Shown: in pieces, positions 1-64,000 of the stretch | Position numbering within the stretch: position 1 is the stretch's first letter | Layout: every line of letters begins with the position of its first letter | From: Tubulanus polymorphus | Lineage: Eukaryota > Animalia > Nemertea | Direction: 5' to 3' | Assembly: GCF_964204645.1 (NCBI RefSeq) | Contig: NC_134027.1 | Location: 7,286,485 to 7,350,484 of the forward strand | DNA: 64,000 nt | Made by a program: the position numbers and the translations under genes | The notes under the pieces: generated by a model | What the model saw: only the letters and a program-made list of their open reading frames with translations | Databases searched by the model: none | Told to the model about the DNA's origin: nothing

Positions 1-2
1 AC

Positions 3-1148
3 CTTTAGAGCTGCTGATCTAGCTTCAGGATATGCCAACAGATGTTTGGAAAGTTCCTCTAAACGGGTCACTCTAGACATATTGGATTCCGTTGTTTTTA
101 AAGCAGTCACCAGTGCTCGTGTCCTTCGATTCAAGTCTGCTTTCGTCACCACATTCGCTTTCTTTTTCACTATTTTTGGCTTTGACGAATCCACCGAGCT
201 TTTTCCACTAAACGAAGGAATGATATCACGAACTCTTTCGACGAAAGGTTCCACTGTTGCTAAGACGCCAGATTTTCCAGTCGTAGATTTCGGTTTCTTA
301 TCACTGTTCTCATCATCCACTTTTGCAGATTGTCTCACTCCAAATTCTGAGGGAGAAGATGACGCAGAATTGCTCATTGAAGAGACTTTGGTGAAATAAA
401 GGTGAACCGATTGCTTTGGGCCGCAATCAAAATCACTTATATCCGAGTCTGCCATTTCGCACATAGCCTGTTCGAAATTATGCTGCTCCCTGCTTGAAAC
501 TGTGAGATCTTTTCGAATGAAATCATTTTTCTCAGGTTTGGCGACAAATGTCTCATCACTCTGCATGTTTATATCACTTTTTACTGCTTTTGTTTCATTT
601 CTTGGAGAATTTGTAATATCAGTATTCGGACCAGTGCATTTGCTCATGTCGTCAGAAACTGTATCTTTTTTATGTACATCACCCACTGTGTCAATTAAGC
701 TTGTTTCACCTCTCTCCGAAGGATAAACGTCATTCTTGGGGGATTTCATTCTAAATGCGCTTGGTAAATATTTTTCATAATCTGATAAGAAATTGACTGC
801 TCTTCTCTTCTGAAGTTCCAGGTTCAGAGCTGAAACACTTTTCACAAGATCTCGTAACACCGACCAACTTTTATTATGCGTTTCGGGATTATTGATAACT
901 GTTTCTTTGCTGGTCAAAGTTCGAACATTTCGCGAATAGAATTTTACTAATTTTCCCACTTTTTCAATACCTTGAATTTGATATGATTTTGGCGACATGG
1001 GTTTATTTCTAGTATCTTTGTTTATGGAAGAACTTCCTCGTCTGATACCTTTAGAATGATGGTCTATTTGCGATGTCGTCGATCCAGTTCGATATGTCCA
1101 TCGGTTTGGGCTGTGCAATCTATACATAGAACTTCGTGAAACCAGCAT
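3..1148 (-). CDS. PNPLA8: Calcium-independent phospholipase A2-gamma (patatin-like PNPLA8), large first coding exon; gene continues beyond the window start
   Basis: Manual translation of the - strand from the ATG at 1148 (MLVSRSSMYRLHSP...) ends ...KADLNRRTRALVTALKTTESNMSRVTRLEELSKHLLAYPEARSAALK followed by a GT donor at 2-1. This matches the recalled iPLA2-gamma segment NRTRALVQALRR..RVEELTFHLLEFPE upstream of the patatin domain. Absent from the ORF track because it has no stop inside the window. Confidence 0.8.
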   Translation of the reverse strand, partial: MLVSRSSMYRLHSPNRWTYRTGSTTSQIDHHSKGIRRGSSSINKDTRNKPMSPKSYQIQGIEKVGKLVKFYSRNVRTLTSKETVINNPETHNKSWSVLRDLVKSVSALNLELQKRRAVNFLSDYEKYLPSAFRMKSPKNDVYPSERGETSLIDTVGDVHKKDTVSDDMSKCTGPNTDITNSPRNETKAVKSDINMQSDETFVAKPEKNDFIRKDLTVSSREQHNFEQAMCEMADSDISDFDCGPKQSVHLYFTKVSSMSNSASSSPSEFGVRQSAKVDDENSDKKPKSTTGKSGVLATVEPFVERVRDIIPSFSGKSSVDSSKPKIVKKKANVVTKADLNRRTRALVTALKTTESNMSRVTRLEELSKHLLAYPEARSAALK

Positions 1149-2208
1149 TTTTACGGACGTTTCAACGAATGCTTTCAATATTTAGTCTCTGAAAAGACCA
1201 AATAAGCCATATCGATAATGATAAGCACCTGTAACAATGTTTTGTAAATTAAATAAATTTTATTGAATTGGCAAAAAACTCACTCACTGAATGAATGAAT
1301 TCACCAATCAAAACAACAGCAATCCGTTCTGCATTCTCAGTAAACAGCAATATCAATCGATTCTGAGGATGCTCTTGATCCTTTTTTCACTGAAGTTGTC
1401 ACAGAATCTGGAGAAAATCATCCGAAATGCGTTAAAATCACGCGCTAGGTAAAGAATAATAGTGCTCACATGAATTTTTATTTATTTACTTTCTTGTCAA
1501 TAATCACTTCCGTGTTCCGATCTACAAACGCCGGGCTGTGATTGGCTAGATTATATGGGCTGACCCGCTCGGGTGTTTCCGGAAAACTACGGTCGTTGTT
1601 TACAAACAAACAGCGCGCATGGTGTGGGCGGTGAGTCATTTTCAATTTCAATTCAAATTTTATTCAGCAAAACACACAATATCCAGGGCCCAATTCCACA
1701 ATTGTTTTTGGATATCAGAGCAAGGATCCATTTTCCTCAAACGGTTATAAATACATATGATATTCTGGATCCAGCAAAACTTAACGAAAGTCAAGGTTAA
1801 TTAATTCTCAGACACTCTTGAAAATTAAATTTAACCCAGTCAGAGAAATGCACAATTAGCAGGTCCAGTCGATTTGAAAATACAATCCCATAATAAAGAA
1901 TTAAGTACTTTGATGATTCATTTTAATTCTTAAAATTCAATTTTATTCCGTGCATTCATGAATCTACAGTACATGTAAAAATATTTTGTAGAAGCAACAA
2001 GAATTTATGCTTGATCAAAATTAACAATAAGCAAAACAGAGAACTATATTAAATATGTACATTATCTATAAAATAAATATTCTTTATACCGGGGACAACC
2101 GCTCGCACCCCAGTTTACCTAAAACCATCACTCTACGCTGAAAATCAAGACTAGTTTGAAATATCACCGACTTCTCAAAATCTTATTTAGTTATTAACAA
2201 TTACAAAA

Positions 2209-4249
2209 TTAAACATATTGCGGTAAAATCAGCACACAACAAGCTTTTCCAATTATGCGCATTGGAAACTTTTCGACAATTTCCAATTTGTCATCTTCGC
2301 CGTTATACGCGTGGACGATATTCGAGTAATAATGTTCACCGTTGATACCACCAGCGATATAAATCCGATTGTTCAACACGCAAGAACCGGCCTCGCGAAC
2401 GGCGAGTGAACTTTTACACACGGTCCACTGGTCCAGCGTAGGATTATAACACTCAATACGCGTGCGCGGTACGGCGAAGAAATAACTATCCTCGACATTC
2501 CCGCCAATGATGTATATTTTTCCCTTAACGGTCTCCATCGCGTGATTTGCGCGCGAGGTGAACATTGGCGTTTTTTCTTGCCACAAATCTGTGGCCGAGT
2601 CGTAAGCGAATAGCTGATCGCTGAAACCGTCGAATCTCTGTCCGCCGGAGAGATAAATGATTTCCGTACAAACGGTCGCTGCGTGTCCGTACGTCGCATG
2701 AGGCAGTGAGGATCGCATGCCCCAGTCGTTGCTGCTGATTGAAAAATATTCCATCGAACACATGACCATGTTTTCGTCTTGGCCGGCGATTGCTAGCAAA
2801 GCGTTGCCGCTGTTTAGCGCTACTAGCGAAAAATCTTTACGCGCTTCGTTCATCGAGGCGAGCTCGTACCAGGTATCGAACCGCGGGTCATAGCGAAAAC
2901 AACGCGCCGTTGCTATCTCATTCGAGTCGTTGTTGTCGTATTTTCCGCCGCACGCGTACATGAAATTATTGACGACGCAAACGCACGGATTGTACAACGG
3001 CACAATTGAGTCGCGTAACAGCGCATGCTTTTTAGTCATTAAATTATAGGACTCGAGATTTTCGGCATGACACATGACTAAACTCGGTTTATCAGAGCGT
3101 ACTTGAGTTCGACTTGTCTGTAACAACGGTTGTTTACTGACAACGATGTGATAATCTTTGGCTGCTGTCAATAACTCTGTGCAATGTTTGTTCTGCTGCA
3201 TGACATCAATTTTGCTAACCTTTTCGACCAGTTCTTCACCGGTCAACAATGGCAGGCGAATACCGCCCATCAACTGTGGTAGGTGTTCCTCCCGACATTG
3301 CGGGTCATTATTTACCCATTTTAGTATGATTTCGAACAATTTGTATTCCGACTCCACTTTGAGACTATTTTCTTGAAGAAGCCAGCCGAGCTGGTGGCTA
3401 TTCAGTTTATCAAACTGCTCATTATCAGCTAAATTTTCGAATGATTCCAGGATGAAATTCTTCGCCTTTTCACCTGTTGATTTTAAAGTGTAAAGTTCAG
3501 ACAGATTGAGTATATCAATACAGTTTTCCACGGTTATCGCAGATTCTAGGTATTTACAACACAGATCCATTGCTTCTGTAATCTGCAGGTGTGAGGCTGC
3601 AGATAATACATCTTCAATATTTTCAACGGTCAGCTGTAAATTTAGAGAAACATGCATGTGATGAGCTGCAAAAATCAATTAATAAGACGTGACTGCCACT
3701 TTTTACCAATCTAACTTACTTTCAGAATGCCAGCATAAGCAAAATGTACTACCGCTTTCAAACCTTCTGAACTAACACCATGTAGTTCAACGCTGTCCTG
3801 ATGACACTCAACCATATCGCTGGTCAACATAGCACAAAAATAATCACTGCAAGCAGCCATCACTGCTTTATGTACCTTAGAATAAAAGCATGAGGCATGA
3901 AAACAGCTGTATTGATTTTTTTTAATACTATCAAAGTGGACTAAGAAGTATGAGATTCATTAGTCAGTAACCTGCCACAATCAGATACTTTCACAAACCA
4001 CATTAGTATAAATTCATTTGATTATTAAAGTTTACAACAATGATAAGGTAACCAACCAGTAGTTAATATGCTTACATGTAAGGCTGTGCCACCAGCTGTT
4101 AGAACAAGATCGCACAAAATACCAGACTCCTGAAGTCTGCGTAATCCAGATAGAATCTTTGAACCATAGTTAACAGATGACAATGTTTTGATCCTCCTAA
4201 CAATGGTGCTTGGTACTGATTTCTGTATAGTTGGTTGTATTGTATCCAT
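2209..4249 (-). CDS. BTB-BACK-Kelch protein (KLHL9/13/26/36-like); exons 4249-4076, 3875-3720, 3633-2209
   Basis: BTB motif LCDLVL..HVHKAVMAACSDYFCAM split by GT-AG introns in phase; BACK domain (LQENSLKVESEYKLFEIILKWV); Kelch repeats (YACGGK, RYDPRFDTW, YIIGG, YIAGG); stop TAA at 2211-2209. Confidence 0.9.
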
Positions 4250-5350
4250 CGTGTAACTAATGTTTTCAATATCTCTGGAAAAGAATCATAAATATAAAAT
4301 GAAATTGATTGGCTTCTCCGCCTTATGAGACGAGGCGCAACAATTAAACTTGAATGCCTTATAAACATTTCTATGAATGAAGCAACATTTACACATTGAA
4401 CGTGAAATATGTTAATTGACACTAAAACAGGGTGATGTCAAGATCGACAATGTTACCATTCAAAATGGACAGGACAAGACTCGAGTATAAAGTTTAGTAA
4501 GTGGTATAAGACTAAGTAGTAAAACTAAAACTTAGTAGTTTAGGTAGCAACCTGTGGGCCTGCCTGGGGCCAACATGACGTCCACTTTCGTCTTTCTTAT
4601 CAATTAACGCCCATGCTTTATTGAGGCAACTTATATGACAGATACAATACTACGCAAGCTTGTGACATACCGTCCCTCCTTACCTTTGATTGCAGTTAAG
4701 TCCGCATTATTATTGTTAACGTTATATTGTTTTGTTGACTAGTTTAATAAACAGATTAAGGACTCGACGCGTGAAACGAAAGGTGTATTGTACTAAGTAT
4801 CAAAATAAAACATTCTAAACATTGTAACAAATGTTTCAACCATAAACCAATTCTATGAAACTAGACTTATGGATTATTTGTTTTTTATTCTAAGCAAAAA
4901 ATGAGTGTTATCAATTAATTTTGACCACCTTTTTTGTTTTAACAATTTGGGGACAGTAATTTCGTTTGTAATGTTTGTGACCTGAAACCTCATCAAGCCG
5001 AAGTTTCGTTCTGTAGAAGTATCGATAAAGGTTAATGATTTACTTTATTTACGAATATGAACTGAATCCAGTTTTTATAGTTACAGTTTGGATTTGGCAT
5101 ACAATATACAGAATTCAACCCCAGTCCACTGCCCCAGCACTTAATGGAGTGTTTTTGTCCATTATTGATGTTGGGTCTGCTTTAAAACGAAACCTAAGGC
5201 TAAATCAAGAAAGCTTTTACCACTGAATAACTCTTGCAATAAGTTATATGTTCTTGTATTACAATGGTATTTTGATTATGATTACTATTATTGTAACCTC
5301 TTTGATGTAAAGCGCTATGATTATTTCATAGTATAGCGCTAAAACAAATA

Positions 5351-5354
<4 letters not shown>

Positions 5355-5413
<59 letters not shown>

Positions 5414-5420
5414 CATTATT
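5355..5420. repeat. (ATT)n microsatellite
   Basis: About 20 tandem ATT units visible directly. Confidence 0.95.
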
Positions 5421-5571
5421 ACAGTGGCACATGAGAAAATAATATACAGGATGATAAGATGATGATTTATTATTCTGTTTTCAAGCTGATGGATACTGAC
5501 TGAGAAAAATACGCATCAGTAGGACCTACATGTGGGCTAGAGTTCCTGCTTAATAGTGATGGCTGGGAAAG

Positions 5572-8106
5572 ATGAAACGAAATAAAGCGTGTAGATTTAT
5601 TATGCTTCTATTGATACTGGTCACCTTGTACCTAGGTTTCTTAGGTGTGAATTATTTTCCTGTTTGGCAAAGACAGCTTACACGTGGGCCTGCCGCTGCC
5701 ATTACAAGTGAGTATTGAAAGGCTCAATCACGGCAATTGATTCGAAGTTTGCTTACAAACTACTTATTTTTAGCCCACTTGGGACTTTAGTCCCAGCGGG
5801 CTATTGCGTTCACTCTTCGTCCGTCGTCCGTCCGTCCGTAGACGGAATCCAGTTATTTTGGGAAGTTTTGAAGACGCTTCAATGTAATGTCTTGATATTT
5901 GGGTTACACATGTATCTACCCTAGACACATCTTCAGCCCAAAAACTGGCCCTGTCAGAATCAAGATGGCCGACTGGCGGTCATTGTTTTTCGCCAAAATC
6001 AGCACTATTTACACATTTTTGAACTTTTTGAGGGAAATTTTGAAGACGCTTTGATCAATTACCTTGATCTTTCGGATATATGTGAATTCCCCCAGGGCCC
6101 ATCAGCATAACAAAAATTGGGTCGATCGGACTCAAGATGGCCGTCCTATGACCTTTTTAGTGCCCAAAAATGTTAATTTTGGCCCAAATTCTGAGTCCTG
6201 TAGCTTCCTACTGGTTTATCAATTCTCATTGCAATTTGTGATGGGTATTCTTTGGAAAGGGATGTTTTATACCTGAGACAGGTATTTTTCATCAGCCAAT
6301 TATGACGCAATTGGCGGCCATCTTGGTGTCAGCACTACTCATTCCTAAGTGGGAAAAAGTTTTTCCACATTATATTGATACCTAAGCGTATTTTGTTACC
6401 ACAATAATTTAGAAAGTTGTAGCTCATAACGTGTTCTATAATTGTGGTGAGTTTCAAGGTCATTGGTTTTTGTATATGGCCACTAGGGGGCGTTGAATAA
6501 TGCAATATCTTAGTATTTCGATATTATATTCGTATCAATGCATATTTTGTAACCACAATCAATTGCAAAGTTGTAGCTCATGACATCATCTGTGATTGTG
6601 GCAAGTTTTAAGGCCATTAGTTATTCTATATGGTCACCAGGGGGCGTTGAATAGTAGAATAACTTAGTATTTCCTCATTATATTGGTACCTAGGCATATT
6701 TTGTTACCATGATCAATTACAAAGTTATAGTTCGTGACATGTTCTATGATTATGGTGAGTTTCAAGGTCATTGGGTTTTGAATATGGTCAACAGGGGGCG
6801 TTGAAAAGTAGAATAACTTAGTATTTCCATATTAAAGTGGTAACGAGGCATATTTTGTTATCACAATCAATTACAAAATCGTAGCTGCTGACATGTTCTA
6901 TGATTGTGGTGAGTTTCAAGGTCATTGGATTCTGTATATGGTCACCAGGGGGCGTTGAATATTGAAATTGTTAGATTGTTGAGCATTTGGAACCACTTCC
7001 CAAGTGGGCATGGTGTCCCTGGACCCCTAGTTTATGAATCATGATTACTCATCTTTTTAGACACTGGCTCATTTGATCAAGATGAAACATCCTATAAGGT
7101 AGGTTCACAAGGAATTAGTTGATGGGGTTTAACATTGTATGTTTCTATTTTTCAATGCAGCGATGAATTCCACCCAGAACAAACGGCTTTTCGTCTCATT
7201 ACATTCTTAATTCATCTTCTTTCTTTAAAGGATATTAACTACACAGCTCGTCTTGAACAAGTTCGCAATGTCTGTCAAACACTACCTGAATATGGCAAAC
7301 GTGTACACGTTAAAGCCACCAAACTTCAAGATATATTCGTCAACGATAAATACAAGTTCTTATATTGTGCGATACCAAAAGTCAGTTCGACGACTTGGAA
7401 AAAACTATTATTAAAACTATCCGGATTTGATGTCGATTTCAATGTTTCAGCGACAGAAATCTACGATTTCGACAAACAGTATCGTAGAGGATTAGAATCG
7501 ATGTCGCTGAAACATTATTCAGCAGCAGGGATAAAATATCGGTTGAAGAATTATTTCAAGTTTGTCGTTGTGCGTGATCCATTGGAGCGATTGTTGAGCG
7601 CGTATCGGAACAAGTTTCATAATGAAAATAATACTTACTTTCCGCATACGTACGGCCGTCAGATAATCGGTTTATATCGGAAAAATCCATCTTCACAGGA
7701 TATGCATACAGGTGCTGACGTTTCATTTGCCGAATTTGTGCAGTTTGTTGTCGATCCATTAACAGGTGATGAGCAAAAATCAAATGCTCACTGGAAAACT
7801 TATTACGACCTGTGTTTGCCGTGTGTCGTGAAATACAATCTCATCGCGAAGTATGAGACATTGGCTGCCGATGCGCGACATATTCTCAAACTTCTTAATG
7901 TGGCTGATCAAATCAAGTTTCCGAAACGAAGTTTGAACTATCAATACACGCAAACATCTGAACTTGTCGAGGAAGCATATCGTAACGTATCGATGTGGCA
8001 GTTGAAAGCTTTATGGGATACTTTTCGACTGGATTTTGAAATGTTTGGTTATGAATTTCAAGCATCTAAGTCTAAAAAGCTAGCACATGAAAGCATTACA
8101 TTTTGA
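5572..8106 (+). CDS. Golgi carbohydrate sulfotransferase (Sulfotransfer_2; CHST8-14/HNK-1ST family); exons 5572-5707, 7061-7098, 7231-8106
   Basis: Exon 1 encodes a type II TM anchor (MKRNKACRFIMLLLILVTLYLGFLGV). Exons join in frame via GT-AG. PAPS-binding motifs YCAIPKVSSTTWK and VVRDPLERLLSAYRNKF, plus HW..YYDLCLPC and DFEMFGY. Confidence 0.88.
5767..7032 (+). mobile_element. Non-autonomous Helentron/HINE (DINE-1-like) element with internal ~154-bp tandem repeats, in sulfotransferase intron 1
   Basis: T-run start; subterminal inverted repeats GCCCACTTGGGA (5773-5784) / TCCCAAGTGGGC (6998-7009); (GTCC)n microsatellite at ~5818-5838; GGGGGCGTTGAA recurs at ~6486, 6640, 6794, 6947; 3' hairpin GTCC-CT-GGAC then CTAGTT. 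Confidence 0.7.
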
Positions 8107-11100
8107 TAGTACTCAGGGCAGGTATTGAAACTGGGCTTAGTGACAATCACTTTGGAAAATCTAAGAATCGAATTATCAGTATTTTTCTCTCTGATGAAGA
8201 TTTATTTCATTGAAGGGGTCAATGATCCTGTGAATATGGCTTAACAAAATTCATAATTTATAGAAACTTATAATTGAAAGCAGAATTGCCAAATATATGA
8301 ATGATGTATCATTATTTATTGAATGAAATTAAAAATTCTATGAATTTTTGATGAAATGCATAGATAAAGACTAAATGTCTACATTTTGTAATTGCTTATC
8401 TATTAATCATTATACTGCATATGTTGTTTCATTATTACAATGATAATCTATATGCTGGTAAAAAAACAGGTATTTTATGCATTTACTATTATATATCTAA
8501 TATATTAAGTGTTAATTATAGAATCATGCATTTATAGCAACTAATTTACACAGAAGTTTAACTCTCTGGTGATTTATTGGTACGCAAACATTTTTTTGTC
8601 AATGAGATTTTTGAAAAAGATTCATTTGATACCGTAGCAAGAGATAGAGTTTTAGTTTGATCTGGAAATCATTGGTATCCAGACAGGTTGTGGGGCTAAT
8701 TTAGTTTTTGGAAATGTTTTCATTGTTATCAGTCTAAAATCGGTGCTACTGACTTTTTTGAATCAACATGTTCTATGTAAAATGTGAATTCTTTTTTGTA
8801 TAAAGAAAATACTGAAGGAATATTATCATCATATATATCAGGGAATTGGTTCTGGCAAAGTAGTATCAGAATTTGCTTTCATATAAACAGTAAAACCAAC
8901 TACAATAAGAAATCTATATTTGTTTTATAATCAGTAAAAACAACAATTGTTTGCAATAATTCAGTATTGGAGAAAAAGGTTTACATTAGGAAAGGTTTTT
9001 CAGAGCAGCATAGATATTTTTTTCTGAAATACTTGTGAGATACAATTAATAGTCTATACATAGTTTTTTGAAAAGTGAGAAATCTTTACTAAAAGTTGAT
9101 TTTTGTTATTTAGTCATTATTATGACTTCATTGATAATGCAATACATGTATTTTTTTCGATTTTGATAGTTATGAATAAAGGAAATTTATATCATAGTAT
9201 TACAGCACAGCAATGTTTTTTGGTTGAGGTGTTGCGACTCCATCAGGGAGTGAACTATAGCTTGCTAAAGTTCAAAACGTGATAAGTCCTATTTCTGGAT
9301 GTTCGGCGGACTATTATATGGAAGCCCTGAGACGAAATTGCCAGTTGCTAGTTGCCAGTTGCCAAATGCTTCTTGTTTGCTAACTCAGTTTGCTTGCTTG
9401 AGTACCTATTCTGTCTTCGAAAAGAAAGGCTCAAATAAATTTTTTCCCTTACCAATCTTATCCATAGGCAAACATTTACATGTTAACGGCATTAAAATAC
9501 CTTGGAAAAAAACAGATACTATCATTTTAAGACCGAAAACAAGAAACGAAATTCTTAATATGGACTTTCCTAGATTTACATGATGATGTACCGTTTAATC
9601 CAGTATCAAAAATTAAGAAAGTAATTTGGGTTTTTCAAATTATGAGTGGTAAGCGCAATGAAGTTGTTGGCTAAATTTCCTGAGGATCCACGCTGCAAGT
9701 AATCTAAAAAGCCTAATGTGTCTCCACTCAATTGATTAAGAATTTTTATGAATTAAAATCTGTCGATTGCCGGGGTTTTGCATCATGCACTCAATCCACT
9801 CGCGTCGGATCTGGGACCGCAAAGACGTGGGACATAGGCTACTGAATGAAACATAATGTGATTCATACCTTCCACAGCCAAATCTCCAATAGTTTACCAC
9901 CTAAATTGCAAACCAACCTCCTTGGAATATATCTTTCAGGGTCGGTTTTGGTTTTTTAATGAGAAATATTGTAACTAGGCATACTTTCAATATTATGGAA
10001 ACTATGTTAAAAACATGTTTTTTTATATCAGATGCATTTGCCTTTATCCATCGCTTTCTCAACGGATTTCTTCCCAGATTCTGATAAAATGGCCCCCTGT
10101 CCTTGGTGTAGACTTAGGTGCTCATTTTTATGGTACTGTTTGAGTTTGATATGAATCTTGACGTGAACAAATCTACGCAGTGTGATTTGAACTACTAGAC
10201 ATTCCCTGAGATGCTATACTCTCTCATTCGACCACACTCTCAAGTCTAGCAATTGAAATTCGGATATTTTTGCCTAGATATGCCCTCGTGGTGTAATTAG
10301 CTTCAAGCCCAAGCTACTTCAAGCATGGGATATCCTGCATTTTTCATATTTTCCTTTTCGATTTTGTTTATGTTGCGTCAAGGCTTTTGTAGTTGGATAA
10401 TGTAAGCCTACATGGTCAGGCCTACCTCCTTTGCGTTACTTTTTCCATTACGGTACGGTAACGCAATTAACTAGGCCCCGAGAGGATAACCTAATTCTTT
10501 CTAACATTTGTTACCCGAAGATTATTTCGCTTCTATCTTTCAGTGGGCCAACGAGTTGTTGTTTGTGAAATCTGAATTTGAACATAATTTGTATTTTGAA
10601 TTTTTAAACTATTAACTTTGACGTGGAGAAAAATAGAACAATCTACTGTTCGGATAATTATCATTTAATTATCTAGCTCTACCCCTGAAAATGGATCCAA
10701 TATGATTTATAGTCTTGGAATACCACAAGACACGAACGACGTAAGCTAAGCAAGATAAGTAAACGGTAGGCTTCCGTACAAATACAGGTAGAGTATATTA
10801 ATCGATTAGTTTATGTATTCGCCACAGTATTTAGGGCAGCACTAGACGATTGAGATTTGACAGAGCTGTGGCATGCGAGCAGGAAATTTATCCGCGATCC
10901 TTTAATCCTACCCTCACAATTAGATATTAGTCAATAATCCTAGGTCTTAAATCTAATTTGTATTTAAAGTAAACATTAGAACATCGATCAAAACGGGTTT
11001 TCAATTGACGTGGACTGAAAATCAGTTCCGTTCAATAAAATATCTACATTTATGTTTGCATTTGATACTGTAGACTGCGGGAATTTCTCCACAATCGTTC

Positions 11101-11270
11101 AATCGAGTACTAGTCTTTGACACGATCAGATGGCGTTCTCTCGAGCTCTTCAGCTTTTGCTGTGTTTCCTGGCGATCTTGTGGCGCGGTGTTTTTCGGAG
11201 TGGTGACGTGGCGCCGGTGGTGGTGGTGGATGGAGTTATGTGTGCGGTGGATGGAGTTGTGTGCGCGGTG

Positions 11271-11550
11271 CAGGGGCGGATCCAGGTTGCCTTCCATGCC
11301 TTCCGGAAGGCAGTCAAAATTTTTAGGTTCCCTCAAAAATCAAAGTAATAAATTTTTCTTTAAACTCTGAGAAAAAAATTGCCCCTGGCATGCTTTCGAA
11401 AAACGAAGTGGTGGTTTTCCGATGGAATTCGGGCGTCGCCGCTGCGCGGCTCGCTGACTCAAGTGCAGACAATTTCTCTTATGATTACAATAATATGCCC
11501 TATTAAATCTAGGAAGGCAATCAAGTTTTTGCCCTCTTGATCCGCCTCTG
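11271..11550. mobile_element. 280-bp MITE (CAG-terminated TIRs)
   Basis: TIR CAGGGGCGGATC / GATCCGCCTCTG; CGGTG duplicated at 11266-11270 and 11551-11555; absent from the paralogous site in copy B (~30985-31040). Confidence 0.75.
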
Positions 11551-11697
11551 CGGTGTGTGCAGGAGGAGTGAATGGAGTTTATATGTGTCGTATGAATGTG
11601 TGGTATATTTTATATCTTATTTTTTTCATTATTTTTCTATATTATTTATGTTTTTTCATTTTTTTTTCTTTCATTTCATTCGCCCCCGCCCTATCAA

Positions 11698-12311
11698 TCT
11701 CAGGGTTTCAACTGGCAGCGGCAGAGTCGGAGTTCTCTAACATGGCCTCGCACCAGCTAGTGGTGGAGTGTTGATGATGCGGATGTTACCACGGGGGACC
11801 TGCGATCAGAATAAGATGGGGGTGGTAGCAATCTTCGACTGAGGGGGCTGTTGGATCTTTAGGTCCCCAGTTTGGTCCATTCTAGTCTGAATCTGCTGGT
11901 TCATTGCCTAAGGCTACCCATTGGCATCTTGCTGATGGGCTCCCCGTTCACCCAGTTATTCCTCTGTCATCTGGGTGTCGGTTGTCTTAGGTGGTGTGCT
12001 CAATTCTCAATTGGGTCCCCAGTTAGGTCCATTCTGGTCTGAATCGGCTGGTTTCTTCGCCTAAGGCTACCCATTGGCATCTTGCTGATGGGCTCCCCGT
12101 TTTTCTCTCTCATCTGGGTGCCGGTTGTCTTTTGGTGTTGATGCTTGAAGATCGGATATCCCCCGAAGCCGAAGTTGTTTGTCGCTTCCCGTCTTACTCT
12201 GATTGCGGGTCCTCCGTAGTAACACCAGTGTCATCGGCACCCCGTCACTAGCTGGGACGAGGCCACGTTAGAGAACTCTGACTCTGCCGCTGCCAGTTGA
12301 AACCCTGAGAA
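11698..12311 (+). ncRNA. Candidate long hairpin RNA (copy A): ~160-bp imperfect stem with a structured repeat loop
   Basis: 11698-~11860 pairs with ~12150-12311 (TCTCAGGGTTTCAACTGGCAGCGGCAGAGTC / GACTCTGCCGCTGCCAGTTGAAACCCTGAGA). Most mismatches form G:U pairs on the + strand. Expression is not shown. Confidence 0.5.
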
Positions 12312-14259
12312 CCGGACTTTGCTGTTATCAGCCAGAAGTTCTGTGCTGACTTCTTTCTCTCAGGTTGGATCAAATATGATGTAAAGCCGTTAAAACTATG
12401 TATTACCAGCGTCTATATGGTTGTACTTCGATTTAAGCCGTGAAACTATGTAAATTTTATTTTTCATCCAAGGTTTTTTCCCCTTCCATCAAAATCTTTC
12501 CCAATTTTTCTTGTCGCAGCGGATGATAACGTCTATTTTGTATTCGTGAACTCTGTAATCTCGAGCATCTTTTGTGTACTTCAAATACATCGTAAACTCT
12601 GTATCTTCGATTTCTGATTCAGACCCCTCATCCTGGCCTTTCATCTTTTTCATCATCCACTATCAAAGTTAGATATAGTTGCAAATTTTGTCTTGTTAAT
12701 TAATGATTATGTGCTATTTAATTTCAGCTCATTTTGAGCAAAGGGGCAATAGTGGTATATCAGGGGCTGGTTTTTACTAATTCCAAAATACAGGTGTTCT
12801 CAAAAAACACTTATCGTGTGGGGAAGAGGTACATGGTTTGGCTGTATATGTACCTAACCCAGACACGAACGGAGCTGGCATAAATCTGTGGCACAAAAAT
12901 AATTAATACTATTAATGATAGGGATGGTTATGAGATAATTAAAGCTTTCTCAAACCACAGTGATCAGGCTCTGTCTGACAAACATTTTGACTTAATATAT
13001 AATGTGCTCTCTTCATCTTGTCATTTCGCTAGCCAGAAGTCAAACTCCGATGGTGGGAAGTCTGGTGATACCAACATCCATAATAGTGGTATTACCAACA
13101 TCAGTCCGATGGCACCATTGGACGTTCCAACAACATCATTACCTAGTCAACACGCAGGACAAACAACTTGGAGGATGAATAAGGATATAACTAAGGTGAA
13201 TTACTCATTAAGGTACTACTTAGATATCTACAATTAAGGTAAATTCAATGATGTGAAATTATTTTGAATTCAAGTGAACCTATTGTGTCTTCATACAGCT
13301 GTATTAGTTTTGATACATATTGCCAAAATCATTTAATGCAGATTTACTTCCGATCGAAGGGAGATAAAACAAATCCGTACGTGCACAAATACATTCCTGA
13401 ATTTGGGAGGGGGAATATTTCAATTTCACTGTGTATGTCAGATTGAGAGCCTTATTCTGACAGGATATCCTGAACTTAGGTCTTATTCCTCTAGCTAATA
13501 GCTCTCTTTTACTAACCCCTCTCCTTCAAACTATATTCCAGCATCATGTCTTGCACCGCACCAGGGAGGTCCGGTCATAACAAGGTCTTTTGATCCTTAT
13601 ACACAGTGTACTGTAAAAGGGAAATAATGATTATATCGCAATTCGGGTAAGGGAATTTCTAATTTACCACTAAAAATGTGATTTTATCTTAAGTTGGAAG
13701 AATACACATCTCTTTAAAGTTTATTAATTGGCGATGAAGTTAATTTAATAATAAAAACATAGTTTAGCTGGGAATTGAAATGTATATAGGGGCAATATTA
13801 CTAGCAGGTTTGCACTATATGATACTATTAATCAACAAGTCATAAAATGTACAAAATGATCTTCAACCTTGTAATATAGATATTACAAATCTCGATGTAT
13901 TAAAATAGGCAGTCCACAATCAGACGCTTGCCGGTTCAGACTGGTTGGAAGGTTAATTGATGGCACCGGAACCGAATTTCCTGTTATGTGCTTGGATTTC
14001 AAGAAAAGAAAATTTATGTAAAATGGACCGCCAATCACGCAACTATATCTGTACTTCCATTTCCGATTTTGAAAAAACTTTACACGGAGAAAGCAAAAGT
14101 AAAAAGTAAAACTTAGACAAAATTATCTTAACCTTGTAAACTTTTGGACTATTTACATGAAAAGAAAAGCAAAGAAATGTAAAATTAGACAAAATTCAAA
14201 CATTGTAAACTTTCGGACTATTTACACAGAAGAAACAACAAAAGATATGTAAAATTAGA

Positions 14260-17200
14260 CTACCAACTTAGGAGACCCTCGCCGATAATGAACCCGGCAA
14301 TCATAAAAGGTAACTTAATATAGTTTAAATTATTGCGATAAATTCTAAATTAAATACTTTGTCATTACAGGATATCTTCTTTTAATCATTGCAGCTAAAT
14401 TTCAACTATAAGAAACAACCCAGCTTGAGATCAAACACTCGTGCAAAATCGACCAACTGGAACAGCGCACAGCCAACTAGAATCGACCAACCAACTTAGA
14501 TGATCCACGCCGATAACGAATCCAGCAATCATGAAAGGTAACGTAATATAGATGGAGTTATTTCGATTCATTCTCAATGAAATGTTTTGTGATTACATGA
14601 TATCTTTGTTTACTCTTCAGCTGAATCCTATCAAACTGCCCAGCTTGAGATCAACAACTCATCATAAATCTACCGATAAGAACAGCCCACACAACAATCC
14701 AAGCTTAAATCAAATGCATCAATGAACATAGAACATTTTAACTGATACGGAACCCAGCAAACTTGAAATGTAAGTTGATATTTTATGGAAATGATAATGA
14801 TGAATTCTAAATGAAATAATTTGTCATTACAGGCTATCTTCTTTTAATCATAGCAGCTAAATTGTAACTATAAGAAAAAACCCAGCTTGAGATCAACTAC
14901 TCTTCCAAAATTGACCAACTTGAACCATTTGCCAAATTTTTGTAGTCTCTCCTACTGTAAACAGAGGGCGCATGGGTCTGCTGGCATAGCCACTGACTAG
15001 CATAGCCACAAACGCGCGCTTGAGGTCAACAACTCATCTAAAATCTAGCGATTAGAGAACAGCGCACAGAAGGGGCCTGAATTCTGAATGAAATATCTGT
15101 ATTTACAGGATATCTTTGTTTACTCATTTTCAGCTAAATCCTATCTATATGAAACTGCTGCTCATGAGATCAACAACTCGTTTAAAATCTGCCGATTAGA
15201 GAACAGCACTCAGAAGGGGCCAATTTGAATTGACCTCAACATCAACCAACCAACTTAGGAGATCCTCGCCGATAGCGAACAAAGCAATCATTAAAGGTAA
15301 GTTGATATACATGAAATTATCTTATATAATAATACCGAATTGTTGTACTGACTGCTCCGTCGTTATTGGATGTATTGCCCTGAAAATTTGCCCGGCGGTA
15401 GATCTCGACGTCTTTTATCGCTTGGGCACTGTTTCCATTCAAAATTATTTTGGAATTTATGTGGTGGACCACTTTCCAAATTTTTGAAGTCTCTCCTACT
15501 GTTCACAGAGGGTGCATGGGTCAGTTGGCATAGCCACTGACTAGAAACAGCCACTGTTGATACAGTACGAGCTACTGCTGCCTTTGTGACCCAGCTGCTG
15601 GGTCACGAAATTCATACATTATGAAATGATCATATCGGTACTTTACATATTTGTTTCTATCTATAGTTCTGTAACCTTGGGCCTCCATGGGAAGGTCAAG
15701 TGAGTCCTGAGATCCCGTATTATCTTTATATGGGCACAGCTGATCACACCACATAAATTAGACCACTTTAAAATGCCAAAATACTCAATTAACATGCAAC
15801 GAAATAATAAGTTGGAAGTTCTTCGTTTAGAAATCACCCGTGGTTTCTACGGGCTTTCCACTAGTTACGATTAATTCTGAATGAAATATTTGTATTTACA
15901 GGATACCTTTGTTTACTCGTTTCAGCTAAATAATATCTATATGAAACTGCTGCGCTTGAGATCAACAACTCATTTGAAATCTGCCGATTAGAAGAGGTGA
16001 ATTTGAATTGATCTCAACATCAACCAACCAACTTAGGAGATCTTAATCGATAATGAACCCGGCAATCATGAAAGGTAACTTGATATACATGAAATTATCT
16101 TATATAATAATACTGAATTGCCGTACTGACTGCTCCATCGTTACTGGATGTATGGTGTATGGATTAATAAGCCGGAAGTTCTACGTTCAAAAATCACCTA
16201 TGGTAACCACGGGCTTTCCACTAGTTATAATTAATTCTGAATGAAATATTTGTATTTACAGGATATCTTTGTTAACTCGTTTCAGCTGAGTAATATCTAT
16301 ATGAAACTGCAGCGCTTGAGGTAAACAACTCGTTTAAACTTTGCCGATTAGAGAACAGCGCACAGAAGAGGCATTTAATAACCAAAATCTATGCACCGGT
16401 CCACATTGCTGATCTGATATATATCCGGCCGTCATTAGTCTTAAACAGTGATGAACTAATGCTACTACTACAACAAATAATTAGGCAGTTGGGGTTCGAA
16501 ACTAATGTCCGAACACACCAAGGATCCAAGCCAATACTGAAGCCAGCAATCGTTTAAGGTAAGTTGATTTACATGGAAATTATGATCAATGCTATATAAA
16601 GAATTATGTGAATACAGGATATTTTCTTTTAATCATTTCAGTTAAATCTCATCTATAGAAATAGGCCATTAACTACTCAAAAATCTACTGATTAGAAAAG
16701 CCAACAGAAGATTCTAACTCGAATTGAACTCATCAACTATCACAGAAGAGTGCAACGAATTTAACTCATGAACCGACTTAGACGATCATAGCCGACACTA
16801 AACCCTGTTATCACAAATCACATCTATAAGAAAAAAGCTAAGATCATACTAAGATCAACTAACCATCTAGAATCTACTGATTAGAACAGTCGACAGAAGT
16901 ATGCAACTTGAACTTAGAACCAACTTAGAACCAACCAACTTAGAACTCCTAGCCGACACTAACCCGTTATCTTGAAAGGTAAATTGATTTACATGGAATT
17001 TATTATGATTAATGCTCTATGAAGAATTGTGTATATTATATTATATAAGATATTGTGTAATTACAGGATATCTTCTTTTGTTCATTTCAGCTAAATTACA
17101 CCTGTAAGAAAATGCCTAAGATTAACTAGTAAAAAATGTACTGATTCAAATAGCCAACAGAATATTCCAACTTGAACATCAACAACCACAGAACGAATTT

Positions 17201-19420
17201 AACTCATGAACCGACTTGGACGATCCTAGCCGATACTAAACTCAGCAATCTTGAAAGGTAAGTTGGTTCACATGGAATCTATTATCATTAATGCTATATG
17301 AAATATTGTGTGAATACAGGATATCTCCTTTTGTGCATTTCAGCTAAATCACATCTATTAGAAAAAGCCCATACTAAGATCAACTAACCATCTAGAATCT
17401 ACTGATTAGAACAGACAACAGAAGAATGCACCTTGAATTTTACTAATCAACCAACTTCACTAAACCCAGTTATCTTGAAAGGTAAATTGATTTACCGTAT
17501 TTTCCGGTGTACAAGTCGACCCGGTGTATAAGTCGAGGTCAAATTTTCAGTTTAAAAAGTTGTGCTGCTAGGGCTATAGTCGGTGTATAAGTCGAGTCGC
17601 TTCTTCATGTGTTTACATATGTCACATTGAAAACAGTGCCGATGTCATTCTCATAGCTGTTGAGAGTCTTTACCACTGTTTGTATTATTAGATTATTGGG
17701 ATCTGTTGTTTCTGATATTAAATTACCGGATTAGTGCTCATTGTTTGTATCCACATGTTGAATGTATAGTGTATACATTGAATGCCGCGCGCCTGTAGTC
17801 TAGTATTAGACTGACTGTGTATTGATTATTGGCACTCTGCCACAGCATCGTGGCTTATATAAACACTGTACAATGAATATACACGGTTTTCTTTCTCTTT
17901 GATTTTTAACATATCAGTTAATTTTGAAACATTTCCAAACTATAAGAAATTATTTTTATCAACAACCTAAATTCTAATTGGTATATGAGTGTAGCCTAAC
18001 ATAAATTAATATTCCATTTCATCATGGCGACCCCGAACTCTAAACATCGTCAGTTTAAAACGATATCGAAAGTGTAGCCGGTGTATAAGTCGACCTACGT
18101 TTTTTGAACAGGATTTTTGGTCTCAAAAACTCGACTTATACACCAGAAAATACGGTACATGGAATTTATTATGATTAATGCTATATGAAAAATTGTGTAT
18201 ATTGTAAGATATTGTATAATTACAGGATATCTTCTTTTATTCATTTCAGCTAAATTACATCTATAAGAAAATGCCTAAGATTAACTAGTCAAAAATGTAC
18301 TGATTCGAATAGCCAACAGAATATTCCAACTTGAATTGAAATCATCAACTACCACAGAACAAATTTAACTCATGAACCGACTTAGACGATCCTAGCCGAT
18401 ACTAAACTCAGCAATCTTGAAAGGTAAGTTGATTCACATGGAATCTATTATCATTAATGCTATATGAAATATTGTGTGAATACAGGATATCTCCTTTTGT
18501 GCATTTCAGCTAAATCACATCTATGAGAAAAGCCCATACTAAGATCAACTAACCATCTAGAATCTACTGATTAGAACAGACAACAGAAGAATGCACCTTG
18601 AATTTTACCAACTTAGAACTCCTAGCCGACACTAAACCCAGTTATCTTGAAAGGTAAATTGATTTACATGGAATTTATTATGATTAATGCTATATGAAAA
18701 ATTGTGTATATTGTAAGATATTGTATAATTACAGGATATGTTCTTTTATTCATTTCAGCTAAATTACATCTATAAGAAAATGCCTAAGATTAACTAGTCA
18801 AAAATGTACTGATTCGAATAGCCAACAGAATATTCCAACTTGAATTGAAATCATCAACTACCACAGAACAAATTTAACTCATGAACCAACTTAGATGATC
18901 CTAGCCGATACTAAACTCAGCAATCTTGAAAGGTAAGTTGATTCACATGGAATTTATTATCATTAATGCTTTATGAAATATTGTGTGAATACAGGATATC
19001 TCCTTTTGTGCATTTCAGCTAAATCACATCTATGAGAAAAGCCCATACTAAGATCAACTTACCATCTAGAATCTACTGATTAGAACAGACAACAGAAGAA
19101 TGCACCTTGAATTTTACTAATCAACCAACTTAGAACTCCTAGCTGACACTAAACCCAGTTATCTTGAAAGGTAAGTTGATTTACATGGAATTTATTATGA
19201 TTAATGCTATATGAAAAATTGTGTATATTGTAAGATATTGTATAATTACAGGATATCTTCTTTTATTCATTTCAGCTAAATCACATCTATAAGAAGAAGC
19301 TCAGCCTGAGATCAACTCGTCATCTAGAATCTACTAATTAAAACTGCCAACAGAAGATTTTAACTTGAATTGAAATCATCAACTACCACAGAAGAGTCCA
19401 ACTTGAATTCAACTGCGTAG
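14260..19420 (+). repeat. Array of ~230-280-bp exon/intron-like units (AAAG|GTAAG ... TTTCAG|CTAAAT), with an alternating A/B higher-order repeat in the distal part
   Basis: Recurrent GAAAGGTAAGTTGAT and ACAGGATATC...CATTTCAGCTAAAT; donor-like sites at ~17258, 17482, 18424, 18654, 18933, 19170. Confidence 0.85.
17495..18155. mobile_element. 661-bp Tc1/mariner-pogo-type MITE with TA target duplication
   Basis: TIR CCGTATTTTCCGGTGTACAAGTCGAC / CTCGACTTATACACCAGAAAATACGG; TA at 17493-17494 and 18156-18157; sibling repeat units show the empty site GATTTACATGG. Confidence 0.9.
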
Positions 19421-19956
19421 GCCTAGAAGTCCAGATGAGAAATTCAGCCAGCAGCGGTTTATCGCCCAATGACGGATTTCTTCTACTGGTCTTCTACAGA
19501 GACAATGCGTGTGTTATATATAAACATTTAATTAGGAGCAGCAGAGACAATGTATATATATTGTGAACATTTATTCAGGAGCAGCACCAGACAATGCGTA
19601 TCTTATAAACACTTATTCAGGAGCAGCACAGGCAATGCGTATCTTATAAACACTTGTTCAGGAGCAGCAACGTCAGTAGAATATTTAAAGTATTGATTTA
19701 TTTTGTGTATTACCTTTTTACAAACCAGTCTGATGTGTAACATGGGTTTCAAAATGCGTCTTAAAATTCACTGTCTATTTGAAGAGACGGAAATAAAGAA
19801 ATAGTTTTAATGTTGACTGATGAAAATTGAACTATGTCAGTTATTCTCAAAGTTCTTACAGTGACAATCCCCAAAGGGGTAGGGCTAGATTACGTAGGGG
19901 CTTCAATCGACCCTTTCGTGGCCGCGCCAACACAGGGACCCGTTGAAGATGTCAGG

Positions 19957-21981
19957 CCAGTGGGCTCTTGCCTTCAAGACGCCTCTTCCCACTGGCTAGA
20001 AAAATTTGGCGACACTTGGGCTACAAAGATCGTTTCCAAAGGATACCGACTGAAATTCGTTCACAAACCGCATCTATCTCATCACCCGGTGGATATGAGG
20101 CCAAAGTGGGGGCAGGAGTCCCACGTTATGCCAGCGATCAACGAGATGATCGCTGGAAGAAATCCCTCTAGGATCCCCGGGATGGTATTCAAGAATTTTC
20201 ACCGTTCCAAAATCATCTGGGGGCTTAAGGACGGTAATAGATCTGTCAGCTCTAAATCGTTATATCATAGCCCCAAAATTCAAGCTAACAACACCCAAGG
20301 AGGTGATTCAGGGGCTGGAGTCAGGCCAATGGGCAGCATCCATAGATCTGAAGGATGCATACCTACAAGTACCAATACACAGGAACTCAAGAAAGTATTT
20401 AAGAGTTCATTGGAGGGGAAGAACATACCAATTTCGGTCTCTGCCCTTCGGCCTGAGTTCAGCCCCATGGGTCTACACCAAACTTGTCAAAAGGGTTTAG
20501 AAACACCTTCAGTCGAAGGGAGTTCGCATTTTCTGTTACCTGGACGATTGGCTGGTTGTGGCACATTCGAAAGCATAGTGCAAGGAAGCCTTAGACAAGA
20601 CACTGGCCTTGATCCGTCAATTAGGTTTCATAGTGAATTTAGAGAAGTCCCAGTTGACCCCTCTCAAAGGTTCACGTACCTAGCTATGCACTTCGACCTG
20701 ACGCAGGCCTTAGTCAGACCAGCACAGGCCAGAGTTCAGAAGCTGAGGGAGGCAGTTCTCGGTCTCCTGACGGGGGCGCCCAGATCGGCTCGGTCCTGGT
20801 CACAGGTTTTGGGCCAGATGAGTTCCGTTGCACTCGTAGTTCCGCTCGGTCGTTTACACAGCCGTTTTCTTCAAAGATTCTGGAAGCAAGCTTGGAGATT
20901 GGCAGGGGAAGAGTGGGATACCTTATTGCCGGTACCACCGGTGAACCTAATCCCCGACCTCGAGTGGTGGACTCTCGCGCAGAACTTGACAAGAGGCACC
21001 TCCCTAGCACCATTGAAGGCCCCGATTCATCTATGCACGGATGTCAGCCATCAGGGCTGGGGAGCACATGTAGAAGGTTTTCAGAAAGCCGGGAACTGGT
21101 CTCGAGCAGAAGCTCATCTCCACATAAATCACCTGGAACTGTTAGCGGTTCAAAAGGTCTTCAAACACTTCAAAAGGAGGTTAGGGGGTCATCATGTGTG
21201 GCTGTCAACGGACAACTCCACAGTAAAGGCTTATTTGCTCAACCAGGGAGGGACCAGGTCCCCAACATTATCCAACTTAGCAGCTCAGATTCTGACCTGG
21301 GTCCAGGCTCAAGGGATGATTCTTTCGGTATCCCACCTGGCCGGCAGCCTGAATGTGGTGGCCGACGCTCTGTCTCGCCAAGACAAGCCAGTAGCCACCG
21401 AGTGGACATTGGCAGTCAGGGTAGCCAATCAAGTCCGGGCCCTGATGGGCAGTCCGAACGTGGACCTGTTTGCCACTGGCTTCAACACGAGGTGTCCGGT
21501 GTTTGTGTCCCCATTTCAAGACGACTTGGCGTGGGGGGTGGACGCTCTATTTCTGAGTTGGGACAACCTGCTAGCTTATGCCTTTCCCCCCACTCCCCTA
21601 CTCAATCGAGTGTTGGAGAAGATAGAGGGGGCAGTCAACTGTCATGTGGTCTTAGTGGCTCCCTGTTGGCCGACTCAGACATGGTTCATCAGACTCCTTC
21701 ATCTACTGGTGGACTTCCCTCGCACTCTGCCCAATTACTCCGGGTTACTGTCCCAGGGACGATTCAAGTTACACCCAAATCAATTCCAATTGAATCTACA
21801 CGCCTGGCCATTGTCAAGCGACAGCTTTCAAACCAAGGAATTTCTTCGGGGGCAGCCAGATTTATCGTGGAATCCAAACGTCCCTCTACCGGAGCATTGT
21901 ACGATTCCAAATGGGAATGTTACTCCGATTGGTGTAATAGGAGAGCGGTGGATTCTCTCCACCCCTCTGTGTCAGAGTTAA
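19957..21981 (+). pseudogene. DIRS RT-RNase H-Dam-like methyltransferase (frameshifted)
   Basis: PVGSCL..W..GYRLKF; ASIDLKDAYLQVPIH and LPFGLSSAPWVYTK, with YLDDWL (~20537) in a shifted frame; RNase H TD..QGWGAH/HINHLELLAV/DNSTV/LNVVADALSR; MT VDLFA, YAFPP, APCWPTQTWF. Confidence 0.88.
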
Positions 21982-22890
21982 TAGATTTTTTCTATTTCCT
22001 GTTCGAAGAGAAGAATAGACAGGTTATAACCATTAAAGGCTACAGATCAGCAATAGGGCATACTTTCGTTCAGCGGGTGTCCCTGTAGTGACGGAGGATG
22101 TGAAAATAGCTCAATTGATATCAGGTTTTGGGGTTAAGAGACCCAAACAGGTTTCAGATATCCCGCCATGGGACTTAACAGTGGTTCTTAGAGCTCTTAT
22201 GATCACTCCCTTCGAGCCTATCCGCAATACTACCCTGTCAGACTTATCTAAGAAAACGGTGTTCTTACTGTTCTTAGCGATGGCCGCGAGGCGTTCAGAG
22301 GTTCATGCTTTATCGATGCGTCCGGGTCATATTTCCTTTGGTCCACAAGATAGGTTTGTCATTTTAAGGCCTGGTCTTAGTTTCATTGCCAAGAATCAAA
22401 AGGCTTCCGTAGCAGCCAGATCTTGGAAGATCGAGGCTTTGACGCATAGGGTATCTCACGATCTTCCTGATACGTCGCTCTGTCCAGTAAGAGCTTTAAA
22501 GGAGTACTTTAGAGAGGACACTTCGCCACAGAGAAGATAGGGAGAGGCTCTTTATTCCTCTCCGACAAGGGGATAAGAGAGATATCTCAAGGGACACAAT
22601 CGCTAGATGGATTGTATCTTTAATTAAAGAAACTCTGCATTCTCAGGGGTCCCAGGCTCCGCTCGGGATACATTCTCATCAGGTGAGGGCATTAGCCACA
22701 TCCTGGTCATTATTCACGGGGGCTTCCTTGGAATCCATCTAGTTTCTCGTCATTTTATTTGAAGGACGTTTCTGGACAGTTAGGCTCACTGTCCACGTTG
22801 GGTCCAATTGTTACTGCACAACGAATAAGCGTACAAAAACCCAAAAAGCATCGGGCCCAGTTAGACCTTTTTAAACCAGGTCCTGGGGAT
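21800..22890 (+). pseudogene. DIRS tyrosine recombinase (stops/frameshifts)
   Basis: RPST..YDSKW..Y..WC, TIKGYRSAI, PPWDLTVVLRAL, RRSEVHAL, LCPVRALKEY and downstream HQVRALATSW. Confidence 0.85.
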
Positions 22891-25372
22891 TAAAGGGTTT
22901 CTTCTGTATTCAGCTATAAGAAAGTTGATGTATATAAGTTGTGGGCATCTTTTACAGGGCCTAGGTTACCTTAAGACAGTTAGTGGTAAGGGTTCCTTTT
23001 GTTATAGGTATTAAGTTTAGACATGAATCATGATTTCATTTATATAGCCTGGGCAAGGCTGCGTCTAGAGTTTAAGTTTTTTACCTACTGGTTTAGGTTA
23101 ATATCGAGGTAATGGCAGTCAGTGCCTTACTAAGGTATCCGGGAGTCAGTTGACACCGGGTTGTTGATTTCCTTTTTTCGACTCAAACGTAACGGGGTCA
23201 TAATAGGCATGTTATTATCTACTAGTACAGTTAGGAACTGAAAAGAAAGCAGCACGGTAGCTCCTTGATTTTTGGTTTTCCACTGGCTCACCTGGGGTTT
23301 GTTGCGGTTTTCTGCAGAGAGTTTTAGGATGAGTGTAAGTGTAGAGAATTTAAATCGACTTTTGGTCGCCTCCCTCCTCCATTCTTTGGGATTCTGGCTA
23401 TAGTGTATTTTCCCAGGGAATGTATTCGAAGTAAATATTACAATTTTGTTGAAAAATTGGTATTTACGAGGAATACTTACCTGGGAAAATACACGGGTAT
23501 TCCCACCCAGCTGTCCCCCAGGCGATGAGGGATTATTGGCGCAAAAAGATGATGGCATCTCGCCAGATGGCGCTATGTTACGGCGCCCCTACCAAAAGTC
23601 GATTCGGGCGTTATCTGCCTTCTCTAGAGTTTCCCAACCTCTTGAGATCATTTCTGTTGTTGTTTTAAGCATTCTATCGGACAGTTAGTAATAAACAAAA
23701 CAAATAACCATAAACCTTAACTAAATCAAACACACTTAAAAAAAAAAATAACTGATTTGATAGAATGCTTCAAATAACTGATGAAAGATCGCCCGCCCTA
23801 TAGCACACCCTGTCACTGCTGTTACTGTTGATTGTTTTAGGGCTAATATCTGGGAGATACATTTTACTCTTTTTTAGAAAGAATGTTAAACATCTATAAA
23901 CGTGATTAGTTATCGATAGTAAAATTATTGTCATGTTTTCCCTGAAATAATGTAGTATTAAATGAGTGAACTGATAATGTTTGAAAATCTTAAGTTAAGA
24001 CGAGGGGCAGCGGAGTGGGACTTTGTAGGTTTTGTCTCTTGTTTAAATGCTTTTATGTTGAACTGTTATTAAAATACAGTCCATTTGTTAACAAGGTACT
24101 TAGATGATAATTCCTCGAGTAAATACCTGTCATTTAGCAAGGTGTAATTTTCGTCATGAGAATAAAACGACACATATGTGTTCATTATTCATCTTAAAAT
24201 TTTTCGACTGTTTAGTAAGGTTTATAGCAACTATCAAACTGAGGTCCTATCAAATATGGAGGAGCATTTTTTACTATAAGTGAGGATATATAAACAGTGT
24301 TGATTAGTAAATTGTCCTAGCTATGTTTTGATAGCTATTGTCGGTTTTACAATATACAAGATTCAAATCTGCACACGATGCATTCCAGATCTCGAAAAAT
24401 TATCGAATTCAGTTTAATTGTAGATATCTCAGCGATCAGTTATTTGTATTTTACCTAGATATATGGATAGATGAAATATCTATACGATGATACTCAGTAT
24501 ATCTTAATTAAAAAAACCTTCAAAATACTTTGCATTAAACGTAACAATGTTGAGAAAATAACATTGATAATGTTTGAAAACCTCAGGCAAGTTTGGCAAA
24601 ACTCTAGTTATCTTACTTATAACTCTAGTTATCTTGTAAAATAATGTTAATGGAAATGAAAAAATAAAGATTGATAGTTCATCTCAAGCTTTTAAGATTG
24701 AATCTGAAGGTTATGGAGTTTTAATGTTTATATGTTTGAGATATGTTATGTAGTTCTTTGATGATTGATGATACATAAACAGAGTATCCTAAATATCTCT
24801 TACATTGTCATTTGAAGAGTTGATACAGTAAAATGCTTCATATTTCATGAAATAGCCAAATGTCACTTATGCCTGGTGACTTCATGAATTGTCAAATTAA
24901 TAGTCTTAGACATTCAGACTGGTCCCAATTGTCGGTGTTTTATGGATCAAAGTTTACAATTCTTTGTGTTATATTATTATTATCCTATTGATTCAAATTT
25001 TCTGAATCAGTTGAAGTCGAAATGTTTTTGGTGAATAAAAACATTGAAATACCTTGCAGTAGCAATTGTGATGTTAAAGGCTAGTACGGTAATCTTATTT
25101 TTTGGATAGCTCATTATAAGGCTAAAAATGATACCTTGTTTTCCTGATCGGCCAGCTGTCATTTTGTAAATAACAATGAAATTTGTATTCAGTTAATCTC
25201 TATAACTGCCGAATCTGTTATGGTTAGCTTTATCATGATTTTAAAGTATCTACCTAGGCGGCTGGCAGGGTCAACTTTTAAGAGTAAAAATGTAAATCAG
25301 ATTGATTCAACATTAAATCTTACGCTTTCCAGGGTAATTGGCCAGGTTTACCTCTGGTTTTAGTGCGGGGAG

Positions 25373-25488
25373 CCATGGACTCTTACAGTTTAGACTCCAT
25401 GGTTGTGGCCCATAGACCTGTTATAGAGTCTATGGTTGGACCATGGATGTATAAACTCTAGTTTATAGTTTATGCGTCCATGGTTGGA
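25373..25488. repeat. Cluster of three tiny palindromic (CCATGG/CCATAG-ended) elements
   Basis: 25373-25402, 25410-25435 and 25441-25483 are each self-complementary; the third is flanked by TTGGA on both sides. Confidence 0.7.
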
Positions 25489-26288
25489 CTGTTTTTGAAA
25501 TACAGTCCACGTGCTTGAGGAACTTACTTTATAATTCCTCGAGCACATACCTGGTATTTTGTATAATTGTTGTATGATGATAAATATGTTTGTTTGAAAT
25601 TCTTTATTTTATTTGTTTAGTTAATTAGCTACTCTGAATTTTGTTAGTTGACCAGTCAGTGGTTTTTTATTATCTTGCAATCCACCTCTTTTTTCAACCA
25701 ATCCCACCAACATTGTCCGGAGACGAGGATGTGCGGAAAACATCGATTAGTTTATGTATTCCCTTCAATACGTTCCCTGTAAAAACATACATAGCCAACG
25801 CTAGCTTGGCCGGAAATAACGCCAGAAATAACGACTTTGAGAACCCGTATAGTGGCGCCCTCAACGGGAGATCCACCATCTTTTTACGCTGGCGTCGGTT
25901 CGAGCAAGTCTGCTTGAATTGTTTGGTCGGAAAATCGGTTTAATTTATCGGTCTTTTAACGCCCATCTGGTCATAAATATATGATTATCAGTCACTAATC
26001 GAACAGAAAAGCGGTAGATTGTCGATATTGGTCGCGATCGGTCGGTTGGGGGATCGAATCCATTGATTTAGATTCGTCGATTCTCGGTGGGGTCGCACGG
26101 TCTCTCCGGTTGAATTTTTTCGTCGTCGATTCGGTCGGTATTTTTTAAATTTCTTCCGGTTATCGTTGCGATTCTATAATAAATATATTCATTCTACAGT
26201 GGTATATTTTTCTCTTTCGAGAGTGTATTTCGTCACCAATATTACATATCCTCCGTCAGGAGAGTTGTTTGGTATTTTCTTTCAGATT

Positions 26289-27878
26289 ATGGCGGACAGT
26301 GGTTTTTCCGCCCCTAAGGGGCAAAAACGCTGTTCTGGTGTGAGTTGCACCAGGTTTTTCGGGCAGTGGGATTCGCACCCCACGTGCCAGAAATGCCGGG
26401 CGACCTTACACGGAGCTCTGTGTTCTAGGGCTCAGATGTGTGCAACATGTCTGGAGTGGGACGAAGCGACCTGGAAACGGGCCGACAAGTCTCGCTCCTA
26501 CGCTTCTCGGAAAGAGAAGTCGAATAGTAGCGCTGGCAATACGTCAATCGTTTCTAACTCACCGAGTATTCCTGCTCCCCCGGCTCTCAATCGGCCGGTC
26601 ACGCAGGTTTCGGACCCACCTACGGAAGGTGGGCCGGGTTCCGTTCCGGCGGATTCCGTCTCCACGGGATCTCAATCGCGCCAACCGACCCGGTCACGTC
26701 TGATTTCCCGGTCCCGGTCGCATTCAAGAAGTCGGTCTCCGGTCCGGTCACGAGCCCGGTCATCCGGTCGCTCCCGGTCGAAAGTCCGGTCTCGGTCAAA
26801 AACCCGGTCCCGGTCAGGAACTCGTTCACCTTCAGGTACCAGTACCCGGTCCCGGACCCCGGTCAAGGTCCGCAAGGCACGCGAATACTCGATCTCTGTA
26901 TCACCTCGCAAAGGGTCTACAGCGGATTGCTCGTTTAGTGCGCACAGTGAGCGTCGTCCACGAGAGCGCCGTAGGGAAACGGATAAGCACGGCGGTAAGA
27001 GACACCGTTCTCGATCTCCGAGTAGGAACTCCGTTTCGCGCGCGCAACGCCGGAATGATAATGAGATCTACCGCCGGAGAAGAATGTCGTCGGTATCGTC
27101 GACCTCTCGGTCACGTTCCCGGTCTCCGGTGCGACACCGAAGGAAGCCTAATTCCAGCCTCAGGTCGGCTCCTTCAGGCGAAGTTAGTGCCATATTACTA
27201 GCCATTCAAGCGCAAATGTCGGCCCTCAATGAAGAGCTACAAGCACTAAAATCGGACCGTCATCCGCGCGGTTCTCCCTCCGGTTCAGAGCGCGACTCCT
27301 CTCCAGAGTTAGTTCTTGATCAAAATAATGATTTCGACACGGAAACCCCAGTGGATGGCACTTCCCGGTTGCCTCGTCCTGGGGCAGGCCCTCATCAAGC
27401 CGGCGAAAAATCCGTCCCGTTGGACGTTTCCAATCAGTCTACGGAGACGTTACGGACGAAAAGGGCAACCTCGCCCGTTCATTCAGTGACTACGGACGTC
27501 TTGACGGCTGGAGAGATGCCGTTCTCCGAACTCATTCGAGACGTCTTCTCCAAATACAAGGGCACAGTCCCTAAGCCCAAAACTACGCAGCCACGCGGGC
27601 TGGCATCTAGTATTTTCCAGCAACCAGAGGACCCCGCGGCTGTGGTGTTAGCACAACACCCAGCCTACTTGGAGGAGTGCAAAGATTCGCTCGACCCAAC
27701 GGTATGGGGAGCCCCTCGCTCCTCTCAGGACTGGTCGTGGCCTCCTCTCGAATCCGGTATCAAAGACCTAAAGTTCTTTTCGTGTACGGAGCCGCATATT
27801 ACTGGATTTCGTCCTAGCTATTATGCGACTCCAGGTTCGTCACCGGCACTTGAAAATAAGCGTCTTTCAGGTCGATAG
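26289..27878 (+). CDS. DIRS gag-like protein (Cys/His N-terminus, RS-rich region, coiled coil), truncated at the ~27845 junction
   Basis: MADSGFSAPKGQKRCSGVSC..DSHPTCQKC...CSRAQMCATC..W, the typical Cys/His head of animal DIRS1 ORF1; the 3' end reads into the antisense RT of the other half. Confidence 0.75.
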   Translation: MADSGFSAPKGQKRCSGVSCTRFFGQWDSHPTCQKCRATLHGALCSRAQMCATCLEWDEATWKRADKSRSYASRKEKSNSSAGNTSIVSNSPSIPAPPALNRPVTQVSDPPTEGGPGSVPADSVSTGSQSRQPTRSRLISRSRSHSRSRSPVRSRARSSGRSRSKVRSRSKTRSRSGTRSPSGTSTRSRTPVKVRKAREYSISVSPRKGSTADCSFSAHSERRPRERRRETDKHGGKRHRSRSPSRNSVSRAQRRNDNEIYRRRRMSSVSSTSRSRSRSPVRHRRKPNSSLRSAPSGEVSAILLAIQAQMSALNEELQALKSDRHPRGSPSGSERDSSPELVLDQNNDFDTETPVDGTSRLPRPGAGPHQAGEKSVPLDVSNQSTETLRTKRATSPVHSVTTDVLTAGEMPFSELIRDVFSKYKGTVPKPKTTQPRGLASSIFQQPEDPAAVVLAQHPAYLEECKDSLDPTVWGAPRSSQDWSWPPLESGIKDLKFFSCTEPHITGFRPSYYATPGSSPALENKRLSGR

Positions 27879-28280
27879 AAGCAGCCCCTTGCCCGGGTTT
27901 CAGGCCCTGAATGACTTCTTTGAGGGTCGTCATTTTGAATTTTGGGCAGTCGAGAAACTTGTTTAGGAGAGAGAGGTCTATCACCGTCCGAAGGCCACCG
28001 GACGCCTTGGGGACGGTGAAGATCCTGGAGTACCATCCCCGAGAGGGATGACCCTGAACGCGACGCAGGGCTCCTTTTTCGATTAGTTCCCGGATCACCG
28101 GGGTAATGTGTTGCTTCTGACCTTTCTTGGGTCGCATGTCCGGAGGAGACCTTCCCAAGGGAGGTTTCTTCCGAAACTGAATCCGGTACCCGGCCGAGAC
28201 GGTTCGTGTCAGCCAGGTATCGCCAAAGATCTCGTACCAGCGGAAAGCGCAGCTTCTTAGGCATGCTCCCACTGGTACGG
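27845..28280 (-). pseudogene. DIRS RT N-terminal fragment
   Basis: PVGACL..W..GYRIQF, YSRIFTVPKASGGLRTVIDLSLLNKF, ASIDLKDAYFQVP, then truncated. Confidence 0.85.
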
Positions 28281-28285
28281 AGCCT

Positions 28286-29986
28286 TCATTGCGTTTGATT
28301 AATCTGTCTCCGAAAGGGCTTGACCTTTTTTGGACCTTTACCCTTAGCAGAGAACTTCATGCCCGACTTCTGATTCGAAGTTAAGGCATTAGAACCATTT
28401 GCAGACCAGCCGGCCCGTCGATACTGGGCCGAGCGGCTAGCACCGTCCGGTACCGTAACCAAAACTGATTTCCCGGACGAAGACGCCGTAGGCTTGGTCA
28501 CGTCCTTTTTCTTAGGAATACGCCAAGGGGCCGTCTTTTGCTGCGAATCCTTCAGCCTTTGGGCCTGTTGAGCTGTCGGCCCACACCAACCCGAAAACAA
28601 ACGACTTGACGGCCCCAACGGGGCCCTATATAAGTTTTGTTTAATCGCATCTGGGAGTTTGGCATCCTTTAGCAAGGTGTGCCGAGCTATCAGGGCCAGA
28701 TTAGCCTGTAACCTGACTGCCACCGGCACTTGATGGCAGATCGCTTTTGCTGAAGACTGTAGCATCTCTCCAGCCGTCAAGACGTCCGTAGTCACTGAAG
28801 GAACAGGCGAGGTTGCCCTTTTCGTCCGTAACGTCTCCGTAGACTGATTGGAAACGTCCAACGGGACGGATTTTTCGCCGGCTTGACGAGGCCCTGCCCC
28901 AGGACGAGGCAACCGGGAAGTGCCATCCGCTGGGGCTTCCGAGTCGAAATCATTATTTTGATCAAGAACTAACTCTGGAGAGGAGTCGCGCTCTGAACCG
29001 GAGGGAGAACCGCGCGGATGACGGTCCGATTTTAGTGCTTGTAGCTCTTCATTGAGGGCCGACATTTGCGCTTGAATGGCTAGTAATATGGCACTTACTT
29101 CGCCTGAAGGAGCCGACCTGAGGCTGGAATTAGGCTTCCTTCGGTGTCGCACCGGAGACCGGGAACGTGACCGAGAGGTCGACGATACCGCCGACATTCT
29201 TCTCCGGCGGTAGATCTCATTATCATTCCGGCGTTGCGCGCGCGAAACGGAGCTCCTACTCGGAGATCGATGTCTCTTACCGCCGTGCTTATCCGTTTCC
29301 CTACGGCGCTCTCGTGGACGACGCTCACTGTGCGCACTAAACGAGCAATCCGCTGTAGACCCTTTGCGAGGTGATACAGAGATCGAGTATTCGCGTGCCT
29401 TGCGGACCTTGACCGGGGTCCGGGACCGGGTACTGGTACCTGAAGGTGAACGAGTTCCTGACCGGGACCGGGTTTTTGACCGAGACCGGACTTTCGACCG
29501 GGAGCGACCGGATGACCGGGCTCGTGACCGGACCGGAGACCGACTTCTTGAATGCGACCGGGACCGGGAAATCAGACGTGACCGGGTCGGTTGGCGCGAT
29601 TGAGATCCCGTGGAGACAGAATCCGCCGGGACGGAACCCGGCGCACCTCCCGTAGGTGGGTCCGAAACCTGCGTGACCGGCCGATTGAGAGCCGGGGGAG
29701 CAGGAATACTCGGTGAGTTAGAAACGATTGACGTATTGCCAGCGCTACTATTCGACTTCTCTTTCCGAGAAGCGTAGGAGCGAGACTTGTCGGCCCGTTT
29801 CCAGGTCGCTTTGTCACACTCCAGACATGTTGCACACATCTGAGCCCTAGAACACGGAGCTCCGTGTAAGGTCGCCCGGCATTTCTGGCACGTGGGGTGC
29901 GAATCCCACTGCCCGAAAAACCTGGTGCAACTCACACCAGAACAGCGTTTTTGCCCCTTAGGGGCGGAAAAACCACTGTCCGCCAT
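28286..29986 (-). CDS. DIRS gag-like protein, inverted copy with an apparent in-frame internal deletion
   Basis: Almost identical to the + copy up to ...TAGEM, then jumps to the C-terminal gag-like region (QANLALIARHTLLK...APLGPSSRLFSG). Confidence 0.75.
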   Translation of the reverse strand: MADSGFSAPKGQKRCSGVSCTRFFGQWDSHPTCQKCRATLHGAPCSRAQMCATCLECDKATWKRADKSRSYASRKEKSNSSAGNTSIVSNSPSIPAPPALNRPVTQVSDPPTGGAPGSVPADSVSTGSQSRQPTRSRLISRSRSHSRSRSPVRSRARSSGRSRSKVRSRSKTRSRSGTRSPSGTSTRSRTPVKVRKAREYSISVSPRKGSTADCSFSAHSERRPRERRRETDKHGGKRHRSPSRSSVSRAQRRNDNEIYRRRRMSAVSSTSRSRSRSPVRHRRKPNSSLRSAPSGEVSAILLAIQAQMSALNEELQALKSDRHPRGSPSGSERDSSPELVLDQNNDFDSEAPADGTSRLPRPGAGPRQAGEKSVPLDVSNQSTETLRTKRATSPVPSVTTDVLTAGEMLQSSAKAICHQVPVAVRLQANLALIARHTLLKDAKLPDAIKQNLYRAPLGPSSRLFSGWCGPTAQQAQRLKDSQQKTAPWRIPKKKDVTKPTASSSGKSVLVTVPDGASRSAQYRRAGWSANGSNALTSNQKSGMKFSAKGKGPKKVKPFRRQINQTQ

Positions 29987-31179
29987 AATCTGAAAGAAAA
30001 TACCAAACAACTCTCCTGACGGAGGATATGTAATATTGGTGACAAAATATATTTGAAAATACACTCTCGAAAGAGAAAAAATATACTACTGTAGAATGAA
30101 TATATTTATTATAGAATCGCAACGATAACCGGAAGAAATTTAAAAAATACCGACCGAATCGACGACGAAAGAATTCAACCGGAGAGGAGAGCACGTGCGA
30201 CCCCACCGAGAATCGACGAATCTAAATCAATGGATTCGATCCCCCAACCGATCGATCGCGACCAATATCGACAATCTTCCGCTTCTCTGTTCGATTAGTG
30301 ACTGATAATCATATATTTATGACCAGATGGGCGTTAAAAGACCGATAAATTAAACCGATTTTCCGACCAAACAATTCAAGCAGCTTGCTCGAACCGACGC
30401 CAGCGTAAAAAGATGGTGGATCTCCCGTTGAGGGCGCCACTATACGGGTTCTCAAAGTCGTTATTTCTGGCGTTATTTCCGGCCAAGCTAGCGTTGGCTA
30501 TGTATGTTTTTACAGGGAACGTATTGAAGGGAATACTAAAAATTATGATATTCGCCACAGTATCTAGGGGCAGCACTAGACGATTGAGATTTGACAGAAC
30601 TGTGGCATGCGAGCAGGAAATTCATCCGCGATCCTTTTTATCTAACCCTCACAATTAGATATTAGTCAATAACCCTAGGTCGCAAATCTAATTTGTATTT
30701 AAAATAAACATTAAAACATCGATCAAAGTGGGATTTCAACTGACGTGGACTGAAAATCAATCCGTTCAATGAAATATCTACATTTGGGTTTGCATTTGAT
30801 CGTAGCTCCAGGCGGATTTTCTCCACAATCGTTCATATCGAGTACTAGTCTTTGACACGATCAGATGGCGTTTTCTCGAGCTCTTCAGCTTTTGCTGTGT
30901 TTCCTGGCGATTTTGTGGCGCGGAGTATTTCGGAGTGGTGGCGTGGCGGCGGTGGATGGATTTATGTGTGCGGTGGATGGAGTTGTGTGCGCGGTGTGTG
31001 CAAGCGGAGTGGATGGAGTTGTGTGCGCGGTGTGTGCAAGAGGAGTGAATGGAGTTTATATGTGTCGTATGAATGTGTGGTATATTTTATATCTTATTTT
31101 TTTCATTATTTTTCTATATTATTTTGGTTTTTTCATTTTTTCTTTCATTTCATTCGTCCCTCGCCCCTGCCCTCACAAT

Positions 31180-31903
31180 CTCAGGGTTTCAACTGGCAGC
31201 GGCGGAGTCGGAGTTCTCTAATGTGGTTTTCGTTCCAGCTAGTGGCGGAGTGCTGGTGATGCGGATGTTACAACGGGGGACCTGCGATCAGAATAAGATG
31301 GGGGTGGTAGCAATCTTCGACTGAGGGGGCTGTTGGATCTTAAGGTCCCCAGTTTGGTCCTTTCCAGTCTGAATCTGCTGGTTCATTGCCTAAGGCTACC
31401 CATTGGGTTCCCCGTTCACCCAGTTGGCTTCTGCCATCTGGGTGTCGGTTGTCTTAGGTGGTGTGCTCAATTGGGTCCCCAGTTTGGTCCAGTCTCTTCT
31501 GAATCTGCTGGTTCATTGCCTTAGGCTACCCATTGGGTTCCCCGTTCACCCAGTTGGCTTCTGCCATCTGAGTGTCGGTTGTCTTAGGTGGTGTGCTCAA
31601 TTAGGTCCCCAGTTTGGTCCATTCTAGTCTGAATCGGCTGGTTTCTTCGCCTAAGGCTACCCATTGGCATCTTGCCGATTGGGTCCCCCGTTCACCCAGT
31701 TTTCTCTCTGGGTGCCGGCTGTCTTTTGGTGTTGATGCTTGAAGATCGGATATCCCCCGAAGCCGAAGATGTTTGTCGCTTCCCATCTTACTCTAATGCG
31801 GGTCCTCCGTAGTAACACCCGTGTCGTCAGCACCCTACCACTAGCTGGGACGGGGCCACGTTAGAGAACTCCGACTCTGCCACTGCCAGTTGGAACCCTG
31901 AGA
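31180..31903 (+). ncRNA. Candidate long hairpin RNA (copy B) with three loop repeats
   Basis: Paralog of 11698-12311; the arms still pair, and most copy-specific substitutions create G:U pairs. Confidence 0.5.
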
Positions 31904-32939
31904 ATTTAGACTTTGCTGTTATCAGCCAGAAGTTCTGTGCTGACTTCTTTCTCTTTCTCAGGTTAGATCAAATATGATGTAAAGCCGTTAAAACTATGTA
32001 TTACCAGCGTCTATTTGGTTGTACTTCAATAAAAGCCTTAAAACTCTGGAAATTTGATTTTTCATCCAAGGTTCTTTTCCCTTCCATCAAAATCTTTCCC
32101 AATTTTTCTTGTCGCAGCAGATGATAACGTCTATATTGTATTCGTGAACTCTGTAATCTCGAACATCTTTTGTGTACTTCAAATATATCGTTAACTCTGT
32201 AGTTTCGATTTCTGTTTCAGACCCCTCATCCTGGCCTATCATCTTTTCCCTCATCTCATCATCTTGTTAATTAATGATTATGTACTATTTAATTTCAGTT
32301 TGATTTTATCTAGCCCACTTGGGGCAATAGTAGTATATCAGGGGTTAATTTTTACTAATTCCAAAATACAGGTGTTCGATTCTCAGAAAAAAAGCCTGTT
32401 GGTGTTGATTTCTTAGAAGCTCTCTAAGGCAAAAAGCACAGAAATTCCGTTCTCAAAAAAACTGGCTTATCATGTGGGGAAGAGGTACATGGTTTGGCTG
32501 TACATGTACCAAACCCAAGCACGAACGGAGCGGGCACAATTATAGTTAATACTACTAATGATAGGGATGGTTATGAGATAATTAAAGCTTTCTCAAACCG
32601 CAGTGGTCAGGCTCTGTCTGACAAACATCTTGACTTAATATATAATATGCTCTTTTGTCATTTCACTAGCCAGAACAAATTCCGATGGTGAGAAGTCTGG
32701 TGATTCCCACATCCAGAATCCGACTCCGGGAATCCGAATCCGAGTCCGATGGCACCCTTGGACGTTCCAACAACATCATTACCTAGTCAGCACGCGGGAC
32801 AAACAACTTGGAGGATATAGGCATCAACATATACCCGAGAATTGAATGAACCCCAATTTCCCAATTATGTACTTCGATTTCGAAAAAAATTATGTTAGAT
32901 TGACCGCCGATCACACAACTATATCTGTACTTCGATTTT

Positions 32940-33800
32940 GAAAAAAAGCTTGTAATATAGTTATTTCCAAAATCTCGATGTATTAAATTAGGCAGAAAAA
33001 AGTTAACCCCAATCAATCGATTATGTGCTTCGACTATTTTAACGGTGAAAACGACCAAAAAATTAAAGTTAGACGAAATTCTTAACCTTGTAAACTTTCG
33101 GACTATTTACATGAAAAAACGACCAAATATTGTAAAATATAGTTATTTCCAAAATCTCGATGTATTAAATTAGGCAGAATAAAAATAGATAAAATTATTC
33201 AACCTTGTAAACTTTCGGACTAGTTACATAAAAAAGACCAAATATTGTAAAATATAGTTATTTCCAAAATCTCGATGTATTAAATTTAGGCAGAAAAAAG
33301 TAAAACCCAACCAATCGCTTATGTGCTTCGACTATTTAAACGGTGAAAACGACCAAAAAATTGAAGTTAGATAAAGTTCTTAACCTTGTAAACTTTCGGA
33401 CTATTTACATGAAAAAAAAGACCAAATATTGTTAAATATAGTTACTTCCAAAATCTCGATGTATTAAATTAGGCAGAAAAAAAGTTAACCCCAATCAATC
33501 GCTTATGTGCTTCGACTCTTTAAACGGTGAAAACGACCAAAAAATTGTAGTTAGACGAAATGCTGAACCTTGTAAACTTTCGGACTATTTACATGAAAAA
33601 AGACCAAATATTGTAAAATATAGTTATTTCCAAAATCTCGATGTATTAAATTAGGCAGAAAAAAAATAGATAAAATTATTCAACCTTGTAAACTTTCGGA
33701 CTAGTTACATGAAAAAAAGACCAAATATTGTAAAATATAGTTATTTCCAAAATCTCGATGTATTAAATTAGGCAGAAAAAAGTTAACCCCAATCAATCGG
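32940..33800. repeat. Tandem array of mixed ~180-bp and ~115-bp units
   Basis: ATATAGTTATTTCCAAAATCTCGATGTATTAAATT recurs at ~32955, 33135, 33250, 33435, 33615, 33735; only about one degenerate unit in copy A (~13870-14230). Confidence 0.9.
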
Positions 33801-36494
33801 TGAAACACGTCGATAATGAACCCAGCAACCATGAAAGGTAACTTAATGTTCATGGAAAAATTTTGATTCATTCTAAATGAAATATTATTATTATCACATC
33901 TAAATGACATATTTTGTCATTACAGGATATCTTCTAATGATCATTGCAGCTAAATTTCAACTATACGAAAAAGCCCAGATTAAGATCAACTACTCGTCCA
34001 AAATCTACAAACTGGAACAGTGCACAGATAAGGCCAGAACTGAACCCAGCAATCTTTAAAGGTAAGTTGATATACATGTTATTACCGGTATATAGAAATT
34101 TCAGGCCTCATATGAATATCATTTGATAAATTACTATCATCAAAATCTATTTACCGCTCCACATGACTAATCTTTTATCTTTACTAGTCTTGAACAATGA
34201 TGAACTAGTCCTACTACTGCAATTAATTATAGGGGTTTAAATCGGCAATTGACGTCAATGACGTAAATTATGATAAATCTGTCTGAAATGTTTTGCTTTC
34301 TTCAATTTGTTTCAGCCAAACTACGTACATCATCAAGAAGATACCCACAACGATTACTGATTGACCCATTTGCTGATGAAAACTGCAGAAGCCCAGGTGA
34401 TAAGTCGAGGAGCCTGCGACGAATGAAACACTCAACGATCGATTCTTCTACAATCGGTGGTTGATTTCTATAAAACATTTTATCAAGAGAAGCAGAGACA
34501 ATAGTGTATCTTATAAACACTAATTCGCGCAGCAATAATGCTAATGGATTATCTTATTAACACTGATTCAGGATAAACACTGTTTTAGAAGCAGCAAAGA
34601 CAATAGTGTATCTTATAAATTGAGGAGCAGCATAAATAGTGCATCTTATAAACACTGAAATCCAGGAGCGGCGAAGATAATAGCGCACTTCTGTAGTAAA
34701 GTATTGATTTTTTTTACTTATCACCCTTTTTCAAATCAGTCTGATAAATAATACAGTTTTTTCGAGGATATTATAATGTTTCATGCAATATGTGAGTAAT
34801 AAAAGCTAAGCTCCATTAATTCAAGATATTGATCTTTGATCCTTGGTTGATGGAAGATAAGTCAAGTTAGGTTAGTGACGAGGGGTAAATGTCGGCGTCG
34901 AGCGCCTAGTTTGAACTCGTAGGCCTGTTGAGTTAACACCTAAACTGAGATATAGTTTCAACATGATATTGTGAGTTTTATCCTCGTGCTTACCATAGTA
35001 AAACAGTCAACAGTGGCTATGCCCCTGTCTGGCTTTGCCCTAGATATCACATAGTTAGGAAACATATAACATAACGTTAGGCCAGTGTTCTATGTGCAAA
35101 TAAGTATTTGCGGAATTGTAGATGTATTAATTTGATGGCATTTTATGATATTTTTTCAAAGGCCCATGTAACTAATTTGACAAATGAATCGTATATGTCA
35201 ATTTTCACATCGAGTTTGAACTTTGACCCTCCATCAATCCGTTTGATGATCATAGCTACCTATTGGAAAACAAAAGCTTCATCTAAGGAGACCATTATTT
35301 ACATTTGAGAGGTAAAGCTAGGAGTAACGAGGCATAAAGTTTTAGCTAGGACTTATTTTGAACGTTTTAACATTGTTTATAGCTGTTTGAACATCTTTTA
35401 TTGTAATGGGTAAATCCATCACAAGATGGCTCTCATGAATAATCACTTAATAGCTTCAAATCGGGTGTATAATGATTATTAAGGAGTGGCAGTGAATCGG
35501 TAGTGCTTTTTTTTAAATTGGATTAAAAACTTTACGGTGAAGAAATGCCTGCAGTTGTAAATAGAGTATATATAATACATAATACAAACTACAAGTACAT
35601 AAATTAATAAAAAATTAGATAAATAAAACAAACAATAAATAATAAATAGTAAATAATACAAAATAAAAGCACATAAATAAAAAGATAATATAAAAACTAG
35701 ATGCAAATAATTAACAACAATACAAACAAACAACAAATTAATACTCTATTCACATGAAAAGGCATTTTTTCAAATATTTATCAACAAGGTTATTCATTTA
35801 TCGAACAACTTTCCTAAAGTATGCCAAAAACCCGATATCTTTTCTGTTGTTATTCAAAGCATTCTATCGGACTCAATTGTTAATTGACAAAACAAATAAC
35901 TATAAACCTTAACTAAATCGAACACACTTAAAAAAATAACTGATATGATAGAATGCTTTGAATAACTGTGATGAAAGATCGACCATCCTTTGAACTAGCC
36001 GCGCTCAATCACGGCTGTGACTGTTTATTGTTATACTGGGGTAGACTTACTGTCTAAAAATTTGGTAAATACATTTTACTTTTTTAAAAGAATGTTAAGC
36101 AGCTATAAACTTAAGTTATTGATGTTATTGATTAGTTACCGATTGTAAAATTACGTTGATCTTTTCGAAGCTGGAAGAAAAAACGTCAGAATACTTAGTA
36201 TGTAATGTCAGGGTGTTTGGAAATCTTTAAGTCAGGGCAAGGTTGCCAAATTCTAGTTTTCTAGTGAAAGTAATGTTAATGAAAATGATATTAAGACTGA
36301 TTAATTGATACTAAGATTTCCAGAGTGAATCCGAGTGTCTCATCTCTAGTTTTAATGCTCTATGTTGGAGACTGTTATTATAACACAGTTCGCATGTTTG
36401 TAAATAAGGAGTAATTAGAAGATGGCGTTTTCATACCAGAGTACTAGAGTACTAGACACCACTCATCACCACAAGTAATTTTTTTTCCTAATAA

Positions 36495-39400
36495 ATGGGG
36501 GAGAATGAACACCAGCCAGAAAACAATAATGTTAATGAAAATCAATATCATTGTCCATATTGTAAAAAATACATTAATAAATCTAATAAATCTCATCATG
36601 AAAAATCTGCAAATCATATAAAAAATGTAATAGATTTTGAAACTCCAGAAAATTCCAATGAAAGAAAAGAACGATTAGAAAATATGAATGTGGATGAAAT
36701 AAAATGTGAAGTTTGTAATGAATTTATAGTAAAAAGGAATTATAAAAGACATCTCGAATCACAAAAACACCATCAAAATTTGAGTAATAATGTTTTAGGA
36801 AAAGATTAAACTAAATCCATTTCAAATAAACCTTACATGGAAAATGTTAGAAATTATATTGATTCACTAGAAATAAAAGATACAATTGAAATTTTAGAAA
36901 CATTACATAGTAAAATTGGTCCTGCGGCTATTATATTTAGATTCTTTAAAGGAACAACAATAGAACATTATAGTAAATTTTATGAAATAATAGAAAAAAA
37001 ACTAGATTTGATAACAGATGTTGAATATCCAAAAATTAGTATCTCTGGGAAAGTAAGTTTTATAAAGTCAGAAGAAAAAATGAATTATATTATTCAAACA
37101 CACTCTGAAGAAATAATTTCAAAAACACAAATAAAAGAGTAGTTAGAAAAAATATTTAATTAATTTAAATGTCATATTGAAGAAAGATATTTTGAGGGTT
37201 CTGGCTTAACATTGAATGAAATTATATATTTAGATTTAAATGTTTATAATACAAAAAGGAATAAAACATCAAAAAGTAAAACAATGTTTAAAAATGACTC
37301 AAACTTTACAACAGAAAAGGATATTAAAGCATCAAGTTATATTAAATTACCATTTACAACAAAAGCAGTAATAAATGTTCAAAATGAAGATAATAAATGT
37401 TTTCTATGGTCAATTATTAGTTGCTTACACCCAACAGAAGATATTACGCATAGTTTAAGAATAACAAATTACCGGAAATATGAAACATTATATAAAATTG
37501 ATCAATATCCAGTAACTATAAAAATGATACCCAAAATAGAAAAAATTAATAAGTTAAAAATAAATGTATTCGAATTAATGCAATTACCAAAGACAAAAGG
37601 TGAAAATATTAAAGATTATACATTGGAAGCTTTATATTTAACAGAATATTATGATGATGAAAATGCTATAGATTTGTTAAATTACAAAAAAGATGAAAAT
37701 GAACATTATATGTGGTTAAAACAAATTGATTTATTCTTTAGAACAGAAAGTGATTTTAACAGTCATAAAATTTATCTATGTAGAAAATGTTTATCTAAAT
37801 TTAGAACTGAGAATACATTATTAAAATATAAAGAATTATGTGATAATAAAGATTTTTGTAAATTAATAATGCCAACAGAAAAAGATTATAAATTGAAATT
37901 TACTAATCATAAATTTAAAAATATTGTTCCATTTGTAATTTATGGGGATTTTGAATCGTTGAATAAAGAATTAACTGATCAAGATAGAAAAGAAATATAT
38001 AACAAAAAGCAATTATTAAAATCAATGGATAAAGGAAATGAATTAAATGAAGACACAACACAAGACCCGCCAATTATAAATACAATTAAAAAAGTTCATC
38101 AAAGAGCTGCTGCTTATGGAATTTATATAAAATCAAATTATCCCGAATTATATGAAAGTCAATATATTTCTTTTAGAGGTGAAAATGTAGTTAATGATTT
38201 TTGTAACAAAATAATTGAATTAAAAAGTGATTTTGCAAAATTATTAAACAGAAATAAAAGAATAGTTATGACAAAAGAAGATGAAGTTGATTTTAATTAC
38301 TCAACTCATTGTTGTTATTGTGAAAAACGTTTTTATTCATTTGATAAAAAAGTTAGAGATCATAATCATTTAAATTCAAAATATCGTGGAGCTGCTCATG
38401 AAGATTGTAATTTACAAGCTAAAAAAGTAAATTTCGTACCAATATTATTTCATAATTTATCAGGTTATGATACCCATCTATTTATAAAACAATTATCAAG
38501 GAAATTGGGCACAACTAATCAAGAAATAGAAGAATATAATGCTATGAATGGTGTAAATGTAAGAAAATATGATTTTAAACTATTAGCTTAAACATCTGAA
38601 AATTATATTTCATTTCAATTTGGTTGCATTAGATTTTTAGATTCTTATAGATTTCTAGCAAGTTCATTAGATAATTTATCAAAAAGTTTAGTTGATAATG
38701 ATTTTATAATAACTCGATATTATTATCCAAATGACCAAGATTTTAAATTATTGAGATTTAAAGGTGCAATTTCTTATTCATTTTATAAAACACACAATGA
38801 TTTTAATGTAACAGAATTATTAAATGATCAATTTTATGATCAATTAAAAGAGGAGTATGTGAAAGACGAAGTGTTTAATAGAACATTAAATATTTGGAAC
38901 CATTTTAAGATGAAAAATCATGGGGAATTAGTTGATTTATATTTAAAATCAGATGTTATGATATTGGCTGACATATTTGAAAAATTTAGAGAAGTTAATT
39001 TGAATCATTTTAATGTTGATCCTTATTATTGCTACTCTAGTCCAGGTTTAACCTGGCAATGTGGTTTAAAATATACAAATGTAGAATTAGATTTATTAAA
39101 AGAACCAGATATGGTTTTATTATTTGAAAAATCAATTAGAGGTGGAATTAGTGGTGTTATGGGAGATAGATATTTTAAAGCAAATGATGAATATAAATTA
39201 TTATATATTGACGCCAATAATTTATATGGTTGGGCAATGATGCAACCTCAACCGTATAAAAATTTTATATTAACAGAAGTTGAAAATGATGATAAAACTA
39301 ATTGGGAAAGCGCAATTATGAGTTTAGAAGATGAAGCACCAATTGGTTATTTCTTTGTAGTTGATTTAGAATATCCTGAAAATATAAAGTTTAAAACAAG

Positions 39401-41523
39401 AAACTTACCTTATTGCCCAGAACATTTAACTGTAGATGATAGTTATTTAAGTGAATACCAGAAGAAAATAAAACCGAAAGATCATGTTTTTACAGAAAAA
39501 TTAATACTTACTCAAAATAATAAATACAATTACATTGTTCATTATAGAATGTTAAAATTTTATCTAAAACAAGGAATGAAATTAAAGAAAGTACATAGAT
39601 ATATTGAATTTAATCAATCGAAGTGGTAAGAAAAATATATAGATTTTAATACTCAACAGAGAACCATATCAAAAACAGATTTTGAAAAAGATTTCTTCAA
39701 ATTAATGAACAATAGTTTTTATGGTAAAACATGTGAAAATATTAGAAATAGAAATGATATTGAATTAGTAAATAATTCTGAAAGATTAAGACATTTACAA
39801 TCAAGTCCTAGACATTTAGGAAATAAAAGATTTGAAGATTATTTAACAGCAGTTAAATTAAAAAGAACGTCAATGAAATTTAATAAACCTATATTTATTG
39901 GTTCAACTGTTTTAGAAGTATCAAAATTATTAATGTATGATTTTTATTATAATGTTTTGCAACCACTTTTTGGGGAAAAGCATATTGAAATATTATATTT
40001 TGATTCTGTAACAGCTGACACCCCAATATTATTAAAATGTAATGATAAAATATTGATAAGAAGAATTTCAGAAATAATTCCAAAACAAAATGAATGTTAT
40101 ATTTCATATGGTGAAAAAGAATTAAAAAGAATAAATGGATTAATGGATGTTTGGACAAGAAATGGATGGAAAAAATTAAAGAATATTATTAGACATAAAA
40201 CAAATAAGAAAATCTATAGAGTTAGAACTAAATTAGGATTTGTAGATGTTACAGAAGATCATAGTTTAATTAAACGAAATGGTGATGAAATAAAACCAAC
40301 TGATATAAAAATTGGAGATGAATTATTACATAAAAGATTTTTCCAAAGAATGAATCATATGTCATTTGATGAAATTATTGATAATATTTATAACATAGAA
40401 CCCGAAACATTAGAAGAAAAAGAATATTTTATCAAAGGATTTTTCATGGGAGATGGTTCAGCAGGTGTGTATAATTATGTTTGGGGTAATAAATATTGTT
40501 GGTAATTATGCAATCAAGACTTAAAATTATTAGAAAGAATTAAGAAATTCTGTGAAGAAGTTTATTCACATTAAACATTCAAAATCATAGATGTTATGAA
40601 ATCATCAGCAGTTTATAGAATACTTGTAAATAATCCTAAAGATTTTGCTATAAAATATAATGATGAATTTTATATTCATGCAATAGTGAAAAGTAATACT
40701 TCAACTAAAGAAAAGATAGTACCAGATTATGTATTAAATGCAAAAAATAATTTAAGAAAGTGGTTCTTCATTGGATTCTATGCCGCAGATGGCACTAAAA
40801 AATTTACAAAGGATAAAAAGATAACCTTTGCACAGAAAGGAAAAGTTGCTATATCAGGATTAAATATATTATGCAGTTCATTAATATTTAATATGAATAT
40901 AGAATTAATTAAATCTAAACCAAATTGTTTTAATTTAAGGCATGTAGAAAAAGAATTAACAGAAGTTAAAGATTTATTTGAAATATATAACCCAACTGAC
41001 TATGTTTATGATTTATCAACAGATGATGGAACATTCAATTCTGGGTTCCCATTAATCCAAAAAAATACTGACAGTTACATACTAAAAATCAAGACAAATG
41101 ACATAACAAAAGACTTAAAAACATTAAAACATCATTTTGATTTTAGCAATTATCCCAAAGATCATGAACTATTTAACAATGATAATAAAAAGATTCCTGG
41201 TAAATTTAAAGATGAATTAGGGGGTGATGAAATGATTGAATTTGTTGGGATAAGAAGTAAAATGTATAGTTATAGAACAAAAGATCATGAAGCTAAAAAG
41301 TTAAAAGGAATAACAAAACATGTGGTTGATAAACATATAGAATTTCAAGATTATATAAAGTGTTTATAAAACTCAATTGTAATGAAACATAAAATGAATT
41401 GTTTAAGATCAGAAAATCACGAGATGTACATTAATGAAGTTGAAAAAATTAGTTTAGAATCCATTTGATGATAAAAGGCATATTTTAGATGATGGTATAA
41501 AAACATTACCTTATGGCCATTAA
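36495..41523 (+). pseudogene. Protein-primed family B DNA polymerase (pPolB) with N-terminal Zn-finger region, EndoVII-like insert and an intein; 8 in-frame stops and one late frameshift
   Basis: ORFs starting at 36495, 36837, 37212, 38751, 39705 and 40596 share one frame. Motifs: EGSG, SSYIKLP..INVQNEDNKCFLW, ExoI VIYGDFES, VRDHNH..YRGAAHEDCNL, ExoII FHNLSGYD, Pol A YIDANNLYGWAM, Pol B KLMNNSFYGKT, Pol C YFD/TDS, GKFKDE, SKMY; C-terminal PFDDKR..TLPYGH after a +1 shift near 41457. Confidence 0.93.
40005..41066 (+). mobile_element. Intein with LAGLIDADG homing endonuclease inserted in pPolB motif C (354 codons, two internal TAA)
   Basis: Extein YFD | block A SVTADTPILL; block B VDVTEDHSL; block C FIKGFFMGDGS; block E FFIGFYAADGT; block F YVYDLSTDDGTF; C-terminal KN | TDS. 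Removing it restores YFDTDS. Confidence 0.92.
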
Positions 41524-41798
41524 AACATAAAATCAATATCATCATACTCGAAATCACTATTGGCTTCTTCATTTTCATTTAATTGTTCTTGTATAATTTG
41601 TTTAGGTTCTTCCATTTCATTTTTCTCATTTAAATAAAGTTCTATCTTGTACCACATTTCATCTCGCTCTCTTTGTTTCTTTTTGTTTGTTAATTCGTCA
41701 AATGGAATTATGATATCGATGTTTAAATAATTTACAATCTTATTTAAAAAGAATTCATAATTTATTGAATCTGTTATTCTATTTTCCAAATGATACAT
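41520..41798 (-). CDS. Polinton hypothetical protein, acidic C-terminus
   Basis: 92-aa ORF convergent with polB. Confidence 0.5.
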   Translation of the reverse strand: MYHLENRITDSINYEFFLNKIVNYLNIDIIIPFDELTNKKKQRERDEMWYKIELYLNEKNEMEEPKQIIQEQLNENEEANSDFEYDDIDFMF

Positions 41799-41847
41799 TA
41801 ATATTTGTTAAAATATTTTTTTTTTATATTTTCCATATCTTCTTCTG

Positions 41848-42849
41848 TTAATTTGATTTTTCATAATAATCGTTAAATAATAAATATAAATACATTTTCT
41901 TTTGTTTTGTGTTAAATTTTGACGGAATAATTGTTTTTATAATATCTTTTTTAGTTATTTCACCATTTTTATTTTCTATTATTTTCATTTTTTCAAGCCA
42001 TTGCATATATTCTGGTGTATGATCTTCTATAGAAAATATTTTAAAAATTTCATCTAGATAATTTAATTTTGGATCTATGAGAAAATTTCTAGTTTTTTCT
42101 TCACCCCATAAATTCTTTTGCCATCCACAATCAACACAAAATAACACAGTACCTTCTTGTCTTAAGGTCGCGTAATTACATTGTGGACATTTTCGTTTAT
42201 AATTTATTGGTAATAGATCTTCATTAAGCTCTTGGTATTTTCTTACGTTTTCTTTATGTTTTATTGTTCTATTATGTAGATTTGAATTATTTGTTGTAAT
42301 AATCAATTTACAATATTTACAATAATATGTTTTTCTTGTTAATTCATTATATTGTTTTTCTAACTTTTCAACTGTTTCTTTATTATCTTGTAACGTTTTC
42401 TCATATTTTATTTTTTCTGATAAACTATTTTTTCTTTCATTGAATTCAGTTTCAAATTTATTAGAAATTTTATCTATATGTACTTTACGAAATTGATGAT
42501 TCTCCCAATCTTCTATATTTTCAGGGCTATATTTTACTCGACAAGGCTCGCAGAAATGATCTTTTATATTATCCTTGTCATAGAATAAGAAAGGTCTTTT
42601 CCAAATAATTTCAGGTTCAACTTCAACAGAATTACTATTACTTTCATTACTATCAACATTAGCCGTTGCGCCATTAATTTTACACTTCTCTGAATGTTTT
42701 TTAACATAATTTCTTGAGAATAATTTATTACATTTTGGACAGTTTAGTTTAGGGGGTTTATAATTTTCATCATGTTTTTTCATATGTCGAGCCATATTAC
42801 TTTTTCTTAGAAATTCACCACAAATTTCGCATGGTATCTTCTCATCCAT
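41848..42849 (-). CDS. Polinton multi-zinc-finger protein
   Basis: CEIC..HMKKH, CPKC..H..C, CEPC..H..H, CKYC..H..H, CPQC..CVDC; TAAATG start. Confidence 0.75.
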   Translation of the reverse strand: MDEKIPCEICGEFLRKSNMARHMKKHDENYKPPKLNCPKCNKLFSRNYVKKHSEKCKINGATANVDSNESNSNSVEVEPEIIWKRPFLFYDKDNIKDHFCEPCRVKYSPENIEDWENHQFRKVHIDKISNKFETEFNERKNSLSEKIKYEKTLQDNKETVEKLEKQYNELTRKTYYCKYCKLIITTNNSNLHNRTIKHKENVRKYQELNEDLLPINYKRKCPQCNYATLRQEGTVLFCVDCGWQKNLWGEEKTRNFLIDPKLNYLDEIFKIFSIEDHTPEYMQWLEKMKIIENKNGEITKKDIIKTIIPSKFNTKQKKMYLYLLFNDYYEKSN

Positions 42850-42917
42850 TTATTAAGGAAAAATTTTATTAAAATTAATTTTTAGTGATGAGCGGTAATT
42901 TTTTTATGTTATAAATA

Positions 42918-43674
42918 ATGGTAAATTAAAAGAATACAGAATATTTGTTGATTCTAGAAAACTTACAAATTATAAATCACATAATTTAATAGTTCAATTA
43001 GATAGAGAATTTAAGAATTGTATTGATTTAAAATTAGTAAATATAAGTTTATGTAACTCATTTTACAATGTATCGGATAAAAGTAGAACATTTAATTTTT
43101 TCAATCTTTTACAAAAAAAGGAATAAATGGTTTTTTATATATTTAAAACCAGGATTATATAATTTAGATACATTAGCACAAGAAATTAATAGAAAAGCTC
43201 GAGCTAAATTAGGAAGTGATTCCGGATTTAGTATTAGAATTTTAAAAAGTGATAGTTCTAATAAAATAAAGATTAGGTTAGCTAATGACGAACAATTTAA
43301 ATTTACAGTAAGAAAACCTTTAGGTAAACTGTTAGGAAATAAACCCAGATATTGTTACAGCATACCCAGAAGGTAGATCAAACTTAATACCTTTCACACA
43401 TTTTTATATTTATTGCAATTTAATTGACCCAACAAAAACATTTGAAGCAACTAAAGATACCATTTGTAATTCTAGTATATTAAATATTTTACCATTAAAA
43501 AATGTTAAACAATTTGGAACGCAAATAAATTATAATTTAACTGAATGTGATTTTAAACCTTGTATTCCACATTTCAATAATTTTAAATTAGAAATAAGAA
43601 ATCATAATGGTTATTTAATTGATTTGAATAACTTTCCTGTAATTTATGAATTAGTTATAAGATGTAGAGAGTAA
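42918..43674 (+). pseudogene. Probable minor capsid protein (penton, single jelly roll), frameshifted
   Basis: Fragments RIFVDSR..NSFYNV, PGLYNLDTL, YIYCNLID, ILNILPL, KLEIRNHNGYLIDLNNFPVIYELVIR resemble recalled Polinton penton motifs. Confidence 0.6.
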
Positions 43675-43690
43675 TTTTTTCACTATATAA

Positions 43691-44044
43691 ATGAATATAA
43701 CTGTTGGACCGAGTATATGTTTTGGGTTCGATTTTAAACGTGAGAAAGAAATGAAATTTAACATTAATGATGTAATTACACATGTCAAAAATATTGCATT
43801 TTCTAATGAAACAACATTTGAGTATGAAACAACAATAGATAAAGAAACTTTAAATGTAGAAAAGATTACTAATTTGATTAGAGAATCTTTAAGATTTTAT
43901 GAATTAGATGAAGATTTTATCATCGATGATATTAAAAAAATAATAATTGAAATATATACAAATGAAACTAGTAATGAAATAAATGTTGAAATAATCATCA
44001 CTAAGATAACCAAATATTTTAAAGATGTTAATTTTTTTGATTAA
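43691..44044 (+). CDS. Polinton hypothetical protein
   Basis: 117-aa ORF, TAAATG start. Confidence 0.6.
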   Translation: MNITVGPSICFGFDFKREKEMKFNINDVITHVKNIAFSNETTFEYETTIDKETLNVEKITNLIRESLRFYELDEDFIIDDIKKIIIEIYTNETSNEINVEIIITKITKYFKDVNFFD

Positions 44045-44047
44045 TAA

Positions 44048-44269
44048 ATGAGTGATAATAAGTGGATAATAACTGGATTATATAATGGAGCATTACTATC
44101 AGTTGGAACTGTTGGTTATTCAATGGTATTAAAAAAGGTATTCAAAATGGGAAGTGTTAATGCTGATAGATTTGATATCAATGATATTTTAAAATTAACA
44201 TTAGCAGTTACTTTATCTAATTTAACTATTGATTATTTAGAAAAACAAAAATATATTCCTCCCATATAA
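44048..44269 (+). CDS. Polinton small hydrophobic protein
   Basis: 73 aa, two hydrophobic stretches, TAAATG start. Confidence 0.65.
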   Translation: MSDNKWIITGLYNGALLSVGTVGYSMVLKKVFKMGSVNADRFDINDILKLTLAVTLSNLTIDYLEKQKYIPPI

Positions 44270-44293
44270 ATGCGTAATTATTTTACTAAATAA

Positions 44294-44716
44294 ATGGCTT
44301 CTGCAATTATAACTGTCATAGGATCAGCAATTGTTAACGCTTTAGCATTTACTGCTGGCGGTTATTTATTTAAGCATATTGATAAAAATAGTTCATTAGG
44401 AGAACAAAGAAGACATAACTTAGCATTAGAGAAATACAATAAAGCAGCAGAAGAATACAGAGAAAAACGACAAAACTATATGGATTATATTAACAAGGAA
44501 TTATATGATCAGAAGATTTCACATAGAGATTTTCAATCAGTTGATGATGCAATGAGTTTATATAACGCAGTAACCAATAAAGAAAAATTACATCTATACA
44601 AACCTAAATTATCAGATTATTATACCCCAAGTAAAGAACAACAGAAATATGAAATAATATGGATTTTAGGTGGAACTGTTATTGTTATATTTGTAGCATA
44701 TAAATTTACTAATTAG
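44294..44716 (+). CDS. Polinton membrane-associated protein
   Basis: Hydrophobic N-terminus MASAIITVIGSAIVNALAFT, helical RRHNLALEKY region, C-terminal TM segment. Confidence 0.7.
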   Translation: MASAIITVIGSAIVNALAFTAGGYLFKHIDKNSSLGEQRRHNLALEKYNKAAEEYREKRQNYMDYINKELYDQKISHRDFQSVDDAMSLYNAVTNKEKLHLYKPKLSDYYTPSKEQQKYEIIWILGGTVIVIFVAYKFTN

Positions 44717-44735
44717 TAATTTTTTTTCTAAATAA

Positions 44736-45137
44736 ATGGAAGATAAAGTTGATAGCATTGATATTATTCCTCATGATATAAATAAAACTAAATTAAAAAT
44801 ATATTTAGAAAAACAAATATTAGAATTTGAAAGTGACTTAAAGACAAAAAAGAAAAATTATTTAAAAAGTAAAATTATATATTATCTTATTATTAGTGGT
44901 TCGGTTACAATTAGTTCTGTAATAACATTTCTAGCAATATTCAGTCCATTAACACCTTTAGCTATTTCAATTGGTGTATTAGGATTAAGTTCAAGTGTTT
45001 TAACTGGTATAAGTTCAAAATTAAATATAAAAAGTAATAAAGAAAAAATTAAAACTAATATAAAAGAAATTAATAAATTAAAGAATACACTAGATTATAT
45101 AATAAGTTTAAATGGTCATATAACAGTTGAAGAATAA
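44736..45137 (+). CDS. Polinton two-TM membrane protein
   Basis: Hydrophobic hairpin IIYYLIISGSVTISSVITFLAIF...LAISIGVLGLSSSVLTGI between basic helices. Confidence 0.65.
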   Translation: MEDKVDSIDIIPHDINKTKLKIYLEKQILEFESDLKTKKKNYLKSKIIYYLIISGSVTISSVITFLAIFSPLTPLAISIGVLGLSSSVLTGISSKLNIKSNKEKIKTNIKEINKLKNTLDYIISLNGHITVEE

Positions 45138-45186
45138 GATAAATTATTAAAAGAATTAATAAATTATCAATTTTTTAATTATATAA

Positions 45187-46572
45187 ATGGTAGATAGTTT
45201 TCCAAAAGCTTTCCAATATAATAAATCAATTAAATATAATATTCCAGCAATAGATTTTAATAAAGATATTACATATAGAAATGAAGTTTTAGATTCATTA
45301 ACTAATTTAGAAATTTATGTTACTGAAACTAATAATTTTAATTCAAAGATGGAAAATATATTTCATGTATATTTAATTAATTTTAAAAAATTGAAAGATG
45401 AAAAACAATGGTTATTAAAATCTAATATGAAGTATTGGCAGAACCAATTAAATTTTGCTGTTTATTGTGCAACAACAGGATGTGGAATTAGTTGGAATGA
45501 TCATTTGAATAATTCTAAATATAAATTAATTCAAAGTTTATTTAGATTTCATACATACTTTCAAATCAGAATAATATTAAATGAATTAGAGTGCGCTTTA
45601 CCAGGATCTAGGTATTTTAAAGAATTAGATAATAATATTAATTTAACAAAGTTTTATAAAATTTGTAATGAATTTAATATAGATATGAATAATTTTGATT
45701 TTAGAACAAAAATTGGAACAATAAGATCACTTCCTTGCCCTAAAAAGATTGCAGAATATTGTGCACTTCCCATACCATCTAATAGTTTGTATAATATCTA
45801 TAGTAATAAATTAGGTTATGGTAAAATAGAAACTAAGGATTTAGAAACATTAAATTTCAATAAATTACCGACATTTTATGATAATTTAAAACAAGAAAAC
45901 AATAATGGTTGGGTTTATTTCATTTTAGAAAATAATGAAGGTTTTACAAAATCAGGTATACAAAGAATAAATCAATCTATTAGAACTTATTTGATATGTA
46001 TTTAGGTGCGCAAGTTGAAACAAGATCCCCAATAATTGGAAATTTAAATACATCATTTGATACACAGAAACAATTCAAAGTATTATTTGAAGATTCTATT
46101 CATAATGATAAAAATAGATCGATTCCAGAAAACATTGTAAGATATCAAAATTATTTAGATAAATCTCATGTAAGACTAAATTATTGTATAGGCCCTAATC
46201 TATTAATTATTTCTAATGATTTAGTACTAAAGATGGGAAACATAATTGGTTACAATAATCTAATTAAAACCGCAACAATAAATAATTCATTTGGATTAAA
46301 TGATATAAATAAAAAGATTATTACCGCTCCAAAATTAATGGAAGGTGAAAAAAATAAAAAACATTCAATCAACAGAAACTAAAACTAAAAATATTAAATT
46401 GCATAATGATTCTAAAATAAAAGATTACAATACATCAGAAAATATAAAAACTGATAATATTCAACATGATATAATTAAAACTGATAATGATAATAAATTC
46501 CATGAAAATACTAAATTAGCTTTAACTTGTACAGGAATTGTTATAGGAGGAATATTATATTTTAAATTCTAA
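45187..46572 (+). pseudogene. Polinton hypothetical protein (YWQNQLNFAVYCATTGCGIS motif) with C-terminal TM, split by two frameshifts
   Basis: ORFs 45187-46005, 45996-46382 and 46345-46572 overlap end to end; only the first has a TAAATG start. Confidence 0.65.
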
Positions 46573-46588
46573 TTTTTTTATTATATAA

Positions 46589-48019
46589 ATGGATGTAGAA
46601 GGTGGAGAAGATATTGGAATGGATCCTTTAGATGAACCTGGTATAACTGATGAACAACAACCTGATTTTAGTGAAACAAGTTTTAATGACGGTAATGAGT
46701 CAGGATATAATAATAATTTAAATATGCCTGATTATATTAGAAATGCAGAATCACAATTAAATCCTGAAAATTTAGACCCAGATTTAGTAAAACAAGATTT
46801 AGATAATCTAAACAAAATACCTAAATTAGAAGATTTAATTGAAAAATCTAAACTTAACATAAATGATGAAGACGTTGGACTTTTAGCAGATCAATTAAAA
46901 TTTTTAGATAATGGTAAATGTTATTATCGTTTGAAAGGTGATTATTATATTGATATCACTTATAAAAATAATAAAAATAAAATATCAGAATCAACTTTAG
47001 AAAAATTAAAACCAGATAGAATTAAAAGAATAAGTAATAGTAATGAAATAACTGATGTTACACAAAAAGAAATAGATGATAATATAGACGTATTTAAACA
47101 AAAAATTAATGAATTATTTGAAATAATCAAAAAGAAATCAGAAACAGAAACAACTTCTGAACAGAATATAACTTCCAAAACTAGTAAACTTAAATCAAAT
47201 AAAGTTTCAATTGAAAAACTTTTACCGAATGGATTAATTGATGCAACAGATCAACAATTAGAAGATTTAAATAATATATTTTCTGTTGAAGCAATTACAG
47301 AAATTAAAAGTATAAGGCTTGCATCTGATAAAATTGCGCATGATAAAAGTATAAGAGATTTTAAAATTAGAACTTTAGAAAAAGAATTAACTGATAAAAA
47401 TAAAGAAATAGAACAATTAAAATTAGATAGAGATAATAATGTTATTGAAGAAATTGAATTTAAAAAAAGAAATGCATATTTAGAAAAAGAAATTGATGAT
47501 TTAGAATATAACATAGAATTACAAAAAGAAGAAATTAAATTATTATTAAAATCATATGATTATAATATTAATAGATTAAAAGTTATTTTTAAAGATTTAT
47601 TGATAAAACCAAATTCTGAAATATCATTGAAAGATAGAATAAAGTTATTATTTAAATTAGAAGGAATAACAATTCTTTCAATTCTAACAGCTGTAACTAT
47701 GTTATTTACAACAATTGGTTTAGCAATATCAAATGCTTTAAAATCTACTCCTACTGCAAATAAACCGGATAAACCCCCAGGTAATAATTCTATACAAGAT
47801 AAAGTTAAAGATGGTTTAAAGAAATTAGCAAAATATTTATGGGAACTATCTAAAAAATCTGCTGCAGCTTTACCAAGAATTATTGCATCAATTGTTGGTT
47901 TTATATTGAAATCTGCTGGGAATATTCTTAACTTTGCCGCTGAACATATTATTTTATTTTTAATTACAGTTGTAAGTGCTATTATTTTTGGGTTAGTGAA
48001 TATGATTAAAAATAAATAA
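46589..48019 (+). CDS. Polinton coiled-coil membrane protein
   Basis: 476 aa; acidic N-terminus, long coiled coil, hydrophobic GITILSILTAVTMLFTTIGLAI and C-terminal hydrophobic helices. Confidence 0.75.
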   Translation: MDVEGGEDIGMDPLDEPGITDEQQPDFSETSFNDGNESGYNNNLNMPDYIRNAESQLNPENLDPDLVKQDLDNLNKIPKLEDLIEKSKLNINDEDVGLLADQLKFLDNGKCYYRLKGDYYIDITYKNNKNKISESTLEKLKPDRIKRISNSNEITDVTQKEIDDNIDVFKQKINELFEIIKKKSETETTSEQNITSKTSKLKSNKVSIEKLLPNGLIDATDQQLEDLNNIFSVEAITEIKSIRLASDKIAHDKSIRDFKIRTLEKELTDKNKEIEQLKLDRDNNVIEEIEFKKRNAYLEKEIDDLEYNIELQKEEIKLLLKSYDYNINRLKVIFKDLLIKPNSEISLKDRIKLLFKLEGITILSILTAVTMLFTTIGLAISNALKSTPTANKPDKPPGNNSIQDKVKDGLKKLAKYLWELSKKSAAALPRIIASIVGFILKSAGNILNFAAEHIILFLITVVSAIIFGLVNMIKNK

Positions 48020-48039
48020 TTAATTTTTTTGTTAAATAA

Positions 48040-49317
48040 ATGAGTGGGAGTTATATAAGTCCTTCTAAGATTTCTAGAATATCTAATGTTATTAAAGCAG
48101 AAAGATCACATCATATAATTACTCATAACCCTTCTTATATTAATCCCGATGAAACTTTATATGTTAGAATTCCTCGATTAACACAAAATACTTTTTATAT
48201 TCCAAATAGTATTTATCTATCAGCTGATATAAAAGTAACTGGTCATGATAATAATTATGTTGTTGATAATGTTGGGAGATATTTGATTAAAAAATTAACT
48301 ATAAAGATTGGTCCAGAAACAGTTTTCTCATTAGATGATTATAATTTATTTATGCATTATAAAGATTTATGGTTAACTAAAGAAAATAGAAATAATATGA
48401 TATTTCAGGGTATTCAATCGGAAAACCATAATAAATTAAGATCAGGAGCTAATGACGCAATAGTAACTCGTGCCACAGATAATTTGATTAAAAAGATTAA
48501 TGGAAGCAAATATAAAATTCCATTAGACTTTGAATTGATAAATAATAATGCACCTTTATATAAATACGCAATTCAAGAAGATATTATATTTGAGATAACA
48601 TTTGCTCCTGTAAATGAAATTGTATTATCTAGCGTTGTTAAAGATATGGGTTATAAATTATCGAATATATGTTTAGAATATGACACAGTAACTAATGAAA
48701 ATATTGCTAGCACAATTCAAACTCAATACAATCAAGGATTTTCATTATTATATGATTATATTGATAAATTTAAAACTGTAACTATTAATGCAAATGATGA
48801 AATAATTTTTGAGAATATTAACTTCCCAAGAAGATCTATTAAAGGTATATTAATATTTTTTACCATTGCAACATATTCTAATGGTGCAATAAAGGTAGAT
48901 AATTATTATAATCCTGAAATAACAAAAGTAGAAATAACTATCGAAGGAATAGCAAATAAAATATTTTGTCAAGGAATGAGAATGATAGATCAGTGGCCAG
49001 AAATTAGAAAACATTTTATGAATGAAAAAGTAAAATCATCTGAAAATTGTGATATTAATCAAATTGATTATTATACCGGTAATAAATATGCATTATGGTT
49101 AGATTTTAGAACAACAGAGGATAATCCATTACATGGTTCTGGGAAAAAACTACAGAACACTAAAGATGGAATACAATTATTCATGGCAAAGAAAAGAGGA
49201 GACAAAAATTTCCAAATGCACATTTATATTATATCTGACGCACAATTAAATATTGTAAATTCACAATTAGATAGTATTCAATATAAGAAATATAAAGTTA
49301 AAATTAAGGATATATAA
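48040..49317 (+). CDS. Probable major capsid protein (double jelly roll)
   Basis: 425 aa, beta-strand-rich; NPSYINPDETLYVRIP, NVGRYLIKKLTIKIG, YKDLW, IPLDF, LSNICLEYD and YALWLDFR resemble recalled MCPs of invertebrate Polinton/adintovirus elements; adjacent to integrase and ATPase. Confidence 0.75.
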   Translation: MSGSYISPSKISRISNVIKAERSHHIITHNPSYINPDETLYVRIPRLTQNTFYIPNSIYLSADIKVTGHDNNYVVDNVGRYLIKKLTIKIGPETVFSLDDYNLFMHYKDLWLTKENRNNMIFQGIQSENHNKLRSGANDAIVTRATDNLIKKINGSKYKIPLDFELINNNAPLYKYAIQEDIIFEITFAPVNEIVLSSVVKDMGYKLSNICLEYDTVTNENIASTIQTQYNQGFSLLYDYIDKFKTVTINANDEIIFENINFPRRSIKGILIFFTIATYSNGAIKVDNYYNPEITKVEITIEGIANKIFCQGMRMIDQWPEIRKHFMNEKVKSSENCDINQIDYYTGNKYALWLDFRTTEDNPLHGSGKKLQNTKDGIQLFMAKKRGDKNFQMHIYIISDAQLNIVNSQLDSIQYKKYKVKIKDI

Positions 49318-50428
49318 ATGGGTGGTAAAAAAACTCCTAATACTAAAGAACAATATTTAAGCAATTTATATTACAACCCTGAGAGTACCAAAAATATATG
49401 GCGTCAAGTAAAACAAGATAAATTAGATAAGATAATCCCACAAAATTTAGTTAAATATAAAGATATAAATGAATTTATGTTAGAACAACCAACATATACA
49501 ACACATAAAAAAATTGTTAGAAAATATAAAACTCGTAAAACTATGGTAAGTTATGTAGATCAACAGTGGCAAGGAGATTTAATTGATATGAAAAATGTTA
49601 AGAAAGATAATGATGATTATTGGTGGTTATTGAATATAATTGATATTTTTAGTCGTTATGTATGGAGCTTCCCACTTTATAGAAAAGATGCTGTACCAAC
49701 ATCAAATATTTTAAGAAAATTTCTTTCGGATGATAAAACTAAAACCAGAAAAAATACAATTTGATGATGGAAAAGAGTTTGATAATTCACTTGTTCATGA
49801 ACTCTTAGATAATCATAATATTAAATATTTTTCAACAAAATCGGATAAAAAAGCAGCAGTTGTTGAACGATTTAATAGAACATTAAGAACAAGAATGTGG
49901 AAATATTTTACAGCAAATAATACTTTTAAATGGTTTGATGTTTTACCAAAATTGACAGAAGGATATAATAATTCTTATCATTCTTCTATTGGAATGAAAC
50001 CTATTGATGCTAGAAAACCTGAAAATGCTGAAATTGTTTGGAATAATTTATATGGAGCATTTCTTGTAAATGATTTTGGTGAACCTAAATTTAAAGTTGG
50101 TCAAAATGTTAGAATTTCTAAGTATAAAAAGATATTTGACAAAGGATACGATCGAAATTTTACTAGAGAAATATATAAAATAAAAAAGGTAATAACAACA
50201 AAACCATATGTCTATAAATTAGAAGATTTAAATGGTGAAGAAGTTGATGGGTATTTTTATGAAGAAGAATTAAGTTTAACTACTGAAAATCTAGAACAAG
50301 AATATAAAATTGAAAAAGTATTAACAACAAAAACTATTAAAAGAAAAAAATATTCTTTAGTAAAATGGGTTGGATGGCCAGATAAATTCAATGAATGGAT
50401 ATTATCAAGTAAAATTAAAAATATATAA
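49318..50428 (+). pseudogene. Retroviral-like (RVE) integrase with C-terminal chromodomain, one frameshift near 49740
   Basis: QWQGDLIDM..LNIIDIFSRY (D), QFDDGKEF (D), KAAVVERFNRTL (E), YNNSYHSSIGMKP; chromodomain YKIEKVL..LVKWVGWPDKFNEWI. Confidence 0.93.
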
Positions 50429-51037
50429 ATGAATAAGGAATTATTTATATTTGAGCCTTATAATATGTTAATTTCTGGTGTAACAAATTGTGGAAAAACT
50501 TATTTTATATTAAATTTATTAGAAACTGTTTATAAAAACTTTTTTGATAATATAGTATTATTTTGTCCAACATATGAATTTAATCAAACTTATGATAGAA
50601 ATATTACTAGAAATAATGAATTTATTATATTAGATCCTAAAACAGTAAAAGAAAATTTAGATAATTGTATTAAAATAGCAATAGATATTTATAAAGGATC
50701 AAATACATTATTCATTATAGATGATTGTGCAAATTTACATGATTCAAAAATTAGAGAGAGTGAGTTATGTTATTTAGCTTTTTCTGGCAGACATTTTGGG
50801 ATAACAACTTGGATTTTAAATCAAAAATATAATTCAATTGTTAAAGACTTTAGAGAAAACATTAGATTTCTAGTTTTATTCTACAATAAAGATAGAAAAT
50901 TGATGAAAAATGCACTTGAGGAAAATGATATAATTCCACATGATTTACATAATGAATATATGGATAAGTTGAAAAATATTAAAAGATCAAAATTACTATT
51001 TAGATTACAACACCCATTTAAATATGAATTTATTTAA
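50429..51037 (+). CDS. A32/FtsK-like genome packaging ATPase
   Basis: Walker A SGVTNCGKT, Walker B LFIIDD, GRH motif, ILNQKY. Confidence 0.9.
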   Translation: MNKELFIFEPYNMLISGVTNCGKTYFILNLLETVYKNFFDNIVLFCPTYEFNQTYDRNITRNNEFIILDPKTVKENLDNCIKIAIDIYKGSNTLFIIDDCANLHDSKIRESELCYLAFSGRHFGITTWILNQKYNSIVKDFRENIRFLVLFYNKDRKLMKNALEENDIIPHDLHNEYMDKLKNIKRSKLLFRLQHPFKYEFI

Positions 51038-51039
51038 AT

Positions 51040-51320
51040 TCAACAAGCTTGTTAATCTATTACATATTTAGTTAAATTCTAGTTGAATTCTAGTTAGTAG
51101 TAGTTGGAACAAAAATCAACTAGATTTAACAATATTTTAACTAGCTTGTTAATCTAGTATATTTTTAGTTACATTCTAGTTGAATTCTAGTTATTAGTAG
51201 TTGGAACAAAAATCAACTAGATTTAACAAGAAATAAATAAAAACAACAATATTTCAACTAGCTTGTTAATCTAGTTGAATTCTAGTTGCATTCTAGTTGA
51301 ATTCTAGTTGCAACAACACA
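51040..51320. repeat. Intergenic CTAGTT/AACTAG-rich direct and inverted repeat region within the Polinton
   Basis: CTAGTTGAATTCTAGTT occurs four times; ~100-bp duplication (GTAGTTGGAACAAAAATCAACTAGATTTAACAA twice); AACTAGATT vs AATCTAGTT inverted. Confidence 0.85.
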
Positions 51321-51341
51321 ACTGATTTATTTGTTATATAA

Positions 51342-51947
51342 ATGGGAGGTGAAAAGAAAATAAAATCTAAAAATGGTGATGTTCCAATTGAAAAAACTTT
51401 AGATGATTTAGGAATAACAGAAAACAAATTAATTCCAGATGATGGTGTTTTAAATAATGTTACAACAAATACTAATTATGAATATTATCTTTATTGTAAA
51501 CATCAATTAGAAATATTAATAGCATCTGGAAAATGTAAAAATTTTGTCGGTAAAAATTTAACTTATAATGAATTAGATACAATGAAATCAGATGAAATTA
51601 TTAGATTATTTAAGATTTATGAAACTGCGAGAACAGCTAGAATAAATGACGCGATATCAGAAAATGTAGTAAAAGGTTATAGTAAATTATGTAATTATAT
51701 GCTGCCAATTCAAGATGAAAATAGATTATATGCTGATTTAAAAAATGATTATTTAGTTATGACCGAATTAAATAAATGGATTGGATATTTATCATTTCAA
51801 TTAGGTGGATTTATGACATTATTATCAACTGGGGTTATAACATTTTCAAATATTGAAAGTAAAAATATTTCTATAATAAATGAACAAGGTGGAAGAAGTG
51901 AAGGAATTAACTGTAAAGAAAAAACCGAGATCACAGAAACAAATTGA
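51342..51947 (+). CDS. Polinton hypothetical protein
   Basis: 201-aa ORF, TAAATG start, hydrophobic segment near the C-terminus. Confidence 0.65.
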   Translation: MGGEKKIKSKNGDVPIEKTLDDLGITENKLIPDDGVLNNVTTNTNYEYYLYCKHQLEILIASGKCKNFVGKNLTYNELDTMKSDEIIRLFKIYETARTARINDAISENVVKGYSKLCNYMLPIQDENRLYADLKNDYLVMTELNKWIGYLSFQLGGFMTLLSTGVITFSNIESKNISIINEQGGRSEGINCKEKTEITETN

Positions 51948-52247
51948 ATGGTCTCGGCAATTAGGAATTAAATCACAAGAATATAAAAAAGCTGTAAAAG
52001 AAAAATAAGTAATAAAAATGTTAATAAAAATGGTGAAAATATTGTTATTTCTACTCCTTCTAATGATAGAATATTTGATAAATGTCTATATTTTACAGTT
52101 GGATTTGTAATTGTATTCATTTTGATTGGGTGTAATTGGTATAAGAAATCAAATAAAATTCATGATATTAATAATTCTGAAACAACTGCTATCAAAAATG
52201 AAAATAATTCTGAAATTCCAAAATTGACAATAAAAAAAATGGATTAA
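51880..52247 (+). pseudogene. Polinton small basic protein with TM segment, disrupted
   Basis: TAAATG start MNKVEEVKELTVKKKPRSQKQIEW, then a stop/frameshift, then LYFTVGFVIVFILIG. Confidence 0.5.
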
Positions 52248-52435
52248 TATTTTAGAAAAAAAGCAAAAAAAATAATTTTTTTAATTAATTGAATATTAAT
52301 TGAATATCACCATGTGGGTGCCATACGGCACCATCTCACTACTTTTGTCTATCTATGCGGAGCAATTAAATTGTCCAGATAAGTCATTTCGGATTCTAGA
52401 TATTCATTATTTTTATTAATTTATTTTTTTAAAAT

Positions 52436-52762
52436 TTAATCAACAATTTCTAAATCATGATGGCCATCTTCATTTTTTCCATGATAGATTATTTTAAATC
52501 CTTCTAAATCTTTTAATTCCTCTGTACTCAATGAAACCCATTTATCAGGTAAAAATACTTTAAATTCTCGCGATGTACTAACATTACAGTAGCTTAAATT
52601 AGCTGATACTTTCTCTCCATATCTAGTATTTATCTTTTCTAATTTCAATATTTTATGTTCAATTTCTTTTGTAACTTCAACTCACTTTTTTATTTCAAAT
52701 TGTTTTTTTGCTGGTTTTATTCTGTTATTTATTGTTGCTAAGAATGCTTTTCTATCTCCCAT
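52436..52762 (-). pseudogene. Polinton small protein starting at the right TIR, one in-frame TGA
   Basis: TAAATG start at 52762, MGDRKAFLATINNRIKPAKKQFEIKK*VEV... in frame with ORF 52648-52436. Confidence 0.55.
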
Positions 52763-54359
52763 TTATAAGGAAAACAAATTACTTGTGGTGATGAGTGGTG
52801 TCTAGTACTCTAGTACTCTGGTATGAAAACGCCATCTTCTAATTACTATTAGGAACTTTCATGATGATTCCTCCATTAAGATATTATTGTTGTATTATTA
52901 TTTGTTGTATTATTGCGAATAAAAGGATGTACATTTTCATCTCTCATGTTGAAACTTTTCAGTTGTTAAGTTTTATAGCAACAATTGCACTGTGGTGCTT
53001 TTCAGTGGTTCATAAAATACTGATTTAATTAAGGGCCTGTCTAAAATAGCAGCAGTTTCTTGATAACTTTAGGATACAGTGCTTTTGGTCAATTGTCCTA
53101 GCTTTGTTTTGATTATCGGTTTAACCGCGTCTGTGTGGGGCCTGTAATATCTGGACTCAAGGAATTTCTGATCTTTAGAGTTGTTATATCTACCTATCAA
53201 GTTGAATAATATAATAAGAAGTAACTGTAGCTTTGTCAGTCAAACCATATTTGTTTGAAGTTACGGTACTTGATTTATCTTGAATTGCCACGAAGAAAGA
53301 CCTATATTATAGTTTGCAGGGTTTGATCTAAGGAATAAATTCCACTTGACCTTGGGGCAAGCATATATGTAATATCTATTGAAGTGAAGTGTTAATTAGT
53401 AGATTGTGCTAGCTATATTCAAATTGACAGGTGAAAAACTCTATCTTGTTGATTGCATATAAGAGGATACCTCCAAAATACTTTGTATAAATGTAACATG
53501 TGAGAAAATAACCAATTTGATCATGTCTGAGCAAAGGTGGCAAGACTCTAGTTATCTTGTTAAATAAAGTTTATGAAAATTAAATCAAATGTTTAGTTAA
53601 TCATAAGCTTTCCAGTTTAAATTTGTATTTTTATCTCTGATTTTCAATTTTTTATGTTGGAGACTTTTTTTAAAATACAGGTCATCTTTTTGTAAATGAG
53701 GCACTTCCTCAAGTACATAAATACGTCATTTAGGTATAATTGTTGTTGTGGGATAAAACGACATGTTCATGTCAATTGAACCATTACATGAGTGAAACTC
53801 TCGTTTACGCCTATGGTGGTTGGACAAAAGTTGCTTTTTAAAGTCCACGTGTTTGATGAGCTTACATTATAATTCCTCGAGCACTCCTGGCATTTTCTAT
53901 AATTGTTGTACGAGAATAAATATGATTGATTTTAAAATTTGTCATTCGTTTAGTTAAGTTTGATATAGCAAATCCTGGATTGAGACCTAAATCGCTTAAG
54001 ATAAACTGAATTAATGAAGAAATGAAATCGATTTAAGAGTTAAACCTTTTATGAAACTCATGTGTTCTACTTCTTTTTTTCAACCGAAAAAAATAATCCC
54101 ACCACCAACTGGTCTGCCGACAAGCTTTAGATGCGATTATATCGACAGCACAAAACCATACGTTCCGACACTGCACATTACGCTGGGCCCGTTGACAGTT
54201 GTTAACGTTGTAACTCGATAGTTGTAACTCGCAACTGGCAACTACTAAAGCAACTGGCAGTGTCGTCTCAGGGCTTCCATACTATTAACCGATGTAACCA
54301 CCCTCGCTTGCCAGGGGTCCAGTATCACTCCCGAACTCGCTTCCACCAGTTTGGGGAAC

Positions 54360-54442
54360 AGCTTTAGCGTAGTGGGTTCGAATCCCTTGACGGGTGAAGA
54401 TGGATGTAACCGTTATTGAAGTTATTTTGAATTTGAATTTGA
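54360..54442 (+). repeat. Possible tRNA-derived SINE remnant
   Basis: A-box-like TAGCGTAGTGG almost directly followed by B-box GTTCGAATCC, plus a (TTTGAA)n tail; no cloverleaf. Confidence 0.3.
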
Positions 54443-54523
54443 GTGTCCAATAATCGGTTACATTGACGTCCAAGGTTAGTGTGGATTCCACAATCAATTC
54501 AATACTTTTTTATATTGTTGGCG

Positions 54524-56297
54524 ATGACCGAGAAAACTGTATTTGTTACTGTTGGAACGACCAGTTTTGATAGGCTTGTCAAGACAGTGTGTAGTTCAGA
54601 TATATGTCAGGTAAATAGAATAAGAATTGAGTTGATGAATAACCAGAATCGTGCTCGTGGTGGGGCCGGAGACAATGTGTCACAGCACTTCTTCTCACTC
54701 AATCTCATAGTCATAGGTTCACTTCAAAAACAAAATGGCGGCTTTTTCAACCGCGCTTACGGTTCAGTGGTCCTAGAGATTTGGTCTAGAGGGTCCAGAG
54801 AAGATTAAGCTATGCATTATGATATAAGGTCGGGGAAGTAACTAAGTTTACAGTGTGCGCAGCTGGCATTGATGGCTCCTATAGGACTAGGTGGTTTTTC
54901 GGTAAAAGTGCAGATCCGCACCTCTCGTAAATGGTTCAATCAATTTGAATTACATTAAATATCACTCATTTAGACTCAAAATGTCATCAGCAGTTCAGTA
55001 CACTGGTTTATTTTATGGTATCTTTACTAGAAAGTAGATTTCTAGCCTGGATTTTGTCTCGAGATCGTCATGATTTTTGAACCAGATGCCATATTGGATG
55101 GGTCAATCTAAAGTGAAGATTTGTTAAGAATATTTGCTGAAACGATGGTTCATAACCCACTCAATTTGAGGAAGAAAAGTATAAATTTCTTGTTAATCTC
55201 AACAATGATATCTGACAATTTGGTTAGCATTAAGTACCCCAGTGACAGTTGACAGAAATTTGATTAGTTTTATGCACTGATTACCCTCACATCGTTTCAG
55301 TAATTATTTAAGACAAATCTTCACTTTAGATTTCCCTATCCAATATGGCGTCCTATTTAAAGATCGTCACGATTCTGAGATAAAACCGGGCCAAAAATCT
55401 GCTTTCTAGTAGAGATATCATAAAATAAATCACTGCATTGGATTCTGTGAGACATTCTGAAGTTAGAACAGTGATTTATAATTCAGTAGATTGCGTCAGT
55501 CACAAGAGGTGCAGATCTGTACTTTTACCGGTTATTCATATTTTGCAATACATACTAAATCATTATATTGCTATATGAATACATTACATCCACATAGCAT
55601 CAAAAGTTTAGAAACTAACCCTGTATAAATAAAGGAGAAAAATGGAGTGAAGAAAATGAAATACTGGCAGCTTAAGAAATCTTTTTTCAGATATTGAAGT
55701 CTCTTGGTTACACTAAAGAAGTTCTTCAAATTGGCAGGGGCACTTATGAGCCAAAATCGTCCATTGAGGAGGATTTCAGCTTGCAGTTCTTCAGATATAA
55801 AGATTCGATCAAAGCTGATATTGAGAACGCAAGTTTGGTTATAAGCCATGCTGGTATGTTAGATGCATCTTCGGTGTACCCTTTACTATCACTCTGAACC
55901 CAAACCTAAATATAACATCATAATGTATAATATTACACAGGTGCTGGAAGTGTTCTAGAGACATTAGAGGCTGGTAAACATATGATCGTCGTCATCAATG
56001 AGGAATTAATGAACAACCATCAATTAGAATTAGCAAATCAGATGTACAAAGATGGCCACTTATACTACTGCACCTGTAGGTTAGTTAAGATTGAAGTTTA
56101 AAACTCCTTTAAAATCACACGGCATACACAGAAATGTCATTTTCAATGAATTTGTTTGATTATGATTGATAACTCTTTGCAGTGAACTGGGTGATCTGAT
56201 GAAATCTATGGATTTAAGTCAGCTAAAGCCATTGAAACCTGGTAAACCAGAATTGTTCGGCAAATTTTTGAATAACTTGATGGGAGTAGATTCATAA
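54524..56297 (+). CDS. ALG13: UDP-N-acetylglucosamine transferase subunit ALG13 (short, GT28 C-domain only); exons 54524-54610, 55691-55853, 55941-56079, 56183-56297
   Basis: [50 protein letters not shown]; phase-consistent GT-AG introns. Confidence 0.93.
54900..55530. mobile_element. ~630-bp fold-back MITE in ALG13 intron 1
   Basis: CGGTAAAAGTGCAGATCCGCACCTCT / AGAGGTGCAGATCTGTACTTTTACCG, with inner arms (AATCTAAAGTGAAGATTTGT / ACAAATCTTCACTTTAGATT) giving ~230-bp imperfect TIRs. Confidence 0.8.
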
Positions 56298-56420
56298 TTG
56301 TCTTTAGGTAAATAATAATAATTTGGTTTTTCTTGTGAATTATTTTCTAACGGATGATTGAAACAGATTGAATTGTGATATTATTTTTTATCATTTAAGG
56401 AAATCATTTTGTGTATAAAA

Positions 56421-57065
56421 ATGGCTGATGATCGTGTTTGTTTGAGTTATGAGGACAGTTTGCTGCGTGAATCTGATGTGAAATTGTTGGATCCGCCCAA
56501 CTGGTTGAACGATGCCATTATCGGATTCTGTTTTGAATATTTTTCGAATGAGGAATTTGTCAATCATCCGTTCTCTTTTGTGTCACCCGAAGTGACTCAG
56601 TTTATGAAATTTGCTGATGTGACCGAACTAGGATTGTTTTTAGAACCGTTGGATTTGCCAAATAAAGAAGCCATTTTCCTAGCGGTGAATGACAATGCAG
56701 ATGTGAATCACACAGGTGGTTCGCATTGGAGTTTATTGTTGTATCATCGCCGTAGTAACCAATTTGAACATTACGACTCGTCAAATGGCAGTAACTCAAC
56801 AATTGCGGCAACACTTGTTCATAAAATTTGGACTTATTTAGCGACAGAATGTAAACCCAAATATAAAGAAATTTCCGATGCACCTCAACAAGTAAATAGT
56901 CACGATTGTGGTGTTTATTGTATTTGTTTTGTTCAGTACTTAGCGCAACAATTGTCGCCTGCTGCAGACAATGATAAGACCATGAAGGATGCTATGAGCC
57001 CTGCAGCAGTTTCCGCAAAGCGAAACGAATGGAAACATTTGATATGGACACTTGCCAACAATTGA
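56421..57065 (+). CDS. SENP8: NEDD8-specific protease 1 (sentrin-specific protease 8), intronless CDS
   Basis: LSYEDSLLRESDVKLLDPPNWLNDAIIGFCFEYF; catalytic GGSHWSLL, HYDS, QQVNSHDCGVY. Confidence 0.93.
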   Translation: MADDRVCLSYEDSLLRESDVKLLDPPNWLNDAIIGFCFEYFSNEEFVNHPFSFVSPEVTQFMKFADVTELGLFLEPLDLPNKEAIFLAVNDNADVNHTGGSHWSLLLYHRRSNQFEHYDSSNGSNSTIAATLVHKIWTYLATECKPKYKEISDAPQQVNSHDCGVYCICFVQYLAQQLSPAADNDKTMKDAMSPAAVSAKRNEWKHLIWTLANN

Positions 57066-57324
57066 TCTTCCTCATTGTGTAGTAGTGTATTGTATTGGCT
57101 TTGGTTAAAAAATAAACGAATATATCAATAGAAGAATAAGTGTATTCTGTCTAATTACATTGTATTGGGGAATATTCTTCACAATGTTTATATCCACCCA
57201 TAATAAGGTAAAGCACTGAGGATCAGTACAACAACAGATTCATCATTTACTACCACGATATAACCCAAAAAAGGGTTACCCAATTTTTATAATGGCCCAA
57301 TTGGGATCATGTGACTGCGTCAAA

Positions 57325-63929
<6,605 letters not shown>

Positions 63930-64000
63930 GTGAAGATATAAGAATATCTCATTTGCATATAGAATTTAGAAGATTGAAGATAATGACTGAAAATACTTTT

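Follow-up and report, generated by a model that had tools for sequence, protein, structure and literature searches.

Group 2 Maverick-Polintons (Polintoviricetes, adintoviruses) are the described systems most similar to the element analysed here, with which they have in common terminal inverted repeats (TIRs), a 6-bp target duplication, polymerase B, an RVE integrase and an A32 ATPase, together with a double jelly-roll capsid protein, a penton, a VLTF3-like gene and the lack of a detected protease. It has long been an open question whether the Polintons of animals are viruses in their own right or parasitise larger ones; the accessible literature establishes neither virions nor helpers for them. 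A second set of comparators is formed by mavirus and EMALEs with CroV, Sputnik with mimivirus, and Gezel-14T with PgV, which the accessible texts describe as small integrating or dependent dsDNA viruses that lack an RNA polymerase and bear the promoter motif of their helper. In these systems the hosts are protists, the helpers are identified, the motifs are TCTA or AAAATTGA, and there is experimental support. For mavirus and CroV, promoter sharing is established in the available part of PMC8547959; that of 10.1101/2022.07.28.501842 adds Gezel-14T and PgV and states that it is the late promoter that serves Sputnik and mavirus. Animal Polinton-like elements have been proposed as poxvirus parasites in the case of the entomopoxvirus-associated PLVs (PMC11296320, accessible text); compared by this description only, they are unlike the present element in that they come from occlusion bodies, measure ∼12 kb and have divergent capsids. 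The words 'promoter' and 'motif' are absent from the main text of PMC11296320, and 'promoter' is not mentioned in the searched text of PMC8502044, PMC11131425, 10.64898/2026.06.19.733378 or 10.1101/2024.03.23.586382. We found no paper on a TAAATG motif in animal Polintons, although subscription papers and supplements, mostly outside the search, could hold a mention. Helper-promoter sharing is known in protist virophages, but for animal Polintons we did not find it in print.

The window, by which we mean the whole stretch of 64,000 nucleotides from Tubulanus polymorphus, contains a Maverick/Polinton element at positions 36410..52847 (no strand assigned; 16,438 bp, 23% GC, AG...CT ends), with animal genes on both flanks and a 6-bp target duplication in which 5/6 bases are identical. 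The SENP8-like protein shares no more than 58% identity with other proteins, and its named matches are scattered over the animals. The TIRs are 93 nt each and 97% complementary. At its inner end the left TIR (36410..36502, + strand) carries a T-run and the TAAATG start of the polymerase gene, and the inner end of the right TIR (52755..52847, − strand) is the TAAATG start at 52762. The core genes encoded are those for PolB, an RVE integrase with a chromodomain, an A32 ATPase, a double jelly-roll capsid protein and a penton. The adenain-like cysteine protease of group 1 Maverick-Polintons had no Pfam match in the 21 element ORFs scanned or in the scanned ORFs of the related locus L001. The lack of such a match fits group 2, as the accessible text describes it. 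By capsid and protease the element does not belong with the virophages proper (Maveriviricetes); its capsid protein clusters with proteins from animal Polintons, among them one of a bivalve. Unlike group 2 elements in general, the clade to which it belongs has T-run and TAAATG gene starts throughout and a giant-virus-type intein.

By comparison with L001, the penton and integrase genes and four others are broken or truncated, and the window copy is dead, with most of its core genes broken. The first-pass annotation had proposed the element as a virophage-like parasite, and this cannot hold for the window copy, which cannot be active. Mean depth per bin of raw DNA reads over the Polinton is ∼100–1,150, mostly >220, with several flank positions at 15–55, which as a rough estimate suggests tens of diverged copies in the genome. 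The Polinton family is multicopy, and the copy in the window is a dead member of it. Variable sites in the DNA reads numbered 212.

The polymerase B gene (36495..41520, + strand), whose product is of Polinton type and has zinc fingers at the N-terminus, has a TAAATG start and is a single frame with 12 stops, at 36807, 37140, 37161, 38589, 39627, 40503, 40572 and 41367 and four more near the 3′ end; the ORF at 36495 is the head of this broken frame and not a separate gene. On both sides of the intein the translation is 42–45% identical to the polymerase of L028, a capsid-bearing locus, and what we take to be the PolB motifs are recognisable in it. It gave no polymerase-family match in Pfam or PHROGs, and the L028 homologue gave none in the PDB. 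The intein lies in motif C (YFD/S...N/TDS, with slashes at the junctions) at 40005..41067 (+ strand); it is interrupted by stops and was bounded by use of the intein-less L028 polymerase. On the opposite strand are a VLTF3-like piece (41520..41807, −; Pfam E-value of 1.5e-4, under the family cut-off) and a zinc-finger protein gene with a TAAATG start (41848..42849, −), of which the VLTF3-like piece is possibly the 3′ part. For this piece nothing was returned by word search, by Atlas or by pairwise comparison with giant-virus VLTF3.

The genes that follow on the + strand begin with a broken penton (minor capsid) gene at 42912..43671, whose L001 homologue has a predicted fold, from a low-confidence model, matching the mavirus penton with an E-value of 2e-6. 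Then come, each with a TAAATG start, genes for proteins of 117 residues (43691..44044), 73 residues (44048..44269, conserved) and 140 residues (44294..44716, conserved), a membrane-protein gene with a weak SLATT-like match that is truncated here (44736..45167), a conserved gene of ∼440 codons in broken pieces (45187..46560) and a coiled-coil/membrane protein gene of 476 codons (46589..48019). The double jelly-roll major capsid protein is encoded at 48040..49317 (+ strand, TAAATG start); its predicted model (pLDDT 83) matches the capsids of PBCV-1, SGIV and mavirus, with ∼10% identity to that of mavirus. The RVE integrase, which has a chromodomain and is split over two frames (49318..50428, +), matches the rve family in Pfam with an E-value of 1e-4 here and 1.5e-10 in the L001 homologue, and it is followed by the A32-like packaging ATPase (50429..51037, +; Pox_A32 E-value of 2e-13). 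In both of these genes the TAA of TAAATG is the stop codon of the gene upstream. Beyond non-coding tandem repeats of 97 bp and 11 bp (51042..51312, no strand) lie a conserved gene of 201 codons (51342..51947, +, TAAATG start), a broken gene of ∼130 codons (51880..52247, +) whose TAAATG start falls within the preceding gene, and a broken gene of ∼110 codons (52436..52762, −) started from the right TIR. The ORFs of 42 and 26 codons that begin at 51880 and 52762 are broken homologues of L001 genes of 130 and 114 codons.

With gene starts set by homology to L001, L002 and L005, plus the continuity of the polymerase frame, ATAAATG is found at 14 of the 15 gene starts of the Polinton, or at 14/17 if the pieces at 36837 and 41798 are taken as separate genes. 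The fifteenth, that of the penton-like gene (∼42915), reads TAAATA below the usual T-run. A stricter null, taken from short ORFs as the ATG that comes first after a stop, gave 37/423 (8.7%), against which 14/15 has P ∼2e-14. The motif occurs 28 times on the two strands of the element, half of these being gene starts; among the 640 ATGs that are not gene starts, just 14 (2.2%) have it. The exact sequence TAATTTTTT stands upstream of 7/15 starts, and T occupies position −12 in 13/15, the exceptions being the stop-start cases at 49318 and 50429. The first-pass annotation had reported ATAAATG at 14 named ORF starts and had held that nearly every gene of the Polinton starts in this way; all 14 carry the motif, and its enrichment over the null bears the second statement out. 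The upstream sequence that it called frequent precedes 6 of its 14 starts in the exact form, and others of its observations were likewise reproduced: the motif sits at the inner edge of both TIRs, 49318 and 50429 are TAA-ATG stop-start junctions, and no RNA polymerase appears to be encoded, no RNA polymerase family having a Pfam match among the 21 ORFs scanned.

The sequence TAAATG is present 53 times in the element, and this is the one point in favour of chance, in DNA that is 77% AT, as the source of the motif. We give chance virtually no credence in view of the P value and the persistence of the motif at 36–44% GC, together with its absence from AT-rich outgroups. An alignment search with the capsid yielded 47 loci, 16 with a capsid at least 51% identical and 31 assigned to an outgroup. 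In the window and the 16 clade loci 47/53 homology-defined starts have TAAATG, as against 1/85 in the 31 outgroup loci; for all kept ORFs the figures are 72/93 and 2/157. The difference holds at matched base composition, with 12/14 clade versus 0/9 outgroup starts at 28–35% GC and 6/8 versus 1/37 at 35–46% GC. These counts are to be read with the knowledge that the groups were drawn after inspection of motif and identity, that near-duplicates are included and that many outgroup loci are decayed, such that true starts may be missed. In the capsid tree, a quick search without bootstrap on 43 rows (14 motif, 7 non-motif and 22 unlabelled proteins), one change explains the distribution of the motif (SH-aLRT 98). 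The motif arose once, and the clade loci are one evolutionary event and no independent tests of it. We conclude that the T-run with TAAATG is a real, clade-defining signal.

The anatomy of the signal was defined from 60 non-redundant starts. A is present at −18 in 78% and at −17 in 67%, T at −14, −13 and −12 in 75%, 78% and 90% (54/60 at −12), and A at −4 in 85%, followed by TAAATG and by G at +4 in 70%. In consensus form, AAWTTTT spans about −18 to −12 and ATAAATG comes next, with G after it in most cases. The profile around 131 non-start TAAATG sequences is flat, and T-runs of at least five are found at 31/60 starts compared with 9/131 of the non-start sequences. This fixed spacing of the T-run suggests that a protein recognises the signal on the DNA. 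Five distinct head-to-head gene pairs (L002, L009, L010, L011 and L012/L013) have the motif on both genes, 25–36 nt apart; such pairs account for 6/12 matches to the search expression, the remainder not lying between two such starts.

These properties bear on the possibility that the motif is a translation signal, either for stop-start reinitiation on a polycistronic RNA or as an unusual start context. The exact TAA-ATG junctions at 49318 and 50429, both lacking T at −12, and the preference for G at +4 would suit such a signal. However, the stop codon of an upstream gene is used by only 3/72 clade starts, the divergent pairs have no upstream gene, and the base at −3 is T in 47/53 clade starts, whereas the usual A is found there in 49/85 outgroup genes. 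Because of these three observations, stop-start coupling and Kozak-type context fail as general explanations. The ATPase gene, moreover, retains TAAATG in a divergent position in L011, and we regard a translational role as highly improbable.

Nor does the motif readily serve as the 3′-end signal of the upstream gene, in the form of an overlapping AATAAA or a T-run terminator packed onto the next start. Many starts do read AATAAATG, 23/72 have a co-oriented gene end within 60 nt, and T-runs are avoided in coding strands. Against this, no co-oriented gene ends within 60 nt of 46/72 starts (a count inflated by contig edges), both TIRs and the divergent pairs have the motif, and the commonest upstream hexamer is ATATAA (20/60). 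We therefore consider this explanation decidedly unlikely; a dual use of the T-run would be compatible with a nucleocytovirus promoter as well. The depletion of TTTTTNT was considered as a trace of the poxvirus early terminator and rejected, all T- and A-runs being depleted too.

The layout of the signal is that of a poxvirus late promoter, with TAAAT(G) on the start codon and a T-run at a fixed distance upstream. In the accessible descriptions, vaccinia late promoters place TAAAT, as a rule with a following G, over the start codon and conserve the T at the tenth position upstream (PMC11980589; PMC5294985), slippage on TAAAT gives rise to 5′ poly(A) leaders (PMC6211774), and the annotation table of a fish poxvirus marks many genes as TAAATG (PMC4542343). 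Compared with this published layout, the clade has in common TAAAT(G) over the start codon, the upstream T-run and the conserved T ∼10 nt upstream. In the Polintons the T peak stands 9 nt upstream of the initial T in TAAAT, or 10 nt from its first A, within one base of the vaccinia arrangement. The clade differs in a strong added AA at −18/−17 and in that all of its genes use the motif, including those for the polymerase and the integrase.

The sequence comparisons lead us to favour the reading that the T-run and TAAATG are probably a nucleocytovirus late promoter, and such a promoter at the gene starts would imply virophage-like transcription by the polymerase of a large DNA virus that infects the same cell. 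Each gene would be a compact unit of its own, almost without a 5′ UTR, read by the RNA polymerase and late factors of a nucleocytovirus. Transcription would start in the AAA of TAAAT, and by slippage the mRNA may gain a poly(A) leader in place of the T at −3, as vaccinia late mRNAs do. Until a helper enters the cell, integrated copies would lie silent; after infection they would be expressed and replicated, and then packaged in capsids that they encode themselves. The intein may have been acquired during such co-infection. Points against this reading are that no fixed T is present in the giant viruses closest by intein and that a cytoplasmic polymerase would have to reach the integrated copy.

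The alternative that the elements are autonomous nuclear viruses, in which host Pol II is led to compact promoters by an element-encoded VLTF3-like or zinc-finger factor and the likeness to late promoters is a relic or convergent, seems to us unlikely. The presence of a VLTF3-like piece is what such a virus would predict, integration means that the nucleus is reached, and some starts read TATATAAA, resembling a TATA box. A TATA box touching the ATG would, however, place the Pol II start inside the gene. VLTF3-like genes are also found in the motif-less sister elements L018 and L022 and, in the accessible text of PMC11131425, are reported in coral polintoviruses, which weighs against this alternative. 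For the same reason of their occurrence in L018 and L022, VLTF3 was rejected as the cause of the motif; as a speculation, the VLTF3-like protein might modulate the late transcription of a helper. AATAAA is not avoided in the coding strands of AT-rich members, where there are ∼4–5 per kb; 166 were observed in the clade compared with 168 expected. It is avoided in 12 AT-rich outgroup genes, a small control (10 versus 18 expected, z −2.7), and weakly so in all outgroups pooled (24 versus 31, z −1.8). The lack of avoidance is modest evidence against transcription by Pol II.

Returning to the nucleocytovirus promoter, the intein offers a lead on the source. A giant-virus-like intein had been claimed from the sequence at first pass, and this is upheld: among its top 150 matches are 122 long non-Polinton proteins, 27 short ones and one Polinton piece, and all 20 of the long relatives scanned are RNA-primed PolBs. 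The nearest neighbours in the intein tree are seven short unplaced pieces, the link to the PolBs is weakly supported, and the tree names no donor. An extein tree had no named references and gave long-branch warnings. Intein invasions of polinton polymerases have been suggested (PMC11161782, accessible part). A kinase encoded in L001 was also considered as a clue to a donor and set aside, its one relative at 37% indicating none.

An alignment of 15 intein-carrier PolBs led to 219 viral loci, the best 80 of which (L152–L231) have a gene content that includes RNase III, a reductase, DUF5767 and D5 primase, and on this basis we take them to be iridovirus-related giant viruses. In these best 80 of 219 loci ATAAATG occurs at 215/757 unique ORF starts, compared with a null of 6% in short ORFs, and in two giant-virus bins the pattern is found 36 versus 12 and 29 versus 5 times against a reversed control. 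The TAAATG core is not specific to poxviruses. These viruses are like the clade in their ATAAATG starts and related PolB inteins; they are unlike it in that T at −12 is present in 107/215 pooled TAAATG starts (50%) as against 54/60 in the Polintons, with no fixed T, and in that +4 is A in 53% and G in 22%. No relatives of the capsid were found in the viral contigs searched.

The spacing favours a pox-like helper. The intein favours an iridovirus relative, as does a nuclear phase able to reach an integrated copy, such as the accessible text of PMC5294985 describes for iridoviruses. A pox-like and an iridovirus-related candidate appear about equally probable. The proposal made at first pass stands in part: a viral late promoter and dependence on a helper gain support from conservation across the clade, the fixed-spaced T-run, the divergent pairs, the lack of AATAAA avoidance and the giant-virus-type intein, but the epithet 'pox-like' is not established, the helper perhaps being iridovirus-related. 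That the partner is instead non-viral, with a pox-like RNA polymerase as in a yeast-type linear plasmid, or is some other helper, strikes us as remote. We know of no such plasmid partner in animals, and the intein points to giant-virus PolBs, although the TAAAN initiator with slippage used by yeast virus-like elements (PMC6211774, accessible text) is a precedent in its favour.

We see an even chance that this whole clade of animal Maverick-Polintons consists of true endogenous virophages. In that case all their genes would have been rewired to a late promoter belonging to some undescribed invertebrate virus, either pox-like or iridovirus-related, their intein would have been taken from such viruses, and their tens of genomic copies would wake when infection occurs, possibly providing a heritable defence against viruses. 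Compared with the known virophages, the window element has an animal host and a Polinton-type capsid, and its helper dependence is a prediction from sequence. A signature of ∼25 bp sets one clade apart from its sisters and renders the choice between autonomy and parasitism testable; it also suggests that sequence can reveal helper dependence and that such dependence can be gained within Polintons. The signature would predict an unknown large DNA virus of the host animal and provides a motif with which to find it; if the clade does consist of endogenous virophages, the promoter profile is the search key for the missing helper.

A search of viral contigs with the single-promoter pattern returned 97 loci, only 25 of them at an ORF start. 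The best matches include several that are giant-virus-like and others that are phages. With so few at ORF starts, and with phages among them, most of these matches are attributable to chance. The divergent-pair pattern returned six loci, two of which are giant-virus-like.

Homopolymer runs of five were counted on the coding strands of the motif clade, comprising the Polinton in the window (36495-52762) and its relatives in L001-L023. Runs of T are strongly avoided (73 versus 141), as are runs of A (502 versus 654), and this joint avoidance may reflect a slippage-prone polymerase. On the coding strands of the outgroups, the other capsid-fetched loci, A-runs of this length are not avoided and T-runs are weakly avoided. 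Comparison of element copies in the reads revealed that intergenic T-runs differ in length and that some copies carry a short duplication within the terminal inverted repeat, spanning its T-run (36460-36485 and 52772-52797). The sole sizeable non-coding stretch of the element, at 51042-51312, holds CTAG-rich 97-bp and 11-bp tandem repeats.

TAAATG is found at approximately 28% of gene starts in the giant viruses of L152-L231, the best 80 of 219 viral loci fetched with PolBs carrying related inteins, and TAAATAAAAATG-like forms are found at many further gene starts there. From their gene content, we take these viruses to be iridovirus-related; a limited literature search found no account of gene starts of either kind. 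Deoxynucleoside kinase genes are typical of large DNA viruses, and L001, a close relative of the Polinton, has one with a TAAATG start (10340-10981, minus strand; Pfam dNK, E = 1.7e-31). At some gene starts in the clade (L004:1642, L008:1359 and L013:2322), TAAATA(n)ATG takes the place of TAAATG, resembling the TAAAT(G/A) variation that PMC5294985 describes for poxvirus late promoters.

Host genes in the window encode a BTB-Kelch protein (2209-3678), a sulfotransferase (7123-8106) and a SENP8-like protease (56421-57065), together with a weakly matching ALG13-like exon (54524-54600). A GC-rich retroelement, which carries RT/RNase H as well as a recombinase-like ORF, lies at 19831-22540, and a related gag-like ORF forms a near-perfect 4.8-kb inverted duplication at 25746-30546. 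Repeats that have diverged from one another and have a periodicity of roughly 230-260 bp form an array at 14100-19400 and recur in a second patch, 14.7 kb away, at 33000-34100.

Follow-up and report, generated by a model that had tools for sequence, protein, structure and literature searches.

The window analysed here, a stretch of 64,000 nucleotides from the nemertean Tubulanus polymorphus, holds a gene for a protein-primed DNA polymerase B (pPolB) whose catalytic motif is split by a long insert, and this raises the question of what the insert is, how it came to lie in animal DNA and whether it still moves. The original prediction had described a 354-codon in-frame insert with intein hallmarks at YFD/TDS, and the translation and junction motifs bear this out: positions 40005-41066 are in frame with the polymerase and read ILYFD / SVTADTP ... 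YVYDL ... GFPLIQKN / TDSYIL. The insert has the following parts.

40005..41066, forward strand: intein of 354 codons, from Ser1 to Asn354 and then Thr+1, splitting motif C after its first Asp
40251..40262, forward strand: block B TEDH (TxxH), kept in 8/8 relatives compared
40428..40457, forward strand: first LAGLIDADG motif, FIKGFFMGDG, with the acidic catalytic position present
40764..40796, forward strand: second LAGLIDADG motif, FFIGFYAADGT, with the acidic catalytic position present

Both the intein block names and the class 1 splicing path are established knowledge, and the insert carries the Ser1, TxxH, block F Asp, terminal Asn and Thr+1 of a class 1 intein, together with the two motifs and acidic catalytic residues of a LAGLIDADG homing endonuclease. 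Profile matches support the intein call: TIGR01445 (intein N-terminal region) scored 31 bits against a cut-off of 24.5 and LAGLIDADG_3 22.7 bits against 22.5 (E 1.2e-4), while Pfam Intein_splicing stayed below its cut-off of 35.8 on the insert alone (E 4.9e-7, 30.1 bits) and exceeded it only when the whole polymerase protein was used (37.4 bits). Sequence matches of the insert in the PDB were PI-PkoII and a polymerase intein, and a Foldseek search with a weak model (pLDDT 53.5) of the relative P0124 returned intein homing endonucleases as its first 12 matches, including TliVMA, PhoVMA, PI-SceI and PI-PkoII. The penultimate residue is Lys and not His; a penultimate His is usual in class 1 inteins, not universal, and among 8 relatives the position is held by Lys in 4 (P0006, P0007, P0012, P0014), His in 3 and Ser in 1. 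We regard it as virtually certain that 40005-41066 is an intein, and the precursor is predicted from its sequence to splice the insert out of the polymerase.

The polymerase gene in turn lies in a Polinton. This context, which had also been predicted, was confirmed by inverted ends, a target duplication and a gene set of pPolB, integrase and ATPase. The element and an informative host gene are laid out as follows.

36410..52847: Polinton/Maverick element of 16,438 bp, decayed, with stops and frameshifts in several genes
36404-36409 and 52848-52853: target duplication of 6 bp, 5/6 bases matching
36410..36502, forward strand: left terminal inverted repeat, 93 bp, starting AGT, with 90/93 bases matching the right arm
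52755..52847, reverse strand: right terminal inverted repeat, 93 bp, ending ACT
36495..41523, forward strand: protein-primed DNA polymerase B gene, host of the intein (PF03175 E 1e-18; gene end taken from the sequence)
38301..38417, forward strand: HNH (endonuclease VII-like) domain inside the polymerase (PF02945 E 0.0016, under cut-off)
41520..42849, reverse strand: zinc-finger ORF (41848-42849) and VLTF3-like piece (41520-41807; PF04947 E 1e-4, under cut-off)
48040..49317, forward strand: likely double jelly-roll major capsid protein (Capsid_N E 0.018; a lead only)
49318..50428, forward strand: retroviral-type integrase with chromodomain, in two frames (rve E 1e-4, Chromo E 2e-4)
50429..51037, forward strand: A32-type packaging ATPase (PF04665 E 2e-13)
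2209..3678, reverse strand: host BTB-BACK-Kelch gene (100% identity over 97% to kelch-like protein 9 of Tubulanus polymorphus)

Polintons are defined as elements of 13-25 kb with terminal inverted repeats and a target duplication of 5-8 bp (PMC10748475). The element here measures 16.4 kb and has a 6-bp duplication with 1 mismatch, and its 93-bp arms are slightly shorter than the lower figure of 100 bp given for the repeats in the same source (PMC10748475); it encodes a pPolB, a retroviral-type integrase and a packaging ATPase. For the capsid candidate at 48040-49317, atlas features matched viral clusters, and in some of these 10-24% of the members are assigned to capsid families; a single-sequence fold model had a pLDDT of 29. 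The zinc-finger ORF and the VLTF3-like piece are probably one broken gene. This piece, which resembles a nucleocytovirus-type late transcription factor, and the weak Capsid_N match form a further link to giant viruses; the parts of 10.64898/2026.10.13.758929, PMC10120064 and PMC10748475 available to us make no mention of VLTF3. A minor capsid candidate at 43047-43674 had no family match in the Pfam scan, and among the element ORFs scanned there was no Pfam match to an adenovirus-like maturation protease, the gene for which may be broken or divergent. A small ORF at 44736-45137 (forward strand) with two transmembrane segments matches SLATT weakly (E 0.006), and SLATT genes have been reported in related viruses (10.64898/2026.10.13.758929).

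The chromosome carrying this Polinton is that of an animal, as predicted. The protein to which the Kelch gene is identical, kelch-like protein 9 of Tubulanus polymorphus, is encoded on a 27.8-Mb contig, and the next named matches are proteins of other nemerteans, molluscs, annelids and brachiopods; reads of the uninterrupted flank were found in 3 of the 4 read runs examined. From this match and these reads we conclude that the host is an animal chromosome. In addition, 46 reads join position 36403 to 52848 and so represent an uninterrupted site. We set this join aside as proof of a polymorphic insertion, the flanks being repeats with a depth of about 100 per direction. The element family occurs at high depth in a DNA run from another sample with the same species label, and no RNA run is among the read sets listed as containing the element's words.

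That the DNA is not animal at all, being a protist or viral contig joined in assembly, or that the insert is a Hedgehog-like Hint domain, is extremely improbable. The GC content of the Polinton is 23% vs 35-36% in its flanks, and a marine metagenome run has a small share of the element's words, both of which would suit foreign DNA; against it stand the inverted ends with their target duplication, the uninterrupted-flank reads, the high depth of the family in the second sample and the Kelch gene, whose product is identical to that of a named nemertean. As for the animal Hedgehog/Hint domains, they have the chemistry of the Hint fold in common with inteins, but they contain no endonuclease and do not bring two exteins back together; the insert combines an endonuclease with both splice junctions, sits in a conserved motif and is exactly absent from other alleles.

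The rest of the window contains further mobile DNA. At 19831-22540 (forward strand) RT/RNase H and tyrosine-recombinase-like ORFs overlap (RT_RNaseH match), a layout that we take to be that of a DIRS-type retroelement. Two near-identical Ser/Arg-rich gag-like ORFs, at 26067-27878 (forward strand) and 28286-30085 (reverse strand), enclose an RT fragment in a region of 55% GC, and 26067-30085 probably represents rearranged DIRS-like copies. We also observed a single-exon sulfotransferase ORF (7123-8106, forward strand; PF03567), an Ulp1-type protease ORF (56379-57065, forward strand; PF02902) and short MITE-like elements with inverted arms at 54954-55482 and 31179-31903.

The two TAA stops predicted in the endonuclease part, at 40503-40505 and 40572-40574, are present, and one reading of them would be that the endonuclease in particular has decayed. 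Stops in the polymerase gene start at 36807, 37140, 37161, 38589, 39627, 40503, 40572 and 41367, and a frameshift lies near 41456. Over the polymerase frame 36495-41455 the 8 stops fall on 2 of the 354 codons of the insert and 6 of the 1299 codons of the exteins (Fisher p 0.68), and endonuclease-specific decay was rejected, stop density being alike in the two parts. As the stops are spread over the frame and accompanied by a frameshift, they are not specific to the endonuclease and do not mark it as decayed; the window copy is dead through general decay. The HNH-like domain that lies upstream in the same polymerase has a counterpart in the pPolB2 class, for which an HNH domain inside the polymerase has been described (PMC10748475).

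Other copies of the family could be followed in X6, a set of raw genomic reads from a second sample labelled as this species (about 12% of the run, likeness 80). In 40 of these reads exactly 1062 bases were skipped at the insert, and 42 reads skipped 1070 bases and had 8 other letters instead (net 1062). Depth was 136-267 within the insert vs 393-737 in the adjoining extein bins. At the four stops checked, a sense codon was found in 234/234, 182/188, 740/749 and 250/256 reads, counts that apply per site and not per whole copy. Skips, depths and sense codons together indicate a multi-copy family with occupied and empty alleles, mostly without the stops of the window copy. Of the intact and intein-free Polinton copies that the original prediction proposed to look for, exactly intein-free alleles are present in the genomic reads, and nearly all reads are free of stops at the four positions.

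To place the intein among its relatives, we collected homologues of the insert, of which 332 were found at E<=1e-5 among 4166 candidates and 120 were listed; a 50%-cluster library gave 2060 matches at E<=0.001. The best matches were inteins at the same site in other pPolBs, namely P0003 (62% identity), P0004 (49%), P0006 (47-49%), P0005 and P0007 (46%) and P0010 (42%), with the shorter fragments P0123, P0127 and P0130 at 65-74%; inteins of RNA-primed PolBs followed at about 30-42%. In two intein scans, from which the best 80 of 511 and the best 80 of 390 were taken, L081 was the only pPolB, and its broken intein frame kept it out of the trees described below. No relative was confirmed among viral contigs, where a scan with P0003 gave 57 pattern matches and one with the N-extein ORF gave 1. 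In all, 376 complete inteins were extracted, 351 of them from RNA-primed PolBs, 15 from pPolBs, 5 from topoisomerase II and 5 unassigned, and 333 of the 376 are inserted at YGD/TDS. With the same site after the first Asp and the closest similarity to inteins there, the insert belongs to the pol-c (position III) allele, and the predicted sharing of this site with giant-virus PolB inteins is correct (PMC549080).

Several relatives lie in other settings. Topoisomerase II inteins (P0008, P0093, P0096, P0118, P0246) sit at D/TDG, a look-alike of motif C, and 12 related inteins sit at PolB motif B (N/SMY); judged by sequence, these two sites appear to reflect non-allelic jumps of the same intein family. 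The nuclear Pol delta of the green alga Chloropicon primus (P0105), whose cluster also has a shorter, transcript-derived member of 1137 aa, carries an intein of this family at YGD/TDS with 33% identity to the window intein. In a cluster of 55 members (P0124, P0191, P0193, P0137, P0198) the ORFs consist of little more than the intein, with about 11 residues before it and 4-7 after it, and recur on many long contigs; they may have been left behind by broken polymerases, or their inteins may occupy a look-alike site that is not part of a full polymerase. The P0004 cluster has 136 members, and the contigs of those listed range from 57 kb to 1 Mb in length; this points to a multi-copy element residing in a eukaryotic genome.

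Does the intein move among Polintons? Occupied and empty alleles also occur in two metagenomic pPolB families, those of P0004 and P0007. For the P0004 family we compared 12 near-full-length sequences of the 15 listed, out of 136. Seven of the 12 have the intein and 5 are without exactly its 346 residues. All 10 fixed extein differences between the two classes lie at -7 to +44 residues from the site, while 7 polymorphisms, mostly distant from it, are common to both classes; members of the family may be non-independent. Compared with P0004, the empty alleles differ at 13-19 of 60 sites near the insertion and at 9-18 of about 1130 far from it (51 of 1061 in one member), and their motif C reads YTD/CDS, YFD/TDA or YGD/TDA vs YMD/TDS. 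A probability of 7e-9 for clustering near the site is not relied on, the interval having been defined after seeing the data. With fixed differences only near the site and distant polymorphisms shared, the site region moves independently of the remaining gene. This pattern is as expected from co-conversion during homing, an established mechanism (PMC10643990), or from escape by target replacement; it could equally stem from empty alleles taking a cut-resistant motif-C region from a distant family. In the P0007 family, P0178 has the intein and P0181 is without it, and over 746 aligned residues there is no difference near the site.

A second indication comes from P0006, a distant pPolB whose exteins are 23-31% identical to those of the window and whose residues ~655-700 contain a motif that we take to resemble a VSR-type nuclease insertion. 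Its intein groups with the window intein (100/89), and trees excluding P0006 from this group were rejected (AU p 0.027), so that the intein seems to have crossed into this distant lineage.

The same comparisons bear on the possibility that the intein is a passenger, inserted once long ago and vertically inherited since, with empty alleles arising by precise loss or ordinary recombination and with an endonuclease that is inactive today. For most pPolB pairs the identities of intein and extein run in parallel (63 vs 59-61%, 52 vs 45-51%), which fits long vertical co-inheritance as well, and the precise absence with identical flanks in P0181 suits loss as well as gain. Yet the endonuclease domain is kept (44-61% identity vs 46-70% for the splicing domain among pPolB inteins), with both acidic motif residues retained in 6/6 pPolB relatives, across lineages about 50% apart; the intein of P0006 runs against the extein relationship; and the class differences of the P0004 family lie at the site only, distant polymorphisms being common to both classes. 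We consider such a passenger quite unlikely and homing among Polintons, as read from these alignments, very probable. Since intein-bearing and empty alleles occur side by side in several families, continuing mobility and not one event is the main story.

The origin of the intein was addressed with two trees, for which only sequences with both junction motifs were kept (the first pass removed 120). FastTree was run on 264 inteins, reduced from the 376, and IQ-TREE on 60 chosen rows (8 pPolB inteins, 15 of the 27 rows of the sister group, 16 of the next, 15 others and 6 from other sites), rooted on 4 motif-B inteins, one of them long-branched, with archaeal pol-c inteins not among the rows. The pPolB inteins formed one clade in both (9/9 with support 1.0 in FastTree; 8/8 with 100/100 in IQ-TREE), nested in the motif-C inteins of RNA-primed PolBs (98/88 branch in IQ-TREE). 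Its sister is a group of 27 members, supported at 0.88 in FastTree and 91/92 in IQ-TREE. When the genomes of the sister group were looked up in supplement 1 of PMC8575486, 7 of 12 were found, 6 classified as IM_01 and 1 as IM_07 (Imitervirales), IM_01 being the Mesomimiviridae (PMC8575486); the sister subgroup P0014-P0016 and P0220 is unclassified. A C-terminal G[FT]PL is present in 9/9 pPolB inteins and in 19 of 236 motif-C inteins of RNA-primed PolBs, all 19 of them in the sister group.

The nesting among nucleocytovirus inteins that had been predicted is thus recovered in both best trees, and the proposed transfer from a giant-virus PolB into a pPolB agrees with it; the direction of transfer is held less firmly, a placement of the pPolB inteins outside all motif-C inteins of RNA-primed PolBs not being rejected (lnL 21.3 lower, AU p 0.121). 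A mobile intein that did not come from giant viruses, being an old sister lineage, derived from a cellular PolB or itself the source of the nearest giant-virus inteins, would fit this AU result and the long stem (0.42) leading to the pPolB clade. It would also fit the presence of the same intein family in Chloropicon Pol delta and in topoisomerase II, which implies frequent host changes. Against such an origin, the pPolB clade is nested in both trees, the C-terminal signature is limited to the sister group containing Imitervirales, and P0105 lies farther from the window intein along the tree (2.63) than the nearest viral inteins (1.73-1.9); 248 of the 262 dereplicated inteins are in RNA-primed PolBs, a preponderance that is partly a sampling effect. 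We therefore judge a non-giant-virus origin unlikely, and, on the strength of the trees and the signature, a giant virus the likely donor.

A jump from a giant-virus PolB appears to be old and to have founded a pPolB-specific intein clade across several Polinton families. Around the site, the DNA of the window matches 26 viral loci at 10-17 of 24 bases, so the cross-class jump needed a tolerant or different endonuclease. It may well have taken place in a protist cell. A route for such a transfer exists in principle, since a Polinton-like virus has been described whose replication depends on co-infection by a giant virus (PMC10120064).

Taken together, we consider it probable that the Polinton of this nemertean carries a full-length motif-C intein that is predicted to splice, likely to home and likely to be of giant-virus (Imitervirales-type) descent. 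Occupied copies would translate a precursor polymerase, which would be spliced by the class 1 path, with an acyl shift at Ser1, transfer to Thr+1 and cyclisation of Asn. Splicing would restore the YxDTDS motif that the polymerase needs and free the endonuclease. Its cleavage of an empty site in a further copy, whether integrated or replicating, would be followed by repair from the occupied copy, which would transfer the intein together with a short flank. Long ago, in a cell with both polymerases, the shared D/TDS site would have allowed the intein to pass from a viral, RNA-primed PolB into a pPolB, and Polintons would then have brought it into animal germlines. The most far-reaching version of this model, in which a working intein of giant-virus origin is cycling today among animal-germline Polintons, with repeated jumps between lineages and empty alleles that change motif C to escape cutting, we advance tentatively, as a possibility just short of an even chance.

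The insert has close counterparts in the Mimivirus PolB intein and the pol-c inteins, with which it shares the motif-C position, Ser1, the terminal Asn, Thr+1 and a LAGLIDADG domain, its length being 354 residues vs 351 in Mimivirus (PMC549080). It differs in its host: pol-c inteins are those of archaeal and nucleocytovirus PolBs, whereas this one lies in the protein-primed PolB of an animal-integrated Polinton. A special tie to Mimivirus is not established, the nearest relatives with a classification coming from IM_01 (Mesomimiviridae) and IM_07 viruses. The HNH and VSR insertions of Polinton pPolB2 are likewise nuclease domains inside Polinton polymerases, and the parts of the source seen report no splicing domain for them (PMC10748475); in contrast to them, the window insert interrupts the catalytic motif, is bounded by a complete pair of splice junctions and shows exact presence and absence. 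The words 'intein' and 'LAGLIDADG' have 0 occurrences in the main text of PMC10748475. The nearest statement in print, within the literature seen, is the suggestion that intein invasions gave rise to the homing-endonuclease insertions of polinton pPolBs, made with reference to nuclease domains (PMC11071308).

Nuclear inteins are known from protists, fungi and algae, some of them of viral origin (PMC10710043, PMC5784728), and these, including those of endogenous nucleocytovirus polymerases, are like Chloropicon Pol delta similarly virus-linked in nuclear DNA. The portions seen of these two papers list no animal and no Polinton among the hosts; a distinguishing trait here is the multi-copy carrier, which means that empty targets exist within one genome. 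Inteins have been stated in reviews to be absent from metazoan genomes (PMC8529194), and a eukaryote-wide survey lists none in animals (PMC5784728). Our own search, which covered subscription journals and supplements (such as the pPolB alignments of PMC10748475) only in part, turned up no Hint-domain intein for any Polinton or for the nuclear DNA of an animal; the search terms have 0 occurrences in the text seen of PMC13215967, and the text seen of PMC12220804, PMC3671162 and PMC5718144 is also without one.

The intein allele was already known; new are its host class and its host kingdom, and it shows signs of still being mobile. With the catalytic motif split, any Polinton spreading with the intein must have spliced its polymerase, and protein splicing is thereby tied to Polinton replication. 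Animals are usually said to lack inteins because opportunities for homing are few. That argument does not hold for a multi-copy element whose sister copies include empty ones, and in such an element the persistence of the intein becomes testable by allele counts. The intein also serves as a marker of contact among Polintons, distant pPolB lineages and probably giant viruses, and as such bears on the question of a viral, co-infecting phase of Polintons. If the intein is indeed cycling today, it would represent a selfish element with protein splicing at work in an animal nucleus, one parasite living on another.
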